Virus record (IMG/VR): IMGVR_UViG_3300045988_117477
Location: 33,725 to 97,724 of that record
DNA from: a virus
Direction: 5' to 3' (one strand)
Length of the DNA: 64,000 nucleotides
A model generated the notes under the pieces. It worked only from the letters and a program-made list of their open reading frames with translations, was not told where the DNA came from and made no database searches. A program made the translations under genes and the position numbers. Numbering within the stretch: the first letter of the stretch is position 1; the number at the start of each line of letters is the position of its first letter. Shown piece by piece: positions 1-64,000 of the stretch.

Positions 1-1
1 A

Positions 2-3000
2 CGGGACAAAGGGGAGAAAGTTGACGAAGATAAGCTTGCCGATTCGGTATTTACCATAGAAGATCTTGGCCAGGTTGGAAACATCACGGATCTCCTTCCT
101 TATATCGAACAAAACAGGATTATTGATAAAGGTCGTATTTCCGAATCTACGTTAAGTAATTTTGGGGAGGATGATGCTAATATAGATTCTCTTGTAAATG
201 AATTAGACGAATCTGATAATACGCCGGGAGCCAATATAGATAGCGCCCAGAATCCAGAGACGTTGATGGTAAGAAGAATCTCCAATGACGGCAATGAAAG
301 GTATGAAATTGCAGGTCTTAGAGCCGATAAATTTATATCTTCTATAAAATCATTGGTTCCTATTCAAATAAGCTCTGAAACGAACGCTAATGGTACTAAA
401 AGGTATTCTCTTAACATAGGTGGAGAAACGGCTACTATAATTGAACTGCCTTATCATGCGAGATGGTCTATAGACAAAGAATCGGCTCGTGTTCTTAACC
501 GTTACACAGATGTGTCTATTCAGGACGTGGGTAATTCATATTCTTTGGTTTATAAGCGTCTTGATTCAGACGAATTGGTTCCGTACAGAACAGGTGTTGG
601 ATTCGGAGAGAATGAAGTAGATAAAATAGATCAGGAAGCATTATCTTCTTTGAAGAAAGGAGATAAGGTTAATCTTGAGATAGATGCAAATGATACCTAT
701 AATCAGTCTCTTTTTGCCGAATACAATGATGCTGTTCAGTCCGGTGATAAAAAAAGAATAGAATCTGCTGAAAATAAGCTGGTATCCAATATGGTTATCA
801 AGGTCATGAGTGGAAACAGATTCGTTTCTGTTGTAAAAGCTGACACAGGAGGCATAGATGGTATAAGTAAGATAAGAAGAACGGCTTTTAACAAGTGGAA
901 GAAGGACGCCGGCCGGTCGGCCACCATCGGCGTCGGCACGCATGTTGTTGCCCAGACCCTTCCTGGAAGACCGGTGTTTAACATGAGAGTAAACGGTCAA
1001 GGATATGGTCAGGTAGAAAATCTCCCTATTACCGAAAAAGGAGCTGAAAAAGTATCTGATGTCGGATATGTATTAAATGGCAAAGTCGTGCTTAAGAACG
1101 GATCTAAATACACAGGCTTCCCATTTGCTTATTCTATATTAAATGACAAGGGGAATAATTACAAAAATGTAAGAGTTCCGGTAGTTGTCATCAAAGGCAA
1201 AAACGGTCTTAATTATCTTTTCCCGGTTAGTCTACGTTCTGTGGAATCAGAGGAAGGAAAGAAATGGATTTCTTTTATAGATATGCTGCTTGAATCAGGT
1301 GACTCTGAATTGTTACAGATGGGTCAAGATGATATACAAGATCTTAATGCGTATCTAACCAAGTTAGGCCTTGATCCGGCTTCGTATCAAGTATCGTATT
1401 TGAATCCTATTTCAGGGCTTAGAAAAGCTCGTGAGGCTATAGAAAAATTATCTACGGTTCCTGATGTTGTTAAATGGGTAGAAGATGAAAGCAGGAATGT
1501 GAAAGACATTGTGATGTCTGAAGTAGAATCTGGAATAGATTTCGAAGGTGAGATGTTTGTCGCTCCTAAGATCAGGATTCAGTTTGGTAAATCATCTTCC
1601 AGACCTAAATCACTTATAGAAGATGATCTCCCTTTCTCCGATGAGGGTAAGACCGTTACTTCCAAGGAAGATGTGGATATTTACGAAGATGAAATGCCAG
1701 AGGAAGACCCTGTCCGGGGGACTCGGCCGGCGCCACCAGCCCAGCCGGCTCCTGCGGCACAAGCTACGCAGTCCTTACATGGCAAGAAGCGCACCTCCAG
1801 AAAAAACTTCTCTCTTATGTTAAACGAAATAGAATCTCATATAGAAAAAGAAGGATTGCCGTCTTATGCTAATATTTTTGATTTTATAGCAAGGAAGATT
1901 GTAGGAGGTGATTTGAGGTTTCTTCGTGAGAGAGGTAATCCTAAAAGCCTTAAGGAGGAAATGGGATTAGAACCTAAAGGAACAGTAGGTGATAAAATAT
2001 CCACTCCTTCCGGTAAAGGTGGTAAGACTTTAGAAGAATACGTTTCTTGGCTTCGTTCTCAAACAGATCAGGTAGTCGAGGATTATGTTGGGCCAAGATC
2101 TGACGAACAAATTATATCAGAGTTGAAAAACTTTTTGAAATATATTAATTTTGTTCCAAGCAAGGCTTTGAATTATTCTCTTAGAGTCAATGGCATGGAT
2201 ACCCTAAAAGAATATGGCACAAAAGAGGAAGTAGAAAAAATGGAATCTGATATCAATAGTTTGGTTTCTAAAGTTTTGCCTACGGTGGACAACCAAACTA
2301 TAGAAGATGTTTCTACTGTAATAAAATCAAACAACTTGCCCGCCATATGGGGGCCCGTGGAAAGCCTTGATATGACAAACGAGGAAAAAATAGAGTTTTT
2401 GAATAACGTAGCAGATTTCCTTAGCGGCATACCAGAGTATGATGCTGTTGTGGAGTCTATAGAGTCAGAATCAGATAATATTTTAAATGATGGAAAAGAA
2501 GGAAGTGCAGAAGGCGGTGCAGTACGCACTGAGGAAGATGGCGATAAAAAGGGAGATGGAGAAGGCAAAGGACAATCCAGAACAAATGTCGAAGTTAAAG
2601 GAAATGTCGAATTACCTGGATCTACAAAAGGAGAAATAGAAAAAGACGAACCTCGTATATCCGAAGAACCGCTTACTCACATATCAAGGGTGACAACCCC
2701 TTATTTCCTGTACGGCGGTGATGAAGCATATACATCTGTTCCGGCTAAGGTAGAACCTATACCGGAGAAGATAATGGGTCGTAATGGCATTAAATTTGGT
2801 ATGAGTGTAGTCGAGTTAACCAAATTAGGGTACAAAAAAGCTGGTGGAAACTGGATATATAAATTCTATATGAACTCAGGTGTGTATGATTTGTATAATA
2901 TCAGTACCGGTGAAGCGTTTAGGGCGAAACCGGATCTTGGAGTTAAGATAAGCTCCAGCGCATTCATTCGCTCTTTATCTCAATCTGGTAGAAAAATACA

Positions 3001-3106
3001 AAATATGATGAGTAATATGAGCCAGGAAGAGATAGATAGGAATAAGAATCTTGTAGAAGGTTCTGATAATTCGGATTCGATAAATGAGTTAAATAAGGAG
3101 TGTTAA
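2..3106 (+). CDS. Large structural or virion-type protein, 5' partial. Contains a Pro/Ala-rich linker PAPPAQPAPAAQ.
   Basis: The frame of ORF 263..3106 has no stop from nt 2 to 262, so the gene starts upstream of the window. It ends at 3106. Low-complexity linker and large size. Confidence 0.5.
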   Translation, partial: RDKGEKVDEDKLADSVFTIEDLGQVGNITDLLPYIEQNRIIDKGRISESTLSNFGEDDANIDSLVNELDESDNTPGANIDSAQNPETLMVRRISNDGNERYEIAGLRADKFISSIKSLVPIQISSETNANGTKRYSLNIGGETATIIELPYHARWSIDKESARVLNRYTDVSIQDVGNSYSLVYKRLDSDELVPYRTGVGFGENEVDKIDQEALSSLKKGDKVNLEIDANDTYNQSLFAEYNDAVQSGDKKRIESAENKLVSNMVIKVMSGNRFVSVVKADTGGIDGISKIRRTAFNKWKKDAGRSATIGVGTHVVAQTLPGRPVFNMRVNGQGYGQVENLPITEKGAEKVSDVGYVLNGKVVLKNGSKYTGFPFAYSILNDKGNNYKNVRVPVVVIKGKNGLNYLFPVSLRSVESEEGKKWISFIDMLLESGDSELLQMGQDDIQDLNAYLTKLGLDPASYQVSYLNPISGLRKAREAIEKLSTVPDVVKWVEDESRNVKDIVMSEVESGIDFEGEMFVAPKIRIQFGKSSSRPKSLIEDDLPFSDEGKTVTSKEDVDIYEDEMPEEDPVRGTRPAPPAQPAPAAQATQSLHGKKRTSRKNFSLMLNEIESHIEKEGLPSYANIFDFIARKIVGGDLRFLRERGNPKSLKEEMGLEPKGTVGDKISTPSGKGGKTLEEYVSWLRSQTDQVVEDYVGPRSDEQIISELKNFLKYINFVPSKALNYSLRVNGMDTLKEYGTKEEVEKMESDINSLVSKVLPTVDNQTIEDVSTVIKSNNLPAIWGPVESLDMTNEEKIEFLNNVADFLSGIPEYDAVVESIESESDNILNDGKEGSAEGGAVRTEEDGDKKGDGEGKGQSRTNVEVKGNVELPGSTKGEIEKDEPRISEEPLTHISRVTTPYFLYGGDEAYTSVPAKVEPIPEKIMGRNGIKFGMSVVELTKLGYKKAGGNWIYKFYMNSGVYDLYNISTGEAFRAKPDLGVKISSSAFIRSLSQSGRKIQNMMSNMSQEEIDRNKNLVEGSDNSDSINELNKEC

Positions 3107-3108
3107 GT

Positions 3109-3639
3109 ATGAGAAGGAGATTTTTTAATGCTGCGGATAATTTTGTGGGAGGATGTTATAATAAGTTATCCAATGAAGATATAAAAAGGCTTGGAGGAAA
3201 AAGACCTTATGTATGTCAGTTTAATAAAATTCATATACATATAGGGCCTGTATTAAAAGATCATGATTCCGATGTCAGTGATATAGTGTTTAATAGTGAC
3301 TGGAATTATGGTAATTATGAATCTACGGTTTATCATCATAGCAATAATGGTATTTTTATATTAGGTGGAAATAAAATTGGTAATATAGAAGACCATATGC
3401 AAGATCTAACATATTGGTACGAATATGATCCGAGTCTTAATGAAAATTATTGTTATTATTATTATGAAGCTGATAATAGTGGAAATGCTATTAAGTTGAA
3501 TGGTGAGTTTAGTGATGTTAGCACTGTTTTTAACATTCCCAGTTTGAAGGTTACCACTCTTCGTGATGGCAGTTTGAGTTTTCCGGAGATTTATATAGAA
3601 GGAATTTGGGATCCGTCATTGTATAAGTCGGTTTTATAA
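3109..3639 (+). CDS. Hypothetical protein. The start at 3100 versus 3109 is ambiguous.
   Basis: 176-179 aa ORF immediately after the large ORF. Asn/Tyr-rich. No recognisable motif. Confidence 0.4.
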   Translation: MRRRFFNAADNFVGGCYNKLSNEDIKRLGGKRPYVCQFNKIHIHIGPVLKDHDSDVSDIVFNSDWNYGNYESTVYHHSNNGIFILGGNKIGNIEDHMQDLTYWYEYDPSLNENYCYYYYEADNSGNAIKLNGEFSDVSTVFNIPSLKVTTLRDGSLSFPEIYIEGIWDPSLYKSVL

Positions 3640-3665
3640 TTAACTTTGCAAAAAAGTTAATTACA

Positions 3666-5921
3666 ATGGGTGTCAAATGTCAGATAGAAAAAAAGGAAAA
3701 TGAAATAAAACGGGTTAAGGCTCCTAACGGGGAGCCTTCCGTTCTTTACGAAAGTGCTTTAAAAGTATTAGGAAACAGCGAGCGGGCCCTTCAGGTATGG
3801 GCTAAGGCTTACACTCCTGGTTTTTTGTCGTATTACGGTCATTGGAACAACCCGGCTCCAGGGGAGATGTTTAATACCGATCCTAATGGCGAACCTCTTT
3901 TAGAAGATGTGCTGTCGTATATGAAGCGTCAGGCTTATTTTTCCGATCCCTTAACGGCTCAGGATGTTAAGGATGTAAGAGATGTTATGATATCCAATTC
4001 CATATATAGCATACGATCTCTTATTAATAGAGTTAGAAGCTCTTTTTACGTGGATGGTAATCTTATCCTAAATGAAGAAAATCTAAGGAGATCCGGCTTG
4101 TACAATGAGACAGAGATAAGTAGGATATTAGATAATCCTTCTGTACTTAATGAGGTCAGCTCTTTTATGAGGTTATTATTAGATTATTCCAATAACGAAC
4201 ACGATCTCGGGAAAGAGTCTTACTTCACAACCGTAGAAAAACCATACGGTCCTGTTGTGTATAAAAATGGCGTCTTCAATAAATTAGGAAAGAGAGCATC
4301 ATATAATCCGGCTGAAGTTTACGAGGTTATAAAAAATACAGTAGGAGGTATTAGTGTTGCTTCAGAGTTTGATGCTGCTTTCGAATCTTTATCTGATTCA
4401 TATCCGGAGTTAGTTGAAAGATATCAGTCGGATAAGAGTTTTGTCTTGTCGCTGTTCAACGAATTTTCGAATATGAACATCGTTCCGGTTGTGGCTTTAG
4501 AAGATAATAATATCGTAGAAGGGAAGAGACGGTCATTATCAAAGTTGCAAGATTATGCTTATTACAGCCCTATTGGATCTGAGTCATTACGAGCTCGTAT
4601 ATCAGCCTTTCTAAACAGGGTTAATGCTGATACAGAAGAAGACCTTAGAAGTATGATATGGGACGTAGAAGAGGCTTGTGTAGGTCTTGGTATAGATATC
4701 GTAGGCGTGTCTAAGGCATATGACGGAACAGAAGAATCGCTGAATAAAATTGATAGCTTGATGCTGGATCTTGATATTTATGTAGCAAGGCGCAACGATG
4801 ATACTTATGCTCCTACCTTAGCTTCTGCTATTGATGACGTTCTTGGAGATAGCAGGGATCGTCGTGTTATGTTTTTGCCAGAGTATATGGATAATATGAA
4901 TATAGTTTATATGGAATCTGACATAGATCCGGTATCGGCATTTGAAAATCATTCTCTGCTTTATCTTGGTGGAAACCTATATCATAAGGTAGAAAGAGAT
5001 AATTTAAGTGATTTGTACGATATGGCTGCCGAGCTTGCCAAGCAGAGTCTAACTTATTTCCCACCTGGTATCTATCCTGAATATTGTTTTAAGGATGGTG
5101 TTTTAGATAAGCGCCGCGTGGAAAACGTAGATAGTAAGGTCCTTGCTGATTCTATTAAAAAATACATCCTGTCTTATACCGATTCTCAGAATACGGAAGA
5201 GATGAATGCTACCAGATTGGCGTTCGGTCATCTTGTTATTCCTGAAAGTCCGTATGTTAATGAAGAACGGGAGTTTAGCCGATACATAAACAGAAAGCAG
5301 GACAAAGAGAATCCTTTACTCTTATTCGATTTATACCAATCTTATCTTGAAAATAAGCTTCATAATACGGAAGTGTATGAAGGGGCATACAAGTATCTTG
5401 ATTTCAAACCGGATCATTTGCTGGGTCTTACCGTTTCAGATCCGGATACGTTAAAACAAATTGAACTATCTTTGGCAGGTAATGATCGTGAGCAGTTATT
5501 TGAGTATAGCATGAGCAGCACCGATCCTTCTTTTACAGATCTGTTCTATTTGGATTATTATGATATGTTATATGCCGGTTCTGATTTCTATCACGATCTT
5601 TTTACAAAACATCCTAATCTCTTAAATGAGGTTCGGGGTCATAACATAACTAATCAGGATGATAATGTTATCGTAGAAGGTTTGTATGATAATTTTATCA
5701 GAATAGGAAACATAGTGTTCACTAAAGTCGGCGAAAGTAGTTCCGGCTCTATCTACCAAAATCTGACAGGAACCGAATCGGAGGTGAAATACGATTCTAC
5801 TCAGAAGGCTAAGACGGTAGAAACCGATTACGCTCCATACCAAAACAGATCTGGCTTGACGCAAGATATGATCGTAAGCAAGTCTGAATTGGATGATCTT
5901 AACAAATTAGAATGCAAATAA
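3666..5921 (+). CDS. Hypothetical large protein (751 aa), possibly virion-associated.
   Basis: Long uninterrupted ORF in the + block. No catalytic motif recognised. Confidence 0.5.
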   Translation: MGVKCQIEKKENEIKRVKAPNGEPSVLYESALKVLGNSERALQVWAKAYTPGFLSYYGHWNNPAPGEMFNTDPNGEPLLEDVLSYMKRQAYFSDPLTAQDVKDVRDVMISNSIYSIRSLINRVRSSFYVDGNLILNEENLRRSGLYNETEISRILDNPSVLNEVSSFMRLLLDYSNNEHDLGKESYFTTVEKPYGPVVYKNGVFNKLGKRASYNPAEVYEVIKNTVGGISVASEFDAAFESLSDSYPELVERYQSDKSFVLSLFNEFSNMNIVPVVALEDNNIVEGKRRSLSKLQDYAYYSPIGSESLRARISAFLNRVNADTEEDLRSMIWDVEEACVGLGIDIVGVSKAYDGTEESLNKIDSLMLDLDIYVARRNDDTYAPTLASAIDDVLGDSRDRRVMFLPEYMDNMNIVYMESDIDPVSAFENHSLLYLGGNLYHKVERDNLSDLYDMAAELAKQSLTYFPPGIYPEYCFKDGVLDKRRVENVDSKVLADSIKKYILSYTDSQNTEEMNATRLAFGHLVIPESPYVNEEREFSRYINRKQDKENPLLLFDLYQSYLENKLHNTEVYEGAYKYLDFKPDHLLGLTVSDPDTLKQIELSLAGNDREQLFEYSMSSTDPSFTDLFYLDYYDMLYAGSDFYHDLFTKHPNLLNEVRGHNITNQDDNVIVEGLYDNFIRIGNIVFTKVGESSSGSIYQNLTGTESEVKYDSTQKAKTVETDYAPYQNRSGLTQDMIVSKSELDDLNKLECK

Positions 5922-6061
5922 TTTTTGTACACATATATAGTTTTTTTATAATTACAATTTGGGAAGTGGGGCTTGTGAAAGTCTCACTTTTCTTATATAT
6001 GCACGTATATCAATAACATACAAGAAAAGTTAGATTTTCATTGTTTATGAATTATTTTTGT

Positions 6062-6069
6062 TAAGTTTG
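6062..6069 (+). promoter_or_regulatory. Bacteroidota-type -7 promoter motif TAAGTTTG (TAnnTTTG).
   Basis: Exact TAnnTTTG match in the 700-bp non-coding region 5922..6628. Confidence 0.3.
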
Positions 6070-6424
6070 CAATATTAGTTTCAGGAAGGGATTATGGAAA
6101 TAAGGAAAAAGTAAGAACCGAACGTAACTAATAACAGTAGGAAATGAGAATCAGTACCATCAAACGTAACAACAGCATTCATCTTATGTATAAAAACATT
6201 ATGAATGATTTAGGTCAATTAAGAACTGTAGTTTCAAAATCCTATATTTATAATCTGATACAAAATCAAACCGGATTAAGTATCAGAACTATATCCCATG
6301 TCTTGAATCACACAAAAGAACAGGATACAGATTCTTTGTGAAAGGCATACATTTTCCTACATTTGTGTGTTCTTTAGTTTTTAGATTTAAGTTTTTCATG
6401 GTATTAGTTTAGATTAGTGTAGAT

Positions 6425-6459
6425 CAGGGCTCGCAGTGATGCGGGCCCTGGTTTGATTT
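6425..6459 (+). terminator. Rho-independent terminator-like hairpin, about 10-bp GC stem CAGGGCTCGC / GCGGGCCCTG, followed by a T-rich tract.
   Basis: Stem 6425-6434 and 6441-6450, 6-nt loop, then GTTTGATTT. Confidence 0.45.
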
Positions 6460-6560
6460 AAAAAGTATTAAAATATTTGCTATTTAAAATCCTGTTCCTA
6501 TCTTTGCTCCAGAAACAATGAACAACGAGATCCCACCTCTGGTTGTTTGATGTTGAAAGA

Positions 6561-6568
6561 TATTTTTG
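6561..6568 (+). promoter_or_regulatory. TATTTTTG -7 promoter-like motif upstream of the Bro-N gene. It is flanked by the inverted repeat GAGATCCCAC (6527-6536) / GTGGGATCTG (6589-6598).
   Basis: TAnnTTTG match 60 nt before the ATG at 6629. A 9/10 inverted repeat brackets it. Confidence 0.3.
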
Positions 6569-6628
6569 GCTCATTAGGGTTTGTCATAGTGGGATCTGAC
6601 ATTCTCTTTTGGGCCTATTTTTTTTATC

Positions 6629-7513
6629 ATGGATAAAGTTTCTGTTTTTGAAAGTTCGGATTTTGGAGAGCTTAGAATTATTGTAGATCCAAAAGGAGAT
6701 GTTTGGTTTGTGGCGTCAGATGTGGCTAAATCTCTTGGATATATAAATGCTAAAGATGCGGTAAAAAGACATGTAGATGATGATGATTCTATGCTTTTGC
6801 AAGTATCTGATAATCAATGGGGCGTAAAACGATCTATATTGAAAACCAGATATATAGATAGTATAAGAATAATTAATGAATCTGGTTTATATTCTCTTAT
6901 ATTATCTTCAAAATTAGAGTCTGCTAAGAGATTTAAGAAATGGGTAACATCTGAGGTTCTTCCTTCTATTCGTAAAACAGGAGAATATAAAACAAGTTCC
7001 GGTGGAAAGGGAATTTTGGTCCCTGACTTTTCTAATCCGGCAGATGCAGCAAGAGCCTGGGCTGATCAATATGAAGCTGCTCAAAAAGCTATAGCCGAAA
7101 AGTCGCAGGCAGAGGCAGAGAAGCAACAAGCTTTGAAAACAATAGAAGAACACAAGCCCGATGTAGAATTTGCCGAGTCTTTTAGGAAAGTAGACCATAA
7201 CAATATGTGGCTGATTCGTGATATTGCAAAGAAGTTAGAGCAAAATGGTGTTATTATTGCTGAAAAGAATCTTCGCTCATTCCTTGAAGAAGCTAAATTC
7301 ATGTTTAGGAACGGTCTTGGCAAATGGGAGCTATATAGCAATGTTGTAGTTAAAGGGTATGGAGTGTATAGGTCTTATTTCATAGATAAGTATTCTGGTG
7401 ATAGAATCAATCAACAAACCATATACATGACAGGCTCCGGATATGAAGTGACCTTAAATGGTATAAAAGGAAAACTCAAAAATGTGTTTCTAAAATATGG
7501 CAAGTTTGCTTAA
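6629..7513 (+). CDS. Bro-N / KilA-C-like phage antirepressor-family protein.
   Basis: N-terminal FGELRIIVDPKGDVWFVASDVAKSLGY is typical of Bro-N (AntA-like) domains. C-terminal domain as in phage antirepressors. Confidence 0.6.
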   Translation: MDKVSVFESSDFGELRIIVDPKGDVWFVASDVAKSLGYINAKDAVKRHVDDDDSMLLQVSDNQWGVKRSILKTRYIDSIRIINESGLYSLILSSKLESAKRFKKWVTSEVLPSIRKTGEYKTSSGGKGILVPDFSNPADAARAWADQYEAAQKAIAEKSQAEAEKQQALKTIEEHKPDVEFAESFRKVDHNNMWLIRDIAKKLEQNGVIIAEKNLRSFLEEAKFMFRNGLGKWELYSNVVVKGYGVYRSYFIDKYSGDRINQQTIYMTGSGYEVTLNGIKGKLKNVFLKYGKFA

Positions 7514-7689
7514 GTTTATTTACAGGTGGTGTTTTGAAAGAATAAAAAACACTACCTTTTTTTGTTTCTGTTTTTGCTGAAAATATTTCTCTTCTATAAG
7601 AAATAAACACACCTATATTCCACCTTACAATCATGAACTTTGTTACGTGCTTCATGCACGTATGTTTAACAATTAAATACTATAAAATT

Positions 7690-8697
7690 ATGGGTGGTGA
7701 TAAAATCGTCCTTTTAGATGGAGCCGGGGCTAACGGTGGTGGTGCAGCCACTAACGGTCTTCTTTCAATGATTCCCGGCATGTTTGCTAATTTGATAGGT
7801 GGTAATAAAATGGATCCGAATCTGGTGGCGGCTTTGATGAACGGTCGTAACAACCAGGACGGTTTCGGTGGGGCTAACGGTTGGTGGCTCTGGATAATTG
7901 TTTTGTTCTGGCTGTGGGGTGGACGCGGCTTCGGTAACGGTTTTGGAAATGGCGGTGATTGTTGTGCCAATGGTTTGCCGGCTCAGTTGAATAACGATTA
8001 CGGTCGTGAACTTTTGATGCAGGCAATTCAAGGTAATCGTAGCGCCATAGATCAGATTGCTTCTGCTTTGAACTGTTCTACTACTCAACTTCAAAACGCT
8101 ATCTGCAACGTACAGGGTGCTATTGATAAAGTAGCTGGTCAGGTAGGTATGACTTCTCAGGCTGTTATCAACGCAGTTCAACAACAAGGTTGTGAAATAG
8201 GAAATCAAATCAGCTCTTGCTGCTGCAATTTGAGTTCGTTGATCAATCAAAGCACTTGCCAGACTCAGGGAATGATTACTCAGCAAGGTTTTGATAACCA
8301 GCTTCGCACGTTGGAACAAACCAATATCTTGCAGAACGGTCTCAACCAAGGTCTGGCTAACAATCGTGAGCAAGCTACAAGCCAATTCAATATCTTGTCT
8401 GCGAAACTTGACGCCCAAACCGTTATGATCAACGACAAATTCTGTCAGTTGGAAATGAGGGAGATGCAGAACACTATTGCTCAACTTCGTGAAGAAAAAG
8501 CGGCTTTGACAGCTTCGGCATTATCTCAGCAACAAACCCAGAATATCGTTGGTCAATTACGCCCGACGGCCGTCCCGGCCTACCCCTCTTGTTCTCCTTA
8601 CCAGGCTTATACTTGGGGACAGGTATTCGGAGGAGGTTGCTGTAATAACGGATGCGGATGTAACAACGGATGTTGCAATAACAACGCTGCTGTCTGA
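7690..8697 (+). CDS. Low-complexity Gly/Asn/Gln/Cys-rich protein with one predicted transmembrane helix (WWLWIIVLFWLWGG) and a C-terminal CCNNGCGCNNGCCNNN tail.
   Basis: ORF 7633..8697. The internal Met at 7690 is preferred because the leader MNFVTCFMHVC looks spurious. Composition read directly. Confidence 0.45.
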   Translation: MGGDKIVLLDGAGANGGGAATNGLLSMIPGMFANLIGGNKMDPNLVAALMNGRNNQDGFGGANGWWLWIIVLFWLWGGRGFGNGFGNGGDCCANGLPAQLNNDYGRELLMQAIQGNRSAIDQIASALNCSTTQLQNAICNVQGAIDKVAGQVGMTSQAVINAVQQQGCEIGNQISSCCCNLSSLINQSTCQTQGMITQQGFDNQLRTLEQTNILQNGLNQGLANNREQATSQFNILSAKLDAQTVMINDKFCQLEMREMQNTIAQLREEKAALTASALSQQQTQNIVGQLRPTAVPAYPSCSPYQAYTWGQVFGGGCCNNGCGCNNGCCNNNAAV

Positions 8698-8720
8698 TTT
8701 TATTAAGAAAGGAGGCTAAT

Positions 8721-9134
8721 ATGGCTTGTGTTTCTAAAATAGGATCGTTGTATGAGATGGTTACGAAGAATGTTATTGTCAGTACGACAAATACAGTCTT
8801 CGGTATTAACCCACGGGCTTGGATCGCCCTTCCGTGTGAGGGTCTTATCCTTCTTAAGATAAGGCAAGTAGTCCCTACAGCCGGAAGTGCTCTACCGGTA
8901 CAGATTGCGGTCCCGGCAAACAGCACAGTTTCAACAGTAGGAGCCGACACCTGTTGCCCGGTTACGGGAGTGAATGTCGTGAACCCTATTAACGTAGCTG
9001 TCACGGGTGCTGCTATGGTAAATGGCACAGAACGCCTTCTGTACTTCAATAAAGTTCGTGGCGTGTTAAGATTAATGGATTGTTGTGTTCCGACAACAAC
9101 AGCCCAGGCGTCTGAAGTTAAAGCAGGTAAATGA
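8721..9134 (+). CDS. Small protein (137 aa) with paired-Cys motifs (TCCPVTG, DCCVP). Preceded by a strong Shine-Dalgarno AAGGAGG.
   Basis: GAAAGGAGGCTAATATG immediately upstream. Unknown fold. Confidence 0.5.
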   Translation: MACVSKIGSLYEMVTKNVIVSTTNTVFGINPRAWIALPCEGLILLKIRQVVPTAGSALPVQIAVPANSTVSTVGADTCCPVTGVNVVNPINVAVTGAAMVNGTERLLYFNKVRGVLRLMDCCVPTTTAQASEVKAGK

Positions 9135-9184
9135 TTTCAGTAGGGTGATGGAGATCATCACCCTATTTTCACCTAACTAATATT

Positions 9185-9679
9185 TTGATCATGTTTTCAG
9201 ATTTGAAGAAAGGGTTTCAGGTACATACCCTTGATACTAATACAGTACCTAAATACGAATTGGGAAAGGTAGTAGCCGTATCCGAACCCAGGTATCTTCC
9301 TCCTCAGCCAGGTCAGTATCAGGCGATGCAGACCCGCGTGGTGGATCTGACGGTAGAGCTCACTGGCGAAACCAAGACCTATACGGTCCCGGAATCCCAG
9401 AATGTGGCTAAGGCTATGGGCATAACATTATCTACCAGCATAGATCCGATTATGAACGAGCTGAATGCCATAAAAAGCACCAGTCAGGAAATAATAGACA
9501 GCGTAGATGCCCATCGTGCCAAGATAGAGGCTTGTGAATCTATATTAGAAGATATCAATCCGGCATTCAAGCAAACGAGAGAGCAGGATCGTAAAATAGC
9601 TGGTATAGAAAATAAGGTGAATGACCTTACTGATTCATTCGAAGATTTAAAGAAGTTAATTGTAGAACGTTTGAAATAA
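9185..9679 (+). CDS. Hypothetical protein with a C-terminal coiled coil.
   Basis: 164 aa ORF with a heptad-like charged C-terminus. Confidence 0.45.
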   Translation: MIMFSDLKKGFQVHTLDTNTVPKYELGKVVAVSEPRYLPPQPGQYQAMQTRVVDLTVELTGETKTYTVPESQNVAKAMGITLSTSIDPIMNELNAIKSTSQEIIDSVDAHRAKIEACESILEDINPAFKQTREQDRKIAGIENKVNDLTDSFEDLKKLIVERLK

Positions 9680-9686
9680 GTATAAT

Positions 9687-10055
9687 ATGATAGTATATGA
9701 TTTAAATTCAGGACACAGAGAATATCCTGGATATGACGAGATAGAAGACAGACGAGGTGGAGGCAGAGGCAGAAGCCGGCGTTCTGATGGGACGTACATG
9801 GGGTATGGTGGTGGTATTTACGACCATTACGGTATGCATGAGAAGATGAAAGAAATGGAAGAGCGCGAAAACGAGCTGGAAGAAAGGGAAAGAAGGCTCG
9901 AAGAGCGCGAACGTCGTCATGAAATGGAGGACCGGGAATACCGGAGGATGGGTTACGAATCCTACCCGACCGATTACTATGGAGACGACAGATACTACGG
10001 TGACGGACCTCAGATGCGTAGAGGTCGCGGACGTGGCAGAGGTCGTTCTTATTGA
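9687..10055 (+). CDS. Arg-Gly (RGG/RGRG) and Glu-Arg repeat protein (ERERRLEERERRHE).
   Basis: GRGRSRR N-terminus, RGRGRGRGRSY C-terminus, ER-repeat helix in the middle. GC-rich relative to the genome. Confidence 0.45.
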   Translation: MIVYDLNSGHREYPGYDEIEDRRGGGRGRSRRSDGTYMGYGGGIYDHYGMHEKMKEMEERENELEERERRLEERERRHEMEDREYRRMGYESYPTDYYGDDRYYGDGPQMRRGRGRGRGRSY

Positions 10056-10148
10056 GGAGCAGACGCAGAGGATCCAGCTTATCAGAAATATGTAGATACT
10101 TACGGCTACCATTTTTCTAATGCTCTCGCTGATGAGGCGGTAAAGAAG

Positions 10149-10442
10149 ATGGTCAACGTCGATGGATCCAAGAGGATCTGGAAGCAGCCGGAAATAAAAG
10201 ATATTTTTGAAAAGTGCGGAGCGAAGAAGCCGGATAAAGCGACATGGGGCGATGTCCAATATGTCTTTGCAATGTACTATTCGGATGGTTTTCCGAAGGT
10301 CTTCAAATGTGAGAACGAGTTGGTGAAAGCTACGTTAATGTATTTGGATGATCCGGATGCTCCCGAAGGAGTAGCCTTTATAAGATGGCTTGCCGTGCAA
10401 GATTACCTCGGCGAAAAAATAAACTGGAAGGATCTGACCTGA
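10149..10442 (+). CDS. Hypothetical protein.
   Basis: 97 aa ORF in the + gene run. Confidence 0.4.
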   Translation: MVNVDGSKRIWKQPEIKDIFEKCGAKKPDKATWGDVQYVFAMYYSDGFPKVFKCENELVKATLMYLDDPDAPEGVAFIRWLAVQDYLGEKINWKDLT

Positions 10443-10600
10443 GATCCAGACCCAGGTCCTTCCGGTGGTGCGGGAGCCATAGTAAAAAATATGATTCCCG
10501 CATTCCCGTTTTTCCCGTTTGGAAAAAAAGGAATAAAAATATTATACCGGTCGGCGGGCAATAGAATACCCGTGGCCGGTTTGTTTCACATAACTTTTTT

Positions 10601-10783
10601 TTGGATATGAATATAGCATACGAATCTAAATCGAATAAAACCCCATTGTATTTAATAGGAGAGTTGATTGGCGTACCGAATACGGTTATGGACTCAGCAT
10701 TGCATGAACTGAAAGATAGAATAGACAAAGACCCTAAATATAAAGATGTTAAAAATTGGCTCGAATCTTTACCCAAGATCTGA
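10601..10783 (+). CDS. Hypothetical small protein.
   Basis: 60 aa ORF followed by the terminator hairpin at 10805-10839. Confidence 0.3.
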   Translation: MDMNIAYESKSNKTPLYLIGELIGVPNTVMDSALHELKDRIDKDPKYKDVKNWLESLPKI

Positions 10784-10804
10784 ACCTATTTTTTCAATAC
10801 CAGG

Positions 10805-10839
10805 CCCGATGCGATTTTAACGTATCGGGTTTTTATTTT
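10805..10839 (+). terminator. Rho-independent terminator (CCCGAT..ATCGGG stem plus T-run).
   Basis: 6-bp stem 10805-10810 / 10824-10829 followed by TTTTTATTTT. Confidence 0.45.
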
Positions 10840-10909
10840 AATTCATATTGTTTTATTTTAAATCTAATTAATTTATGAATGTCGTACTTTTGTTGAAAAA
10901 GTATTCTAT

Positions 10910-11137
10910 ATGGAAAATAAGGAAGATTACGTTGGTTACGAAGATCAAGAACTGTGTAACCGGTATTACAAAGAGGCTGAAGCCATGAGGCAAAATCAGG
11001 ACTGGCCTCGGCTTAGGGCTGTCCCTGCTCCGGCCAAGGGAACGCCATCGCCCGGCTGGGGTCAGCTTGGACGTGGAAATGATGTCCGTGTCAAGTATGT
11101 TAGCATCAATTCAGGATTAGGAGGGGACAGATTATGA
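10910..11137 (+). CDS. Hypothetical small protein.
   Basis: 75 aa ORF overlapping the next ORF by 4 nt (ATGA), which suggests translational coupling. Confidence 0.3.
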   Translation: MENKEDYVGYEDQELCNRYYKEAEAMRQNQDWPRLRAVPAPAKGTPSPGWGQLGRGNDVRVKYVSINSGLGGDRL

Positions 11138-11349
11138 CCGTAGAAGAATTGGCTAATAAAAGATACGGTGGCGAATTTGTTTTCATGTTTGGTCATCTTG
11201 AAGGTAGAACAAGATTCGTTTTTGAATGCTTTGATCCCAGACCTGATCACGAAGGTAAAAATACTTATATGGTTTCCTATTTTGATAAGGGACTTCGTAG
11301 AAGAGATGTGGTAGATGTGCCATGTTATATGAATGTTTTAGCAAAATAA
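11134..11349 (+). CDS. Hypothetical small protein.
   Basis: 71 aa ORF with an ATGA overlap to the upstream ORF. Confidence 0.35.
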   Translation: MTVEELANKRYGGEFVFMFGHLEGRTRFVFECFDPRPDHEGKNTYMVSYFDKGLRRRDVVDVPCYMNVLAK

Positions 11350-11369
11350 ATTAAAATATTGTAAATATC

Positions 11370-12014
11370 GTGGTTAGAATCGCATATTTAGGAACCGATG
11401 GCTGTCCTGGTCATCACGTTATTCCAATACGAGGTAAATTTACGGAAGAGGATATTAAGGTAATAGAATCTATAGATTGTGATGATTTCTATAAGGTGTT
11501 TGATGTCATGCGTTTTAAGATAGCTGAGTTTAAAGGATGGACGATATTGGGAATCCCGGCAAGCTTAGACGATCATAGACCTGGAAGCAAAACCGTTATC
11601 TTCATAGAGGGTAAAGCTAACGAAGCTGATTTTATAGAAGTCATACAAGAGTATTCTTTTCTTAAAAATAAGGTAAAGAATCTTACCGAATTGTATCATG
11701 ATGCAGAATGGTTTGCGACTGGTAAATTGAATCAAGATCCGCCTAATAAGGAACAGTTTCAATTTGCGTTAGACAAGGATGATATTATTAACATGATTAG
11801 GGGAGTCGATTTAGAACCTTATTCTGATGTGGCGAATGAAATGGAGAAAATAGGATTGGGATCATCATCTGATTCTTCATATGAGGGTCCCACATGGTCT
11901 TGGTTTGTTAACAAAGTAGATCTTTGGCAGAAGAATAATGTATGGGATGGTTTTTCTGCTGAGTTCTTATGGGATTTGTATTGTAGGATAAAGAAAGCAG
12001 GTGATTATATATAA
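11370..12014 (+). CDS. Hypothetical protein.
   Basis: 214 aa ORF. Confidence 0.4.
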   Translation: MVRIAYLGTDGCPGHHVIPIRGKFTEEDIKVIESIDCDDFYKVFDVMRFKIAEFKGWTILGIPASLDDHRPGSKTVIFIEGKANEADFIEVIQEYSFLKNKVKNLTELYHDAEWFATGKLNQDPPNKEQFQFALDKDDIINMIRGVDLEPYSDVANEMEKIGLGSSSDSSYEGPTWSWFVNKVDLWQKNNVWDGFSAEFLWDLYCRIKKAGDYI

Positions 12015-13334
12015 TTTTACACTAAAAAATAGTATATAAATAGGTATTTGTAAATATTCTATTTATATTTGCGCTATGTATTTAGTGGAACAACATATAA
12101 TTACCATTAACGATAATAGGTATAAAGATTTAGATCGAATATGTTTCTTATCCAAAAACCTGTACAATGCAGCCTTGTATATAATAAAACAGGAGTTCCT
12201 TAGTACAGGTAAATGGATAAGATCAGGAGAGCTTAACAAAAGAATGGTGACTGAAGATAACATAGATTATAGAGCAATGAGTGGATCATCTTCTCAGCAG
12301 ATTCTTATGGCTTTAGATAAGAACCTAAAATCTTATTTCTCTGCTATCAAAGCATGGAAGCGCGACAATAAGAAATTTACAGGATGCCCTAAATTTCCAA
12401 GATATAAACATAAAACAAAAGGTAGGAATGTGTTTTCCTACTCTTACGCACAGTTTAGACATAAAGGAAATTTTATCCATTTTCCTAAAAAAGAAGGACT
12501 ATCTCCTTTAAAAACAAACTGTAAAGAAGGAACTGTGAAGCAGGTAAGATTTGTTCCTAAGCCGGATTGTTATGTTATAGAGGTGGTATATGAATCAGCT
12601 TGTAAGGACCAACTCAATGATAACAACAAAGTCATGGCTATTGACTTAGGAGTTAATAATCTTGCCTCTATATCTACTAATGTGGACAATAAGTCTATTC
12701 TGATAGATGGCAGAAGGCTGAAATCCATCAATCAGTATTATAATAAGAAAAGATCGAAAATTCAACAACAACTAAAGAAGGTAAATGGGAAAGAAAATTC
12801 GAGACGGCTAATGTCTCTTACAAGAAAGAGAAACAACAAAGTGAAGGACTATCTTCACAAGGCAAGTAAAGAAATAATCAATACTTGTATAGAAAAAGAT
12901 ATAACAACATTGATAGTTGGGCATAACGATGGATGGAAACAAAAGGTTAAATTAGGGAAAAGAAATAATCAAAATTTTGTTTCAATCCCATTTGAGATGT
13001 TTATATCGATGTTAAGGTATAAATCAGAAAGACAAGGACTAAGGTTTGTTGAAGTAAACGAATCTCACACGTCAAAATGCAGTTCTTTCGATTTAGAGAA
13101 AATATGTCATCATGAAACTTATGTTGGTAAAAGGATAAGGAGAGGACTATTTAAAACAAAAGAAGGAGTTCTTATTAATGCTGATATCAATGGAAGTTAT
13201 AACATCATGAGAAAAGTAAAAGGGGATGCAATAATGCCACCCTATACAGGGTTCGGGTATAACCCGGTTAAGAAATTTATTAACTAATTGTACAGGTGTA
13301 AACTTGTATATAATTACTAGATGTAGTTAGAGTA
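12015..13334 (+). mobile_element. IS200/IS605-family tnpB-only (IS1341-like, non-autonomous) element. Boundaries are approximate.
   Basis: A TnpB gene precisely fills the gap between two intact phage ORFs. No Y1 TnpA anywhere in the window. Confidence 0.45.
12076..13287 (+). CDS. tnpB: TnpB-like RNA-guided endonuclease (OrfB_IS605 / RuvC-like).
   Basis: N-terminus NLYNAALY. RuvC-I IDLGVNNLASIS. RuvC-II VEVNESHTSKCS. RuvC-III INADINGSYNIMRK. Zn-finger region C..CHH. Confidence 0.8.
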   Translation: MYLVEQHIITINDNRYKDLDRICFLSKNLYNAALYIIKQEFLSTGKWIRSGELNKRMVTEDNIDYRAMSGSSSQQILMALDKNLKSYFSAIKAWKRDNKKFTGCPKFPRYKHKTKGRNVFSYSYAQFRHKGNFIHFPKKEGLSPLKTNCKEGTVKQVRFVPKPDCYVIEVVYESACKDQLNDNNKVMAIDLGVNNLASISTNVDNKSILIDGRRLKSINQYYNKKRSKIQQQLKKVNGKENSRRLMSLTRKRNNKVKDYLHKASKEIINTCIEKDITTLIVGHNDGWKQKVKLGKRNNQNFVSIPFEMFISMLRYKSERQGLRFVEVNESHTSKCSSFDLEKICHHETYVGKRIRRGLFKTKEGVLINADINGSYNIMRKVKGDAIMPPYTGFGYNPVKKFIN

Positions 13335-14195
13335 ATGACAAAAGAAGAGTTCGAATCAGCAATCAACGAAGATATTAAATTCGTTGAAAGATTAAAGTAT
13401 TTTTTTAAACATGATGATGCTACGAGGGTAGTGGAACACGTAAAGTCGGTGTTAGAAGCATCAGTAGATTACTACTATCCTAATCATCCTGAAGTAGAAT
13501 TTGAAAAAGATTTTAATATACAATACGATGTCAATAATATCTTGAACAAATACGGCCACACCGAAATGGGTATGTATAAAATACAGCTCTATATAGAGAA
13601 TATTTTGGGTAGTATTCAAAACAAGAAGCCTGTAGACATGGGAGAAGTTTCTGACGGATACCATACTTTCAATGAATTGTATCGGTACCGTATGTTGTAC
13701 AACGCCGCCTTCTTTAATCTATTAGCCAGAAACGGACAGGTTGAAGTTTGCAAATCAAGAAGGCACAGCGACGGAGAAAAATGCTTCGGTTCTGATGACT
13801 GGTTTATTGTGATGGCAATGTTACCCACTGGTCAGGTGTCTAATCACTATGAAAGCAAGTACTGGGATTTGTTTGATGTTCCTGAAAGAGAAACCGCTTT
13901 CGAATACGATGGCCATACACCAAATGAAGCCGCAGACAGACTTGAACAGTATCTTAATCAAAAGAAGTCAGGTTTAACATTTGAAGAAGCTTTTAAATTC
14001 CTGAAAGATGGTAATATGATCAAAAGACGTGGATGGAAAAATGAACATCTTGATGCTTTTAGAAGAAGTGGTGTTAGCTCAATTCATATGGAAAAGTCAT
14101 TGATCATAATTATAAATGAAGAAACACGGAGGCTGACATCGTGGAACCCAAGTATAGAAGATATATCGTCGAATGATTGGGAGATTACGAAATGA
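13335..14195 (+). CDS. Hypothetical protein with a C-terminal DUF2829 / Tad2-like motif (LTFEEAFKFLKDGNMIKRRGWKN).
   Basis: The motif resembles the DUF2829 signature of anti-Thoeris Tad2 sponges. Recalled from memory, not searched. Confidence 0.35.
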   Translation: MTKEEFESAINEDIKFVERLKYFFKHDDATRVVEHVKSVLEASVDYYYPNHPEVEFEKDFNIQYDVNNILNKYGHTEMGMYKIQLYIENILGSIQNKKPVDMGEVSDGYHTFNELYRYRMLYNAAFFNLLARNGQVEVCKSRRHSDGEKCFGSDDWFIVMAMLPTGQVSNHYESKYWDLFDVPERETAFEYDGHTPNEAADRLEQYLNQKKSGLTFEEAFKFLKDGNMIKRRGWKNEHLDAFRRSGVSSIHMEKSLIIIINEETRRLTSWNPSIEDISSNDWEITK

Positions 14196-14467
14196 GTTTG
14201 TTTGTGTGTTCAAAATGTGGCTGTATAGATAATACAGCCACATCATATTACTGGGCTCTTATAAGACCTTGTAAGAATCGTATTTACGATAAGTCGCTAA
14301 AGGGATATGAAGGCAAGCCTCTTTGTTCTGAATGTGCCGCTATTGAATATAGTAAGGGAGGCGAAGTGGTGGTAGTTCCTGGAACGTGGCACGGTAAGTT
14401 CAAGAAAGAATGGCCTACTGAAGAAGAAAAGAAACATATTGGTAAAAACGGAATATTAAATTTATAG
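14192..14467 (+). CDS. Small CxxC...CxxC zinc-ribbon protein.
   Basis: CSKCGC ... CSECAA. The track start at 14177 overlaps the upstream stop, so Met 14192 is preferred. Confidence 0.35.
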   Translation: MSLFVCSKCGCIDNTATSYYWALIRPCKNRIYDKSLKGYEGKPLCSECAAIEYSKGGEVVVVPGTWHGKFKKEWPTEEEKKHIGKNGILNL

Positions 14468-14469
14468 TC

Positions 14470-14775
14470 ATGTGTAATAAAGAAATCGTGATATGCGCGG
14501 CCATCTGGGTACAGGACGACAAGAAACGTCCCTATCAGCCCACCAATATACCATCCGGCACCGTGTTCTGTGGATTGAGACACCCCTCTATACTATCTCA
14601 ACTTGCGGCATACGGTATAGCCCATAAAAACCGCAGTGTTCAAGGATTTTTGACAAGCAAGAACCGGTTTTTAACAAGAGAGGAGGCGTCTGAACTTGTT
14701 AGGAACAATAATCAGGAAATGGTAGTAGATAGGAGTGCCATTAGGGAACAATTGTATTCAGAAGATTTATATTAA
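14470..14775 (+). CDS. Hypothetical protein.
   Basis: 101 aa ORF. Confidence 0.35.
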   Translation: MCNKEIVICAAIWVQDDKKRPYQPTNIPSGTVFCGLRHPSILSQLAAYGIAHKNRSVQGFLTSKNRFLTREEASELVRNNNQEMVVDRSAIREQLYSEDLY

Positions 14776-14795
14776 CAACTAAAAAACAGAATAAT

Positions 14796-15146
14796 ATGGG
14801 ATTTATAATCAAAAAGTCAATCACTTATAATATGATGGACGGCAATCAGTTAGAGTATGTATTTGACAACATTAATTTAGATCATATCACATTTGAAGGT
14901 AATGGTAAAGAACCTTTTTCATTTAACAGAGCCCTTGTTGAAAATTTAATTGAGACATTTGAAACTATGCATGATATATATTCCGATAATTGCAAGCTTA
15001 AGGTTTATACTGGTAATTGCATAATTCAATTGAGCGCAGATTCAAAGGACTTAAGTGAATCCTTTTTTGACGTATATGATAGAGATGAGATGAAAATGAT
15101 ATATAGTATACACAATAGTATCTTGAAAGAAATGCTTATCATATGA
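14796..15146 (+). CDS. Hypothetical protein.
   Basis: 116 aa ORF. Confidence 0.35.
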   Translation: MGFIIKKSITYNMMDGNQLEYVFDNINLDHITFEGNGKEPFSFNRALVENLIETFETMHDIYSDNCKLKVYTGNCIIQLSADSKDLSESFFDVYDRDEMKMIYSIHNSILKEMLII

Positions 15147-15460
15147 TTACCAAGCAGGACATACAAGCAGCAACATCGTATATTTTTCAAAGTAGTTTTG
15201 TCTCGGAGGACCAGGCAAGGAAAGCGATGGTAAGAGCCGGCAATAACGCTACCAAGATCCTCATCAAGACCTTCAGGGGTAAGTTGTTCAAGAAAGCTTT
15301 TGAAAGAGCCCGTAGAGGAAAGGATATCAGTTCTTTTGAAAGACAGGAAAAAGAAAGTGGTTTCAATTTTCTTTACAATCCTAATAATGGTAGTATGCAA
15401 AGCGGTCATATTATAATAGATGGAATTGGTCTGTTTAAACAAATAATTCATGAAAGGTAA
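15143..15460 (+). CDS. Hypothetical protein.
   Basis: 105 aa ORF with an ATGA overlap to the upstream ORF. Confidence 0.35.
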   Translation: MITKQDIQAATSYIFQSSFVSEDQARKAMVRAGNNATKILIKTFRGKLFKKAFERARRGKDISSFERQEKESGFNFLYNPNNGSMQSGHIIIDGIGLFKQIIHER

Positions 15461-15600
15461 AAAAGTTGATATTCGTTTAGGTAGAGGTCTGGCGAATCAG
15501 ATTAAGATAAACAAAACCATTCCAGTGTCTCATAAACCAAAAGAAGAACGTCGAATGATGTTTATTTGTGGTGATGATATTGCTTCTATTATAAAGCGGT

Positions 15601-15993
15601 TTGAAAACGAATCAAAGTAATATAAAGTCGGACATATATCTTGTCCGATTTTTTTTATATATTTGTGGCATGGCAAGAGGTTATTATTGGATACCACAAA
15701 CAGATGAAACGTTAAATGGCAGAAGCTATTACGTGGCTAAGATAGTAGGAGATATCACGTTTGATACTAAACGAAAAAGAATCGTATTTCAAGCTGATAG
15801 GTATTTCCCTGTAGGATCTGTTTTCCATTTTACGCACAATTGCTTCAATTATATCATAACTTGCCTAATTCGTAAGCCGGGGCTTTGGTTTGAAGCCAGG
15901 AGAGAGGATTCGGGCTCTATTTGCCCTGAAGATATTGAGCGCTTTGAATCGGGAAGGTTTATACACCGAGATGGGTACATGCATTACATATAA
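15601..15993 (+). CDS. Hypothetical protein.
   Basis: 130 aa ORF. Confidence 0.3.
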   Translation: MKTNQSNIKSDIYLVRFFLYICGMARGYYWIPQTDETLNGRSYYVAKIVGDITFDTKRKRIVFQADRYFPVGSVFHFTHNCFNYIITCLIRKPGLWFEARREDSGSICPEDIERFESGRFIHRDGYMHYI

Positions 15994-16102
15994 GCTGAAC
16001 TTGACGATTTTTCGTCAGATTATAATTTTTTTTCATATTATTTTTAAGCCATCAGACTGAGAAGTTAGATGGCTTTGTTTTATCATATGCTTGATTTTTA
16101 AC

Positions 16103-16110
16103 TACCTTTG
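16103..16110 (+). promoter_or_regulatory. TACCTTTG -7 promoter-like motif (TAnnTTTG) 23 nt upstream of the giant ORF.
   Basis: Exact match to the Bacteroidota sigma-A -7 consensus. Confidence 0.35.
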
Positions 16111-16133
16111 TCTCATAACAAAAATGTTTTATC

Positions 16134-19100
16134 ATGGTATCAACGTGTATTATTAAAAGAGATAATAAAAAGAAAGTTGTTTCTGTCTCTACCAGATCAG
16201 GGGACAGGTCTATGTTATTTGATAAAATAGCATCTATTCCTCTTATGGAGAACAGGGAACGGGCTACTACTGTTTTTAAAACCGTATTTTCTAATAAGTT
16301 CTTAAAGGCTTTTGGCGACTGGAGAAAGAAAGTACCTGTTAATAAACAGGCCTACAATAAGGTGAAATCCAACATCGATCTTATTCCGGAAGCTTATAGA
16401 GAAAGGGTGCTGGATAAGGCTTCTAAGATGAGTAATCCTGTTCTTGTATCAAAATCAGATGCACCTTATGAAATCCGAGAATCGGGCTTTGGATTTTACA
16501 GCCAAGATCTGGGTGATAATATTATGTTGGTAGATGCTATGGTCCCGTCAAGTATTTCCGTACCGGAAGGACCGGGAATAGACGCCGGGCAGTATTTACA
16601 AGATGCTATATCTTCGGACTTCACTCCCGTATCTATGGTACAGGATAAGGGTGTTAATTATATGGTTATAAAAGACGGTCTTAAGATATTTAGCCCAGAA
16701 GAGTTACCACAGACAGATTCTAATCCTGTGGGTGTAACGTATCAGACCGGAGAGCCTCGTTTGTTTTTCATAAACGATCGTAATCAATTATTTGAAGATT
16801 ACGGAGAAGCTCTTCGCTCTGGCGGAAATGATATTAGAATAGGATTCTTATCAGGCACCGTTCAAGAATCTACCGTGGATGGCGTGGCAGACATTACTTA
16901 CAAGGCTGGAAAGTATGTTCTTAATAATCCCAAATCTTTTATACCGGTCATGACCGCTTCTGCTTCTACTTCTTTATCAACAAAAGGTGGTATAATTAAC
17001 TACCTTATAAAGAAAGGTCTTTTGTCCGGATCTAAGATATTCGATCCTGAAACAAGAAGCTATTATCTTACAGGAGAAGGTCATACAGGACAAATTAGAC
17101 TTTTCAATTCAGCCTTATCCTACACCGAGCTCCGTAATCATTTTGGTTCAGATGTTTCCATGAACGACCAAGGTATGATAACCATAAGCTCGTTGGATAA
17201 TAGTAAGGTAACTATGAGGCTCGCCACCGGAGGAACGGAAAGGGTTAGCAAAGAGCAGATAAAGAACGATCTTAAGTCAGGAAGATACAATGAATTGGAC
17301 GCCAAGTACGATCATTTTGATGCGCTTGTAGTTTCATTCATATTAGAAGACAACGATCTTTATGCTGATACTAAAGCTAAGATCGTATCAGATTATAGCA
17401 GGCAGGAACGTGATCAACGAAATTCTATTGTCGAGATACTGAAAACGTTGGGCGTTAGTGTCATAGGTATGACCGATTATATAGAGAAGTATCAAACCAA
17501 ATACGGGCACGAACCTTCTGCTAAGGCATTGGCGGATATTGCCAATAACGTAATAGCAGTTGGTGAAGATGCTACTTTATCTGATTTAGTAGAAGAAACA
17601 GCCCACTTCCTTGTAGAGGCATACAGAGATCAGAATGCTGTTGAGGCTGTTCTGCAAGATGTAGAAGGCACAGAAGAGTGGAACCAGTATGCAGGTCAGT
17701 ATTATAATACATACGGTAAAGTATATGAAGGAGCCGAGCTTGATAATGCTGTTAGGAGGGAAATTCTTGGAAAGATCCTCGCCAGGGAGATGCAGACCGG
17801 CACAGCACAGGCGCCGGTAGAGCCCACCTCCTTCCTGGGGCGCGTCCGGCAGCTTCTCTCTGGAATCGTAAGCTGGCTTAAATCAGCTTTATCAACCCAA
17901 AGACAAGATTTGAATAACGTTATTAAAAACATTCGTGATCTTGCCATTACTGACATAGATAAAGGATTTGACACTTCTCTGTTAAAGGATAATGACTTTA
18001 CATTATACTCCCTTTCTTCTATGAACAAGAACAAGTTTCTTGAGTCTAAGATCAGATCACTAAGAAAAACATTAAGAGACTTACGTCAGATAAGCTCTGA
18101 TAGGGCTGTAACTACGTCTATGACCCTTGCTCAGCTTAAGACCATAGAAGATAAGATAAATAAGGTAGAGACCGAAATAGACAAGAATGAGATGGCGGCT
18201 GCCATGAACAGCATGATCTCCACAGCCGAAGCTCAGGTTAGATACTTAAGTAATGTGGTGAACACCATCCTTCATGGTGATACCAAAGACGGTAAGCTTC
18301 ACTTCAATACCAATGATCGAAAGAACGTAGATATTATCAACAATCAGGTTCTTCCGATCATGAACGATCTTCGAGGATATATCCGTAACAGAAGTACCGA
18401 ATTTGATGAACGTGAAAAGCAGGATTATACAAATAGGATCAATACCGTCATTGCCGACATCAATGGTATTCAGTCTGATATTAAATCAGTACAAGACCTT
18501 GATGAAAGTACGTTGCTTGATAAGTTAATGAACGAACTTCATGTGCCGGCAGATAAGGTAAAGAGAGTAAAAGAATTTTTCGACAAGGTTCAACACGATG
18601 TTTCTTGGATAAGTAGGTGGTTTGGTATATTAGAGCATTCTTCCAGCCCGTTCAATAACGCTCTTGGAGCTATGATTGCCAAAGACAATTACAATGCGAT
18701 GGTGAATGCCCAGCCCGCCATATCCGACTTCCTGGCATATGCTAAAAAGCATGGTTTTAACAAATCTGAATTTGAAAAACTGCTTCAGAAAGTAGACGGC
18801 AAAACTTCCAATTACCTTCGTAGTGCTCTTGATATGGCTAAATACGATCGTAATAAGAAGCTGGCGCAGATGCGAGCGTTTGCGACTGCCATGAACATAG
18901 AGATATCAGAAGAAGAAATTGGTGATGTGGTTGACAATAACCGTAATTACGTATTTAAAAGAGAAGTAGTTGACAAGGACGGAAATACGGTTACTGAAAA
19001 CGCTAAATTTAAACCATCGTCCGATAGGGTTAATACCGATATTTTTACCATCGAGCAGGAAAAGATCTATACGGAGCAGATGGAAAAGTGGGATGCTGAA

Positions 19101-22100
19101 AATTCAGAATTGGAATTTAGTGAAAGTTATGCCACAAGAATGGAATCCATATACAAAAAGGCTGAAGAAGAATTAGGACATCCGGTTTCTCAAACAACCA
19201 AAGAATACCTTAATGCCTTATCCCGGCAAAAACGGATATTGAGGCAGCCTTTTATTGATAGCGGTGGTAATTTTGATGAGGTTGCCTACTATAAGAGTAG
19301 TAACTACGAAGAAGAAGGACTGCTTCGTAAACAACGTAAGGAGGCAGCTTCGGAATACATATATGTAGGAACCAGGAGAGTGGAAAAAACCGGCGACCAA
19401 CTTAAGATGGCCAAAGAAATACAAGCCATAAATGAAGTTTGGAGAAAAGAATCAAATAATGCCACTAATGCCGTATCAGAATCGTTTTTGCAAAAATTAA
19501 GAACGATTCAGAGCGAGTCTGGAGGAGAAGCTGCGCTGAAGACGCTTATGTTGGGGGGTCACCTGTCATTCAACGATCGGTTTTGGAATGACGTAGAATC
19601 GGAACAGTCGGCGCGTACCGAATCAAATAACAAGGCTTCGTATCTTAAAATGGCGCATGATATCATTAGTTCTACGACAAGTGATAGAGATGCGACTGAC
19701 GTGGATTCTATTGTAAAAGATATAGAAAAAAATAAGGCCATTATCAAGGAAATAATCGGAAACAACCGAGATGTGGCTGATATCGGAGAGATTAACGAAG
19801 CGACATTTACCTCATCTGAAAGAGATGCTTTTAGGGCTGCATCTGAAGCTATTGAAGCCGATTACGCTATCTTAATAGATTATGCTAAGATGGTGGGTCT
19901 TGAAGATATTGATAAGTACCTTACTAAAAGCAGTAAGGCCGAAAACGAAGTAAATCAGTCTTATTTAAATGCTCTTGCTGACTCTAAGGAAATTGAATGG
20001 CAGTTTGCACAGCGTCATACTACTGCCAAAAAAGCCAAAAGGATTCAGGCTCTTAGAGATAAGTTATTCATGGCTCAAGATAACAGGTATATGTTTACCG
20101 TCTCTGAAACCAACTACTTGTCAGAAAAATTGGGAATAGATAAAAAGCTAGATCGTAGAGATTTTAGGAATGCGGTTAGAGCTAAGATGTCTGACATATT
20201 TGGACACGATAACGGAGTAGCTGAAGTGAACGATATCGTTAATGAATTTGCCAGGAGCCAAGTCTTTTCGTACTATAAACGCATGGCGCCTACCGGATAT
20301 GCGGCTATGATCGACAAAATAGGTCGAGGTGAGATAGATGTGGCGCAGATGGTTAAGGACGTACAGAATGGGACTTCCACACAAGATTATGGTATGGATA
20401 TATCATACCTGTCTTTCGACCCTGCAAGAGCGTGGGTGGCTGAATCTGAGGCCGAAAATAGCGGTCGTAACCCTGATTATGTAAAAGATCATGGGTATGG
20501 TCATCGTATGCCCAAGAAGAGCCTGTATCGTGATGAATCGTATTTCAACGACTTCGGCATTAAGTATGATGCTGATGGTAATGAGGTCGCTACTAAAAAC
20601 GTAGAGCAATGGAATATGATTCAAAAACTCAAGGAAATAAAAAGACAATCCCTTGATCTATATAAAGAGCAGAGCCCTAATCTGTATGCTATTCCACAGA
20701 TATCCAAACAAGATATAGAACGTATAGAAGGGTTAGGTATCAGCCTTAAAAGTACGGTCAGGAACTTCGTATCCGACTTATGTCTTGACCGCGTAGATGA
20801 CTCCCTGTATGGTAAAACACGCCAGGGTGAGGTATATGATCCGGAAGATAGGGTTCGGTCCATACCTAAATACTACATATATGAATTAGAGAACCAAGAT
20901 GACGTATCTCACGATTTTGGCTACTCTTATTCGATGCTTATGATGCAGTCATCGTTATACAACGAAAAGCAGAAGTCTATAGAGCTCGCTCAGGGACTGG
21001 AGCAGATGTTACTGAATAAGCAATTTGAAGGCGGGAAGAAAGCTGAAGCGACTCAAGCATATCAGATGTTTAGAGACTTCTTCAACGATCATTATTATGG
21101 CATTAGGATGAACACCAAAAAACTTACGGTGAACATCGGAGGATATACGGTAGACCTTACAAGAATTATGATGGCTGTTGAAAGATTTATGTCGGTCATG
21201 AACTTGGCACTGTCTCCGTTTGTGGCAGCTACCGGCGCCTTAACAGGTCATATCAACCTCATCATGGAATCTGCCGTAGGACAGTATATAAGCAAAGATT
21301 CCCTTAAATACGCATCGGCTGAGTTTTCACGCCTTGCTCCATCTTGTATAGCAGAAACCGGAGACATAGATAGGAAAAGCAAATTATATGTCATAGGTGA
21401 GAGAATGGGGATATTCAATATCCGAAATCGTATGTATGGTGCCGGATACAATAGAGTGGCCAGGACCTTAATGCGTTCACCTATGTATGCTTTTATGGAA
21501 ATCCTGAACTACCCTCTTGATCCGCAGGTCATGATTGCTACTATGGACAATGTTCGTTATTACAAAGGTCGGTTCTACACGTTCCAGGATTTCAAGATGG
21601 AAAAAGAACGCAATAAAGAACAGAGTACTATAAAAAGAGAATGGAATGCATTAAAAGATCGTACTTTATGGAGTATGGTAGACGTCGTGGATGGAAAGGT
21701 GGTCGTAAAACCTGGATCGGGTGTTACTGCCGAGGAAGTTGAAACCCAAATGGCTATAACCCGTAATCAAGTTCGTAGCTTGTCTCAGATATGTAACGGA
21801 TCTTTGAATGAAGAAAACCGGACTGCCGCATCACGCAACTGGATAGCGAGGTTCATGACCGCCCACCGAGGATGGTTGGTGCTGGCGGCTCAACGTCTGT
21901 GGAAAAGGCGTGGCTTCAATTTCCAAACAATGCAAGAAGAGGAGGGACTGTCAATTACGTTAAAGAATATGATAGCCAAAACATTTAGCTTAGCTTCCGA
22001 GTCTGGTATGAAAAACATCATAGATGCCTGGAACGAAAATAAAGACAATATGAATGAGGTAGAGAAAACCAATCTAAAACGTCTCAGTGTCTATGCCGGC

Positions 22101-22547
22101 ACGTTCCTTATCATGCAAGCCGTATCTATGCTTCTTGCCGGGTGGCGTGATGATGATGAAAACGAGGAAAGTTGGCTTACTCAATTCGGATCCTACGTAG
22201 GATTCAGAACCATAAACGAAATAGCTTCACAGATGCCGTTTATTATGGAGCTTAATGTGGTAGATATCATTAACGACCCGTTTGTTATGGGAAGGAAACT
22301 TAAGGATCTTACCGATCTTAGGAACTACTCACTTGATAAAGTGACATCCGGTACATACGAAGGAGAGTCTAAGTTATTTAGGCAGCTCGCCAAACAGACG
22401 TTTATCAAACAATGGTATAACATCAAGACACCAGAAGACGTGGCACGCGCCTATAATTGGTGGCAGCAGACGAACAATAAGTCAATGATGTTCTTTATCG
22501 GCGCCACTCCTGATTCGGAAGGAGATGATGATGTTAGCTACAAATAG
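16134..22547 (+). CDS. Giant protein (2137 aa). Largely helical and charged, with hydrophobic segments near the C-terminus. Possibly a tape-measure or ejected internal virion protein.
   Basis: Single uninterrupted 6.4-kb ORF. No polymerase DxDGD motif found. Hydrophobic stretches such as LSVYAGTFLIMQAVSMLLAGW. Confidence 0.55.
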   Translation: MVSTCIIKRDNKKKVVSVSTRSGDRSMLFDKIASIPLMENRERATTVFKTVFSNKFLKAFGDWRKKVPVNKQAYNKVKSNIDLIPEAYRERVLDKASKMSNPVLVSKSDAPYEIRESGFGFYSQDLGDNIMLVDAMVPSSISVPEGPGIDAGQYLQDAISSDFTPVSMVQDKGVNYMVIKDGLKIFSPEELPQTDSNPVGVTYQTGEPRLFFINDRNQLFEDYGEALRSGGNDIRIGFLSGTVQESTVDGVADITYKAGKYVLNNPKSFIPVMTASASTSLSTKGGIINYLIKKGLLSGSKIFDPETRSYYLTGEGHTGQIRLFNSALSYTELRNHFGSDVSMNDQGMITISSLDNSKVTMRLATGGTERVSKEQIKNDLKSGRYNELDAKYDHFDALVVSFILEDNDLYADTKAKIVSDYSRQERDQRNSIVEILKTLGVSVIGMTDYIEKYQTKYGHEPSAKALADIANNVIAVGEDATLSDLVEETAHFLVEAYRDQNAVEAVLQDVEGTEEWNQYAGQYYNTYGKVYEGAELDNAVRREILGKILAREMQTGTAQAPVEPTSFLGRVRQLLSGIVSWLKSALSTQRQDLNNVIKNIRDLAITDIDKGFDTSLLKDNDFTLYSLSSMNKNKFLESKIRSLRKTLRDLRQISSDRAVTTSMTLAQLKTIEDKINKVETEIDKNEMAAAMNSMISTAEAQVRYLSNVVNTILHGDTKDGKLHFNTNDRKNVDIINNQVLPIMNDLRGYIRNRSTEFDEREKQDYTNRINTVIADINGIQSDIKSVQDLDESTLLDKLMNELHVPADKVKRVKEFFDKVQHDVSWISRWFGILEHSSSPFNNALGAMIAKDNYNAMVNAQPAISDFLAYAKKHGFNKSEFEKLLQKVDGKTSNYLRSALDMAKYDRNKKLAQMRAFATAMNIEISEEEIGDVVDNNRNYVFKREVVDKDGNTVTENAKFKPSSDRVNTDIFTIEQEKIYTEQMEKWDAENSELEFSESYATRMESIYKKAEEELGHPVSQTTKEYLNALSRQKRILRQPFIDSGGNFDEVAYYKSSNYEEEGLLRKQRKEAASEYIYVGTRRVEKTGDQLKMAKEIQAINEVWRKESNNATNAVSESFLQKLRTIQSESGGEAALKTLMLGGHLSFNDRFWNDVESEQSARTESNNKASYLKMAHDIISSTTSDRDATDVDSIVKDIEKNKAIIKEIIGNNRDVADIGEINEATFTSSERDAFRAASEAIEADYAILIDYAKMVGLEDIDKYLTKSSKAENEVNQSYLNALADSKEIEWQFAQRHTTAKKAKRIQALRDKLFMAQDNRYMFTVSETNYLSEKLGIDKKLDRRDFRNAVRAKMSDIFGHDNGVAEVNDIVNEFARSQVFSYYKRMAPTGYAAMIDKIGRGEIDVAQMVKDVQNGTSTQDYGMDISYLSFDPARAWVAESEAENSGRNPDYVKDHGYGHRMPKKSLYRDESYFNDFGIKYDADGNEVATKNVEQWNMIQKLKEIKRQSLDLYKEQSPNLYAIPQISKQDIERIEGLGISLKSTVRNFVSDLCLDRVDDSLYGKTRQGEVYDPEDRVRSIPKYYIYELENQDDVSHDFGYSYSMLMMQSSLYNEKQKSIELAQGLEQMLLNKQFEGGKKAEATQAYQMFRDFFNDHYYGIRMNTKKLTVNIGGYTVDLTRIMMAVERFMSVMNLALSPFVAATGALTGHINLIMESAVGQYISKDSLKYASAEFSRLAPSCIAETGDIDRKSKLYVIGERMGIFNIRNRMYGAGYNRVARTLMRSPMYAFMEILNYPLDPQVMIATMDNVRYYKGRFYTFQDFKMEKERNKEQSTIKREWNALKDRTLWSMVDVVDGKVVVKPGSGVTAEEVETQMAITRNQVRSLSQICNGSLNEENRTAASRNWIARFMTAHRGWLVLAAQRLWKRRGFNFQTMQEEEGLSITLKNMIAKTFSLASESGMKNIIDAWNENKDNMNEVEKTNLKRLSVYAGTFLIMQAVSMLLAGWRDDDENEESWLTQFGSYVGFRTINEIASQMPFIMELNVVDIINDPFVMGRKLKDLTDLRNYSLDKVTSGTYEGESKLFRQLAKQTFIKQWYNIKTPEDVARAYNWWQQTNNKSMMFFIGATPDSEGDDDVSYK

Positions 22548-22685
22548 ACGAAGAATATTGGGCTTGCATTGTTTTTGTATGATTTCAATATACTATCTTA
22601 GCATTGTCAAAGAGTAGATTGTACGTTTTTTGTTCTTACTTGAAAGATTATGTAGGTTTAATTTTTTCTGAAATTGTTTTCTTAC

Positions 22686-22727
22686 CGGTTCTCAGTCAGA
22701 GATGATAGAGAACCGGTTTCTTTTGTT
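22686..22727 (+). terminator. Rho-independent terminator at the convergent junction of the + and - gene blocks.
   Basis: Perfect 9-bp stem CCGGTTCTC / GAGAACCGG, 13-nt loop, then TTTCTTTTGTT. Confidence 0.55.
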
Positions 22728-22758
22728 ATGAAAAAAAGGTATATAATTACCTAAGTTT

Positions 22759-23247
22759 TTAAGCATTAACTTCATGACCTTCCCTATCTGTTAAAGCCAA
22801 ACCAACACCTTCTATAACGTATCCTACTACAGGAGCCTTATCAAATTCCTCCTTCGTAGCCCAAGTAGCATTATCAGGCATCAGATCCTTAAATGCATCC
22901 GAAACATCACCTTGGCACCAGCAGTTATTTGATGTAACAATACCCTTCCCTTCGATATTGATATACATTTTTCTTCCACCACATCCAAGGCTATTCCATC
23001 CTCTTGGCACGTTTTCCACCATAGGCTTAAGCACCCAGCTTTCACCGTCTATCCTAACCCATCCAGGATCGTCTTTGTGCTTGTCGTACATATTTTGCCA
23101 AAAAGAGCATTCGTAGCACCATCCCTTGTCTTCCATGATAGTTCTTATCTCACACCTTTCAAATCCATCTGCATCCAACGTGTGCGGAGAATGAGGCTGG
23201 TGAGGGGTGCCACATTTTGGACATACGAGTTTTAAATTATCTTTCAT
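22759..23247 (-). CDS. Zinc-ribbon protein, paralog of 45222..45665.
   Basis: Shared motifs CPKCG, IRTIMEDKGWCYECSFW, IDGESWV, GGRKM, FKDLMPDNATW. Confidence 0.5.
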   Translation of the reverse strand: MKDNLKLVCPKCGTPHQPHSPHTLDADGFERCEIRTIMEDKGWCYECSFWQNMYDKHKDDPGWVRIDGESWVLKPMVENVPRGWNSLGCGGRKMYINIEGKGIVTSNNCWCQGDVSDAFKDLMPDNATWATKEEFDKAPVVGYVIEGVGLALTDREGHEVNA

Positions 23248-23482
23248 ATTGCTTTACTTTTACGATTTTAATAGAATCACCAATATTGTATTCTCCTTGG
23301 TATCCAACGAATTTTATAATTCTATTATTTTTAAATATTGAAACTCTTTCGTCTTCACCATAATATATCACACGTCCACCATCTAAAGGAAGTAGATCAT
23401 ATATAACCCATCCTTCATTAACCTGATCATCATTCGAACATGATGATAACACAAGTGTCATCAATAAAATAAAATACCTCAT
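23237..23482 (-). CDS. Small putative lipoprotein.
   Basis: Signal peptide MRYFILLMTLVLSSC with lipobox LSSC. Confidence 0.45.
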   Translation of the reverse strand: MRYFILLMTLVLSSCSNDDQVNEGWVIYDLLPLDGGRVIYYGEDERVSIFKNNRIIKFVGYQGEYNIGDSIKIVKVKQYER

Positions 23483-23489
23483 ATTATTT

Positions 23490-23681
23490 TCAACATAAAA
23501 ATTTGTAACCTGGTTTTACTGCTTCCGCTTCTTCTCTCGTATCAAACATTAAGGTAGTGACAGCTCCTATACCTTCACAAACGTAAGATACTTTCACCCA
23601 CCACCTAAAAATACCAGAGCCGTAATCATCATAGTACGGCTCGGAAAGAACTTCTTCTACATATCCATCCAAATAATTCAT
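23490..23681 (-). CDS. Hypothetical small protein.
   Basis: 63 aa ORF in the co-directional tight gene run. Confidence 0.3.
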   Translation of the reverse strand: MNYLDGYVEEVLSEPYYDDYGSGIFRWWVKVSYVCEGIGAVTTLMFDTREEAEAVKPGYKFLC

Positions 23682-24400
23682 GATCGCTCCTCCTTATTTT
23701 TAGACTCAGCCTCTTCGAGTATGCTGATTACTTTATCGACGATATCTGAATCAGACATTTTCTCAATAAAAACATCCATTGCCTTAGTTATGTCATTGGC
23801 TTCTTTTTCTTCAAGAGCAATCTCTCCACCGGTAATAGCATCAGATAATGATGTAGATAAGTGTCTTATCTTATCAATGCTCATAAACGTAAATGGATTA
23901 CCACCCCAGCCTCCACCCATTTCTTTCATAATCTGATATCCACCTGAAATAAGTCTGCCTGATGTCGTGGCCAAGGAGGATACGATTAGGGACAGCACCG
24001 CCACCTCCGTCCGCTCCTCCGACAGGCCCTTCGACCACACGGCTGCCCTTATAGCGCCGGCCAGGTCGTCTATGTATGGCATGAGACAATCTTCCATCGC
24101 TTGTGTTATATCAGCAATAACCTCACTACGTTCTTTGTTTATGTAATATATAGAGGCATTGTATCTTTTTATCTCTTTGTCCATATCATTTAAAAAACGC
24201 TTGACATTATGTCTGTACATAGGACCGCCTTTAACCACTCCCTTCAGCTTAAGAATGTAATTATAAGCCTGGTCGTTTACAAATAATGTCATGGTCTCAA
24301 CCGTCGAATGAAGCGTGTTAAGACTGTTAAGAATCTTATCGAAATTATTTATCAAATAAGCTTTTCTGGCTTTTGCTGCGTAATTAATCATCGCATTCAA
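23678..24400 (-). CDS. Hypothetical protein.
   Basis: 240 aa ORF. Contains the GC-rich island 23965-24070. Confidence 0.4.
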   Translation of the reverse strand: MNAMINYAAKARKAYLINNFDKILNSLNTLHSTVETMTLFVNDQAYNYILKLKGVVKGGPMYRHNVKRFLNDMDKEIKRYNASIYYINKERSEVIADITQAMEDCLMPYIDDLAGAIRAAVWSKGLSEERTEVAVLSLIVSSLATTSGRLISGGYQIMKEMGGGWGGNPFTFMSIDKIRHLSTSLSDAITGGEIALEEKEANDITKAMDVFIEKMSDSDIVDKVISILEEAESKNKEERS

Positions 24401-24914
24401 ATTTTAGATTTTCAAGTTCATTCAATTGTTTCTTAATAGATTCGATCAGGTGCGCTCTCCGTTCCTCTGCATGTTTTAAAGCTTCTTCTTTGCTCTCAAA
24501 AGCATCCATTCCTATTTCATAAGGAGTGAACCTATCAGGGATGTCGGCTAACAAAAGACCACCATACTCTTCTATTTTAGCTTTTACTTTTCTTATTATA
24601 CCGTCTCTCAGGCACGCATCCGTAACCCATATAAATCTATCACATTCTTCTAATTCCCTTTCGTACAATTCATACCATTTCGGCTTAGGGAATCTTAATG
24701 TGAATCTAATTTCGGTATCTTTCTCTAAGACATTAATATCATACGCCTCCGGCCACAGTTCTTTTATACTGTCTTCGTCTTCAGCATACGCCACCAATAC
24801 AAATGAATTACTGGATTCTGCGCTACACCAATACGGGTATTTTATAGGCCATTTGACTGGACGGTAATCATTGTCACAGTCATCCTTTCTAATGTGAAAT
24901 CTTGCTCTGATCAT
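24384..24914 (-). CDS. Hypothetical protein.
   Basis: 176 aa ORF. Confidence 0.4.
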   Translation of the reverse strand: MIRARFHIRKDDCDNDYRPVKWPIKYPYWCSAESSNSFVLVAYAEDEDSIKELWPEAYDINVLEKDTEIRFTLRFPKPKWYELYERELEECDRFIWVTDACLRDGIIRKVKAKIEEYGGLLLADIPDRFTPYEIGMDAFESKEEALKHAEERRAHLIESIKKQLNELENLKFECDD

Positions 24915-24915
24915 A

Positions 24916-25224
24916 TTATTCTACTTTTTTGATTTCGCTCAAATCGTCTTCATACACCAAATAAGATCCTCTTCCAGGTCTTCCTTCTTTATTGGGTGCC
25001 TGGATCGTAAATATAACTGTTCCAGTACTCATGATTTGAACGCTCTTGAAGAAACCAACAAGAGATTCTTTCGAACGTTTGTAAAGAACGCTCACTTTAT
25101 CTCCCTTCTTGAATCCATAAACAGAATCGAAATAATCCTTTTTAATTCTTTCAATATTACTTCTGTGTTTGTCCATTGCTTCAAACTCGTCGTCTAACAG
25201 ACGAATCATTTGTTCTTTTGTCAT
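24916..25224 (-). CDS. Hypothetical protein.
   Basis: 102 aa ORF. Confidence 0.35.
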   Translation of the reverse strand: MTKEQMIRLLDDEFEAMDKHRSNIERIKKDYFDSVYGFKKGDKVSVLYKRSKESLVGFFKSVQIMSTGTVIFTIQAPNKEGRPGRGSYLVYEDDLSEIKKVE

Positions 25225-25778
25225 TTCTTTTCCTCCTTATTCAATGGTATTAATCCTTTTCCGTGCTTATCATACCACAGCATAGCTATACAATTCCACG
25301 CACATTGTGCAAGATGAAAACACCCTGTATCTGAGTCTATTCTTTCTCCTTTCATGTATTCCATCATATGTCGAAACATTGCAGCGCGATACCGTTCAAA
25401 CCCATTGTCAAGATTCTGCCAAGTATTAGGACCGTACTTTTTGGCTCCGGCATGATAGACTTTTACAATGTCCTCAATCTCTTCCATTGGAAGCAAATCC
25501 CATCGTAGTTTATCATCAATGATGTCATTTTTCACCGATTTGTTTTCTATGGGGTCTTTGGTAAGAATAATATCCATAATATCCGTTTCTATGACGAACG
25601 TCTCCCCATTGCAACAAACCTCAGCATATTTATCATTTACTTCTATGTCTGATACTGCCTCCGCTATAGCTCCTTTGACGATTTTAAATTCGGCACTGAT
25701 TATATCATCTTTTAATATGCGAAAAATAGATCCTTTTGGATAAAGGATATTTTTAGTATTATCATCCATCTTTTCCAT
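25221..25778 (-). CDS. DUF5664-like (dATP/dGTP diphosphohydrolase N-terminal-like) phage protein.
   Basis: Motif KLRWDLLP...GAKKYGPNTWQN...RYRAAMFRHM matches the recalled family signature. Confidence 0.45.
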   Translation of the reverse strand: MEKMDDNTKNILYPKGSIFRILKDDIISAEFKIVKGAIAEAVSDIEVNDKYAEVCCNGETFVIETDIMDIILTKDPIENKSVKNDIIDDKLRWDLLPMEEIEDIVKVYHAGAKKYGPNTWQNLDNGFERYRAAMFRHMMEYMKGERIDSDTGCFHLAQCAWNCIAMLWYDKHGKGLIPLNKEEKK

Positions 25779-25830
25779 TGCTTTATCGTTGTTTTACCTC
25801 ATTTCGATAGTAATATAATCCATCTTCGTC

Positions 25831-26118
25831 TTACACTCTATCATTCCTGTTATTCTCAAAATATTGTCTTACGGCTTCAATCGCCTTATCGTCATCAAAA
25901 GCCTCTACAAACCCCTCATAGAATCTATTTCGCTCCATAGAGAACGTATTGCTTCCATCCGGAATGGTTCTGAACACAACTACCTTCTCTCCATCTACGT
26001 TCGTTCCTATGATGTTGTTATGGAGAATAATAGAATACCGCCCAGAGTTTTTGTTCTGGACGACACTATGTTCGAGATTGTAGAGCCTAAGTAGTTCTCT
26101 TATTTCTTTTACTCCCAT
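25831..26118 (-). CDS. Hypothetical protein.
   Basis: 95 aa ORF. Confidence 0.35.
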   Translation of the reverse strand: MGVKEIRELLRLYNLEHSVVQNKNSGRYSIILHNNIIGTNVDGEKVVVFRTIPDGSNTFSMERNRFYEGFVEAFDDDKAIEAVRQYFENNRNDRV

Positions 26119-26119
26119 A

Positions 26120-26836
26120 TTATTTTACGTTTTTAGAAGTTACAGCCTCTTCTCCCCATTTCTTTACATATATAGATCTCATCATGTTCATTAAATTAGA
26201 GAAAGAAGAGATGGTTCCCATTTCTATACAAAATGCAAGATTAGATTGAAGCATTTCAAGTTCTTTTAACTGCTCTTGAGTTGCTCTGTTATCTAAAACA
26301 TATTTATGTTTATTGAATACAATCCAGTTTAACTTATCAGCCATTTCTATATAATCAACATCTTCAAATTTTGATACAGACCTTGAAAGAGTATTGTATT
26401 TATCCCCTATCTCTATTCTATCCAAAATAAGTTTATCATTTAACCATCCAGTAACTTCTGCATACAGCATAGGATTTAATTCTATAGCGACTAATACCCA
26501 TATGTAGGGATCACACATAACATTTCTGTTTGTTCCTCTTCCTGTAGTCTTATAGGCATTATACCACTTCATTACTTTTATCAAAGAGTTGTTTTCCACT
26601 ATATCCATAAACTCTTTCAAGGTTTCACTTTTTATGTATTTCTGTTTTTTAAGAATATAAAATATCCTTTCTGCACTCTCCTTGTTCGAAAGAATATTTT
26701 CTATTCTCTTATCATTCCACCCCATCTCCACTCTTTTTCTTGTATATGCCTCTTGTAATCCAGTTAATGACATAAAGGAAGTTTTAATGTCCTGTCTGAT
26801 TACCACTCCATACAATAACCTGTCTTTAGAAATCAT
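26120..26836 (-). CDS. Hypothetical protein.
   Basis: 238 aa ORF. Confidence 0.4.
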   Translation of the reverse strand: MISKDRLLYGVVIRQDIKTSFMSLTGLQEAYTRKRVEMGWNDKRIENILSNKESAERIFYILKKQKYIKSETLKEFMDIVENNSLIKVMKWYNAYKTTGRGTNRNVMCDPYIWVLVAIELNPMLYAEVTGWLNDKLILDRIEIGDKYNTLSRSVSKFEDVDYIEMADKLNWIVFNKHKYVLDNRATQEQLKELEMLQSNLAFCIEMGTISSFSNLMNMMRSIYVKKWGEEAVTSKNVK

Positions 26837-26956
26837 AACTTTTAAATTATTTAATAAAATACGCTTGTATTAAAATTACACGACGTAAAAATATAGATTG
26901 TGTAACTTTAATACAAGCGTATTGTGTTAAATTTTACTTATAGTGTTTTTATAGAC

Positions 26957-27313
26957 TCACATTATTCCTTCTAAATTTACTTTTATAGAACCATTTATGG
27001 TTTTAATGCTCCCATCTATGGTTGAAATCACATCATCTATATCATTTATAATACTTTCCATGTCATCAACCACCTCCTCCATATCAGTTACAGCCTGATC
27101 TGATTCCCAATATCTTTCTGAGTCTTGTAACGATTCTGGTATATTATCTCTCGCCTCAGTCTCTTCATCTAAAATCATATCAACATCATCTTTGGCTGAA
27201 TTTATGTTGTGCTTCAACTCCGACAACTTTGATTTGATGTATTCAAAATCTGTTTTATACTTATTTACGTTGTTAATAACATCCGATATTTTTTTTCTTC
27301 TCTTGTTGTTCAT
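26957..27313 (-). CDS. Acidic coiled-coil protein.
   Basis: 118 aa ORF rich in D/E/I. Confidence 0.35.
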   Translation of the reverse strand: MNNKRRKKISDVINNVNKYKTDFEYIKSKLSELKHNINSAKDDVDMILDEETEARDNIPESLQDSERYWESDQAVTDMEEVVDDMESIINDIDDVISTIDGSIKTINGSIKVNLEGIM

Positions 27314-28731
27314 GCCTTTATCCTATTATAATATTCGATAATCTTTTCTTTTCTATCTCCTGGTTTTACTGCCATATTCTCAGCCAAGAACCTAAAATAC
27401 GACACCGGTATGTCCTTGAATCTAATTCCTTCATATTTTCCAAACCACATTATTATACTGTCAAGATCGTCCTCTCTCCTACCATCTCCATTCACAGATT
27501 TAAGCGAGGCTGCCCGGCGAAGGATCTCGTCTTTGGTAATAATATCACCCATCCTTATATTGGACAGAAGTTGATCGCCGGCAAACATACACCAGCCCTT
27601 AGAAGGGAATTGTTCGATTGTCAAGTCTTCTATCCGACCGAAACGCCTCATGTTGTCGCAGCAATCAACTATCAGCGCCTCTTTCTTGTCAGGATGGATG
27701 CGGACGGCGCGGCCTAATATTTGGTAATAAGTTGAATATGAGAAAGTTGGTCGACCAAACATCACACAATCAAGTTCAGGAAAATCGAACCCTGTTGCCA
27801 GCGTTGAATAATTAAACACGACCTTTAACTTACCTTCTTTGAAATCGGATATAATTTGCTCTCTTTTCTTTTTGGTTGTTAGCGATGTTACGACACCTGT
27901 TATGGCTCCCATTTTGGTATTCATGAACTCGGATATCCTATTACATGATTCTATAGAATCCATGCATACTAAAATGGCCTTACGCTCGTTCATAAGCTGA
28001 AGAAGACGCTTATAGATAGAGTTGTTTAAGCCGTTTCGTACAATACTTTCTTTAATAGATTCGTTGGTGTATTCGGCTCCGGTGCTGTTTAACATCAGAG
28101 CCGATTCATCAAATGACCATCGTTCGTACTTAAGTGGACACCAAAACCCTTGAGAAGTTAGTTCTTGTATTTGAGTCACATGAACTATTTTCTTGAAGAA
28201 GTTATGTTCGTCTTTCGTCAGCATATTGAGCTTGCTGTAGTTTCCTTCCAGCATGGAGCTGTAGGTCCGGAGGCGGCAGGGCGTGGCGGTGAAGCCCAGC
28301 ACCTTCGCCTCTGGAAACCTGCTCATAAACTCCATAAATTCAGAACCTTCTTCTGGGGAATATCCTGAATGACATTCGTCTATCAATAAGGTATCTATCC
28401 CTATATCCTTCAACTTCGCTACATCTTTCTTTATGCTCTTTAATGTTGCATAAGTCATAGCCGACAGTTCTTTTATACCACATGAAGCAGAATATATAGT
28501 AGGTTTAGAACCGAATGATACGGCCTTTGCATAATTCTGCTCCAGAATCTCTTTTGAGGGCTGTAATACTAATGTCGGTCTATTTATTTCATGTGCTATC
28601 TTGGATATCAGAAGGCTCTTTCCACATCCGCATGGGGCTACGATTATGCCAGGCTTCTTAGATCTTCCTGTAAGAAACTTAAGCCCGGCATCTACTGCCT
28701 CTTTCTGGTAAGGTCTAAGTTCAAAGCCCAT
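27310..28731 (-). CDS. Superfamily-2 DEAD/DEAH-box-type DNA helicase with a C-terminal DUF3820-like motif.
   Basis: Motif I APCGCGKS. Motif II DECH. Motif III TATP. C-terminus MWFGKYEGIRFKDIPVSYFRFL. Confidence 0.75.
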   Translation of the reverse strand: MGFELRPYQKEAVDAGLKFLTGRSKKPGIIVAPCGCGKSLLISKIAHEINRPTLVLQPSKEILEQNYAKAVSFGSKPTIYSASCGIKELSAMTYATLKSIKKDVAKLKDIGIDTLLIDECHSGYSPEEGSEFMEFMSRFPEAKVLGFTATPCRLRTYSSMLEGNYSKLNMLTKDEHNFFKKIVHVTQIQELTSQGFWCPLKYERWSFDESALMLNSTGAEYTNESIKESIVRNGLNNSIYKRLLQLMNERKAILVCMDSIESCNRISEFMNTKMGAITGVVTSLTTKKKREQIISDFKEGKLKVVFNYSTLATGFDFPELDCVMFGRPTFSYSTYYQILGRAVRIHPDKKEALIVDCCDNMRRFGRIEDLTIEQFPSKGWCMFAGDQLLSNIRMGDIITKDEILRRAASLKSVNGDGRREDDLDSIIMWFGKYEGIRFKDIPVSYFRFLAENMAVKPGDRKEKIIEYYNRIKA

Positions 28732-29107
28732 CGCAATCTATTTTGCTGTTTTTTGAAAGTTCTATTATCGCCTCTTTCAACATCTCCCTTGCCTTATTCT
28801 CATTATCTTCAAACAGGCATACACTGCATGTAGCACCTTTGGAGGGGTAGTCTCTGTAGGCTTCTGCTCTTTCTACAACGTATTCACAACAATAGTCGTG
28901 ACTCATGTCTTTTGCTATACTTATAAAATGATCTTCTCCATCCATCAACACGCAATATTCAGCATCGTTTTCGCATGCAATAACACCTTTGTTTTTTAAA
29001 ATGGATAGCACTTTATTTCCAAAAAGTCCAATATAGACCCATATATCTTTCCCTGCATTTTTGTAAAAAATATCCATCCCTTCTTTGATTGTGACTTTCT
29101 TTTCCAT
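28721..29107 (-). CDS. Hypothetical protein.
   Basis: 128 aa ORF. Confidence 0.35.
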   Translation of the reverse strand: MEKKVTIKEGMDIFYKNAGKDIWVYIGLFGNKVLSILKNKGVIACENDAEYCVLMDGEDHFISIAKDMSHDYCCEYVVERAEAYRDYPSKGATCSVCLFEDNENKAREMLKEAIIELSKNSKIDCDGL

Positions 29108-29113
29108 AACCCC

Positions 29114-29437
29114 TTATTTTATATCAGTAATTAAAATATATTTTTTAACAATATCTTCAAGACTTATAGAAGAACGTATATATAGTTTTTCTTCATACAC
29201 ATACAGAGCGTACCCTTCTTTTATGTCTAATATCTTAATCACATGCTTGCCTCTTTCAAATGGATCCTCAAAGTAGTTCTTATGTTCGTATCTTTGGCCT
29301 ACTTTGATTTTGTCAGTTTTCTTCTTCATCTTGTAACGACCTACTGCTTCACCTGTTTTTATGAAAATTGTCGTGAGCAAGTATAATAAAACTAAATACA
29401 AAAGGATCGCTACTCCACATATTATATCTTCTTTCAT
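29114..29437 (-). CDS. Small membrane protein.
   Basis: N-terminal hydrophobic helix ICGVAILLYLVLLYLLTTIFI. Confidence 0.35.
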   Translation of the reverse strand: MKEDIICGVAILLYLVLLYLLTTIFIKTGEAVGRYKMKKKTDKIKVGQRYEHKNYFEDPFERGKHVIKILDIKEGYALYVYEEKLYIRSSISLEDIVKKYILITDIK

Positions 29438-29603
29438 TGCACTCCCTTTAAGTAGTTAAACCAAATAGCCTCAAGTTTCTCCTGGAACTCAAACGCCTTT
29501 TTAAAATTTCCGCACCGTACCGCCACGTTCCTCATCTCTTCAAGATATATGACTTCCGGATCTTGCCGGTATTTTGTTCTTAACTTTTGAACGTCCTCGT
29601 ATT

Positions 29604-30623
29604 TCATCGTTTTATCTTTTTAGACGGATCCCAATCCGAAGAGAAAGGGCATTCGTTTTTGTTATGTAATCCAAAGTCACAATAATAACACAGTGCCGAC
29701 GGGCAGGGTAGCTTGTTTTGCGGAACAGGCTGGCTTAGGGTGGCACGCCGCTTGCTATATCTGGCTCCTTCTGCCCCCTGGATGTATGCCTGAAATGTTT
29801 TTACACTATTATCTTCAAAATCATACATTTTAGATAAAGTGTCATTTAGCATCTCTATAGATTTTGTTTTACGTTCTTCATCCACCTTAACCTTTTGGTA
29901 CTGCCTGGTTCTGGTAAAGAAATAGATGTTCATATCTGGTAGAACCCCACCATATTTTCTATAGATGTAAAACGAATATATAGGATGCTGTAAATTCGTT
30001 TCCAACTTCTTAGAATCAAAAACCTTATTCCCTGATTTCCAATCTATGACATAATGGTGAATTACGTTCTTGCTCTTTATAGCCAGATGAAGGTCTACTG
30101 ATCCTACTATGTACACATGGGTATGAATTACCCCATTTATGTCAACTGGCTTAGGAAGGCGGTACGGCAGCACAAAATCTTCTTCGACTCCAACTATAGC
30201 GCCGTGTCTGATAAGTTTCTCACAAGGATTAAGATCACTATCAGCTATCATAAACCTATTGCCGTCTTTTTTAAACAGATCCACAATCCAAGCAAGAAGC
30301 TCCCCAGATTGTTTCATGGCTATCATCATATTTTCCGGTGATTGCCAAGGTATGTCTTCTTGGTAAGCATAGTAACTTATTGCTTCTCCAAGGTCTTTGC
30401 CAGAAGGCTGCCTTCCGTTCTTAAAAAAGTATTCCAGTGTCTTATGGATAACCGTACCATAAGACGTAGCTTCTTGTTTTTCTGTAGACCTTTTGCCCTC
30501 TACGTAAGTCTTATACCATTTCATTGGACAGGTAAGAAACGTGTCTATCTGGGAATAAGATATGGCAAGACGTTTCACACCATTAAACTCCTTATATAGC
30601 AAATGCGTTTCCGGGACCATCAT
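29604..30623 (-). CDS. Cas4-like / RecB-family PD-(D/E)xK nuclease with a C-terminal Cys cluster.
   Basis: YSQIDTFLTCPMKWY N-terminus. IDWKSG (DxK). QHPIY. C-terminal CPSALCYYCDFGLHNKNECPF, a likely Fe-S site. Confidence 0.65.
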   Translation of the reverse strand: MMVPETHLLYKEFNGVKRLAISYSQIDTFLTCPMKWYKTYVEGKRSTEKQEATSYGTVIHKTLEYFFKNGRQPSGKDLGEAISYYAYQEDIPWQSPENMMIAMKQSGELLAWIVDLFKKDGNRFMIADSDLNPCEKLIRHGAIVGVEEDFVLPYRLPKPVDINGVIHTHVYIVGSVDLHLAIKSKNVIHHYVIDWKSGNKVFDSKKLETNLQHPIYSFYIYRKYGGVLPDMNIYFFTRTRQYQKVKVDEERKTKSIEMLNDTLSKMYDFEDNSVKTFQAYIQGAEGARYSKRRATLSQPVPQNKLPCPSALCYYCDFGLHNKNECPFSSDWDPSKKIKR

Positions 30624-30979
30624 AAGTCATTGTCTTTAAATCCTTCCGGGTAATATACGACATACTTCTTACCGTCTTCTGGTGTCATGGCAAACTGCAT
30701 GTAGTTATTACGATTACGATGCTTGCCATCTAATCCTCGCTTCCAATACAGAATCCCATCTATATCCACATAAGATCGACCGCGTTCGGCTCTAACTACG
30801 TCTGTGTGTAGTAGATACCCGTCGGAAGACACGATCCATACTTTATCCCCTTTGTTTAAATAAGATATTCTTTTTCTTACAACAACCTTTTTCTTATTAT
30901 CCAATACAAATTCCTCATCAGTCATAATCTTCATCCTCCTCTTCTTCTGTTTCAAAATCAATTCCATAACACTGATCAT
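30620..30979 (-). CDS. Hypothetical protein.
   Basis: 119 aa ORF. Confidence 0.35.
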   Translation of the reverse strand: MISVMELILKQKKRRMKIMTDEEFVLDNKKKVVVRKRISYLNKGDKVWIVSSDGYLLHTDVVRAERGRSYVDIDGILYWKRGLDGKHRNRNNYMQFAMTPEDGKKYVVYYPEGFKDNDL

Positions 30980-31142
30980 AATGCTTGGTCAGTTCTTCTG
31001 GTTCTAAATCTTGTCCAAAATCCATGTTAAAAATATCGTAATTAGTAAAGCACTTAAAATCACTGTCCCTGCCGGCAGGAAATCTATGAATGCTGCTTTT
31101 ATTTCTTCAATTAGGCCCAAGTGTAACCTTGGGCCATTGTAT

Positions 31143-32843
31143 TTATTTTTTGTCATCTCCTTTTAACTTCTTTAAAGTATCTGCAATCGGAAGCTGATCA
31201 ATGACTCCCAATGCCGGAGCGACGGTCTTGACAACATTGTTAAGGAAATTACCGGTACTGTTCTGACCGCCGTCAAATACTGTGATATTTCCGAGGTTAA
31301 TGTGCTCAAATGCCTTAACCTGTTCTCCGGCAATTTCTTTCCACTGATTAACCATCTTGTACTGGATGGCGATCTGAGGATTGGATTCTGCTGCTTCCAC
31401 CATGGCCTTAAATCCGTCGGCTTCTGCCATTAACGACTTTTTCTTACCTTCGGCTTCTGCCTCCAGCTTCATCTGAATAGCTTTTGCCTCCGCCTCAGCT
31501 TTTGCCAAATGTGCTGCTGCCTCAGCCTCAGCCCGGCGTTTGATCTTCTCGGCCTCGGCATCAGCTTGCAAGATAGCCTCTTCCTTCTGGGTTTCAGCCG
31601 GCACAATCTTTTCAGCCTTAAGCGCAGCCTGAACTTTCTTAGCCTTAGCTTCTTCCACTTCTTTTTCGGCAAGCTCTTTTGCTGTTTTTACAGCCGCTTC
31701 CGATTTAACTTTTTCTTCTCCGGCCTTCTTCTCTGATTGAGCTTTGATGATCTGTAGTTCTGATACTGACACAGCAACCTCCTTCTGGGCATTGTTGTAT
31801 CCTATAGACGCATTTTTCTCAGCCTCAGCCTTCTTAATCTGAGCTTCAGAGTCTTGTATTGCTATAGCTGCTTCCTTGTCAGCTTCAGCCTTATTCTTTC
31901 CGACTTCTTCCATTCTTTCAGCCTCGGCTTTATTTACTTCAAGTTCTGCCTTAGATCTTACGATCGCCGATTCCTTGTCGGTTAAAGTTTTTGCGATAAC
32001 CGCAGCCCTGTCTCTATCTGCTTGAGCTACACCGATCTGTTTCTCTTTATCGGTTAAAGCTAAAGCTATTTCTTTTTCTTTCTTCGTTTCAGCTACTATT
32101 GTCTCCTTTTCTTTTTCAGTACAAGCAATTTGAATCTCTTGTTCTTTTTTGGTATTAGCCACAGCCGTTTCTTTTTCCTTCTGCTGTACAGCAATTTTAA
32201 TAGCACCCAGCTTCTCCTGTTCTTCGATATTAGCCTGTGCCTCGTTCAGAGCCCTACTTTCAGCTTCCTTACCAAGGTTCATAATATAACCGGCTTCATC
32301 TCTGATGTCACTGATGTTGATGTTCAGGAGGTAAAGACCTAACTTGTTAAGCTCGTTATCAATGTTCTTTCTCGCCTTATCCAAAAACTCATCCCTGTCA
32401 GAATTAAGTTTTTCGATTGTCATTTCAGCAATAATCAAACGCATCTGACCGTAAACGATGTCCGTAATAAGATTTTCAGTAGATTCGGTATCCATCCCCA
32501 AAAGTCTTTCTGCCGCATTTTGCATGATTTCGGGATTTGTACTGATAGCTACTGTAATGGTCGTAGGTACATCTACTCTAATATTCTGAGATGACAAAGC
32601 ACCGGTAAGCTTGCAATCTATTTGCATAGGCTCCATTGACAAAACATCATAGCTTTGAATAATAGGCAAGACAAATGCCGCTCCACCATGATATAATTTC
32701 GCCGATTTCTTTTCCCCACCTGTCTTACCGTAAACGACCAAGACCTGATTAGGCTTACATCTACGATACCTTGATAAGACTCCGATGATTGTCAAAATAA
32801 TCACTACAGCTAAGATAGCTGACACGTACATGATTGTTGTCAT
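31143..32843 (-). CDS. Flotillin-like SPFH / band-7 domain protein (YqiK-like).
   Basis: N-terminal transmembrane helix, SPFH core, then a long Ala/Glu/Lys-rich coiled coil (EA repeats). Confidence 0.7.
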   Translation of the reverse strand: MTTIMYVSAILAVVIILTIIGVLSRYRRCKPNQVLVVYGKTGGEKKSAKLYHGGAAFVLPIIQSYDVLSMEPMQIDCKLTGALSSQNIRVDVPTTITVAISTNPEIMQNAAERLLGMDTESTENLITDIVYGQMRLIIAEMTIEKLNSDRDEFLDKARKNIDNELNKLGLYLLNINISDIRDEAGYIMNLGKEAESRALNEAQANIEEQEKLGAIKIAVQQKEKETAVANTKKEQEIQIACTEKEKETIVAETKKEKEIALALTDKEKQIGVAQADRDRAAVIAKTLTDKESAIVRSKAELEVNKAEAERMEEVGKNKAEADKEAAIAIQDSEAQIKKAEAEKNASIGYNNAQKEVAVSVSELQIIKAQSEKKAGEEKVKSEAAVKTAKELAEKEVEEAKAKKVQAALKAEKIVPAETQKEEAILQADAEAEKIKRRAEAEAAAHLAKAEAEAKAIQMKLEAEAEGKKKSLMAEADGFKAMVEAAESNPQIAIQYKMVNQWKEIAGEQVKAFEHINLGNITVFDGGQNSTGNFLNNVVKTVAPALGVIDQLPIADTLKKLKGDDKK

Positions 32844-32874
32844 AACTTTTAAAATTTAATTGTTGATAAAAAAA

Positions 32875-33369
32875 TTAGATACTTAATTCTCCTTCTTCAT
32901 ATTTTATATTCACCTTGTCACCGTTTTTGTAGGTTTTTCCAGACAAGCATCTTACTCTCATTTGCTCTTGTCTTCCATTTTTCGAAATATTTACCATATA
33001 ATGATTCTTCCCCGATCTAAACACTATCTCCACCTCTCTGCCATTTAAATCTTCCGGACATTCGTACACCATTTCTTGTTTTAACTTAAGAAGTAATTTA
33101 TATACGTAAAACAAAACGATAAAGAAAAACGACCCTATCACAACCCCTACTAAATGAGAACCCGAAAAGTAGGTAGTCCAGCTATATCCAAGGATGAAAT
33201 GTGTTATGCCCTTGAATGATATGATGTCCGACAAAGACATGCTTAAATCAGAAGCACTGTCAATGTCAATATCCGTATCCAGATCGGATCCTAATATCGA
33301 CAACAAAAACTGTATAACAAAAGCAAATGACGCTATTAAAGCCATGCATAAAATTATGTCACTTCCCAT
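32875..33369 (-). CDS. NfeD-like membrane protein (YqiJ-like). Partner of the SPFH protein.
   Basis: N-terminal transmembrane helices plus a C-terminal OB-like domain. Directly upstream of the SPFH gene, as in bacterial nfeD-SPFH operons. Confidence 0.55.
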   Translation of the reverse strand: MGSDIILCMALIASFAFVIQFLLSILGSDLDTDIDIDSASDLSMSLSDIISFKGITHFILGYSWTTYFSGSHLVGVVIGSFFFIVLFYVYKLLLKLKQEMVYECPEDLNGREVEIVFRSGKNHYMVNISKNGRQEQMRVRCLSGKTYKNGDKVNIKYEEGELSI

Positions 33370-33610
33370 ACCCTTCTGTTATTATTTTGTAAACAAGATC
33401 AGTCATATCTTTGATGGTTTCCACATCATAATCAATAATAACAATATTGAATTTTTGTTCCACCATCACATCAAGCTCAATTCGATCAACAGAATCTAAT
33501 CCAAGTTCTTTAAACGTCACATCTTCTTCATGAACTATATCTATTTCCGAATTAAGAAACTGAGTAATAATTATATCCTCTATTATCTTTCTGATTCTTA
33601 CTTTTTCCAT
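33359..33610 (-). CDS. Acyl carrier protein.
   Basis: LGLDSVDRIELDVMVEQKF matches the ACP phosphopantetheine-attachment motif (DSxD / helix II). Confidence 0.6.
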   Translation of the reverse strand: MEKVRIRKIIEDIIITQFLNSEIDIVHEEDVTFKELGLDSVDRIELDVMVEQKFNIVIIDYDVETIKDMTDLVYKIITEGYGK

Positions 33611-34311
33611 TGCTTTCTAATTTTGTTAAATAAGTATGTTTTTATGTTTTTCAATCTCTCTTTGTCTGTTTCAGAACTTCCGGTAAATAAATAATCCGGA
33701 TTGCCTTTAGCCGGCGGCGTAGGCAATTTAGATACGGCAAACAACCAATCCATTTCCTTATTCTTCTTAGACTCCAAATAAGGCTCGGTAGCGATCTTAA
33801 ATTTTTCAGCTATTAAGTCAAAGAGCTTTGAATTTTTAAGGTTCATATGAACTGAAAAAGCTTGAGAAGGCGGTTTCCATATGAAGTTACATAAGCTCAT
33901 TGTATAATCTCCTGACTCTGCTATATAAGATTCCGTTACCTGAAGTATGACCTCTTTCTTGAATGAGGTGTTACCCATAAACCAACACAATCTGGATTCT
34001 GCTTCTTTTCTGCTGACACCTATGTCTTTTGAATATGATTCGTACATTCCTATCATAATCTTCAACGTTTCCAGAACCTCGTCTGTCATTTCCGGTGTCT
34101 CTATATAATTCACAAAAGACGTTCCCTTGTTGGTCAATCTCATCACGCCTGATTTTAATTTCTCAACCAGGCCAAGCTCTATATACCTCCCAGCATCTTC
34201 TTCCGGCATGGCTTCGATCATAACCGAATCCTTCTGTCTTATGGCAAGAAGATTGGCAAGATCATTAGGAGTCATGTCTGATGCTGCAAGTTGTCTGAAA
34301 TTGATGTACAT
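33598..34311 (-). CDS. Hypothetical protein. Translationally coupled upstream of the ACP gene.
   Basis: 237 aa ORF whose start and stop overlap its neighbours. Confidence 0.4.
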   Translation of the reverse strand: MYINFRQLAASDMTPNDLANLLAIRQKDSVMIEAMPEEDAGRYIELGLVEKLKSGVMRLTNKGTSFVNYIETPEMTDEVLETLKIMIGMYESYSKDIGVSRKEAESRLCWFMGNTSFKKEVILQVTESYIAESGDYTMSLCNFIWKPPSQAFSVHMNLKNSKLFDLIAEKFKIATEPYLESKKNKEMDWLFAVSKLPTPPAKGNPDYLFTGSSETDKERLKNIKTYLFNKIRKQWKK

Positions 34312-34313
34312 TC

Positions 34314-34511
34314 TTAATCAGCTTTAATAAAAATAACATTCTTGTTATCTTGTCTATCAACATGTCCACATGGACCAATAATTATGTCTGTACATGAACA
34401 AGAATCGTAATCTTCGAATATACACCTATCGCATGTATCACCTTCCACACATTTTAATCTTACAAGTCCGGCAGTAAATACTTCTCCTACTTTAAATTCC
34501 TTCTTTTCCAT
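34314..34511 (-). CDS. Small Cys-rich protein.
   Basis: CDRC...CSCTD...CGH. Confidence 0.3.
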   Translation of the reverse strand: MEKKEFKVGEVFTAGLVRLKCVEGDTCDRCIFEDYDSCSCTDIIIGPCGHVDRQDNKNVIFIKAD

Positions 34512-34526
34512 ATTCCCTCCTTGTTT

Positions 34527-35129
34527 TTAACTGTTGTACCCTTCTTTAATAATCGAATTTCTACCGGTAGATACCGACTGTCGAAGATCGTCATGTACAG
34601 AATCTACCGTAGAATACTTGTTTCTGGTTGTAAAAATCACTTCCAGCATCTCCTTGTAATCACCTAAAGCTACTTCGTATCTCGGATCTACTTTGGCTTT
34701 TCTTTCGGCCTCGGCATTACTTTTAGCCAGTTCTCGGTCGAGGAGGTCTTCTTTGATTCGGTCAGCAATCATATCAAGTTCTTTTTTAATAACTTCTCCT
34801 GCTGCCCGAAGTTGACCTTCTACGTCACCAAGCTGGTCTTGGACGGTTCCTATTTCTTTCTTTAAACGATCGTATTCGTTAATCATACCCATATCACCTG
34901 CATATCCGGAAAAGTCCTTGATTATTCTGGTTCCTTCTTTAAGGAGCTCAATGACTCGTCTTTTGCGTTCTCTGCTTATTAAAGACGGAAGACGATAATT
35001 CATATCCGCTACTGCTTTATCATGTATGGAGTTGATTAAAAACATCTCTCTTTCATCCCCTGCGAACTCAGTAAGAACCAAAAGGAACTTACTTATCAGG
35101 TATTCGTTTTCTTCTACGGTAAGTCTCAT
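34527..35129 (-). CDS. Hypothetical coiled-coil protein.
   Basis: 200 aa ORF. Confidence 0.4.
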   Translation of the reverse strand: MRLTVEENEYLISKFLLVLTEFAGDEREMFLINSIHDKAVADMNYRLPSLISRERKRRVIELLKEGTRIIKDFSGYAGDMGMINEYDRLKKEIGTVQDQLGDVEGQLRAAGEVIKKELDMIADRIKEDLLDRELAKSNAEAERKAKVDPRYEVALGDYKEMLEVIFTTRNKYSTVDSVHDDLRQSVSTGRNSIIKEGYNS

Positions 35130-35142
35130 ACGTTTCTTTTTT

Positions 35143-36276
35143 TTAATATACTGACTGTTCTTCCTTTACCTCTTGTTCTTGATCTTGATTGTTCGTAACG
35201 TCTTCCACAGTATAGAGCTTGGGCGGCGTCGGCGGCTGGTTGGGGTTCACGAACTTCGTCCCTCCCTCCCCGTACATCCATCCATGCCCCGGCAGGATCT
35301 CTGGGTGGATTGTATTAGTAAGCTCTTCCATACTAACTTGCCTTACCTTCAGTATATGATGAAACACCAGTCCGGCTGTCCTGAATGATGTTTTGTTTTC
35401 AGTTTTAAACCGGTCAAGAGTCTGATACCAGTCTTTCCCAAATATCATATACTTGTCCAGCCCGTATCTGCGAGGATTATGCAAACCTATCATTAACGTA
35501 CATAGTTGCCCCAGCGTATCAGACTGATAAAAGTCAGAAAGACGGGGAGGCTGCTCTTGAGGGCTTTTTATCCTTCCTTCTATCTCTCTGTTGAATTGGG
35601 ATATGATGAGGAAAAATATGTTTTTATATACTAATTTAGCCTCGTTCATAACCGCCACCAAATCATCTATAGCCGACTTAGGATCCAATCCCATTCTTTT
35701 TATCAAAGCAATATGATCGACTTTAAATATTATAAGACGTTTGTCTTTATGCTTAGTAGCTATATGATATACAGCCGCCTCAAACTCTTTTACCGTACAC
35801 GGAGCATCGATGTATATTATATTATTTCTGATTTCACCTTGAAGGATTTCAAACATCCTCATCTCTTCTACTGTATTAGAATCTTGCCTTCTTAATATTT
35901 CAGGAGCCCGCTTTTTCATATCCTGGCTCATTCTACGAAGAAGAAGATCTTGAGGATTCATTTCGAACTCGCAATTAACAAGAAAATAATCTTCTGCTTG
36001 CGGGTTGATCATCGGATTCATCACATTTTCCAGTATCTTTTGGGCCACATACGATTTACCTACAGATGGCCGGGCTCCTATGGCAATAGCATGTTGGGGA
36101 AAAATACCTCCAAGCAAAGCCTCATCAATATAATCGTATCCGGTTTTAGCGGGGATAAGCTCTCCCCGCCTGTATTTCAAGATATTCTCATACGCCTCTT
36201 CCATAACCTGTTTAGAGGTTTTGAATATCCTTCTTATATCTATCCTATTTGCTATCTCCTCTTGCATTTTTGTCAC
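35143..36276 (-). CDS. DnaB-like replicative helicase C-terminal domain protein (RecA-fold ATPase).
   Basis: Walker A GARPSVGKS and Walker B-like IIFKVDH. Position next to the primase-like gene. Confidence 0.55.
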   Translation of the reverse strand: MTKMQEEIANRIDIRRIFKTSKQVMEEAYENILKYRRGELIPAKTGYDYIDEALLGGIFPQHAIAIGARPSVGKSYVAQKILENVMNPMINPQAEDYFLVNCEFEMNPQDLLLRRMSQDMKKRAPEILRRQDSNTVEEMRMFEILQGEIRNNIIYIDAPCTVKEFEAAVYHIATKHKDKRLIIFKVDHIALIKRMGLDPKSAIDDLVAVMNEAKLVYKNIFFLIISQFNREIEGRIKSPQEQPPRLSDFYQSDTLGQLCTLMIGLHNPRRYGLDKYMIFGKDWYQTLDRFKTENKTSFRTAGLVFHHILKVRQVSMEELTNTIHPEILPGHGWMYGEGGTKFVNPNQPPTPPKLYTVEDVTNNQDQEQEVKEEQSVY

Positions 36277-36523
36277 CTTTTGTATCCGATTTGGATCCCC
36301 TATTAGCTTTTACTGATTTATACCTAAGACCGTTCTTGGTATGAGAACAATCCTTGCCTTTTCTCCAGCCCTTACCCTTCTTCTTGTCCGTTTCGTAATT
36401 TTTACGACCAAGCTCTCGGCGTTTGGCTTTCTGTTCCGGTCTGGCATTTATCTCCTTGTCCTTTTTAGCCTTTTTCTTCCTGGCTTCGGGATGAGTCCTG
36501 TAGTACTCTGTTGATCTGCCCAT
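36245..36523 (-). CDS. Small basic (Lys/Arg-rich) protein.
   Basis: 92 aa ORF rich in K/R. Confidence 0.3.
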   Translation of the reverse strand: MGRSTEYYRTHPEARKKKAKKDKEINARPEQKAKRRELGRKNYETDKKKGKGWRKGKDCSHTKNGLRYKSVKANRGSKSDTKGDKNARGDSK

Positions 36524-36575
36524 GTGCTTATATTTTTTTTGATTAATAATAGCACAAAGATAGGCAATTCGCGCC

Positions 36576-37142
36576 CTATTTCAACCTGCCGTAGCTCATA
36601 TCAGGATCACACCAGACATACCCGTCTTTCTCATCATGAAGATACTCAGGACATCCTCTGCATGCGCTACTGCCTGACACTATTTGATTGTTTTTGTTAG
36701 GGCACTTATCTCCAGGCTTATGCCATTCTATTCTCGAACCTGATCGCTCTTTGTTTACATGACAGAACTGAAAGATTTTCCCCATCGTCTTCTCTCCGAA
36801 CATACCTATATGTGTGTACTCTTCCGGTATAGAGAGAAATTCAGATAAATCTTTATACATCCTTTCCCGTTCCTCCGGCGTAGACCATAGTCTGTCAAGT
36901 TCGGCATGGACTCTTATCTTAAGAGACCTCAGTGATGGCCCCGCAAGCCGGCCTTTAGCTTTTCCCTTATTCGGCCCTGATTCATGAACACCGACATAAG
37001 CGTTGCATGGTTTGCACATCATAACCATCCCTAAGCCTTTTCTGCTATATATTTTATCGGCATTTACCAGCTCAGTTTCTCTTCCGCAATAAGGACAAAT
37101 TTCGCCTCTTAAAACCCGTTGTTGGCGCTCATTAAGTTCCAT
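36576..37142 (-). CDS. Zinc-finger phage protein (DUF3268-like).
   Basis: CPYCG...CKPCN, then LAGPSLRSLKIRVHAELDRLW. Confidence 0.35.
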   Translation of the reverse strand: MELNERQQRVLRGEICPYCGRETELVNADKIYSRKGLGMVMMCKPCNAYVGVHESGPNKGKAKGRLAGPSLRSLKIRVHAELDRLWSTPEERERMYKDLSEFLSIPEEYTHIGMFGEKTMGKIFQFCHVNKERSGSRIEWHKPGDKCPNKNNQIVSGSSACRGCPEYLHDEKDGYVWCDPDMSYGRLK

Positions 37143-37387
37143 ACCCTATTCTTTTGTTTTTCTTTAAACTTTTCATACAAACTGCTTTCAGTTTCCATTT
37201 CTGATATCTCTATCTCTACGTCCTCTCTTTTGAAAATCACTTTCTTGGCTGTCGGATACGCACATTTAGAGATACGAATAGCATTACGAATAGCGTAAAC
37301 AAAATACGTTTCTGGTGACGATTCGATCACCACTACCTCATTTAAAGTATTTTTATAATTTTCCATGTTGTTATCTACTTGTTTCAA
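37109..37387 (-). CDS. Hypothetical protein.
   Basis: 92 aa ORF. Confidence 0.3.
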   Translation of the reverse strand: MKQVDNNMENYKNTLNEVVVIESSPETYFVYAIRNAIRISKCAYPTAKKVIFKREDVEIEISEMETESSLYEKFKEKQKNRVWNLMSANNGF

Positions 37388-37724
37388 TTATATAACCCGG
37401 ATGATCTTCACACGCCTCTTTGTATTCGATAAGAAACTTAAGAAATGAATCATAAGACCCCCATCCGTTTTCCGGCTCGTATCTCAAAAGACTTTTTCTC
37501 TTAGAGATCATAATACATATACCTTTTGTAAGTATATTCTTCATCTCATTGGTATATATTTCTTTATACAATTCTTCTGGTCTCCAAACATAATCGTACA
37601 GCGTTTCTTTATTTTCCGATACGAATATTCTTTGTGCCATCTTGTTCATGTTGTGGGTGATGTTTGCAACCCATTCACGATCCTCTTCTTTCTTCTTGTT
37701 CTTAATATAAACATCCAGGCTCAT
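37371..37724 (-). CDS. Hypothetical protein.
   Basis: 117 aa ORF. Confidence 0.35.
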   Translation of the reverse strand: MSLDVYIKNKKKEEDREWVANITHNMNKMAQRIFVSENKETLYDYVWRPEELYKEIYTNEMKNILTKGICIMISKRKSLLRYEPENGWGSYDSFLKFLIEYKEACEDHPGYIIETSR

Positions 37725-38715
37725 GATATTTTTCTTTTATCTTGTTACTAATTATCAAATCTGCCACATCATCTCCGTCTCCTACATTTTCAACATTTTG
37801 AAGATAGTCCGATACTTTTATCCTTGACTTCATCATCATCCCATCTATCTTTTTACTCCATGTCTCAAATGCTTGTCCTTTGTCCGGAAAAGCTACAGTC
37901 TTTCTATCTTTTAAAACATCTATCACTTCCGGCCTTAGATTCTGCAACCCACCGGTAGCTACAAATAACTCATCTGGTTTATTCACAGCGCATATAATAG
38001 CCGTCTTTTCTGATTCCACCAAATTAACCACCTTATCCGGATACTGGCTTAGAAGATGTTCTCCAAACAGGCATTGTCTAAACAAGAAGTCTCTTGCATG
38101 CAACGAGTGATAAAACATAACATGAGGCCGCTCATTGTCACCGTCTTTTTCCTTCACTCTTTTTACATCAATCTCATTCCCCTGGCTGTCGGTCTTTATA
38201 CAAAAGTCCATGATCTTGCCGGTTCTGCATACAAAATCTTTGTCTATCTGCCAGAATATACAACACCCTTTCCATCCCCATAAGTCCATTGTTCCAACAT
38301 GATACCTTCTAAATACGTCAGATACCCTTTCTTTTCCCCATAGAGACGATAAAAATCTAAATACGGTGTTTCTATCGTCTGGAACTACAGTCCTCTCAAA
38401 CTCGCTAAAAGGTATGTAATTTACAACGTCAGGATTTACAGGAGGACGATAAGCTCTTATGCACTTATTTCCCGAAATCCAAAGATCTTTGTCACCTACA
38501 TCCTTGCCGGTAGGTCGTTTATCATAACCGCAAGTTCGTTCATGATCGCATCTTCCAAACTCATTGCCAACGACCTGACCGGTCGCCACATCAATATAAG
38601 GGGTAAGGCACCGGCTTTTCCCGCAAGCCGGGCAGGTTAGCTTCAGTCGGCTCCTGCCAGGCCTGCGGTCAAGTTGAAACCGAGGTACGTTTTCGTATTT
38701 TCTAAAATCAAGCAT
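37702..38715 (-). CDS. Putative DNA primase (N-terminal Zn-binding plus Toprim-like domain).
   Basis: CPACGK...GRCDHERTCGY, then LVESEKTAII ... VAFPDKGQAFE resembling the Toprim E / DxD region. Confidence 0.4.
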   Translation of the reverse strand: MLDFRKYENVPRFQLDRRPGRSRLKLTCPACGKSRCLTPYIDVATGQVVGNEFGRCDHERTCGYDKRPTGKDVGDKDLWISGNKCIRAYRPPVNPDVVNYIPFSEFERTVVPDDRNTVFRFLSSLWGKERVSDVFRRYHVGTMDLWGWKGCCIFWQIDKDFVCRTGKIMDFCIKTDSQGNEIDVKRVKEKDGDNERPHVMFYHSLHARDFLFRQCLFGEHLLSQYPDKVVNLVESEKTAIICAVNKPDELFVATGGLQNLRPEVIDVLKDRKTVAFPDKGQAFETWSKKIDGMMMKSRIKVSDYLQNVENVGDGDDVADLIISNKIKEKYHEPGCLY

Positions 38716-38737
38716 CCTTAGCTCCTCTCATTGCTTT

Positions 38738-40054
38738 TTATATCATGAACCTTTTAGATATTTCCTCTGCAATATCATATACAACCGTATGATCCTCTTC
38801 ATTGTATGGTTTATTGATATTCAACACTCCTTTTCTCACTTTGAATTTCTTATCTTTTCTAAGGTGATTCAACATACCTTGTTGGAACACACAGTCCGCC
38901 TTTTCAAGTGCTACACTGTCTTCTGTCCATTCTTTCAGCGTATATCCTTTACTGCTCGTGCTTTTTGGAGAAAAGTTCATAATACGTGCATCAATGCCAT
39001 ACCATGCTTTAACCATTCTTCTTTCAGCTTCCAATTGGAATGCATATGATTCCCATATTCCTCCCGATTTAAAGTCAAGAATGACCACTTCTTCTTTTTC
39101 CACTTCTCTTACTTCCTTCTTCGGATCACCTTTTTTGAACTGTCCGGTAGCCCTTTGATACACGGCTCCAAAATAACCTTCTTCTTTGTATTTGAATGTC
39201 ATTTTAACCATCGCATCAATAGGTGTTGCTACAAGGTAATCCTCTAAAGAAAGGATTCTTTCTATCATCATCGGTTTCACCTTGTAATCAGAACAGAATT
39301 TGGCAAACTTCATGACCCTGACAATCATATCGTCAAGATCATCTATGCTATTAAAGAACCGATCAAGATTTTTCTTAGATATCTTCAGCTTGCCTTCTTG
39401 CACTGTCTTAACCACAAAGCTTCGATTTAAGACCATATCTCTACCTGTTAGGTACAATCCGTATAAGTAGTGCATGATCGTTCCCTTATCGGCTTCATAC
39501 TGCGCTACCTCTTCTGGATTGCGACCAAGCATCTTTATCTCTTGCTTCCATTCCTGAAGTGCTGTCTTATCATCTACATACCCATCTTTGATTAAAGTTG
39601 TTACCGAAGCATATATCTTAGCCGTCCCATCATCCATCTTTCTTACATAAAAACGATTATCGTCTAATGTCAATCTTACGAATTTGGGGGTCTCAATCTT
39701 CTTTAACTCATCACAGATATAAAACGGCTCTAATGTTTCCTGATTTTCTGTAAACGGATTCGAATCTTCTTCTCCAGGGTTAGGAGCGGCTTCCTCCGCC
39801 TGAGCTTCCGGTTCCTCCTTCTGGACCGGCTCTGGCTCAGGCGCCGGCTCTTTAACTACTGGAACCTGTCCGCCTCTTTCTGCTATGTCTCTGTTCTTTA
39901 TTAAAGACATAACCTCCTTCTTCAACTGCTCTGGTGTTTGGTTAGGATCTGACACCGACATCACAACATCGTTCATTCTAAACAACGTATTTCCCTCTCC
40001 TTTCACCATAGGTACAAACCCTAAATCTGTCAATATTTTTATTTTCTCTTTCAT
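38738..40054 (-). CDS. Putative PD-(D/E)xK-like nuclease with a Pro/Glu-rich linker.
   Basis: VILDFKSGG (DxK) motif. Low-complexity PAPEPEPVQKEEPEAQAEEAAP linker. Confidence 0.35.
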   Translation of the reverse strand: MKEKIKILTDLGFVPMVKGEGNTLFRMNDVVMSVSDPNQTPEQLKKEVMSLIKNRDIAERGGQVPVVKEPAPEPEPVQKEEPEAQAEEAAPNPGEEDSNPFTENQETLEPFYICDELKKIETPKFVRLTLDDNRFYVRKMDDGTAKIYASVTTLIKDGYVDDKTALQEWKQEIKMLGRNPEEVAQYEADKGTIMHYLYGLYLTGRDMVLNRSFVVKTVQEGKLKISKKNLDRFFNSIDDLDDMIVRVMKFAKFCSDYKVKPMMIERILSLEDYLVATPIDAMVKMTFKYKEEGYFGAVYQRATGQFKKGDPKKEVREVEKEEVVILDFKSGGIWESYAFQLEAERRMVKAWYGIDARIMNFSPKSTSSKGYTLKEWTEDSVALEKADCVFQQGMLNHLRKDKKFKVRKGVLNINKPYNEEDHTVVYDIAEEISKRFMI

Positions 40055-40236
40055 GATCTTCCTCTAATCAATTCTTCTTTAATACAATGTAACACTGTTT
40101 CCACTTCATCTTTATCTTTATCTTTCACTGCGATAGCTATATCCTTACCATAACTCTCTCTCTGTATGTGAGCATAAAAGATAGTTTCATTGTCAGCTTC
40201 TATTCTTATTTTATAAAGTTTTCTCATATCTGTCAA
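40051..40236 (-). CDS. Hypothetical small protein.
   Basis: 61 aa ORF. Confidence 0.3.
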   Translation of the reverse strand: MTDMRKLYKIRIEADNETIFYAHIQRESYGKDIAIAVKDKDKDEVETVLHCIKEELIRGRS

Positions 40237-40735
40237 TTATTTCAATAATTAATCTACCTCTTTCTTTAATCATTCCCCTGTTTTCCATATCCAGTACCTT
40301 CTTTACCGCATACTTCCACACAAAAGGAAATTCTGTTTCAAGTTTATCAAATTCCATCCTGTCAAGATACATGTCGAATACCGTATGCTCCGATTCATGT
40401 AGGAAAACTATATTATCCCTGCAAGTAGCAACCGACTTATATAACCTTTTCGGAAGTATGTGACATACGTTACATACTGTAGGAAAATGAATAGCCTTAC
40501 CGGTCATAGACATTCGAATAGTACTCAACTCCTCCAACATAAGACGAAAAAACCCGGATAAATCCGGGTTCTCTAACTTTTTCTTCTTGCTGCTGTTTTT
40601 AATGGATGTAATTCTGTCTTTTTTCTTCGGAGTCAACTCTTTGCTCCTGCAAGCCTGGCATAAGCCATGACTTCTTATCATTACTTTTCGTCCGCATTTT
40701 TCGCAGACGTATAGCTTCTTTTCCTTGCTTTCCAT
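40211..40735 (-). CDS. Zinc-ribbon protein.
   Basis: CEKCGRKV...CQACRSKE. Confidence 0.35.
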   Translation of the reverse strand: MESKEKKLYVCEKCGRKVMIRSHGLCQACRSKELTPKKKDRITSIKNSSKKKKLENPDLSGFFRLMLEELSTIRMSMTGKAIHFPTVCNVCHILPKRLYKSVATCRDNIVFLHESEHTVFDMYLDRMEFDKLETEFPFVWKYAVKKVLDMENRGMIKERGRLIIEIIDRYEKTL

Positions 40736-40920
40736 TCGAATAATAATGATATTATTGAAAAGAATAATCCCGCTGAAGCCAGTAGATAAGGTACGTTCAT
40801 TAATAATTTAGATACCTCGTCTGTCTTAATCACTATCAGAAGGAAAGCGCCTGCTGAAAGCAATGATATTATCGCCACAACAAGCGCTATGTTGGAAACT
40901 ACATCAGCCTTACTCTTCAC
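40681..40920 (-). CDS. Small membrane protein (two transmembrane helices).
   Basis: Hydrophobic stretches IALVVAIISLLSAGAFLLIVI and LLASAGLFFSIISLLF. Confidence 0.35.
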   Translation of the reverse strand: MKSKADVVSNIALVVAIISLLSAGAFLLIVIKTDEVSKLLMNVPYLLASAGLFFSIISLLFEWKARKRSYTSAKNADEK

Positions 40921-41407
40921 TCTTCTTCTCGCCTAATTTTTCAGCTCCCTTCTGAAGATCGTATTTAAACACTTCAATGATTTTCGTTTCCACAATAGAC
41001 TCGCAATTCCAGTCTCCTAACGTACCCTGCATACCTTTAGTCAACACAGCCTCAGCGTCTTTCGGATTGCCGGCCTGGATATACATATAGCATGGAGTTT
41101 TCTTTTCTTTACCTTTCTTTTCATCCAGTGTAATGTAATTCACCTTACACTTATACCAGTACTCAGCTTCTCCGTTGAAAAAGATTTCCGACACTTTAAT
41201 AGGATTAATTTTTACAACCTCGAAAGAATTGTACAAATCCTTAAAGATCTCCAACGATCTTGATTCTGCCTCTGTGTAAGACAAGGCATCTACCAAATAC
41301 TTTTCAGTTACTTTCTTTTTTTTGCCGTTCTCGATATTATCAATCTCGGCTTTTACTGTGATTTCAAACCAACGATTCATGTCTATATTTTTATTCAAAT
41401 TAATCAA
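40910..41407 (-). CDS. Hypothetical protein.
   Basis: 165 aa ORF. Confidence 0.35.
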   Translation of the reverse strand: MINLNKNIDMNRWFEITVKAEIDNIENGKKKKVTEKYLVDALSYTEAESRSLEIFKDLYNSFEVVKINPIKVSEIFFNGEAEYWYKCKVNYITLDEKKGKEKKTPCYMYIQAGNPKDAEAVLTKGMQGTLGDWNCESIVETKIIEVFKYDLQKGAEKLGEKKSEE

Positions 41408-42630
41408 TCCATTTCCTTTTGTACCATAAAGCGTTTACACCTTGATAATTTCAATTTCTTGTATGTAATATCTCTTTGGTTTTTACCATCAATATCTCGA
41501 ATATTAAAACTACCGGTTTTACGCCTTGCAAATATAAAGTAATAACTGTTTTCAAACATAACCCTATCAAACAATCGGAAACCAAAAACTTCAAAAGGAG
41601 ATTGATTTGGTCTTTTTATCCCTCCTTTTGGAATCTTTTGTTTATGGATCTGACGATTATGTCTTCTTACTAATCTTACTTTATAATAATAACCTAACCT
41701 TATAGCATCAAAGTTTTTAGAAATAACAAAAGCATCTGAAACATGAGATTTTTCAATACCATGTTTAATCCTATTGTATTTTGTAACATAACCGAAAGTC
41801 ATAGAAATGTTGTCGTATTTAGATTTTAGTTCTTCATACAATCTCCATTTCATTATTCCCATTACGGCTGCGTCGCGAAGCGACGATCCCCGTTTGATCT
41901 TTAAATCTATATTACCTTTATGGTATTCTTTATGACAAGTTTCACATAAGGTAATAAGATTAGATGGGGAATCTCCACCTGTCTTTCGTGATTCAATATG
42001 ATGAACATTCAATACTGGGTCTTTTGACTTTCCCTTACAATGCTGGCATTTATGTCCATCTCTTGCTAAAACATATTCCCTAACGTTCCAAAATCCAAGT
42101 TGATCACCCTCCTGATATTCTTTACCTGATATATTAGGATTGTTAATCTTTTGAGTATCAAATTGAGCTACTTCGATAACAATACGAGATATTGGTAATA
42201 TAGAACATACATTGTCAATAACACGAATATGGGCGTCTACTTTGTATTTCACCGAAGGTGCTACCCATCCCGGACGCTTACTTTTTATTCTATTATCAAA
42301 ACGAGGTTTTCTATATCTCAATCTATTTCGTCTTGATCTTCGTAGCTCCCTTCTGGTAGACAAAAGATCTACAATATCATTTCTAAGGATTACTTCACTA
42401 CTGTAAAGTTCTTTGCTTTTCGTTGTAGCCGATAAACCAACATGTTTAGTACCAGCATCAACGCCTAACACAATTTCTTGTTTGTAATCAGATGTTACGT
42501 ACATTAATTTGATGGTAAACGGACATAGGTTTACAACGACTGCTTTGTTTGATTTGAGCAGTCTCCTAACCTTTCCATGTCTTGTTGTTGGCATCATAGG
42601 TTTACCATTTATGTCTTGTACGTACACCAT
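41404..42630 (-). CDS. iscB: IscB, an OMEGA-family RNA-guided nuclease (PLMP, split RuvC, bridge helix, HNH).
   Basis: PLMP-like KPMMPTTRHGKVRRLL. RuvC-I GVDAGTKHVGLS. Arg-rich bridge RRELRRSRRNRLRYRKPR. RuvC-II IVIEVAQFD. HNH CQHCKG...NVHHIESRKTGGDSPSNLITLCETCH. RuvC-III KSHVSDAFVI. Confidence 0.85.
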   Translation of the reverse strand: MVYVQDINGKPMMPTTRHGKVRRLLKSNKAVVVNLCPFTIKLMYVTSDYKQEIVLGVDAGTKHVGLSATTKSKELYSSEVILRNDIVDLLSTRRELRRSRRNRLRYRKPRFDNRIKSKRPGWVAPSVKYKVDAHIRVIDNVCSILPISRIVIEVAQFDTQKINNPNISGKEYQEGDQLGFWNVREYVLARDGHKCQHCKGKSKDPVLNVHHIESRKTGGDSPSNLITLCETCHKEYHKGNIDLKIKRGSSLRDAAVMGIMKWRLYEELKSKYDNISMTFGYVTKYNRIKHGIEKSHVSDAFVISKNFDAIRLGYYYKVRLVRRHNRQIHKQKIPKGGIKRPNQSPFEVFGFRLFDRVMFENSYYFIFARRKTGSFNIRDIDGKNQRDITYKKLKLSRCKRFMVQKEMD

Positions 42631-43090
42631 ATCTACAAACGTTTTTAATGTTTATTCAACATAAGTCAGAGTAAAAACTCTGTTAGTACCCATCGCCAAT
42701 GTTATTTAAGGTTTTTTTGTAAGCAACACTATAGCTCGAATACAACCATTGTTTAATCACTTACCTTAGAGCTACAGACTTGGGTAAACATCCGTAGGTA
42801 ACTATATATTCTCAAATAACGTAGTGTTTATTTCAACACTTAGGCTAATAATCGGAATAGCTTTTGGCTATTATACATAATACGATACAAATTGTTTATG
42901 ATTTGTATGAGTTATGTATTATTCTCGATTATTTACTATCGTGGCCACGAAATACTTACACCCCTCTAAGTGCGTCAGGGCTTCAATCATAGCTTCTTTT
43001 ATCTCTTTTTCTTCCATTCTGTTTGTTTTTTTGGACAAAGATATGTCTTTTGATAATAAAAAAGATTCAAAATGATTTAATTTAGCTTAA
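42631..43090 (-). ncRNA. Candidate IscB omega-RNA (guide plus scaffold) in the 460-bp non-coding region directly upstream of iscB.
   Basis: Largest ORF-free interval in the - block. IscB omega-RNAs are encoded immediately 5' of iscB on the same strand. Structure not verified. Confidence 0.35.
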
Positions 43091-43534
43091 TTACTGCTCT
43101 TTTGATTCGTCCGGTATAGGCATGTCAAACTTTTTTCTGATAAACGACTCTGTTTCTTCATTGAATGGATAGGCTTCCTTAATAAAATTCATAGCTACCT
43201 CCATATCACCGTCTGCTATATCTTTATACCTTTCAAAGATACCAACCAGGTCATTGTTATATGAACGCTCTTGTTTTATGTTGTACACGTATTTCAACAC
43301 CCTGTCTTTAATTTCATTGGCTTTTTTCACGGTGTCATTGAAGGTATTTATACTTGTCAATTCAGGGTTTTTATTTTTCTCATCTATCTTATCAAACTCT
43401 TCCTTGCTATATCCTGTTTCTCCTTTAACAGCCGGGCAAACACCCTCCTTCATGATCCAAAACTGTTCATACGATCCTGCCAGATATCTCGATTCTGTTT
43501 TAAATGCATTATACTTGACAAGCAAATTAGCCAC
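43091..43534 (-). CDS. Hypothetical protein between the iscB and tnpB loci. Not a TnpA.
   Basis: 147 aa ORF with no HUH / catalytic Tyr motif. Confidence 0.35.
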   Translation of the reverse strand: MANLLVKYNAFKTESRYLAGSYEQFWIMKEGVCPAVKGETGYSKEEFDKIDEKNKNPELTSINTFNDTVKKANEIKDRVLKYVYNIKQERSYNNDLVGIFERYKDIADGDMEVAMNFIKEAYPFNEETESFIRKKFDMPIPDESKEQ

Positions 43535-43600
43535 CTCAGTTGCACCTCCTATGGTTCTAAAACCGATGCCGATATCTTTTAACTTGACACACTCCCATCG

Positions 43601-44776
43601 CTAAAGCAAATGGGATTCTTGGATACAAACGCAAGAAACCCCGATATTGCTATCGCTGGAATTACTCTTGCTCTCCAATTCGGAAATGCCCTTCCGAAGT
43701 ATATTACGGGCTGCAAGAACATCACGGTCGTTTACCGCTCCGCACGACGGGCATACCCACGTGCGGTCGCGTAACGACAGTCCTTTATTAATGCAGCCAC
43801 ATTCGCAAGTTTTGGAAGAAGGATACCATTTGTCAATCTTGTGTACTATCACTCCATACTTTGAAGCAACATACGTAAGTTTGTCAATAAAAGAAGAGTG
43901 ACTGAGATCGGAAACCTTCTTTCCCCACAAACGTTTCATTCCTTCAATGTTTAGATCTTCAATAAAAATATAATCATATTGTTTGCATAACTGGTGTGCT
44001 AATCCCCATTGAAAATCCGATCGAAGATCGTTTATTTTACGATACGTTTGTTGGAGTTCAAACAGTCTCCTTCTTCTATTGTTGGATCCTTTCTTTGCAT
44101 TAGAAAGCCGTTTGTTTAATTTTCTAATCTTGTTTTGATATTGTTTGAAGAATAGTGGAGAATCGATTTTGCTACCATCGCTTTTAGTTAGATAAGTTTT
44201 CAGGCCAAAATCCAACCCTATAGATGCACCATCATGTGTCTTTCTATAAGAGTTTATAAGATTATGATCTGTAATAATTATCAGGCTATATCGATAGCAT
44301 GTTTCTCTAACTATTCTAATTTGTTTAACATTACCTTCGTAGACTCTACTGTATGAAAATCTAAATCGTTTCTTCCCTTTGTTAATTGTTAAACAATTAC
44401 CATTCAGGGTAAACCCACCTTGTTTGAATACAAAAGAATTGAATTTTTCCGGTGATTTAAACTTAGGAGGTCGTTTAGCCAATTTCTTAAAGAAACGATT
44501 ATAAGATTCATCAAGACGTTCAAGTATTTCTTGCACTGTTTGGGAATGAAGAAGATTTCTTTTTATCCTTTTTGCAAAATGCTTTTTCATTTTACTAACT
44601 GAGATATATTTTCCAAACAGTTTGTAGTATCTACGTTGTAGAGCTAAAGCATGATTCCATACAAAACAACATTCTCGAAGCATTTTGTCGAGATACTTCG
44701 TTTTCTTGGAATGATAGATGTTGTATTTGTATGAAATCATTTTTTTTATCTGTAATTTTGATTCAAAATTAATCAA
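43601..44776 (-). CDS. tnpB: TnpB-like RNA-guided endonuclease (IS200/IS605 OrfB family).
   Basis: RuvC-I IGLDFGLKTY. RuvC-II FIEDLNIEGMKR. Zn finger CECGC...CPSCG. RuvC-III NDRDVLAARNI. Confidence 0.8.
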   Translation of the reverse strand: MINFESKLQIKKMISYKYNIYHSKKTKYLDKMLRECCFVWNHALALQRRYYKLFGKYISVSKMKKHFAKRIKRNLLHSQTVQEILERLDESYNRFFKKLAKRPPKFKSPEKFNSFVFKQGGFTLNGNCLTINKGKKRFRFSYSRVYEGNVKQIRIVRETCYRYSLIIITDHNLINSYRKTHDGASIGLDFGLKTYLTKSDGSKIDSPLFFKQYQNKIRKLNKRLSNAKKGSNNRRRRLFELQQTYRKINDLRSDFQWGLAHQLCKQYDYIFIEDLNIEGMKRLWGKKVSDLSHSSFIDKLTYVASKYGVIVHKIDKWYPSSKTCECGCINKGLSLRDRTWVCPSCGAVNDRDVLAARNILRKGISELESKSNSSDSNIGVSCVCIQESHLL

Positions 44777-44816
44777 ACCAATTCATCCACCTTCTAAAGT
44801 ATGGTGGTTTTGTTGG

Positions 44817-45002
44817 TTAAATAATCATAAATACCGGAACTCCAGTTCTTGGATACACGACTTCTTTTTTGTTCTTTATATTCCAGTTTTTAGCTTCAAT
44901 TGGAATACCTTTATTAGCAAGCTCTTTGTCTATATACAGACTTATGTCTTCGTCTGTCAATGCCACAATCTCATCTCTGCTTAAATCAAAAACTGTTTTC
45001 AT
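44817..45002 (-). CDS. Hypothetical small protein.
   Basis: 61 aa ORF. Confidence 0.3.
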   Translation of the reverse strand: MKTVFDLSRDEIVALTDEDISLYIDKELANKGIPIEAKNWNIKNKKEVVYPRTGVPVFMII

Positions 45003-45202
45003 TTTTCTTTATTTATTAAATTAAACAACTTACTTCTTTGTTCAGGCTCCGTATATTCTACCCATATATCGGCCGCCACATTTCTAAGAAATTCCATAAA
45101 GTCTTGATGATCCCTGTATTCAGCAGAATCAACTTTTCTCACAAAACTTAGAATTTCCTTTAACATCTTATTGTTTTCTTCAAGAAGTTCTCTGTCGGTC
45201 AT
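44999..45202 (-). CDS. Hypothetical small protein.
   Basis: 67 aa ORF. Confidence 0.3.
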   Translation of the reverse strand: MTDRELLEENNKMLKEILSFVRKVDSAEYRDHQDFMEFLRNVAADIWVEYTEPEQRSKLFNLINKEK

Positions 45203-45221
45203 AACCTTTCATATTTTCTTC

Positions 45222-45665
45222 TTAACTCATTTTTACCCATTTGGCATTATCAGGTATTAAATCCTTAAATTCTTCTGGGATTTTCCCTTGATGCCACCAA
45301 TCATTGGAAATGATTTTTCTCCCATCATTTGAAATAGCCTCCATCATTCTTCCTCCCATACCCATGAATCTTCGTGTTTTGTTGTTTGTATTGGGAACAA
45401 ACGGATTAGCTATCCATGATTCTCCATCTATAATCAACCAATTGGGATTATTCTTATTCTCTTCATATAGTCTGATCCAAAACGCACAAGAATAGCAAAC
45501 TCCATCTCGTTCCATAATAGACCGTATAGGACATTTACAAAAATGTTCTGGATTCATGCTATGTATATTATTTTGCCCCGACCCATCTTCGCAGCCGCAT
45601 TTGGGACATATTTTCTTCTTTTCGCTTTCCATATTGCTTATGCTGTTTTTAAGGTAATAGATCAT
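45222..45665 (-). CDS. Zinc-ribbon protein, paralog of 22759..23247.
   Basis: CPKCG, IRSIMERDGVCYSCAFW, IDGESWI, GGRMM, FKDLIPDNAKW shared with the 22759 ORF. Confidence 0.5.
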   Translation of the reverse strand: MIYYLKNSISNMESEKKKICPKCGCEDGSGQNNIHSMNPEHFCKCPIRSIMERDGVCYSCAFWIRLYEENKNNPNWLIIDGESWIANPFVPNTNNKTRRFMGMGGRMMEAISNDGRKIISNDWWHQGKIPEEFKDLIPDNAKWVKMS

Positions 45666-45915
45666 CTAAATAAGCCCATGATTCCATTTCATCTAATCTG
45701 TATAAAATACATCCTGGACGGCTGGATATAAAAGTTTTGTTCTCTTCCAATATACCCATAATTGGACTCTTTGATCCTATTGTTGATTTCTTGGGGAGAA
45801 ACACAATAAAACGGTGGCAATCTGGAATTACTGTTATAGAATGCCACACGCTGTTAATGCGCCACTCTGCACCAGCTTTAAAAAGAGGAATAGCATATTC
45901 TTGTTCCATGTCTAT

Positions 45916-46371
45916 TTAGTTTTGAATTAATGTGAAAAGAGCAATTATAGCCGCAACTGATATAATAGATAAAATAACGTTTGCCAATGCATGCTTTAAG
46001 AGGCGCCTTTCGAGATTTGCGATATGCTTTCTTAGTCCTTCGCAATGTTTTTTTGTAGATTTGGATTCTTTGAGTTCTTTGTTGTATTTTACCATATTTT
46101 TGTCGCACCATTTCATTATATCAGCACTTGCTTTGTTAAGCATATCTCTGATTTTTTCATCATCATAGAATGGTATTTCAACATCAACACAAGTATTTGG
46201 CCTGTATAATAATCCGTATGTATCAAAGCACACTTTCAATGTGACAACTTCAGGCTTAGCCATTTCTTCGGCTTGTTTCTTTATCTGCTCATCTGTTGCT
46301 TCGGCTTTAGCTTTAAGCTCATTGTAGTCTTCTATATTCAGCAAAGCCATGTTTTCAAATTCTGTATTCAT
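45916..46371 (-). CDS. Hypothetical protein with a C-terminal transmembrane helix.
   Basis: Ends ALANVILSIISVAAIIALFTLIQN. Confidence 0.35.
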   Translation of the reverse strand: MNTEFENMALLNIEDYNELKAKAEATDEQIKKQAEEMAKPEVVTLKVCFDTYGLLYRPNTCVDVEIPFYDDEKIRDMLNKASADIMKWCDKNMVKYNKELKESKSTKKHCEGLRKHIANLERRLLKHALANVILSIISVAAIIALFTLIQN

Positions 46372-46557
46372 ATCTACTATTTCTTATTTAGAGTGAATGT
46401 TTGCCAAATGCTTTATCCCAACGCCTGCTTGCTATCTGTACACATACTACCAACGCATCACGATATTTACGGGATTAGATGGTTCTTATGTGGCGGATGT
46501 TGATAATCCTAACAACGCATTCGTACTGATTTTTGCAAACTGTTCACTCAATTATTT

Positions 46558-46809
46558 TTAATTTTTAATTAATTCAACTCCTATAATATCTTCGTAATCA
46601 ATATAGTGCATCATTGAAACACCGTTGTCATCATTAGCCATTATTTCAACACAAGCAGAACATCTATTGAATGCACCTTCGATTGTTATACCTGTTAATT
46701 GCCTAAAGAATCCTAAAAATTTCTTTGGCCTGATAATCCTAATACGGACAAGATCATTCCAAGTTATTCCTTTATATTCACAAATAGATTTAAACTTCTC
46801 GGCTGTCAT
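46558..46809 (-). CDS. Hypothetical protein.
   Basis: 83 aa ORF. Confidence 0.3.
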   Translation of the reverse strand: MTAEKFKSICEYKGITWNDLVRIRIIRPKKFLGFFRQLTGITIEGAFNRCSACVEIMANDDNGVSMMHYIDYEDIIGVELIKN

Positions 46810-46828
46810 AATTCGATTATTTTAGCTG

Positions 46829-47113
46829 TTAGTCATTTTTTGGAATCCAGTTATCCGTATCACAGTGAAAGCAATATCCGGTTTTAGGATGCTCCGCACC
46901 GTCTTTAGCTCCGCAGGTTCCGCAATAATATTCCTTATCATATTCTGGGGAAAGACCTTTATTTCGTTCTTTGATAACAGCTTTTCTTTCTTCGAGCATC
47001 ATCATTTTATCAGGATTACGACTCAAATAAAACTTTCTGACTTTATGTATTTGCTTATCAAACAGATCATCGGACTCGGCAATTTGTTTTGCTGTATATT
47101 TACTCATGCTCAA
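46829..47113 (-). CDS. Small zinc-ribbon protein.
   Basis: CGTCG...CFHCD. Confidence 0.3.
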   Translation of the reverse strand: MSMSKYTAKQIAESDDLFDKQIHKVRKFYLSRNPDKMMMLEERKAVIKERNKGLSPEYDKEYYCGTCGAKDGAEHPKTGYCFHCDTDNWIPKND

Positions 47114-47266
47114 TTATTTTTAAAGTTTATCTATTATTTTATCACCCATTTCCTGCCATTCATCACTCACGCTTATAACCAATCCTATGACAGTGAATGA
47201 TAATAGCAACGTAAAAATAAGCCATAACAGAAAGCAGATAAAAACACATACATACCTCATGATTTT

Positions 47267-48013
47267 TTAGTTGTTAGATAAAAGCAAAATCGGTTCATTT
47301 GACTCCGCAATTGCTTTTATTTGTTCTGGATTGACAAAACTCTTAACTTGTTCGCTTATATTACAAATGGACTTGATCATATCAACGAATAATTTCGAGG
47401 TACATTCGTTACACTCCACTTCCATTACCTGTTTATGTCTATTGTATGATATGCTCGTTACACAATTCAGCCAGTGCGCATAGGTTCCTTTTTCTGTATT
47501 TAACCTGCTGTATTCTACTTTTGTCTCTCCATTTCCATATTCAATTACTCTTTTTAGAAATGGTTTTGCATAAACACTAAAACCGAAAGGTTGGGTGTTT
47601 AAGGCATCTAAACGGAAAGTTCCATCTCTCCATTTTCCATTTTCATCGCCTCCTGTCCATTCCTTAGAGGGGTTAGGGACAATATTTCCGTTTTTGTCAT
47701 AGGAAAACACGCAATTCGTTTCCAGTTGATACTTAATAACAGGCACTTCTTCTACTATTTTATAACTCAAACATCTCTTCAGAACTTCCCTGATTTGACT
47801 TTCCAAATCAGAAAGTGCTATACTATTGAAATATCCTTCGTTGCCTAATCTGTTTGTAGGTAATTTGATCCCATAAGAATGAATCTTATCCACATCTTCT
47901 TTTGACAAGGTAGTGGTAAACACTCCTTCTTTGGTGACATTCACTTTAACAGTTACAGACAAACTGTTATTAGCGTTCTTTTCCGTTATATTTAGTGTTG
48001 TTAATGCTGCCAT
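47267..48013 (-). CDS. Hypothetical protein.
   Basis: 248 aa ORF. Confidence 0.4.
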   Translation of the reverse strand: MAALTTLNITEKNANNSLSVTVKVNVTKEGVFTTTLSKEDVDKIHSYGIKLPTNRLGNEGYFNSIALSDLESQIREVLKRCLSYKIVEEVPVIKYQLETNCVFSYDKNGNIVPNPSKEWTGGDENGKWRDGTFRLDALNTQPFGFSVYAKPFLKRVIEYGNGETKVEYSRLNTEKGTYAHWLNCVTSISYNRHKQVMEVECNECTSKLFVDMIKSICNISEQVKSFVNPEQIKAIAESNEPILLLSNN

Positions 48014-48031
48014 AATCAGATCTTTTTTAAA

Positions 48032-48283
48032 TCAATTTGAATAAATATAATGCATTCCTGCTTCATATACCTTATGTACATCAGGGTCATTCTTGTCTTC
48101 CGGTTCCAATTCACTCTCTTCACAAGTATAATCCCATTCAGTATTATAGTACAAATCCTCGTCTGTTTTCTCCAAGGAACAATCTTTCATTAGATTCATA
48201 TTTTCTCCCCAGACTACAACTTCTTTCTGTTGCTCTTCTTCTGTCATAAGAGATATTTTGTCTTTCAATTCTTTCCAGGTCAT
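48032..48283 (-). CDS. Hypothetical acidic small protein.
   Basis: 83 aa ORF. Confidence 0.3.
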   Translation of the reverse strand: MTWKELKDKISLMTEEEQQKEVVVWGENMNLMKDCSLEKTDEDLYYNTEWDYTCEESELEPEDKNDPDVHKVYEAGMHYIYSN

Positions 48284-48307
48284 GATTTTTAAAAGATGAT
48301 TAATAAT

Positions 48308-48691
48308 TCATTCTACATCAAAAAGTTGATCTAACACCAATAATTCGGCATCCATATCTTCATCTTTCGGGAAACGAACTTTTATATTTCCAAACTTAGA
48401 TGTCTTAAACAAGATGTAGGGGTTCATATCTTCGGCAGTCACCGGCTTATATTCCTTAACTTCCGACATCTTGAGATACCAGTCACCTATTTTTACAAAC
48501 CCAGAAAAGATAGAACACAGATGCGCTTTTACAGACTGTATCTCCTTTTTATCTTTGAAAGGTATAATTTCGTCCTTTCCCCTTATCCTGATTGACAAGA
48601 AAGGACGAATGTTATCTGTTTCATTTTGAAATTTGAAGCCTGTTATGGCTTGCTTGGGGATTCTTCTTCCCATTAATATAAAATAGCTCAT
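48308..48691 (-). CDS. Hypothetical protein.
   Basis: 127 aa ORF. Confidence 0.35.
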   Translation of the reverse strand: MSYFILMGRRIPKQAITGFKFQNETDNIRPFLSIRIRGKDEIIPFKDKKEIQSVKAHLCSIFSGFVKIGDWYLKMSEVKEYKPVTAEDMNPYILFKTSKFGNIKVRFPKDEDMDAELLVLDQLFDVE

Positions 48692-49002
48692 TGTGATAAG
48701 TGATTTTGTTTTATATCAGGTAAGTAATTTGTAATAACATCAAGTGATATCCATAACTCTGGCTCTATGCTATTTTTTATTCTATCACTGAAAAGAGAAT
48801 TATCATCACAATCACAATGAGAGATTGTGATATAACAATCTTGATAATCCCACCAATGAGCCGATTTAAAATCGTCTCCTCCATTCCAAAACCCTATTCT
48901 TATACCTCTTGGGTTGAAATCTTCATCTATCCAACTTGGGTGATAAGCCAACACTTCTTCTCCCTCTGAAGGTTTTTCCTCTTTGAATTTCTTCCAGTTC
49001 AT
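48688..49002 (-). CDS. DUF551-like phage protein.
   Basis: MNWKKFKEEKPSEGEEVLAY resembles the DUF551 N-terminal pattern. Confidence 0.3.
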   Translation of the reverse strand: MNWKKFKEEKPSEGEEVLAYHPSWIDEDFNPRGIRIGFWNGGDDFKSAHWWDYQDCYITISHCDCDDNSLFSDRIKNSIEPELWISLDVITNYLPDIKQNHLSQ

Positions 49003-49102
49003 CTCACCTTTAATTAATTAGACACAAATATACAAGTTTTACTAAGATGCCCTTCTGTCATCTCTTTGACATACTCCCACACCTAAAGTTCGCGGTAGTA
49101 TG

Positions 49103-49456
49103 TCAATCTATTGATTTCTTCCCAATCTTTTTAATCTTTGTTGGTCTTAACAATCGATAATCCTTTTCTATCGGCCTATCGAATACGTCATTCCTATATC
49201 CTTTATATCCTTTCTCGTAAATACTAACCCTTGCACAAAACTCAACCACGTCGCCTGGTAATAAATCGGCGCTTTCGAATCCTTTTGTCAAATCAAACCA
49301 CAAATGATCTGTTACTATTTTATCATCGAGTAACACGTCTTGTAAAAGTATTGTCTTTACAGGTCCTTTATACCCATCCCTGAATCCAAAACGAATGAAT
49401 GTCGCTGTAAATACGTGCCGTTCTCTTGATCCTATTATTTTCAGTTCTTTTCTCAT
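49103..49456 (-). CDS. Hypothetical protein immediately downstream of the ABC ATPase.
   Basis: 117 aa ORF separated from the ATPase stop by 6 nt. Confidence 0.35.
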   Translation of the reverse strand: MRKELKIIGSRERHVFTATFIRFGFRDGYKGPVKTILLQDVLLDDKIVTDHLWFDLTKGFESADLLPGDVVEFCARVSIYEKGYKGYRNDVFDRPIEKDYRLLRPTKIKKIGKKSID

Positions 49457-49462
49457 CCTCTT

Positions 49463-50269
49463 TCATTTATTTGTTTCACTTATGAAATTGACAACATCCT
49501 TTAGATATCCTTCTGTCATCTCTATGAAATTAACACAATCTAATTTGCTTAACTTGTAAATCAATGCCGGATTGTGTATTATGGCTATAATTTGTGTTTG
49601 TGGTTTATGGAATGACAATACATTATAAATTTGCATTATGTTATCAATATCAAGATTCCTGTCTGGCTCATCCATGAGAACCGTGTATTCAAAACTGCTT
49701 TTTGTTAATGCTATGCGGTTTCTTTTATAATACTTCAACAGGTTATCAATTCTTTTAATCCAAAACGCATTTGATTTTTTCTTGTATTCTACAAGATCTT
49801 GTATTGGAAATGTATAATCCTTTTGACCGAACATTAAATTGAAAAGTGATTCCAATGATAACACCACTTTCTCTCCATAAGATCTTCGAATATTATTCAC
49901 ATACAAATCTAAGTTGCTGATGTTTTTCAATACGCTATCTCGATTCATCTCCGCCGATGGCAATAAACGGAATACTTTCCCTGCATAATCGGATGATATG
50001 TCAATCCCATCAAAAACCTTATCATCGTCATCAAATATAGGTGGAAAATCCAGTGCCTCGGTCGGCATTTCAGAGCACATGGATTTCTCGCATAACGCAT
50101 ACATTGATATGATGTTAAGCAAGGTTGATTTTCCGCTACCGTTTTTACCTATAATTACATTCACTCCTGGCTTGAAAATAAATTCTCTGCCATTTTCAAA
50201 TGCTTCTATATCCGAAACATATTCAAATGGAGTTTTTGTATTGTCTTTTATTTTTACTGATGTTATCAT
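49463..50269 (-). CDS. Minimal ABC-type (AAA_21-like) ATPase.
   Basis: Walker A GKNGSGKSTLLNII. Signature-like SYGEKVVLSL. Walker B / D-loop VLMDEPDRNLD. H-loop IIAIIHNP. Confidence 0.65.
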   Translation of the reverse strand: MITSVKIKDNTKTPFEYVSDIEAFENGREFIFKPGVNVIIGKNGSGKSTLLNIISMYALCEKSMCSEMPTEALDFPPIFDDDDKVFDGIDISSDYAGKVFRLLPSAEMNRDSVLKNISNLDLYVNNIRRSYGEKVVLSLESLFNLMFGQKDYTFPIQDLVEYKKKSNAFWIKRIDNLLKYYKRNRIALTKSSFEYTVLMDEPDRNLDIDNIMQIYNVLSFHKPQTQIIAIIHNPALIYKLSKLDCVNFIEMTEGYLKDVVNFISETNK

Positions 50270-50280
50270 TGTAATCCTTT

Positions 50281-51117
50281 TTAAAAATCAATTACCGTCC
50301 GAACCATGTCTCCGATGTGCTTGTTGCCGGTGCCCGTGAGGCCACTGGAGAAGACCACGTACCACGCGACGGCCTGGCTGCTCTCAGTACTGGACCAATA
50401 CCACGTCGAGGAGAGGGGAGATGCCGAAACATAAGTGAATGCTTTGTTTAGTTCGTCCATATAATGGGCCATTAAATTTAATTGACCAAGAGATGGTATA
50501 TACTCGCCATCTTCCAGCAGATTTCTCAATTTTGGATTTCTGGCTACAAGGCGTTCCGTATTGCCGCGTCCGTCAATGTCAAACAGCGCATCACATTCAC
50601 GTTCGTAATATGTCCCACTTCCGGATTCTTCACGGCTATCATCGTCAAGCAATTGTACGATATCATGCTCCGTCAGTGAGATTGCAAATGACATGTATCT
50701 GTGCTTCAACCCAATGTATCGTACACAATCTTTGGAGTTATCGCCGGTAAACGGCTCAGCGTGTCCATTTCCGTAGATTAGATACAAACCATCTTTTCTT
50801 GATGGTACTCTATTTTCACATACGCATCTTTCATTTTTGGGACTTACAATTATGTTCAACCCATTCAACACATGATCTTTTATAACCTCCTTACATATTC
50901 TTCTTACAAAATCATAATCTCTTTGTTTAAGCTCATCTGCTACCATACATCTGATCCAATGTTCTATCTGATTGTTTCCTCCGTATGTATTAAGCATACA
51001 CTGTTTTACGAGTTTTTCCAATAATAGCTCTATGTTTTTGATTATATCTTCTTTGGTAAGGTGAAGTTCATTTAATATATAGTTCCTTACTGCCTTGTAT
51101 TCTTTACTTGTGCTCAT
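50281..51117 (-). CDS. Hypothetical protein with a C-terminal DUF1566-like (Lcl C-terminal-like) motif encoded in a GC-rich island.
   Basis: YWSSTESSQAVAWYVVFSSGLTGTGNKHIGDMVRTV resembles the DUF1566 signature (YWSST..AW.v.F..G.....K....vR.V). Confidence 0.35.
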   Translation of the reverse strand: MSTSKEYKAVRNYILNELHLTKEDIIKNIELLLEKLVKQCMLNTYGGNNQIEHWIRCMVADELKQRDYDFVRRICKEVIKDHVLNGLNIIVSPKNERCVCENRVPSRKDGLYLIYGNGHAEPFTGDNSKDCVRYIGLKHRYMSFAISLTEHDIVQLLDDDSREESGSGTYYERECDALFDIDGRGNTERLVARNPKLRNLLEDGEYIPSLGQLNLMAHYMDELNKAFTYVSASPLSSTWYWSSTESSQAVAWYVVFSSGLTGTGNKHIGDMVRTVIDF

Positions 51118-51273
51118 AATATATCTACTTAATACTGTGAATTATATTTTTTTTCTCTCTCCCACTATCTTCCCCTATAGGATTATTCCATCCGTATTTT
51201 ACAGCCGTAGCTCTAAATAGAGGAAGTCTATAAAATCTATAATCATTCTCAAGATGAGCATATACTGTTGATT

Positions 51274-51936
51274 TCATTTCAGTTCTTTAATTAAAGCATC
51301 CGCATATATTACAGCTAATTCAGCCGCCTTATCACACGCTTCCAATATTAATTCACCGTGAGGTCCACGTCCTGATACGGATGTGATCGGAAGCATGGTT
51401 TTTGCCATCTCGTATCTACGTTGTTCCCAATCTACATGGGTGTTACACGGTTCTTGATTGACCTGTATATATCTTCCTTCAATATTAGAAGATCTTAATG
51501 TTTCCGCATTCTCTTCGCCGAATGCAACCAGAATAGACCCACATCCTGGACTTTCACCTATTGTTCCATCTTCTCTGTGGAATTTTATCCTTCCTTTCAT
51601 GAACAATATACCTTTTGCTTTCGGGAATACAACATCCTGAAACATCTTATTGTCAAGACGATTAAAAAGAAGAGCTATTCCATTATTGTGCTCTACCATA
51701 CGAGTAATAAAATGCTCTATAGTCGGTCTTGAATAAGGTGGGTTTAACCATACCCTTCCTTCCCATTTTTGTTTTAATCCATCTTGCTCTTTGTTATACA
51801 TAACCCTGGCTGTCCTCCATAACGGACGCATAGGCGCACATGGATCTAAATCAAATTCCCCTAAAGCGTCTATAATTTCTTTAGGTGTGTACCATTCATC
51901 TGTACTGTTTTTAGATTTCTCAAATGATGTATTCAT
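51274..51936 (-). CDS. Phage-type DNA N6-adenine methyltransferase (Dam_MT family).
   Basis: DEWYTPKEII and WLNPPYS (NPPY catalytic motif). Confidence 0.7.
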   Translation of the reverse strand: MNTSFEKSKNSTDEWYTPKEIIDALGEFDLDPCAPMRPLWRTARVMYNKEQDGLKQKWEGRVWLNPPYSRPTIEHFITRMVEHNNGIALLFNRLDNKMFQDVVFPKAKGILFMKGRIKFHREDGTIGESPGCGSILVAFGEENAETLRSSNIEGRYIQVNQEPCNTHVDWEQRRYEMAKTMLPITSVSGRGPHGELILEACDKAAELAVIYADALIKELK

Positions 51937-51954
51937 ATATCTATGTTTTATAAG

Positions 51955-52617
51955 TTAATCCCATCCTCCAGTAGTGTACAAAGATACATCTTCCTCCTCT
52001 ACGTTTATACCTTTAATAGCCTGTAGAAGTTTTTTCTTTGTCTCCCGGCACATATTGTAACCATATCCTTTATACCGATATGAGCGCTCCCATGTACTTA
52101 CCGGAAAAGGGATATTCTCGTCAATAACCAGTCTCTTCATATGAAGATGTTCGAAGAATTTCTCATGATAGAGTAGTTTGTACTCGTATGCTACTATACT
52201 TGCAGATGAGAATGGAAAATAATCATCTTCTTTTTCTTCGTATTTAGGCTCCTTATAGTAGGCCATTTTTGCCACAGTAAAGTCGAAGCTCCTGAGAATC
52301 TCTTCTGGCTTTCCGAACTCTGACTCTATGAACTCTACCCATACCTTTTCTCCCTCTTTCTGGAATGCGTATACCTTCTCATTCCTATACTTAAATTTCC
52401 ATCCTTCTTTCTGATGTCTTCCATCATTGAACAAATTAACAGCTTCCTGAAAATCGCTTTCACTTTCAAAGAAAATATCAATATCTTTTACTCTTTCTCC
52501 AGAAAGAATATTCTTAAAACATCCACCAGCTATGAACCCTTTGTGGCCTTCCATATACTTATCAAGCCATCTTATTTGCCAGAAATTATCTGGAGTATCT
52601 ATTACAAAATTATTCAT
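51955..52617 (-). CDS. Pol-beta-superfamily nucleotidyltransferase-fold protein.
   Basis: GGCFKNILSGERVKDIDIFF (G[GS]...DxD), plus a downstream acidic residue in FDFTVAKM. Confidence 0.45.
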   Translation of the reverse strand: MNNFVIDTPDNFWQIRWLDKYMEGHKGFIAGGCFKNILSGERVKDIDIFFESESDFQEAVNLFNDGRHQKEGWKFKYRNEKVYAFQKEGEKVWVEFIESEFGKPEEILRSFDFTVAKMAYYKEPKYEEKEDDYFPFSSASIVAYEYKLLYHEKFFEHLHMKRLVIDENIPFPVSTWERSYRYKGYGYNMCRETKKKLLQAIKGINVEEEDVSLYTTGGWD

Positions 52618-52635
52618 ATCGTTTGTATTTTACTG

Positions 52636-52890
52636 TTACCAAGCGAGATAAAAATTCCGCTTCACAATAATACAGTGAGTGTAATTGCTCAGGTTGATTC
52701 CGTTGTCCGTAAATGTATCCAGGACTCGTTTTTCCACGTATTTGAGTTTTACCATTATCCCCTTCTTAAACACTTCTATTAACTTCTCATTGCACTCAAT
52801 AGGTCCAATAAGACAGTATCTATTCGAAGGACTGTCTGATATACAATATGTCTGACATCCTAACATGTTGCTTAAAATTACTTCGTTCAT
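52636..52890 (-). CDS. Hypothetical protein.
   Basis: 84 aa ORF. Confidence 0.3.
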   Translation of the reverse strand: MNEVILSNMLGCQTYCISDSPSNRYCLIGPIECNEKLIEVFKKGIMVKLKYVEKRVLDTFTDNGINLSNYTHCIIVKRNFYLAW

Positions 52891-52897
52891 AATTTCT

Positions 52898-53374
52898 CTA
52901 TGATTCTAATATGGTGTCTACAAACTCCGTTATTTTATCAACGGATTCTTTTGATAAGGTATATCTTCTCCAATCCCATCTAAAATGCGCTTTTGGGAGA
53001 TTTTTAGTAGAATATTTTTCATTTCCGTCCTTGTTAGTCCATTCGTAATTATCCTCCGGATCCGCCACTTTTATCCCCGATTTAGGTCCGTTACGAAAGC
53101 TATATAGCATTCTTATAACCGATTCAAAATCCGAACCTATATCAAATAGCATATGATACACCTTGTTTATTAAAGCCCTATCAGCTTGTTCCAAGTCTTC
53201 ACCAAACAACTCTCTTACACTCCAATTTTTCATTTCTGAATAACGAATGAAATTAAGTTTCCCTTTTTCTATATTAGGATTTTTTCTTGATAATACAAGC
53301 TCCAAATCTTTCACAAATGATTCTTTTAGCTTCTGTTGTCCTAACAAGGCGGCGTATTTACTTACTATATCCAT
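52898..53374 (-). CDS. Hypothetical protein.
   Basis: 158 aa ORF. Confidence 0.35.
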   Translation of the reverse strand: MDIVSKYAALLGQQKLKESFVKDLELVLSRKNPNIEKGKLNFIRYSEMKNWSVRELFGEDLEQADRALINKVYHMLFDIGSDFESVIRMLYSFRNGPKSGIKVADPEDNYEWTNKDGNEKYSTKNLPKAHFRWDWRRYTLSKESVDKITEFVDTILES

Positions 53375-53745
53375 TATCCAAAGTTTTTTAATATTGCTCC
53401 AAACGAATCATATTTAACCCCTAATACATCATGCGCCTTTTGGGATCCACATTCACATTTTCCTACCTTCTGTCCTGATCCACACCCGCATAAGTCTATT
53501 CCCCAATGGTTGACGCAGTGGTCGCAGCAGCAGGACTGGTGAAGCCATGTGGCATCACCAGCATCCAAATCCAATTTTTCAAATGTTTCCCAAAACATGC
53601 TATTCGAAGCACCATTATCAAATCTGATAGTGACTGCGCCGCATTTACATTTTTGTATGTATTCTATTTCCATATATGTTCCATTTTCAAAATTTCTGGG
53701 GACAAATATTCTTGCAACTCCAATTTGCGTATTGGGACAAGACAA
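53374..53745 (-). CDS. Cys-rich metal-binding-like protein.
   Basis: CKCG...CCCDHCVNHWGIDLCGCGSGQKVGKCECG. Confidence 0.35.
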   Translation of the reverse strand: MSCPNTQIGVARIFVPRNFENGTYMEIEYIQKCKCGAVTIRFDNGASNSMFWETFEKLDLDAGDATWLHQSCCCDHCVNHWGIDLCGCGSGQKVGKCECGSQKAHDVLGVKYDSFGAILKNFG

Positions 53746-54116
53746 TCCAGATGTTTAGCGTCCATTTCTTGCCTATTCTCATCTACCCACATTAAAGTAT
53801 CTTTACTGCTACATTCCGGACATTTGTCAGCTCCACATGGAAGAAGCATTTGTGCTCCACATAAGACACATCTTACCCAGTCTCCGTGCTGCACCCCTTC
53901 GTATGTTCTTGTTTTCATATTTGTCATTTTATCATTTACAACTTTCACTTCTTCGCTCCACAAACGTCTCTTATATATCGGAGTGATGCCGATCAGAATA
54001 CCACTATCTTCACCCCAATACTGAAGTGTTTTGGACTCAATTTTATGATGCAATTCCTGTATTCCTCCTTTGTTTCTGTCATAAGGATAAAAATCAGATA
54101 ATTTTACCATTTTCAT
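53664..54116 (-). CDS. Hypothetical Cys-containing protein. Its 3' end overlaps the next ORF by 82 nt.
   Basis: 150 aa ORF with CVLCG...CPECS. Confidence 0.3.
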   Translation of the reverse strand: MKMVKLSDFYPYDRNKGGIQELHHKIESKTLQYWGEDSGILIGITPIYKRRLWSEEVKVVNDKMTNMKTRTYEGVQHGDWVRCVLCGAQMLLPCGADKCPECSSKDTLMWVDENRQEMDAKHLDCLVPIRKLELQEYLSPEILKMEHIWK

Positions 54117-54850
54117 TTTTCTGGATTTTCAGTAGTTCCTAAAAGACATTCATTACCCTCAAAATGAATACAATAATCCCATAATGTTCCATTGGAACAT
54201 TCGTACTTATAAGGCAATCCATTATAATCGTCCACAATTTCCCTTGCAAACAAACTGATATTCCATTTTTTATTTCCTTCTTTTCTTACCAGCACTTTGT
54301 CAAACGGCTTAAAATCATATTTCGGCTCTTCTTTAATCCAGAAGAAGCGTTTCAGATATTCTTTTGCTTTAGGATTTTCGCTTTTCTTTAACGCTTTAAT
54401 CATCTTCTGTTTTTCCGAATCTGTTGCAAGTCTATAACATTCTATGTGGTTTTCGTGTGCAGCCAAATTATCCGATATATTAAGACTTTTTCCCGCTGCA
54501 AGACTCGCATAAAAAGATGTTAAATATTTCCCATGCGTATTTAAAATAAAAATATAACTTCCATCTTTGCTGCTTAACACATCTCCATCTTTAAATGTAG
54601 TATATTCCGGGACTTCAAGAAGGAGGCGATTTTCGCTGCTAAATGCTTTTCCTGTAGCAGAAAACCAATCTGCCGATACAGAAATAGAATGAATTACAAC
54701 CAATAACGGACAAATTGACGAATTGTCTTCATATACTATTTCTGCTCTATTTCGTCCTTTCTCTGTCACAATCTGACCTACTCTTTCCCCTATGTTTATT
54801 TTTTTCGCCGTTTCTAAATCAAACGGGATTGTTACCATTTTATATTCCAT
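54113..54850 (-). CDS. Hypothetical protein, tandem paralog A.
   Basis: IPFDLETAKKI, DFKPFDKVLVR, CIHFEGNECLLGT shared with the upstream neighbour. Confidence 0.45.
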   Translation of the reverse strand: MEYKMVTIPFDLETAKKINIGERVGQIVTEKGRNRAEIVYEDNSSICPLLVVIHSISVSADWFSATGKAFSSENRLLLEVPEYTTFKDGDVLSSKDGSYIFILNTHGKYLTSFYASLAAGKSLNISDNLAAHENHIECYRLATDSEKQKMIKALKKSENPKAKEYLKRFFWIKEEPKYDFKPFDKVLVRKEGNKKWNISLFAREIVDDYNGLPYKYECSNGTLWDYCIHFEGNECLLGTTENPEK

Positions 54851-54854
54851 AATC

Positions 54855-55646
54855 TTATTTGTTTTTATTGGTTCCTAAAAGATGTTCGTTCCCTTCGTAT
54901 GGGATACACTGACTAAATCCTACCCCTCCTAAGCATTCGTATTTATTATCTCCTACTGATTCTCTGGAAAATAGATGCAATTTCCACCTCTCTTGGTTAG
55001 TTCTTCTCACCAGCACTCGTTCAAATGGTTTGAAGTCACGTTTCGGCATCTCATCTAATAGATACTCATATTCACTTAAATATCGTTTTATTATATCTAT
55101 TTTTCTACTGTCTTCGGCTTTTATAATCTTTTCTGCTAAAAATTTCTTCTCTTCTTCTATAGCCTTTCTTACATGCCGTTTTTTATCTTCATCATACACA
55201 TCAGTCCATAATCCGCTATGATCAAACTTAATATCTCCAGATGTTACCATTCCACATATACTTCCCATTACCCCTTTGGTAATAAGTCCATCATATATAA
55301 ATTGACATCCTTTAGTGCTTGTTAATACATCTCCTTTCTTAAAATACGCTCCAGCCTCTACCCTCAATTCCAGAGTGGTGCCGCCAATAATACAACCTTC
55401 CGTGTTGGCATATATAGCACTTATCCCATATCCATCTTTTTTTACAAAAAGCAAATTATAAGGACCCGCACAGTCTTTCGACTCATATACAAATTCTATT
55501 TCAATATTATCAATTAATACCGAACCTTCTATTTCTCCGCTTTTAATTTTTCTCGCCGTATTTAAATCAAACGGAATAATAATTGCATTTTCCATATTTT
55601 TCTTGTTTTTAGTTGTTATAAAATAAGATGGGTTACTTACGCCCAT
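54855..55646 (-). CDS. Hypothetical protein, tandem paralog B.
   Basis: IPFDLNTARKI, DFKPFERVLVR, CIPYEGNEHLLGT. Confidence 0.45.
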   Translation of the reverse strand: MGVSNPSYFITTKNKKNMENAIIIPFDLNTARKIKSGEIEGSVLIDNIEIEFVYESKDCAGPYNLLFVKKDGYGISAIYANTEGCIIGGTTLELRVEAGAYFKKGDVLTSTKGCQFIYDGLITKGVMGSICGMVTSGDIKFDHSGLWTDVYDEDKKRHVRKAIEEEKKFLAEKIIKAEDSRKIDIIKRYLSEYEYLLDEMPKRDFKPFERVLVRRTNQERWKLHLFSRESVGDNKYECLGGVGFSQCIPYEGNEHLLGTNKNK

Positions 55647-56701
55647 CCCAGTTGCTTTGCAATACTTTCCATCTCACTATACGCAATACGATGACATCCG
55701 GCTGTCAGTATATCGTTTTCATACCGGTTTATGCTCCACTTATTGCCACCCACGTCCTCTACCAGGCCATGCCGGAACTGGCCTCCCCGGTGCAACAGTG
55801 ACACCATCTGCCACATCCTTCTGGCTTCTTCTATCCCGATTTTTATTTGTTTGCTCGTTTCAATAATTCCCCCTTTTATGCGCATCCAAGCATTTACGTC
55901 AGCACAATCAATAAAATAATATGAATGCAAGAAATTAAGTTCTCCCGACTTCCATTTTTCTAATTTTTCATAAAAATCCTTACGAAATTTGTCTAATTCT
56001 TCTTCCCTTGCCCTTCGCTTTTTTTCCTGTTTTGCTTCTATATTTATTCTATATTTTTCAACTCTTTCCCGATATTTCAACCAAGTTCCTTCACCACAAA
56101 CTTCATCTACAATCACAATAACGGTTCCAAGGACTTCCAGTGCTTGATGATTCAATAATATCTGGAAAACACGTTTCAACTCACGGACATGTTCACGTTT
56201 AATCTTATCTGATTTCCATGATAATTCATGGTTAGTTCCAAGCCATTCGTTTGCGCTCTTTTTAAGAAGACGCCGGGGAGTCCCCATATCGAAGAACTCA
56301 ATATAATCCATCAGATTTTTAAAATTCCCCCAAACATCCCGATAAGACAATTCGGTTCTGGCTTTCTTGTATTTTTCAATAGCATCTTTAATACATTCCA
56401 ACATATTGGTAACAAAGAGCATGTTACCGATACAATATGATATATTACATTCAACATAGAACACCTTTGAGCCAGTTGGTATTGCTTCACGAACATAATA
56501 TTGATGCTTGCTTGTAGTAGAAGAATAGTATGTATCATTAATCAAATACGCCTTTTCTCCACGCTTGTTTCGCACGATTCTTCCGACCTCAAAATGTCTT
56601 CCATAGGAGTAAATACTTTCACCTTCAAAATAGAAATTACTACCATTTGCAGATTCTTGCTTTTCGTTTGCCCACAAGTGAGCGACCATTGAATTGTTCA
56701 T
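55637..56701 (-). CDS. Hypothetical protein.
   Basis: 354 aa ORF. Confidence 0.4.
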   Translation of the reverse strand: MNNSMVAHLWANEKQESANGSNFYFEGESIYSYGRHFEVGRIVRNKRGEKAYLINDTYYSSTTSKHQYYVREAIPTGSKVFYVECNISYCIGNMLFVTNMLECIKDAIEKYKKARTELSYRDVWGNFKNLMDYIEFFDMGTPRRLLKKSANEWLGTNHELSWKSDKIKREHVRELKRVFQILLNHQALEVLGTVIVIVDEVCGEGTWLKYRERVEKYRINIEAKQEKKRRAREEELDKFRKDFYEKLEKWKSGELNFLHSYYFIDCADVNAWMRIKGGIIETSKQIKIGIEEARRMWQMVSLLHRGGQFRHGLVEDVGGNKWSINRYENDILTAGCHRIAYSEMESIAKQLGWA

Positions 56702-56713
56702 ATAAATATCTTT

Positions 56714-57004
56714 TTAATTGTTTAACTTACCTTTATCATATGACATTCTTTTTTCGTATTTTTCAATACGTTCGGTTATCATATCGCAGAAAATTTGCCC
56801 CTCTTTTTCGGAACCTCTGAAGTAACCAATCATCTTCAGGATATTCCCGTTAAACTCATGGACAAACTTATTGTAATAATGTTCTCCCATAACTTTCCCG
56901 TATTTTTCTATGAACAAATCCTTGTCCAACGATTCATCTTTAAAACAACGGTTGTAATCCCATATTACGACACGAAGTAACGTTTCAAAATCCAACCTTT
57001 CCAT
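56714..57004 (-). CDS. Hypothetical protein.
   Basis: 96 aa ORF. Confidence 0.3.
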   Translation of the reverse strand: MERLDFETLLRVVIWDYNRCFKDESLDKDLFIEKYGKVMGEHYYNKFVHEFNGNILKMIGYFRGSEKEGQIFCDMITERIEKYEKRMSYDKGKLNN

Positions 57005-57012
57005 ATCCTGTA

Positions 57013-57909
57013 TTATTTAAGTTCAAACTTGATGCCTTCCGGCAACTGAGAGCGGTCTACGTTATTCACAAAATCATCAAACTCTTCCTGTGTGATTTTT
57101 CCTCCATAATCGTTCCAGTTGAAAAATAAAGTGTTCGTGTGAGGATAATATATAACATTATTAATTGGCAATCCATAATCAAACACACAGAGTATTATCT
57201 TCTTTTCTGCTTCTGCTTGTCTGATTTTTTTATCGTATCGCTCACAAATTTCAGCACGTTTTGCCGCCATCTTTGCTTTATGGGCTTCCACTCTGCGTTT
57301 CTCTATATTTTCTGAGGAATAATGCCCGGCTTTAATACGCTCTTCAATAAGAGATCGTTCCTCGTCCGTTAGTGTTAAAACAAATCTTTCTTCTTCCGGC
57401 TTATATGGATTAACCCACTTCTTTCCACACAATTTTTCAAGTTCCGCAATAAGCTCTTCTGATTCTCTTTTCCATCTATCCACAATCCCAAGATTGAAAA
57501 GCTGATACTTGAAATACAACTCATCCTCAGAGGCTTTATATAATTCTGCGCATTCTTGTTCTGATATACGCAAATACTCCATTGCTACAGACATGCCACT
57601 TCTTCTAACGTGATATATGCCATTTTCCACCGGATACATAGGAGCATCATAATGGTTACAACGATGCAACGATATGAATTTTGCCAATTCCGGAAAATGT
57701 TTTGCAACTTCATCGTGACAGCAGCCTCCCATATACTCCTTGTATTGTCCACGTTGATTTTTCCATCTAACATCGGCTGTTACTCTCCAGTCACACATAT
57801 TGTTATGACAATCATCATCTAAAGATACTGTGACTGTTATTCTGTATTCTTCTTTGTTTTCTGTAAAGAATTTTGTACTTAAATAAGTTAGTTTGTTTGC
57901 AGTTTCCAT
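57013..57909 (-). CDS. Hypothetical protein.
   Basis: 298 aa ORF. Confidence 0.4.
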   Translation of the reverse strand: METANKLTYLSTKFFTENKEEYRITVTVSLDDDCHNNMCDWRVTADVRWKNQRGQYKEYMGGCCHDEVAKHFPELAKFISLHRCNHYDAPMYPVENGIYHVRRSGMSVAMEYLRISEQECAELYKASEDELYFKYQLFNLGIVDRWKRESEELIAELEKLCGKKWVNPYKPEEERFVLTLTDEERSLIEERIKAGHYSSENIEKRRVEAHKAKMAAKRAEICERYDKKIRQAEAEKKIILCVFDYGLPINNVIYYPHTNTLFFNWNDYGGKITQEEFDDFVNNVDRSQLPEGIKFELK

Positions 57910-57920
57910 ATTATTTTAGT

Positions 57921-58175
57921 TTAATCATTACACTTATGAAAAATAAAATCTGCACACTCTCCGGGAAGTGTTCCTGCGTCATTACAACGGTAAAACCCTT
58001 GTGTTTCCAAATCTACATCTACCGGATAACCTTCTGCTTTTTTCAAAAAAGCATCTATTTCCTGTATTTCTTCTTCAGACAGTCCTGAATAATCACCGTT
58101 TATCAGAGCGCAAGCCCAATAAATCGGAAGCCTGTATCTTATTATTTCTATCATACCACCTTCGTTTATACGCAT
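57921..58175 (-). CDS. Hypothetical protein.
   Basis: 84 aa ORF. Confidence 0.3.
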   Translation of the reverse strand: MRINEGGMIEIIRYRLPIYWACALINGDYSGLSEEEIQEIDAFLKKAEGYPVDVDLETQGFYRCNDAGTLPGECADFIFHKCND

Positions 58176-58472
58176 TCTATTATATCCACATCATCAATTT
58201 GAGCAACCTGTACACCTTCGTCGTTTTCTATGATATATACATTAACTGCAAAAGGCGAACAGAAACCATTTTTTGATTCTCCTCCAGTGATGGGATTATT
58301 ATCCTCATCTAACCCACCCCATACCTCAAAATGATATTTTCCGAAATCAAAATAAGAGAACCAGACATTATTGTCTTCATGTATTTCAATCTCTTTTTTA
58401 TCTATTTTGTAATTATGTTTACACCCACCATATTTAAATGATATGGTTATATATTTATCAAATTCTTTTATT

Positions 58473-58865
58473 TTATATCTTCATTAGTCTGCAATTTGCA
58501 TCTTCAAATACCGGAATCATCCCTTGTTCTCTAAAATAAGCAGTGGCCACTTTAAAAGCATACAGCGGATTTACTTTCTGGATTTCCCGCTGTGATTTGT
58601 AGAAAGATAACGGTTGACATACATAGAAGTTTTCATTGCCAAGACTCCCAAAAAGCCAATCCATACTACCTTCATCACAATTAGTGCCACCCAGTATTAT
58701 TAAATCACATCCGGTCTTTCTGGTTCCAAGAATAAATATCTTATTCTTGTTTTTCGGTTGCATAAATATCTCCTTGTCGATTTTAAACCAGTCACTCTGG
58801 CAACTCTCCACATCCCGACGAACGATTTCGTCAATTTCACGGGCATATTCTTCTTGGGTTTTCAT
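58473..58865 (-). CDS. Hypothetical protein.
   Basis: 130 aa ORF. Confidence 0.35.
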   Translation of the reverse strand: MKTQEEYAREIDEIVRRDVESCQSDWFKIDKEIFMQPKNKNKIFILGTRKTGCDLIILGGTNCDEGSMDWLFGSLGNENFYVCQPLSFYKSQREIQKVNPLYAFKVATAYFREQGMIPVFEDANCRLMKI

Positions 58866-58902
58866 AAGATATGTTATTAAAAATGATAACTAAATATGTT
58901 TC

Positions 58903-59316
58903 TTAAAAGAAACTCCAACAAAATGTTACGATAAATTCTCCCATTCCGTATTCAGCAAGTTGCTTAAACGATTCTATCCCATTGCAGTAACAAAAAACAT
59001 CATCATTGTCATCATCGTTGATGTTCAATGATAGTTTCATTGTCTTTCTTTGTTCATCTCCTGTCTCTTTCCGTACAATCTGACATTCTACGTATTCAGG
59101 CTCCTTCCCTGTTCTTTCTACAAATTCATGAAACCTTAAATCAATTTCATGTTTGACTTCTTCAATGTTGGATATTATCACCTCGTTTTCACAATTCGAG
59201 CAAATAGCATGCATAAAAGATCCATCAAAATAATCTATTATTTTTCCGGTATTCGGATTTACTATGGCTTCACAAGCAACATTTGTTCCACCACATCTTG
59301 TACATATATATCCCAT
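58903..59316 (-). CDS. Zinc-ribbon protein.
   Basis: CTRCGG...CSNCEN. Confidence 0.35.
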   Translation of the reverse strand: MGYICTRCGGTNVACEAIVNPNTGKIIDYFDGSFMHAICSNCENEVIISNIEEVKHEIDLRFHEFVERTGKEPEYVECQIVRKETGDEQRKTMKLSLNINDDDNDDVFCYCNGIESFKQLAEYGMGEFIVTFCWSFF

Positions 59317-59459
59317 AATTATCTGTTTTTAAAATGTTCAACAATTTCATCTACTGTAGCCTTACGCCACGCAAAGCAGGCCCCGTCTCCCCTGAACCGG
59401 AGCTCTTCGCACTTTCCCACCTGTCTCCTGTGGCGTCCGTCACTATCAGCCATTATAAC

Positions 59460-60269
59460 CTATTCTTCTAAATCATTCTCTATCATAACTTCCTTTATCA
59501 ATTCATCTGTCTCCTCGTAACATCCCCAGCAAGAATCAACCTCTTCCCATTCTTCACAATCTTCATCCTCTCTTGATTCGTCTTTGTATTTCTTGGTAAA
59601 TGCTACCTTCTTTTCAAGAACGTACCCTTTTACATCTCCCCACATCCACATACCTATGGACTTTACTTCATTATCTATAATTTTGGCACAATCTTCTTTC
59701 CAGTCTCCTTCCTTATCGCAGACTTCATTATCATATTTTTCTTTTGTAACGTATGCTATCCCTTTTATATAATCACCTTGACTATAACCCCTTGTTGACC
59801 ACTCTATAGCCACCACATCTTTTCCATATTTGGATATGATATCTAACAAATCTTCGTCATCCAGATCCTCTATTAATTCCCCTCTGCAATCAAAGTCCGT
59901 CAAATCACTTGGAAAAAACTCTTGACCTATATATGGACTTGTCTTATGCTTCAACTCCCATACATTGCTACCTCTGTTGTATGTGAATGAGATCCCATTC
60001 GCTTCCCCTTTCTTTAAATATTTTACAATGTCTTTCTGTTCTATATGCTTCATTACAATAGCATCAATAACATCTCTAAGATTATGCTTGTTATCGTAGA
60101 AGAAAGTTTTCCAATTGCATTCATCATGCAATCGATGCATATCAGAGTATTCAAAAAAGAATGACCCAAACAAACCCCAATTAGTTATAGGGCATTCTGA
60201 ATCATGGCAATAATACACTTTAATGCGATAATCGCCTACTTCTTTTGTTGTAATAAGATCGTCTTCCAT
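59460..60269 (-). CDS. Hypothetical acidic protein.
   Basis: 269 aa ORF with an Asp/Glu-rich C-terminus. Confidence 0.4.
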   Translation of the reverse strand: MEDDLITTKEVGDYRIKVYYCHDSECPITNWGLFGSFFFEYSDMHRLHDECNWKTFFYDNKHNLRDVIDAIVMKHIEQKDIVKYLKKGEANGISFTYNRGSNVWELKHKTSPYIGQEFFPSDLTDFDCRGELIEDLDDEDLLDIISKYGKDVVAIEWSTRGYSQGDYIKGIAYVTKEKYDNEVCDKEGDWKEDCAKIIDNEVKSIGMWMWGDVKGYVLEKKVAFTKKYKDESREDEDCEEWEEVDSCWGCYEETDELIKEVMIENDLEE

Positions 60270-60280
60270 GTCTTTATATT

Positions 60281-60733
60281 TTAAATAGTTCTTAATTTTT
60301 CTTCGATAAATTCATCTATTACATCATAGTATGAGCCATCAAAATCCCCATATTTCTCTGTAAACTCTTTAGTCCACTCTTGAATGATGGCAAATGCCTC
60401 TTCCCTGCTACATTCTTTTAATCCCATTAGATCATCCACGGCTATCACCGACATCTCTTGCAGATTTCGTAAATAATTCAAATCTATGCTATATGGTAGC
60501 TTGCCTACTTCTATACATACATAATGACCTTGTTTAAAGGCATCCTGCAAGTCTTCAAGACTCTCTATCAATGACTCAGACTCATCATCTATTCTTATCT
60601 TGTATAACTCAAAATCTTCATTTTCTGCCGACACCCATATCTTATAGGCTTTTTCGTTGGACAATCTTTTCCAAACAAATCCGTCACTGAATACAATTAG
60701 GCTACCTGTTACTATCGTATTTTTCATAACCAC
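60281..60733 (-). CDS. Hypothetical protein.
   Basis: 150 aa ORF. Confidence 0.35.
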   Translation of the reverse strand: MVMKNTIVTGSLIVFSDGFVWKRLSNEKAYKIWVSAENEDFELYKIRIDDESESLIESLEDLQDAFKQGHYVCIEVGKLPYSIDLNYLRNLQEMSVIAVDDLMGLKECSREEAFAIIQEWTKEFTEKYGDFDGSYYDVIDEFIEEKLRTI

Positions 60734-60735
60734 TT

Positions 60736-61050
60736 TTAATCTGTTATTCTGTAATAATAATCAAGTTCTTCTCCCTTAAAGTTGTTCATGGCATACTCGT
60801 CAGCTTCTCGCCACAACCGGTCATACAATGCAGCCAGTTCGCGATCACCTTCATAATGCTGCCAGATTTTATGATTCAATACAAGCGTTAATTCCGTGAA
60901 AAACTTATAATCATCTTTCCATTCATTAAACGCACGTCTGTAGGTATCCTTGACACCTGCTATACCATACTTGTCGGCTATACTAAAATCTTCCCAAAAG
61001 GTAGTCAGTAGGTTATAGCCCACTTCTTTCATAAATTCTTTGAATGTCAT
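60736..61050 (-). CDS. Hypothetical protein.
   Basis: 104 aa ORF. Confidence 0.35.
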   Translation of the reverse strand: MTFKEFMKEVGYNLLTTFWEDFSIADKYGIAGVKDTYRRAFNEWKDDYKFFTELTLVLNHKIWQHYEGDRELAALYDRLWREADEYAMNNFKGEELDYYYRITD

Positions 61051-61470
61051 AAACTATTATTTTAGGTATATAATTATCTTATCTTATCAATGACCTCTCT
61101 CTTGAACTCGTAATATTCATATATGCGACCTTTATAATCAGCCACCATTTCTTAAAATTACTTCTGCTTCTTCTGCGCTGTTAAGTTTTAATTCGTTTCC
61201 CATTTTATGTATTGTTTTCGCCGTTCACTATCTGATTAATGTATGGCCCTGGCCACGAACAGCCAGGCTGGCCTCATGGCAGGACGGGCGCCTCCTTACC
61301 CTGGCTGCTCTGCCCACTCCCTGTATCCTACGTTAAAACCAATAGGATCATACCTTTTGATCATAGTACCATAATTCTCTCTACCACAATATCTGTTCTT
61401 TCCTCCAATAATCCATTTCTCATCGTCTCCATCTGGAGATATGGAGTTAAGATACTTCTCATAATCTTTC

Positions 61471-61839
61471 CTACTCTTCCCCATCTTTGTCTTGATTTAA
61501 GCAATAGTTAATAAAATAAGCAACCTGTTCATTTTCCCCTGGATTACTATAATCATATAAAGTCATGTCAATATAATCCAACATAACTACACGAAAATCG
61601 TTTTTTTTGACATACACTTTCGTTAAATACATAGAAATTCCATCAATTTCTATTACCACTGGAAACTGATCATCAAAGTCAAACGCATTATTAGTTTCTT
61701 TAAATTCTTTAAACTCTTTAAATTTTAGCTTTACGCTTCCACCGTTCTCCAATAATGCTTCCTTGATATACTTTAATCTTTTTGCATTCAGATCGACCTC
61801 TGCTTCTTCTATTTCTTTATACAATTTATTTAGATCCAT
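61471..61839 (-). CDS. Hypothetical protein.
   Basis: 122 aa ORF. Confidence 0.35.
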   Translation of the reverse strand: MDLNKLYKEIEEAEVDLNAKRLKYIKEALLENGGSVKLKFKEFKEFKETNNAFDFDDQFPVVIEIDGISMYLTKVYVKKNDFRVVMLDYIDMTLYDYSNPGENEQVAYFINYCLNQDKDGEE

Positions 61840-62344
61840 ATTCCACTATATTTATATTATCGAATTTTTCTTTTATAATATCCGCTCTGTACTCGTTTGT
61901 TACCATAGCATGCTTGCCTGGCTTCATTCTCCACAAATTAAAATACCTTGTCACATTCATAGTGGCATTAAATAATGATATTTCATATCTTGTGTTTCCA
62001 TTTTTATCACGCTCTATGTTTTTAACATAACATATGTCTGGCTTGTATTTGAAATAATTAAAAAGCCTATACCATCCCTTCCCGTTACATGTTTCACGAT
62101 TCCATATTCCAGCAAGCTTCCTATATCCCCTTACCGGTATTTTCTCTATTTCTTTTGGTACGATTTCAATATACTTTCCTTCTCCGATTGGTATAGTCAT
62201 ATTACCTGCCTCTTCCGTACAAAAGTATTCTATTTCAGATGCCATATCTTTATATACATAGAACCGGTATAGGTTCCCGTCAGGGTCTACCCGATCCATA
62301 TAGTATAATATCACTTTGTCTACTTCTATTCTTATTTTCTCCAT
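61826..62344 (-). CDS. Hypothetical protein. Start trimmed to the internal Met (MEKIRIEV), because the longer ORF would run through the terminator.
   Basis: GGAGGA-like SD 5 nt before Met 62344. The track ORF extends to 62416 across the hairpin. Confidence 0.4.
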   Translation of the reverse strand: MEKIRIEVDKVILYYMDRVDPDGNLYRFYVYKDMASEIEYFCTEEAGNMTIPIGEGKYIEIVPKEIEKIPVRGYRKLAGIWNRETCNGKGWYRLFNYFKYKPDICYVKNIERDKNGNTRYEISLFNATMNVTRYFNLWRMKPGKHAMVTNEYRADIIKEKFDNINIVEYGSK

Positions 62345-62364
62345 CTTTGTCCTCCTTTCTTGAA

Positions 62365-62402
62365 TAAAAAAAACGGCACCTATCTTCACAGACCAGTGCC
62401 GG
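62365..62402 (-). terminator. Rho-independent terminator on the - strand (CGGCAC..GTGCCG stem plus T9).
   Basis: 6-bp stem with a 17-nt loop, followed on the - strand by TTTTTTTTT. Lies downstream of gene 62423..62827. Confidence 0.45.
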
Positions 62403-62422
62403 CAACTAACTCGCATGGAAAA

Positions 62423-62827
62423 CTACTTAACCTCAACTAATTCTACAGAGTTGTAGAATTTAGTGAAGCTACCAACAAATTCTCTTATATTTTTATATTC
62501 TTCTGGTCGTTTTCTGTTACCGTCTTTTATATAATTCACCCACAGTCTATCCTCTATGTTCTTAATCGCATTCTCTATCGTAAATTCGTCGCTGACACAC
62601 ATTAAACACGAAGACCCTGTTTTCTTATGCGGTTTGTACATTCTTGAAAAAGACCATATTTTTATTCTGTCGTATATATATCCGTTATTAGGATAAACGA
62701 ACCCTATTCGACTGTCACCTTCTTTAGCGTAAAACACACCTGGCTCTTTCCCACCTTTCTTATACACAATAAATCCTTTTTCTTTTAGGATCTTAGCTAT
62801 CTTATTTATCTTGTTCTCTACGTTCAT
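62423..62827 (-). CDS. Hypothetical protein.
   Basis: 134 aa ORF. Confidence 0.35.
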   Translation of the reverse strand: MNVENKINKIAKILKEKGFIVYKKGGKEPGVFYAKEGDSRIGFVYPNNGYIYDRIKIWSFSRMYKPHKKTGSSCLMCVSDEFTIENAIKNIEDRLWVNYIKDGNRKRPEEYKNIREFVGSFTKFYNSVELVEVK

Positions 62828-63284
62828 TGTAATGCAAGTATTTAAAAACGACCCTCATTATAGTTGCGAAGTTCTCTATCTTAACCCACTCATGAGCTAC
62901 TGCTCTAAGTACAGATGTCTCATATGTTGGAATATTGTCTTCTTCAAGCACCTTACAAGAAGCCAGAACTCCTTCTGTCGGCTTCAGTCCACAGTCATGC
63001 AGCTCGCATAGACCGTCCGGCCGGCGGAACACGCACCACCCGTCTTTCTCTGTTGGTTGGATCATCGCTATTGGTTTTTCTTTCACTGCAAGATACCCCA
63101 CCATCCACATTGTCTCTTTTAGCCTGTCAGCATATCCTGCATCTATGATAGCTTCTATGTCCTTTGGTGTACCAATACAAGGAACCTTACACATGTTCTT
63201 GCATTTATCACATGTACAAGGCTGCTCCCATCTATTATGATCTATGCCAACCAACCTCTTTATCCGTTCTACTTCTTCTTTCAT
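62802..63284 (-). CDS. Hypothetical Cys-containing protein.
   Basis: 160 aa ORF with CTCDKCKNMCKVPC. Confidence 0.35.
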   Translation of the reverse strand: MKEEVERIKRLVGIDHNRWEQPCTCDKCKNMCKVPCIGTPKDIEAIIDAGYADRLKETMWMVGYLAVKEKPIAMIQPTEKDGWCVFRRPDGLCELHDCGLKPTEGVLASCKVLEEDNIPTYETSVLRAVAHEWVKIENFATIMRVVFKYLHYNERREQDK

Positions 63285-63285
63285 A

Positions 63286-63570
63286 TTATACTGTCTCTGT
63301 TAGTTTTTCATAATACAACTTCATTTCCGGTGAAGCGTATTCCATGAACGCTTCGAATAAGCGAGGTACCTCTATTATCATATTCACATTACAACCTTCT
63401 ACCTGTGAAAGCAATTCAAGATCATTACTGTATGAACACGTTACATGAGCTCCTACATTAAACACATGCAAATCTAATCTTGCATATTCCATACACAAAT
63501 CTAACGCCTTAAACAAGTTCTCTACCTCAATCTCCTGAAATAGGTCTATAAACATTCTTAAATCCATCAT
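63286..63570 (-). CDS. Hypothetical protein.
   Basis: 94 aa ORF. Confidence 0.3.
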   Translation of the reverse strand: MMDLRMFIDLFQEIEVENLFKALDLCMEYARLDLHVFNVGAHVTCSYSNDLELLSQVEGCNVNMIIEVPRLFEAFMEYASPEMKLYYEKLTETV

Positions 63571-63950
63571 TTTATCACCCTTTCCACGTGTTTAATTAAT
63601 ACTACTGCTATTCCCTTACCGGTTTTTATCGCACATTCCGACCCTTTTATCCATTCTACACACCCTACATACTTTTCCGTAGCATGAAATCTGGGATTGT
63701 ATTTTCCAGATGTACTGAACTCTACCGTATCCCCTACCTTCAAATCATCAAAAGCAATAGACCATGTGGTCCAAATTCTATCATGTCTCCCAGGCTGAAT
63801 GGCTCCGATTACGCCTTTTTTACGACCGTTTTTTATCGCCCTTAGTATTATCTTTCTATCACCTTCGATAAGGCTGCAAAAGCGCCCGTAAAAGGTCAAA
63901 TCAACCTGTTTTCCTCCTATTTCTTCTCTTATTTTTGTTATTCTGTTCAT
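63567..63950 (-). CDS. Hypothetical protein.
   Basis: 127 aa ORF. Confidence 0.35.
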   Translation of the reverse strand: MNRITKIREEIGGKQVDLTFYGRFCSLIEGDRKIILRAIKNGRKKGVIGAIQPGRHDRIWTTWSIAFDDLKVGDTVEFSTSGKYNPRFHATEKYVGCVEWIKGSECAIKTGKGIAVVLIKHVERVIK

Positions 63951-64000
63951 TTTCTGATTTTGTTTTATTTTTTTCTTTGTTTTTTCTATCTTCTATAGAA

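Follow-up and report, generated by a model that had tools for sequence, protein, structure and literature searches.

An IscB gene and its omega-RNA between phage genes

The 64-kb stretch of DNA analyzed here, referred to below as the window, belongs to a ~150-kb human-gut phage in which a 1,552-bp mobile element is resident at 41381..42932 on the (−) strand, as defined by homology limits across insertion sites and by junction alignments. The element carries an omega-RNA scaffold (42648..42932, −), the iscB coding sequence (41404..42630, −), and a 3′ terminal segment, TTAATTTGAATAAAAATATAGAC (41381..41403, −), whose conservation extends to the junction itself at every family-A site. This segment is the left end in the transposase sense and now forms the leader of the downstream gene (41380..40910, −; Pfam DUF4494, E = 8e−41). 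The ATG directly 3′ of the element (41378..41380, −) is both the start codon of the DUF4494 gene and a target (putative TAM) motif of the N|ATGA class. The preliminary description had placed the locus within a block of replication genes, and this context is backed by the annotation of csAssE-Sib, a 95%-identical phage from which the element is absent (primase/helicase, DnaB-like helicase, "DNA replication factor," NinG, and exonuclease). A search of the literature turned up no publication about csAssE-Sib and none devoted to IscB in phages.

The 408-aa ORF had been described as an IscB with the hallmarks of the family in place and its catalytic residues intact, and profile searches and alignment to solved structures bear out both points. 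Specifically, Pfam RRXRR spans residues 2–175, i.e., the full model (E = 9e−61), Pfam HNH spans residues 195–238 (E = 3.6e−9) between RuvC-II and RuvC-III, and the NCBIfam equivalog guided_IscB ("RNA-guided endonuclease IscB") scores 360.9 bits (cutoff of 175). A phmmer search against PDB retrieved OgeuIscB (E = 3e−45) and other IscB structures (E-values of 3e−45 to 1e−35), and the catalytic residues D58 (RuvC-I), E153 (RuvC-II), and H296/D299 (RuvC-III) all align to OgeuIscB. The HNH module contains H210/H211 and two CxxC pairs (motifs CQHC..NVHHIE..CETCH), and the PLMP-like N terminus (GKPMMPT) and the Arg-rich bridge helix, RRELRRSRRNRLRYRK, both fall inside the RRXRR match. The protein is without a REC lobe, and its length fits the ~400–500 aa size of the class. 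The C-terminal ~75 residues (~333–408), the presumed TAM-interaction region, yielded no sequence alignment to solved IscBs in the phmmer search. A dN/dS of 0.05 to 0.13 against 42 other copies indicates that IscB is under purifying selection; iscB is full length in 62 of 80 copies, and the 90% identity cluster has 3,063 members. We conclude that the ORF encodes an intact, full-length, ordinary IscB-family RNA-guided nuclease with predicted nuclease activity.

GenBank phage records label homologs of this protein "HNH endonuclease," as would fit a protein-only HNH homing endonuclease that happens to adjoin an unrelated RNA-like region. However, the 408-aa protein contains the bridge helix and each of the three RuvC motifs (RuvC being recovered by Pfam, the PDB alignment, and NCBIfam alike), the IscB equivalog model matches at 361 bits, and a HEARO RNA adjoins iscB in every copy examined. 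The probability of such an identity is negligible, and with the RuvC motifs and the omega-RNA present, a stand-alone HNH homing endonuclease was rejected. Cas9 (type II CRISPR) was discarded as well, as the Cas9d model reached just 18 bits against a cutoff of 375 and the protein has 408 aa; no CRISPR repeat array was found in 38000–47000.

The omega-RNA scaffold and the predicted guide

A covariance-model search upstream of iscB revealed a match to Rfam HEARO (RF02033) at 42682–42874 (−) with 105.5 bits (gathering score of 83; E = 1e−21), the sole Rfam match in the 64-kb window. Together with covariation and folding, this match defines a scaffold whose 3′ end is approximate. Its stem P1 pairs 42932–42926 with 42854–48 and encloses hairpins A (42917–42875) and B (42870–42858); the HEARO core extends to 42682, where it overlaps a covarying 3′ hairpin (42682–42667), and a further invariant hairpin lies at 42662–42648. 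RNAalifold detected compensatory changes in 20 of the 32 consensus pairs, and the MFE fold has a z of −4.5. The first base of P1 is also the first base conserved across insertion sites, and the stem covaries: AUAAUCG/CGAUUAU here is replaced by AUAUCCG/CGGAUAU or GUAACCG/UGGUUAU in further phage subfamilies and by GUCAACU/AGUUGAC in HEAROs of bacteria. The subfamily variants ATTCTCG and ATTTTCG carry two mismatches in P1, a point against the overall reading given below. An omega-RNA 5′ end at the start of the Rfam match (42874), with the guide inside a conserved hairpin, was rejected because cmscan misplaced the 5′ domain and the covarying P1 starts at 42932.

The guide of an IscB is the flank beyond the transposon end (Meers et al. 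2023). Because the scaffold starts at the first base of the element (42932) and not at 42874, the predicted guide is the phage DNA immediately 5′ of the scaffold, GTGGCCACGATAGTAA (42933..42948, −), for which a length of 16 nt was assumed from known IscBs.

Alignment to csAssE-Sib revealed that the sequence farther upstream holds a truncated small phage ORF of 32 codons (42919..43017, −), the 5′ part of an ORF that is intact, with 86 codons, in csAssE-Sib. A transcript of this ORF would read into the guide and the omega-RNA. Upstream of the small ORF lies a promoter-like box, TATCTTTG (43036..43043, −), that is conserved in csAssE-Sib and fits the Bacteroidota −7 box, the consensus of which is TAnnTTTG. 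Judged by its sequence, the box is a candidate source of the guide-containing transcript. The earlier description of the 460-nt interval upstream of iscB as ORF-free and a candidate omega-RNA locus thus needs trimming: the scaffold (42932–~42648) and guide (42948–42933) do lie there, whereas the distal part, ~100 nt, is the remnant of the small phage ORF. The RNA region itself is not coding.

Element boundaries and insertion sites

Comparison with related phage loci in IMG/VR, over 80 in number, delimited the element. Similarity to copies located elsewhere begins at 42932/42928 and ends at 41385–41376, and copies at at least 14 other sites have only 42932..~41381 in common. We found the element immediately 5′ of an ATG at ~19 independent sites, with ~15 of these ATGs being start codons of ORFs of 82–919 aa. 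There is no target duplication, and empty alleles have a single ATG; at four sites (the window site and the L022, L048, and L029 types), the empty allele consists of the left flank followed by ATG. N|ATGA is a known target class of ISC elements (Kapitonov 2016). Read only from the insertion sites, the TAM of this IscB would be ATG(R). Folded as DNA, the omega-RNA end of the element reaches −15.7 kcal/mol (z of −6.5), and the iscB-3′ end shows no convincing hairpin for TnpA (fold z of +1.25). The element is a non-autonomous ISC2-type insertion sequence (IS200/IS605 superfamily) carrying an omega-RNA and iscB, a known kind that standard models (NCBIfam and Rfam) name directly.

More than 300 copies of the element were found in IMG/VR phage contigs, some of which carry two copies. 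In comparison, the genome contigs of 185,579 bacterial and archaeal species gave two matches above 65% identity in a scan that detects close relatives only, one in a Vibrio olivae contig (80%) and one in a Phocaeicola MAG (69%). The phage host is presumably a member of the Bacteroidales.

In line with the preliminary description, a tblastn search with a pair of Y1 transposases as queries found no TnpA in the window. Across 3.26 Mb of DNA from related phages, we counted one TnpA vs ~58 IscB and ~43 TnpB genes, the IMG/VR loci covered here being 4–10 kb in length; the sole Y1 TnpA lies in a single related contig (L146), next to a TnpB, in an element with different ends. The window itself holds two TnpB elements. 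One of them splits a gene, and its reading as an IStron (group I intron) was rejected, as the ends offer only ~85 + 17 non-coding nt (from ATG 44740) with no Rfam intron match.

The junctions of the window copy lie at two different ATGs, with the left one at an ATG within the small gene and the right one at the DUF4494 ATG; therefore, ~150 bp of the naive phages are missing, and the copy does not represent a simple insertion. The two main classes of left junction fall exactly 5′ of an ATG of the naive alleles, either ATGAAG inside the small gene or ATGGAAG at its start. Both were therefore made at target motifs, and a random deletion as the origin was rejected for these two classes. The junctions may reflect a half-reaction of the transposase or, alternatively, recombination that involved copies at neighboring sites.

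Element-free alleles and possible homing

Among 119 sampled alleles of the window site, ~117 were usable, with 22 occupied and 95 empty. About 70–72 naive alleles carry a homolog of the guide followed by ATGAAGAG, with one or two mismatches that are mostly TAM-distal; the protospacer there is followed by ATGAAG. A perfect protospacer for the window guide plus ATG occurred in none of the sampled naive alleles at this site. At the L048-type site, 21 of 111 alleles are perfect-match empty alleles. The idea that every naive allele with a perfect protospacer and ATG has been converted, taken as a sign of sweeping homing, agrees with the window site but fails at the L048-type site and was dropped; homing, if any, is not sweeping. 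No naive version of another insertion site was found in either the window or csAssE-Sib.

We propose that transcription of the upstream phage gene would run through the last ~16 nt of the flank into the scaffold, yielding a guide that spells the sequence left of the insertion. The IscB–omega-RNA complex would then cut DNA in which the guide sequence is followed by ATG(R), i.e., the same locus without the element, which may be the joint that remains in the donor after TnpA excision or the naive allele in a related phage infecting the same cell. Recombinational repair from an element-bearing genome would restore or copy the element, resulting in retention or homing, respectively. The resident copy would be spared because its TAM slot is occupied by ATAA, with which the scaffold begins; in every subfamily, position 3 of this slot in the self locus is A or T. 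Movement to a new site would need a Y1 TnpA in trans. We assign a probability of about 0.8 to this reading as a whole, namely, a non-autonomous ISC2-type insertion sequence in a gut phage, with an intact IscB and omega-RNA and flank-guided retention or homing.

The element had also been suggested to act as a homing element. This idea gains support from the related phages, many of which carry the guide flank followed by ATG as an element-free allele. The match of the guide to the element-free site in these phages suggests that the element probably copies itself into them; homing is plausible on this basis, though unproven. Homing from the window copy would also delete half of the small gene. 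In a flank-distance comparison of occupied and naive alleles, the occupied ones are more alike near the element (0.050 vs 0.071) but not 1.5–3 kb away (0.129 vs 0.132), which shows a single-origin allele on diverse backbones and fits homing or ordinary recombination alike.

The same flank pattern is expected of any single-origin insertion in a recombining population, including an inert passenger that inserted once and spread by vertical inheritance or ordinary phage recombination, with IscB idle in the phage. Most IS copies are neutral, and the perfect-match naive alleles that persist at the L048-type site fit this alternative too. It is nevertheless unlikely given the strong purifying selection on IscB across copies with dS >1, the compensatory changes that maintain the omega-RNA, the ~19 independent insertion sites, the more than 3,000 cluster members, and the contigs with two copies.

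Flank-guided cleavage could also act in retention only, with donor joints being re-cut after TnpA excision within one phage lineage and no homing from phage to phage. This role has been shown experimentally for GstIscB (Meers et al. 2023), and a Y1 TnpA does exist in the phage family, beside a TnpB in L146. However, TnpA is very rare in the related phage DNA and missing from the window, the L146 enzyme belongs to an element with different ends, and naive target alleles are abundant in relatives, into which, when co-infecting, a review proposes TnpA-independent homing. We thus regard retention without homing as a possibility of the lesser sort.

A third alternative is a weapon co-opted against competing phages or the host, acting by cleavage without copying. 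The targets are indeed alleles of related phages, and homing endonucleases are known from a review to give such exclusion. Against this, the guide changes with each insertion site, as expected of a selfish element, and a flank-derived guide is expected to have no match in the host; the single other near-match to the guide in the window has three mismatches and is at chance level. We consider a weapon quite improbable, and the proposed use in anti-host warfare found no support: the guide is the phage DNA next to the insertion, and flank-derived guides are the rule for all IS200/IS605 OMEGA elements.

Comparison with known systems

Among the closest known systems, the GstIscB element of Geobacillus stearothermophilus (Meers et al. 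2023) is likewise a non-autonomous IS200/IS605-family element with an omega-RNA upstream of iscB that is bounded by the transposon end, the guide lying in the flank. The TAM of GstIscB, TTCAT (ATGAA on the IscB strand), corresponds to what follows the window element (ATGAAT), the catalytic numbering is nearly the same (D58/H209/H210 vs D58/H210/H211), and in both cases the self locus is one or two bases off the TAM. In contrast to GstIscB, which resides in a bacterial chromosome, the window element sits in a gut phage, and its activity is predicted; it has no TnpA in the window, the only TnpA of its relatives belongs to the TnpB element with different ends, and the phage insertions are nearly all at start codons of phage genes.

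Like the window family, the ISC2 N|ATGA transposons (Kapitonov, Makarova and Koonin 2016) measure 1.3–1.7 kb, carry no ORF besides iscB, lack both terminal inverted repeats and target-site duplications, insert directly 5′ of ATGA, and co-occur with TnpB elements. They were described in genomes of Cyanobacteria and Proteobacteria, whereas the window family is found in phage genomes and has a relaxed position 4, at which A, G, or T occurs.

The OgeuIscB–omega-RNA complex (PDB 7UTN and 7XHT, among others) aligns with the window protein over residues 2–332, including all catalytic residues. The TAM of OgeuIscB is NWRRNA, vs ATG(R) as the putative TAM here. Both systems have a HEARO-type omega-RNA core with a pseudoknot (GCC..GGC). 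The window IscB is shorter than OgeuIscB (408 vs 496 aa), and the 5′ domain of its RNA differs in that one inner hairpin is very long and the other very short.

In T-even phages, free-standing homing endonucleases such as Seg and Mob are encoded between conserved phage genes and are polymorphic among relatives; they target the allele that lacks the nuclease and are expected to spread in co-infection. The window element shares the position of its nuclease between conserved phage genes, a nuclease-free target, and the expected spread in co-infection. Unlike Seg and Mob, for which recognition is by the protein, the window IscB would recognize its target through a 3- to 4-nt motif together with an RNA guide that copies the flank, and the element has discrete transposon ends.

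Implications for phage biology

The IscB system itself is textbook knowledge, and its presence in a phage is not news. The value of the locus lies in a natural data set of hundreds of near-identical phages with or without the element at four or more defined sites. Guide, target, and TAM can all be read from the sequence, and the proposed OMEGA "non-restorative homing" between co-infecting phages is directly testable on this set. The IscB, from AT-rich phage DNA, is also compact at 408 aa, and its putative TAM, ATG(R), would, if confirmed, be short for an IscB. Insertion exactly before start codons, in the orientation of the gene, illustrates how such an element may coexist with densely packed phage genomes. 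A bolder and tentative reading, which we hold to be possible rather than likely, is a phage-adapted IscB lineage that spreads through gut-phage populations chiefly by RNA-guided homing from one co-infecting phage to another, independently of TnpA. Such a lineage would use the start-codon ATG as its TAM and would therefore park harmlessly between genes, and its guides would be renewed by transposase-type joins to ATGs nearby and by micro-deletions where guide and scaffold meet. If true, the element would be an RNA-guided gene drive that occurs naturally in a virome.

IscB and its omega-RNA in a phage replication region

The window (37.5% G+C) is ~95% identical to csAssE-Sib (OR575929), a 151-kb human-gut phage that lacks the IscB segment. 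Annotation of the corresponding csAssE-Sib region lists primase/helicase, DnaB-like helicase, 'DNA replication factor', NinG, DUF4494, and exonuclease genes, in agreement with the replication-gene block named in the preliminary description. The iscB ORF (41404..42630 on the − strand) was verified and encodes 408 aa. Pfam assigned RRXRR to residues 2–175 (E 9e-61) and HNH to residues 195–238, the NCBIfam equivalog 'RNA-guided endonuclease IscB' scored 360.9 bits (cutoff, 175), and phmmer against the PDB recovered OgeuIscB and four other IscB structures (E 3e-45 to 1e-35). Catalytic positions were kept in the PDB alignment, namely D58 (RuvC-I), E153 (RuvC-II), H210/H211 (HNH), and H296/D299 (RuvC-III), and correspond to the residues mutated in dead GstIscB, which was made by D58A/H209A/H210A mutations (Meers et al.). 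Upstream on the same strand, HEARO (RF02033, the omega-RNA of IscB) matched 42682–42874(−) with 105.5 bits (gathering score, 83) and was the sole Rfam match across the 64-kb window. The protein profiles, the catalytic residues, and the upstream HEARO match thus confirm the earlier observation of an intact IscB with an omega-RNA.

The element starts 58 nt upstream of the Rfam match, and phage copies align poorly to the Rfam model in the 5′ domain. The outer stem, P1, pairs AUAAUCG (42932–42926) with CGAUUAU (42854–42848) and encloses a long hairpin (42917–42875) and a short hairpin (42870–42858), the same architecture as that of the HEARO 5′ domain. P1 covaries, reading AUAUCCG/CGGAUAU and GUAACCG/UGGUUAU in other phage subfamilies and GUCAACU/AGUUGAC in bacterial HEAROs. 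RNAalifold (34 sequences) returned 32 core pairs, 20 of which show compensatory double changes, and an additional covarying hairpin at 42682–42667, overlapping the Rfam match at its 3′ end; the single-sequence fold gave z = −4.5. Because the covarying P1 begins at 42932, the predicted scaffold begins at the element's first base; a scaffold start at the transposon end has been described for IscB elements (Meers et al.). The predicted guide is the adjoining flank, 42948–42933 (GTGGCCACGATAGTAA), with a length of 16 nt assumed from known IscBs. Two related phage loci, L039 (~7517–7692) and L053 (~1773–1945), contain extra HEARO-like omega-RNAs from another subfamily (P1 AUAACCC/GGGUUAU), on contigs that already bear an IscB of the window's family (family A).

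Element boundaries and the ATG target motif

IMG/VR contains at least 300 stretches encoding IscBs at least 82% identical to that of the window, the best 80 of which were analyzed. Copies at other genomic sites have only 42932/42928 to ~41381 in common with the window, with sharp junctions on both the left and right sides, and this comparison delimits a mobile element of 1,552 bp (42932 to 41381, − strand). On the IscB strand, ATG lies directly 3′ of every copy (~19 independent sites, four subfamilies); the window element is followed by ATGAAT and other copies by ATGAAG, ATGACA, ATGGAA, ATGGCA, ATGGCT, ATGGGA, ATGGTA, ATGTTC, and others. At ~15 of the ~19 sites, an ORF (82–919 aa) starts at the flanking ATG, and one copy is positioned ahead of a tRNA gene. 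Since gene starts can account for only ~4% of the window's 2,559 ATG/CAT trinucleotides, this bias is far beyond chance, and it is best explained by selection against insertion within tightly packed phage genes. The motif itself is not new: ISC families inserting at N|ATGA are known (Kapitonov et al. 2016), and the GstIscB TAM (the target motif beside the guide match), TTCAT, is ATGAA on the IscB strand (Meers et al.). In all subfamilies, the position of the TAM at the resident locus is taken by AT(A/T)N, the opening bases of the scaffold, as would be expected of a self/non-self difference.

Empty alleles and the derived window copy

Alleles of four insertion sites, three of them named after related phage loci, were collected from IMG/VR. 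The L022-type site yielded 9 occupied and 2 empty alleles, the latter reading CACAAGTTTATATT followed by ATGAAGG versus an occupied flank ending in CACAAGTTTGTATC. At the L048-type site (9 occupied, 111 empty), 21 of the 111 empties match an occupied flank over 24 nt and continue with ATGTTCGG, while 57 of the 116 empties at the L029-type site (2 occupied) are one position off the guide flank. The window site gave 22 occupied and 95 empty alleles (~117 usable of 119 sampled). These alleles show that insertion at the retrieved sites was precise, with no duplication and no loss, the window's own copy being a derived configuration; the predicted guide of each copy plus ATG corresponds to its own empty site.

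The right junction of the window copy is the DUF4494 start codon and the left junction lies within a small upstream gene, the ~150 bp between these points in csAssE-Sib being missing. Another group of occupied alleles is joined on the left precisely at ATGGAAG, the start of the small gene itself. The two main left junctions each abut an ATG motif and were thus made at target motifs; either transposase half-integration into a neighbouring ATG or recombination between copies at adjacent sites would produce them. In ~72 naive (element-free) window-site alleles, ATGAAGAG comes after the guide homolog, with 42 reading TTTCGTGGCTACGATAGTAA and then ATGAAGAG and 21 having GTAGCC at that position; ~14 others, including the csAssE-Sib type, have ACGAAG in place of the ATG motif. 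The window guide matches most naive relatives apart from 1–2 mismatches, chiefly at the TAM-distal positions −11 and −14, and with a cognate ATGA alongside; all naive alleles with a perfect protospacer at this site (n = 6) carry ACG.

Less common occupied alleles show short duplications, or deletions of 6, 10 or 27 nt, right next to the start of the scaffold. Such changes were seen at the left junction at the window's site in L003, L203, L012, L221, L002, L113, L008, and L014, and the duplications at the guide/scaffold boundary copy the element's first ~12 nt. Each of these boundary changes would yield a new guide, and they could be due to repair after self-cleavage at the near-cognate ATAA or to replication slippage.

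Other OMEGA elements and segments

The window contains a second OMEGA element, TnpB-1 (43583–44825, − strand; CDS 44740..43601, 379 aa, NCBIfam guided_TnpB 246 bits), inserted cleanly after TTTATG in a phage gene of 222 aa. csAssE-Sib has this gene whole; in the window it is split into 45002..44817 and ~43582..43091, and the TnpB-1 stop codon shares its reading frame with the downstream fragment. The predicted TnpB-1 guide is TTAAAAGATATCGGCA (43582–43567), from which the naive csAssE-Sib allele differs by one base. The 3′ ~35 nt of the IscB element (41376–41415; TTGATTAATTTGAATAAAAATATAGAC followed by ATG) resembles the region upstream of the TnpB-1 start (44745–44784; TTGATTAATTTTGAATCAAAATTACAGAT, then ATG) at 70% over 40 nt, which may reflect a common leader for translation or a chance similarity between AT-rich stretches. 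A ~200-bp miniature TnpB-1 derivative with both ends and no ORF (L060, 2225–2425) adjoins a four-tRNA array (2552–2915). The third OMEGA nuclease, TnpB-2 (12076..13287, + strand; 403 aa, guided_TnpB 193 bits), lies within a window-specific 1,958-bp segment, 11361–13318(+), together with an unannotatable 214-aa ORF (11370..12014); this segment, which is not a clean IS insertion, takes the place of ~70–100 bp of csAssE-Sib sequence. Also missing in csAssE-Sib is a 3.1-kb segment (59087–62170) with five − strand ORFs, for which Pfam gave no clear matches; ORF 61471..61839 has weak sub-threshold matches to EcoRI and DUF4833.

Selection, spread, and transposase

Pairwise dN/dS between the window iscB and 42 other full-length copies was 0.05–0.13 (dS up to ~1.7), and 62 of the 80 copies analyzed encode 406–408 aa. 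The identical protein occurs on 23 contigs, and the 90% identity cluster has 3,063 members. This cluster also lists 318–322-aa proteins, one named 'oligoribonuclease NrnB / DHH phosphoesterase'; their length agrees with that of the gene downstream of the L022-type insertion, and the link to the cluster is probably through fused gene calls. Scanning one genome per bacterial/archaeal species, which finds close relatives only, revealed two loci with an IscB >65% identical. A Vibrio olivae contig (L084, NZ_JBHMEP010000019.1; 20 kb) carries an IscB 80% identical to the window's, with HEARO RNA, an odd host for a family otherwise in human-gut phage contigs, and may be a phage or contaminant contig. 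More distantly related homologs number 31 in GenBank phages, where they are labelled HNH endonuclease or hypothetical protein.

No Y1 transposase was found in the window, as the preliminary description had stated for TnpA, and 3.26 Mb of related phage DNA held ~58 IscB, ~43 TnpB, and one TnpA. The latter (132 aa; L146, 2395–2793; NCBIfam IS200/IS605 transposase, 140 bits) belongs to an autonomous IS605 (L146 2395–3992, IMGVR_UViG_3300045988_107218), in which the TnpA gene and a TnpB gene of the TnpB-1 family are oriented divergently. The IscB element has ends unlike those of this IS605.

Proposed mechanism and possible homing

Standard models name the protein (NCBIfam) and the RNA (Rfam) directly, and on all features assessable from sequence, save a clear hairpin at the iscB-proximal end and the C-terminal TAM-interaction domain, the element is an IscB/ISC2 family member. 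The best-supported reading places the canonical OMEGA mechanism in a phage. Transcripts reading through from the gene upstream would provide the guide and scaffold RNA; a TATCTTTG box at 43043–43036 resembles the Bacteroidota −7 promoter element. IscB would then cleave an element-free allele, i.e., a guide match followed by ATG(R), and recombination would restore the element into the cut allele. The preliminary description had proposed an anti-host role, for which no support was found, and a homing element. Given the rarity of TnpA in this phage DNA and the abundance of naive alleles among relatives, homing into co-infecting phages is plausible, though the present data fall short of proof. A 2026 review proposed such 'non-restorative homing' in theory only. 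Occupied alleles are more alike beside the element (0.050 vs 0.071) and not at a distance of 1.5–3 kb, a pattern that any allele of single origin would show where phages recombine, and perfect naive targets are still present at one site (L048 type). Through its phage residence, start-codon parking, and many natural empty alleles, this element is useful for study, though not surprising.

Follow-up and report, generated by a model that had tools for sequence, protein, structure and literature searches.

In the window, i.e., the whole 64-kb stretch of phage DNA analyzed here, a tnpB gene and an iscB gene lie in the same orientation, with 970 bp from the tnpB stop to the iscB start. The initial annotation of this locus had recognized a TnpB-like gene at 43601..44776 (-), noting an intact RuvC triad, a zinc finger and a distance of about 970 bp from iscB. 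The gene, its coordinates and the distance all hold, TnpB being confirmed by Pfam and by alignment with the structure 8H1J, and iscB by its RRXRR and HNH domains and a HEARO RNA. The alignments identify the tnpB locus as a 1243-bp tnpA-less IS200/IS605 element (window 44826..43584, minus strand), which encodes an intact TnpB and a predicted guide RNA. The single 147-aa ORF that had been described as separating the two nucleases does exist, but the interval also holds the HEARO RNA and the remnant of an 86-aa gene (43017-42919). The features are listed below in the direction of transcription.

44817..45002 (-): 5' part of a 222-aa phage gene, in which 59 native codons are followed by two codons and a TAA from the left end (csAssE-Sib alignment)
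44827..44830 (-): TTAT target and predicted TAM tetranucleotide, host sequence flanking the left end, invariant in class I and kept in empty alleles
44741..44826 (-): left end (LE), beginning GATTATTTAACC (csAssE-Sib empty site and 80 copies)
44811-44808 (-): LE guide tetranucleotide AAAA, adjoining the LE hairpin
44807-44803 / 44791-44787 (-): LE subterminal hairpin CCACC / GGTGG, 19 nt from the cleavage site (DNA fold)
43601..44740 (-): tnpB, encoding 379 aa and ending in TAG (Pfam, PDB ISDra2 TnpB alignment, PHROG 506)
43584..43723 (-): predicted omegaRNA/reRNA scaffold of six helices with covariation, reaching into the 3' end of tnpB
43723-19/43590-86 (-): scaffold helix 1
43698-91/43686-79 (-): scaffold helix 2
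43678-74/43623-19 (-): scaffold helix 3
43671-65/43637-31 (-): scaffold helix 4
43659-52/43645-39 (-): scaffold helix 5
43615-06/43601-43593 (-): scaffold helix 6
43584..43615 (-): right end (RE), hairpin CCCATTTGC-TTTA-GCGATGGG, then AGTGTGTCAA
43587-43584 (-): RE cleavage-site tetranucleotide TCAA, exactly after which the homology between copies stops
43568..43583 (-): flank predicted to serve as guide (GTTAAAAGATATCGGC...), directly 3' of the RE and equal to the host gene from codon 60 onward
43091..43582 (-): 3' fragment of the 222-aa gene, codons 60-222, containing the 147-aa ORF
42919..43017 (-): 86-aa phage gene truncated by the IscB element, 29 native codons remaining (against L001 7403-7663 and L002)
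42682-42874 (-): HEARO RNA (Rfam RF02033, 105.5 bits; gathering score 83)
41404-42630 (-): iscB (Pfam RRXRR 9e-61, HNH 4e-9)
41381..42930 (-): IscB element, approximate ends (Pfam, Rfam, comparison with empty alleles)

Ends and target site of the TnpB element

The boundaries of the TnpB element were set by alignment with the empty site of phage csAssE-Sib and with 80 related copies; the wider comparison set comprised about 160 IMG/VR loci (TnpB/IscB). Filled and empty alleles place the insertion point directly 3' of TTAT with no target duplication, the empty allele reading ...TATTTAT/GTTAAAAG and the filled allele ...TTAT/G-element-TCAA/GTTAAAAG. The element has no terminal inverted repeats, and its subterminal hairpins, cleavage distances and LE guide are those of the IS200/IS605 end architecture. 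The 3' region, the folding of which had been proposed as a check, holds the RE hairpin, which covaries in five relatives (L026, L032, L082, L083, and L084) and lies 10 nt ahead of the element's terminus, these last 10 nt closing with TCAA; the tnpB stop codon TAG (43603-43601) straddles the junction of its loop and 3' stem, with T and A in the loop and G opening the 3' arm. A TTAC-like target had been anticipated, and the window copy instead has TTAT. A 5-nt target TTATG, with the element starting at A, was excluded by five independent empty sites which contain one G and not two, and is also contradicted by window sites 14807 and 15008, where TTAT is followed by A.

Across the family the target (TTAT or TTAC) follows a single LE guide base. 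The 80 copies fall into two LE classes, with TTAT flanking 26 of 26 class I variants and TTAC flanking all six variants of the sister class, and the LE guide is AAAA with TTAT and AAAG with TTAC; the IS608 rule predicts such covariation of the LE guide tetranucleotide with the target (PMC3201880). The right ends of the examined copies finish in TCAA, with TCAT and a degenerate LE in the L019 group.

The phage gene split by the insertion encodes 222 aa and corresponds to WOZ57363.1 of csAssE-Sib (L001 7732-8400); the intact protein matched no Pfam or PHROG family. Comparison of the 147-aa ORF (43091-43534, GTG start) with homologues, as had been suggested, showed it to be part of the 3' remnant of this interrupted gene.

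TnpB protein and predicted guide RNA

The longest tnpB ORF (43601-44776, minus strand) opens at TTG 44776, but the ATG at 44740, which every element class conserves, is the likely start (379 aa). The ORF matched Cas12f1-like_TNB (3.6e-20) and OrfB_IS605 (8e-18) in Pfam, with a weak match to HTH_OrfB_IS605 (7.3e-4, 19.4 bits, under the 21-bit cut-off), and aligned end to end with ISDra2 TnpB (8H1J, 4e-30). This alignment places the RuvC triad at D177 (GLDFG), E261 (FIEDL), and D340 (NDRD); the zinc finger reads CECGC...CPSCG (C312xC...C330xxC). All 379 codons are retained in 76 of 79 related copies, the other three ORFs being truncated, and dN/dS values of 0.05-0.12 among related copies indicate that the protein evolves under purifying selection. 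It was also observed that tnpB lies in the same frame as the downstream gene fragment with only the TAG between them, which we treated as chance (1 in 3). Readthrough of this TAG into the in-frame remnant by a suppressor tRNA or recoding was considered and dropped, as a search of the window for tRNA genes found none.

The covariation test of the predicted scaffold used an alignment (A3) of 58 sequences, with shuffled and slid alignments as controls. Paired cells made up 98.8% of the A3 cells in the scaffold, and compensatory changes were found at 19 of 40 pairs as compared to 5.8 ± 1.3 in the shuffles and 1-4 in the slid controls; the single-sequence fold gave z = -2.3, and no Rfam model matched the RNA. 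The tail of TnpB had been thought to read into a guide-RNA and right-end region around 43450-43700. The overlap is real, but since the RE lies at 43584 the guide-RNA region is 43723-43568. The predicted RNA has the OMEGA arrangement, i.e., a structured RNA over the tnpB 3' end and RE with a guide from the flank. The right-flank guide reads GUUAAAAGAUAUCGGC..., and the target stretch 3' of the TAM position is GTTAAAAGATATCGGCATCG. By analogy with the TnpB family, expression of the RNA, a nuclease TAM and RNA-guided cleavage would be expected. The intact catalytic residues, the purifying selection and the existence of guide-matching TTAT empty alleles are consistent with the predicted TAM-dependent cleavage; a perfect 20-nt guide match follows TTAT in empty alleles L028, L068, L085, L088, L090, L092, and L094.

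Transposase source and distribution in related phages

The absence of a Y1 transposase with either nuclease, noted at the outset, was confirmed across the window by a Pfam scan of 79 ORFs and by tblastn of IS608 TnpA against the 64 kb; a regular-expression scan for HUH/Y1 motifs gave zero matches, and TnpA was likewise not found within the 2.5-3 kb flanks of 160 TnpB/IscB loci. The element is therefore classed as non-autonomous. Contigs of related phages (L083, L165-L180, and L187) contain an autonomous relative of 1671 bp that encodes a Y1 TnpA, and such tnpA-bearing elements occupy at least eight sites in these phages. This relative is of the TTAC type whereas the window copy is of the TTAT type, and the TnpA of the copies in L083 and L165-L180 is 43% identical to that of IS608.

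Among 325 IMG/VR relatives of the TnpB element, the 80 that were examined occupy 23 distinct left-flank sites besides the window's own, four of which are empty in the window. The copies are spread genome-wide, at window positions of approximately 3.6, 6.0, 11.6, 14.8, 23.3, 29.2, 43.6, 45-50, and 57-62 kb. Two flank haplotypes about 13% apart each occur both filled and empty, a pattern which could reflect ordinary phage recombination instead of homing or excision. Nested guide-side deletions with endpoints at TTAT/TTAC sites were also seen in related loci; the L007-type site is accounted for by a 187-bp flank deletion, and exact-pattern scans for empty alleles of the L015-type and L007-type sites found none. 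The genomes that host the family are related gut phages of about 150 kb, with hundreds of close copies, and TnpB genes are so frequent in phages that PHROG already has a family for them. The element is of a known kind, and the present copy is an additional member, ordinary but well preserved.

Domestication of tnpB as a vertically inherited phage gene, either an RNA-guided weapon against competitors or a TldR-like regulator, appears unlikely. It would fit the strong purifying selection and the fact that the close family appears to be essentially confined to phage contigs, 185,579 species-representative genomes containing a single bacterial relative, 57% identical, in a Candidatus Cryptobacteroides MAG. 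Cutting of element-free relatives would also automatically harm competitors, but such a benefit would go together with selfish homing and is no alternative to it. Against domestication stand the presence/absence polymorphism, in which one and the same site is either empty or filled with clean transposon junctions, and the copies at many TTAT sites, often intragenic and with intact transposon ends; moreover, TldR is marked by an inactivated RuvC and by loss of the transposon ends, whereas here the triad and both ends are intact. That both nucleases are insertions, as the initial annotation supposed, is borne out by sharp indel boundaries with respect to csAssE-Sib and many IMG/VR relatives, and the relatives therefore do not show one shared gene order without indels.

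The neighboring element has the composition of the IscB/HEARO group (RRXRR split RuvC and HNH, with HEARO upstream). It stops directly before the ATG (41380) of a DUF4494 gene and replaces 144 bp relative to empty alleles. Both elements are present in the window and L086, TnpB without IscB in L002 and L003, IscB without TnpB in 15 loci, and neither in L001, L005, L028, and L068; because all four occupancy states exist, the comparison indicates that the TnpB insertion is independent of the IscB element. The two nucleases had been read as a composite or nested element, or as repeated targeting of an IS200/605 hotspot, and their proximity and common orientation invite this, as do other TnpB-family copies within a few kb of the site in L005, L028, and L068. 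The TnpB and IscB elements each possess conserved ends of their own, however, with about 650 bp of host sequence between them, and this and the four combinations speak against a composite or nested structure; the genome-wide spread of TnpB over its 23 sites in 80 loci, and the at least 20 distinct insertion sites of the IscB family, speak against a specific hotspot. We consider either version very improbable.

It is likewise very improbable that the window copy has lost all activity and survives as a decaying, inert relic. The window lacks a transposase and decayed relatives do exist (the L019 group and the three truncated ORFs), but the window copy equals the family consensus at both ends, its ORF is full-length with catalytic residues, and the guide-RNA fold is kept by compensatory changes. 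An IStron-like element splicing out of mRNA, which would keep the split 222-aa gene functional and would suit an intragenic, sense-oriented insertion with tnpB in frame with the downstream fragment, can be practically discounted, in that 43000-45300 gave zero matches to group I introns or other Rfam families at E up to 5, the noncoding ends, 86 nt before tnpB and 17 nt after it, are too short to hold a ribozyme, and the length of 1243 is not divisible by 3.

Proposed homing and comparison with known systems

Trans-mobilization by TnpA combined with RNA-guided homing is the most likely explanation of the locus. The element would have arrived by single-strand "peel-and-paste" transposition, with TnpA supplied in trans by an element like the autonomous relative. 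TnpB with its guide RNA, the guide being the right flank, would then cut element-free alleles that carry TTAT and a matching target, arising either from excision or in the genomes of co-infecting phages, and recombinational repair after the cut would re-copy the element into the allele. The element would thus be maintained and spread because TnpB cuts element-free alleles and repair restores the element. To the full account, a tnpA-less TnpB element trans-mobilized by TnpA and homing into empty alleles, we assign a probability of about 0.8.

With IS608 of Helicobacter pylori and the IS605 group the element shares the lack of terminal inverted repeats and of target duplication and the tetranucleotide 5' of the insertion; further features in common are left cleavage 19 nt from the LE hairpin with a 4-nt guide at the hairpin foot (PMC3201880), an RE terminating in TCAA a few nt past the hairpin, and tnpB adjoining the RE. 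The window copy differs in having no tnpA, in TTAT/AAAA as opposed to TTAC/AAAG, and in its home, a virulent-looking gut phage of about 150 kb, and the tnpA of the autonomous relative is divergent from tnpB as in IS605, whereas in IS608 the two are co-directional. With ISDra2 TnpB/omegaRNA (Karvelis, 2021) and ISGst of Geobacillus (Meers, 2023; PMC10055086) it shares a TnpB in the size range of about 380-410 aa that has a RuvC triad and zinc finger, a structured RNA over the tnpB 3' end with a guide from the right flank, a TAM identical to the transposon target (predicted here), and the fact that most members lack tnpA and need mobilization in trans. It differs from these in protein sequence (approximately 25-30% identity), in the TAM (TTAT vs. 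TTGAT or TTTAA-type), and in an RNA without any Rfam match. The proposed homing resembles the "intronless homing" of the free-standing Seg/Mob endonucleases of T4-like phages, as well as "transposon non-restorative homing" (PMC13565253), in that a phage carries a nuclease gene whose product may cleave the empty allele in a co-infecting relative, into which recombinational repair then copies the gene; presence is likewise patchy among close relatives, with mosaic flanks. Unlike Seg/Mob, recognition would be by guide RNA and TAM and not by protein, and new sites would require a transposase.

A wider proposal, which we regard as tentative and rather doubtful, is that the OMEGA elements seen here (two TnpB families and one IscB family) are phage-borne RNA-guided homing elements that pass from one co-infecting phage to another within this clade, that their guides change in place whenever a site-specific deletion joins the guide-side end to the next downstream TTAT/TTAC (TAM) site, that these deletions are transposase-catalyzed (one-ended) and not ordinary recombination, and that the window copy is pristine. 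If true, every new guide would be TAM-adjacent in wild-type genomes, since the guide-side end is joined to the next TAM site. Exact matching found no pristine L008-type insertion that would separate transposase- from recombination-mediated deletion, the endpoints of IscB guide-side deletions gave no definable motif, and a literature search for "adjacent deletion" with IS608/TnpA returned no paper. The locus and its relatives form a metagenomic natural experiment, with filled and empty alleles with perfect guide matches, all combinations with IscB, a TnpA relative and two end classes. This system could be used to probe RNA-guided homing between co-infecting phages, a possible retargeting of both TnpA and TnpB by a point change in the LE, and TAM-ending guide-side deletions as a possible regular guide-changing route. 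For annotation purposes, it should be noted that the small ORFs 43091-43534 and 44817-45002 are two halves of a single gene.

Insertion site and element ends

At about 95% identity, the 151-kb genome of gut phage csAssE-Sib (OR575929.1) runs collinear with the window; it lacks both the TnpB and the IscB elements, which bears out the proposal of the initial annotation that both nuclease genes had been inserted. On the coding strand its empty site reads ...CCAGTATTTAT / GTTAAAAGATGTCGGC, and the filled site of the window reads ...GGTATTTAT / GATTATTTAACC...(tnpB)...GTGTGTCAA / GTTAAAAGATATCGGC, slashes marking the junctions. The TnpB element is, by this comparison, a 1243-bp insertion without duplication, and alignment against insertion-free phages, as the annotation had proposed, has defined its ends and its target, TTAT. 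The gene that was hit encodes a 222-aa hypothetical protein (WOZ57363.1); the ORF at 43091-43534, whose possible interruption had been raised, proved to be part of its 3' remnant. Domain and HEARO matches also confirmed that TnpB and IscB are neighbours. No Pfam or PHROG family was matched by the 222-aa gene or by the 86-aa gene that the IscB element cuts. The features are as follows.

44817-45002: 61-aa ORF, the first 59 codons of the host gene plus two from the element
44826-43584, minus strand: the TnpB element
43601-44776, minus strand: complete TnpB (Pfam Cas12f1-like_TNB 3.6e-20, OrfB_IS605 8e-18)
43582-43091: 3' remnant of the 222-aa gene, including the 147-aa ORF
42682-42874, minus strand: HEARO RNA preceding iscB (above the Rfam threshold)
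41404-42630, minus strand: IscB with RRXRR and HNH domains (Pfam)

A scan of IMG/VR identified 325 relatives, the best 80 of which show 89-99% protein identity and lie mostly on phage contigs of ~150 kb. Homology of the related copies to the window ends exactly at both element boundaries. Copies with the class I left end, the type found in the window, are flanked by TTAT in 26/26 flank variants, and those with the class II left end by TTAC in 6/6. Nearly all copies terminate in TCAA, with the last base mutated in about a dozen (TCAT in the group of copies around L019 and at loci L013, L036, L061 and L062; TCAC at L026). The junction, fixed by five independent empty alleles, is TTAY / G...TCAA / flank.

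In IS608 a distance of 19 nt separates the left cleavage tetranucleotide from the hairpin foot on its 3' side; a 4-nt guide beside that foot reads the tetranucleotide (AAAG for TTAC), and TCAA, the right site, comes ~10 nt beyond the 3' side of the right hairpin (PMC3201880). Similarly, TTAT in the window lies 19 nt from the left hairpin CCACC/GGTGG, and AGTGTGTCAA comes after the right hairpin. The four bases ahead of the left hairpin foot are AAAA; in class II copies and in autonomous relatives the guide is AAAG and the target TTAC, a single G-to-A change in the guide thus paralleling the C-to-T change in the target. As judged from sequence, the end geometry of the window element matches that of IS608. 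In one group of copies sharing a single site (L019, L024, L029 and L032-L034) the left end, of class II, is degenerate and has lost its hairpin, the flank is ...TTGC and the right end is TCAT, yet the 379-codon tnpB ORFs are intact; these look like immobilised copies that keep the nuclease.

Nuclease, predicted guide RNA and possible source of transposase

TnpB matched PHROG 506 ("transposase") at 3.5e-92 and aligned end to end with ISDra2 TnpB (8H1J; 4e-30), the alignment locating the three RuvC acidic residues in GLDFG, FIEDL and NDRD. Together with the Pfam matches and the zinc ribbon CECGC...CPSCG, this upholds the intact RuvC triad and zinc finger initially described. HTH_OrfB_IS605 remained sub-threshold in the same ORF (7.3e-4, 19.4 bits against a Pfam cut-off of 21 bits). 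All relatives keep the start at ATG 44740, from which a protein of 379 aa is read; this ORF is intact in 76/79 copies, and dN/dS is 0.05-0.12 when the window tnpB is compared with copies at other sites. The stop codon TAG (43601-43603) lies at the junction of loop and 3' stem of the conserved right-end hairpin, whose TTTAG is kept even in 57%-identical relatives. In the window copy it is the sole stop between tnpB and the in-frame host-gene remnant (43582 downward), a shared frame which is probably due to chance; no tRNA genes were found in the window.

The predicted guide RNA takes up the final ~140 nt (43723-43584) of the element, with a fold of six helices. Pairing holds in 98.8% of cells when 58 distinct copies are aligned, among them Parabacteroides phage PF672P2, a Cryptobacteroides MAG and a fecal scaffold with 75% identity; compensatory double changes occur at 19/40 pairs, versus 5.8±1.3 in shuffles and 1-4 with partners slid; in PF672P2 the ORF stops earlier and the RNA sequence is still conserved. 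The 27-aa C-terminal tail of TnpB is encoded by this RNA region, as the annotation had supposed, but its interval of 43450-43700 was too wide on the host side, since the predicted guide would start at 43583 and run downward into the flank.

No Y1 transposase was detected in the 64-kb window, either by Pfam on 79 ORFs or by tblastn with IS608 TnpA (a query agreeing with PDB 2A6M), in agreement with the annotation. By tblastn, a TnpA with 43% identity to that of IS608 adjoins a 75%-identical tnpB on MT839900.1, and seventeen near-identical copies of this element (L165-L180 and L187) are present on IMG/VR phage contigs of 10.5-157 kb, 14 of them on contigs above 80 kb. This autonomous IS605-like relative is 1671 bp long, is bounded by TTAC and TCAA at at least eight sites, and carries a Y1 HUH tnpA of 132 aa (HVH...YIENQ) divergent from tnpB; its left end reads TTAC / GATTTTATCCAAAG followed by a CCCCTC hairpin, and its right end ...GTCAA. 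The flanks of these copies match parts of the window at 74-83% identity. The window element is thus a tnpA-deleted derivative, which would depend on a TnpA of this kind acting in trans. A pattern-based search of 185,579 species-representative bacterial genomes found one relative only (57% identity), and the close TnpB family therefore appears to be phage-borne.

Occupancy, and proposed retention and spread

All four occupancy states were found: TnpB only (L002 and L003, at the same TnpB site and with the 144 bp at the IscB position uninterrupted), IscB only (fifteen loci with the same IscB site and an empty TnpB site), both (L086 besides the window) and neither (csAssE-Sib, L005, L028 and L068). 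TnpB-family copies map throughout the phage genome, and the window itself holds empty sites of other copies at 29225 (L004), 23263/23264 (L063/64), 14807/15008 (L008/16/23) and 11635/11822 (L007/21/56), each consisting of TTAT or TTAC followed by the guide sequence of the other phage. The suggestion of nested insertions or a hotspot was accordingly not sustained; the interval looks simply like a stretch of small genes that can be dispensed with, and the two elements are independent.

Element-free alleles carry TTAT and a perfect 20-nt guide match at seven examined loci, and a single-mismatch target at three more. The 284 bp beside the right end exist as two haplotypes ~13% apart, each both filled and empty, a pattern which fits excision or homing and could also be ordinary recombination.

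The element is genuine and has clean boundaries; it belongs to a known class and is probably active. The best-supported explanation is trans-mobilised insertion followed by RNA-guided retention and spread, the structural steps being directly evident. Peel-and-paste insertion at TTAT, mobilised in trans, would have been followed by expression of TnpB and its guide RNA, cleavage of empty alleles and recombinational repair, by which the element would be retained and spread through homing. Peel-and-paste transposition with TnpB-driven retention has been shown for ISDra2 and ISGst elements (PMC10055086), and "non-restorative homing" has been proposed for phages (PMC13565253). A composite element is disfavoured by the existence of all four occupancy states, and a domesticated gene by the genome-wide copies and the clean filled/empty junctions. 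A dead relic is disfavoured by the preserved ORFs, the low dN/dS and the RNA covariation; an IStron is likewise disfavoured.

Flanking deletions and neighbouring genes

Among TnpB copies with a common left flank, the right (guide-side) flank is often shortened to different extents by nested deletions. Nine cases, of 12-350 bp, came from comparing L003, L008/16/23, L007/21/56, L011, L013, L036, L048/50, L043/41 and L080/77 with longer alleles; window positions 14808-15008 and 11636-11822 represent undeleted versions. Located on the longer allele, the first base of the retained flank comes directly behind TTAT/TTAC in 7/9 cases and behind ATAT or CTAC in 2/9 (binomial p about 4e-12), and each deletion gives a new guide that is TAM-adjacent in wild-type genomes. 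These deletions could have arisen by a one-ended reaction of the transposase, or by two copies in neighbouring positions recombining with each other.

The IscB element (approximately 41381-42930) also shows deletions of differing size at one same site on its HEARO-side flank (42931-43017). Compared with alleles free of IscB, 144 bp of the 86-aa gene are missing from the window, and guide-side loss extends ~28 nt further in L085 and ~82 nt further in L087, L091, L093 and L097-99; no endpoint motif could be defined on comparing the window, L085, L087 and L091. The 3' end of IscB elements (41381-41410; L085-L164) reads ...TTGATTAATTTGAATAAAAATATAGAC directly before an ATG in roughly 60 of 80 loci, the shared sequence being absent from 19 of the 80. 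At about 13 of the 20 distinct flanks that ATG begins a long host ORF (82-824 codons), which in the window is the DUF4494 gene starting at 41380; at another four the IscB end abuts an apparent tRNA gene. It would seem that the IscB family either targets gene start codons lying in the same orientation or supplies them.

The window holds a third OMEGA nuclease.

12076-13287, plus strand: 403-aa TnpB (OrfB_IS605 6.5e-25, TNB 2.4e-12, PHROG 506), element roughly 11998-13318

It has 24% identity to the TnpB described here and no obvious CxxC pair; its ~1.3-kb block comes after TTTTAC at 12015-12020, and L007, L021 and L056 have about 48 nt in its place. Regions 43300-43583 and 40400-41420 are highly mosaic among close relatives, with blocks of 200-600 bp alternating between ~99% and ~77-87% identity in pairwise comparisons, and block 45232-45650 (a 147-aa zinc-finger ORF) is replaced by other genes in csAssE-Sib. 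Pfam matches among the ORFs in 263-37724 include a Thoeris anti-defence Tad2-like domain (3e-11), a dATP/dGTP diphosphohydrolase N-terminal domain, Bro-N/ANT, SPFH/flotillin, WDGH, PD-(D/E)XK, and DnaB-type and SNF2-type helicases.
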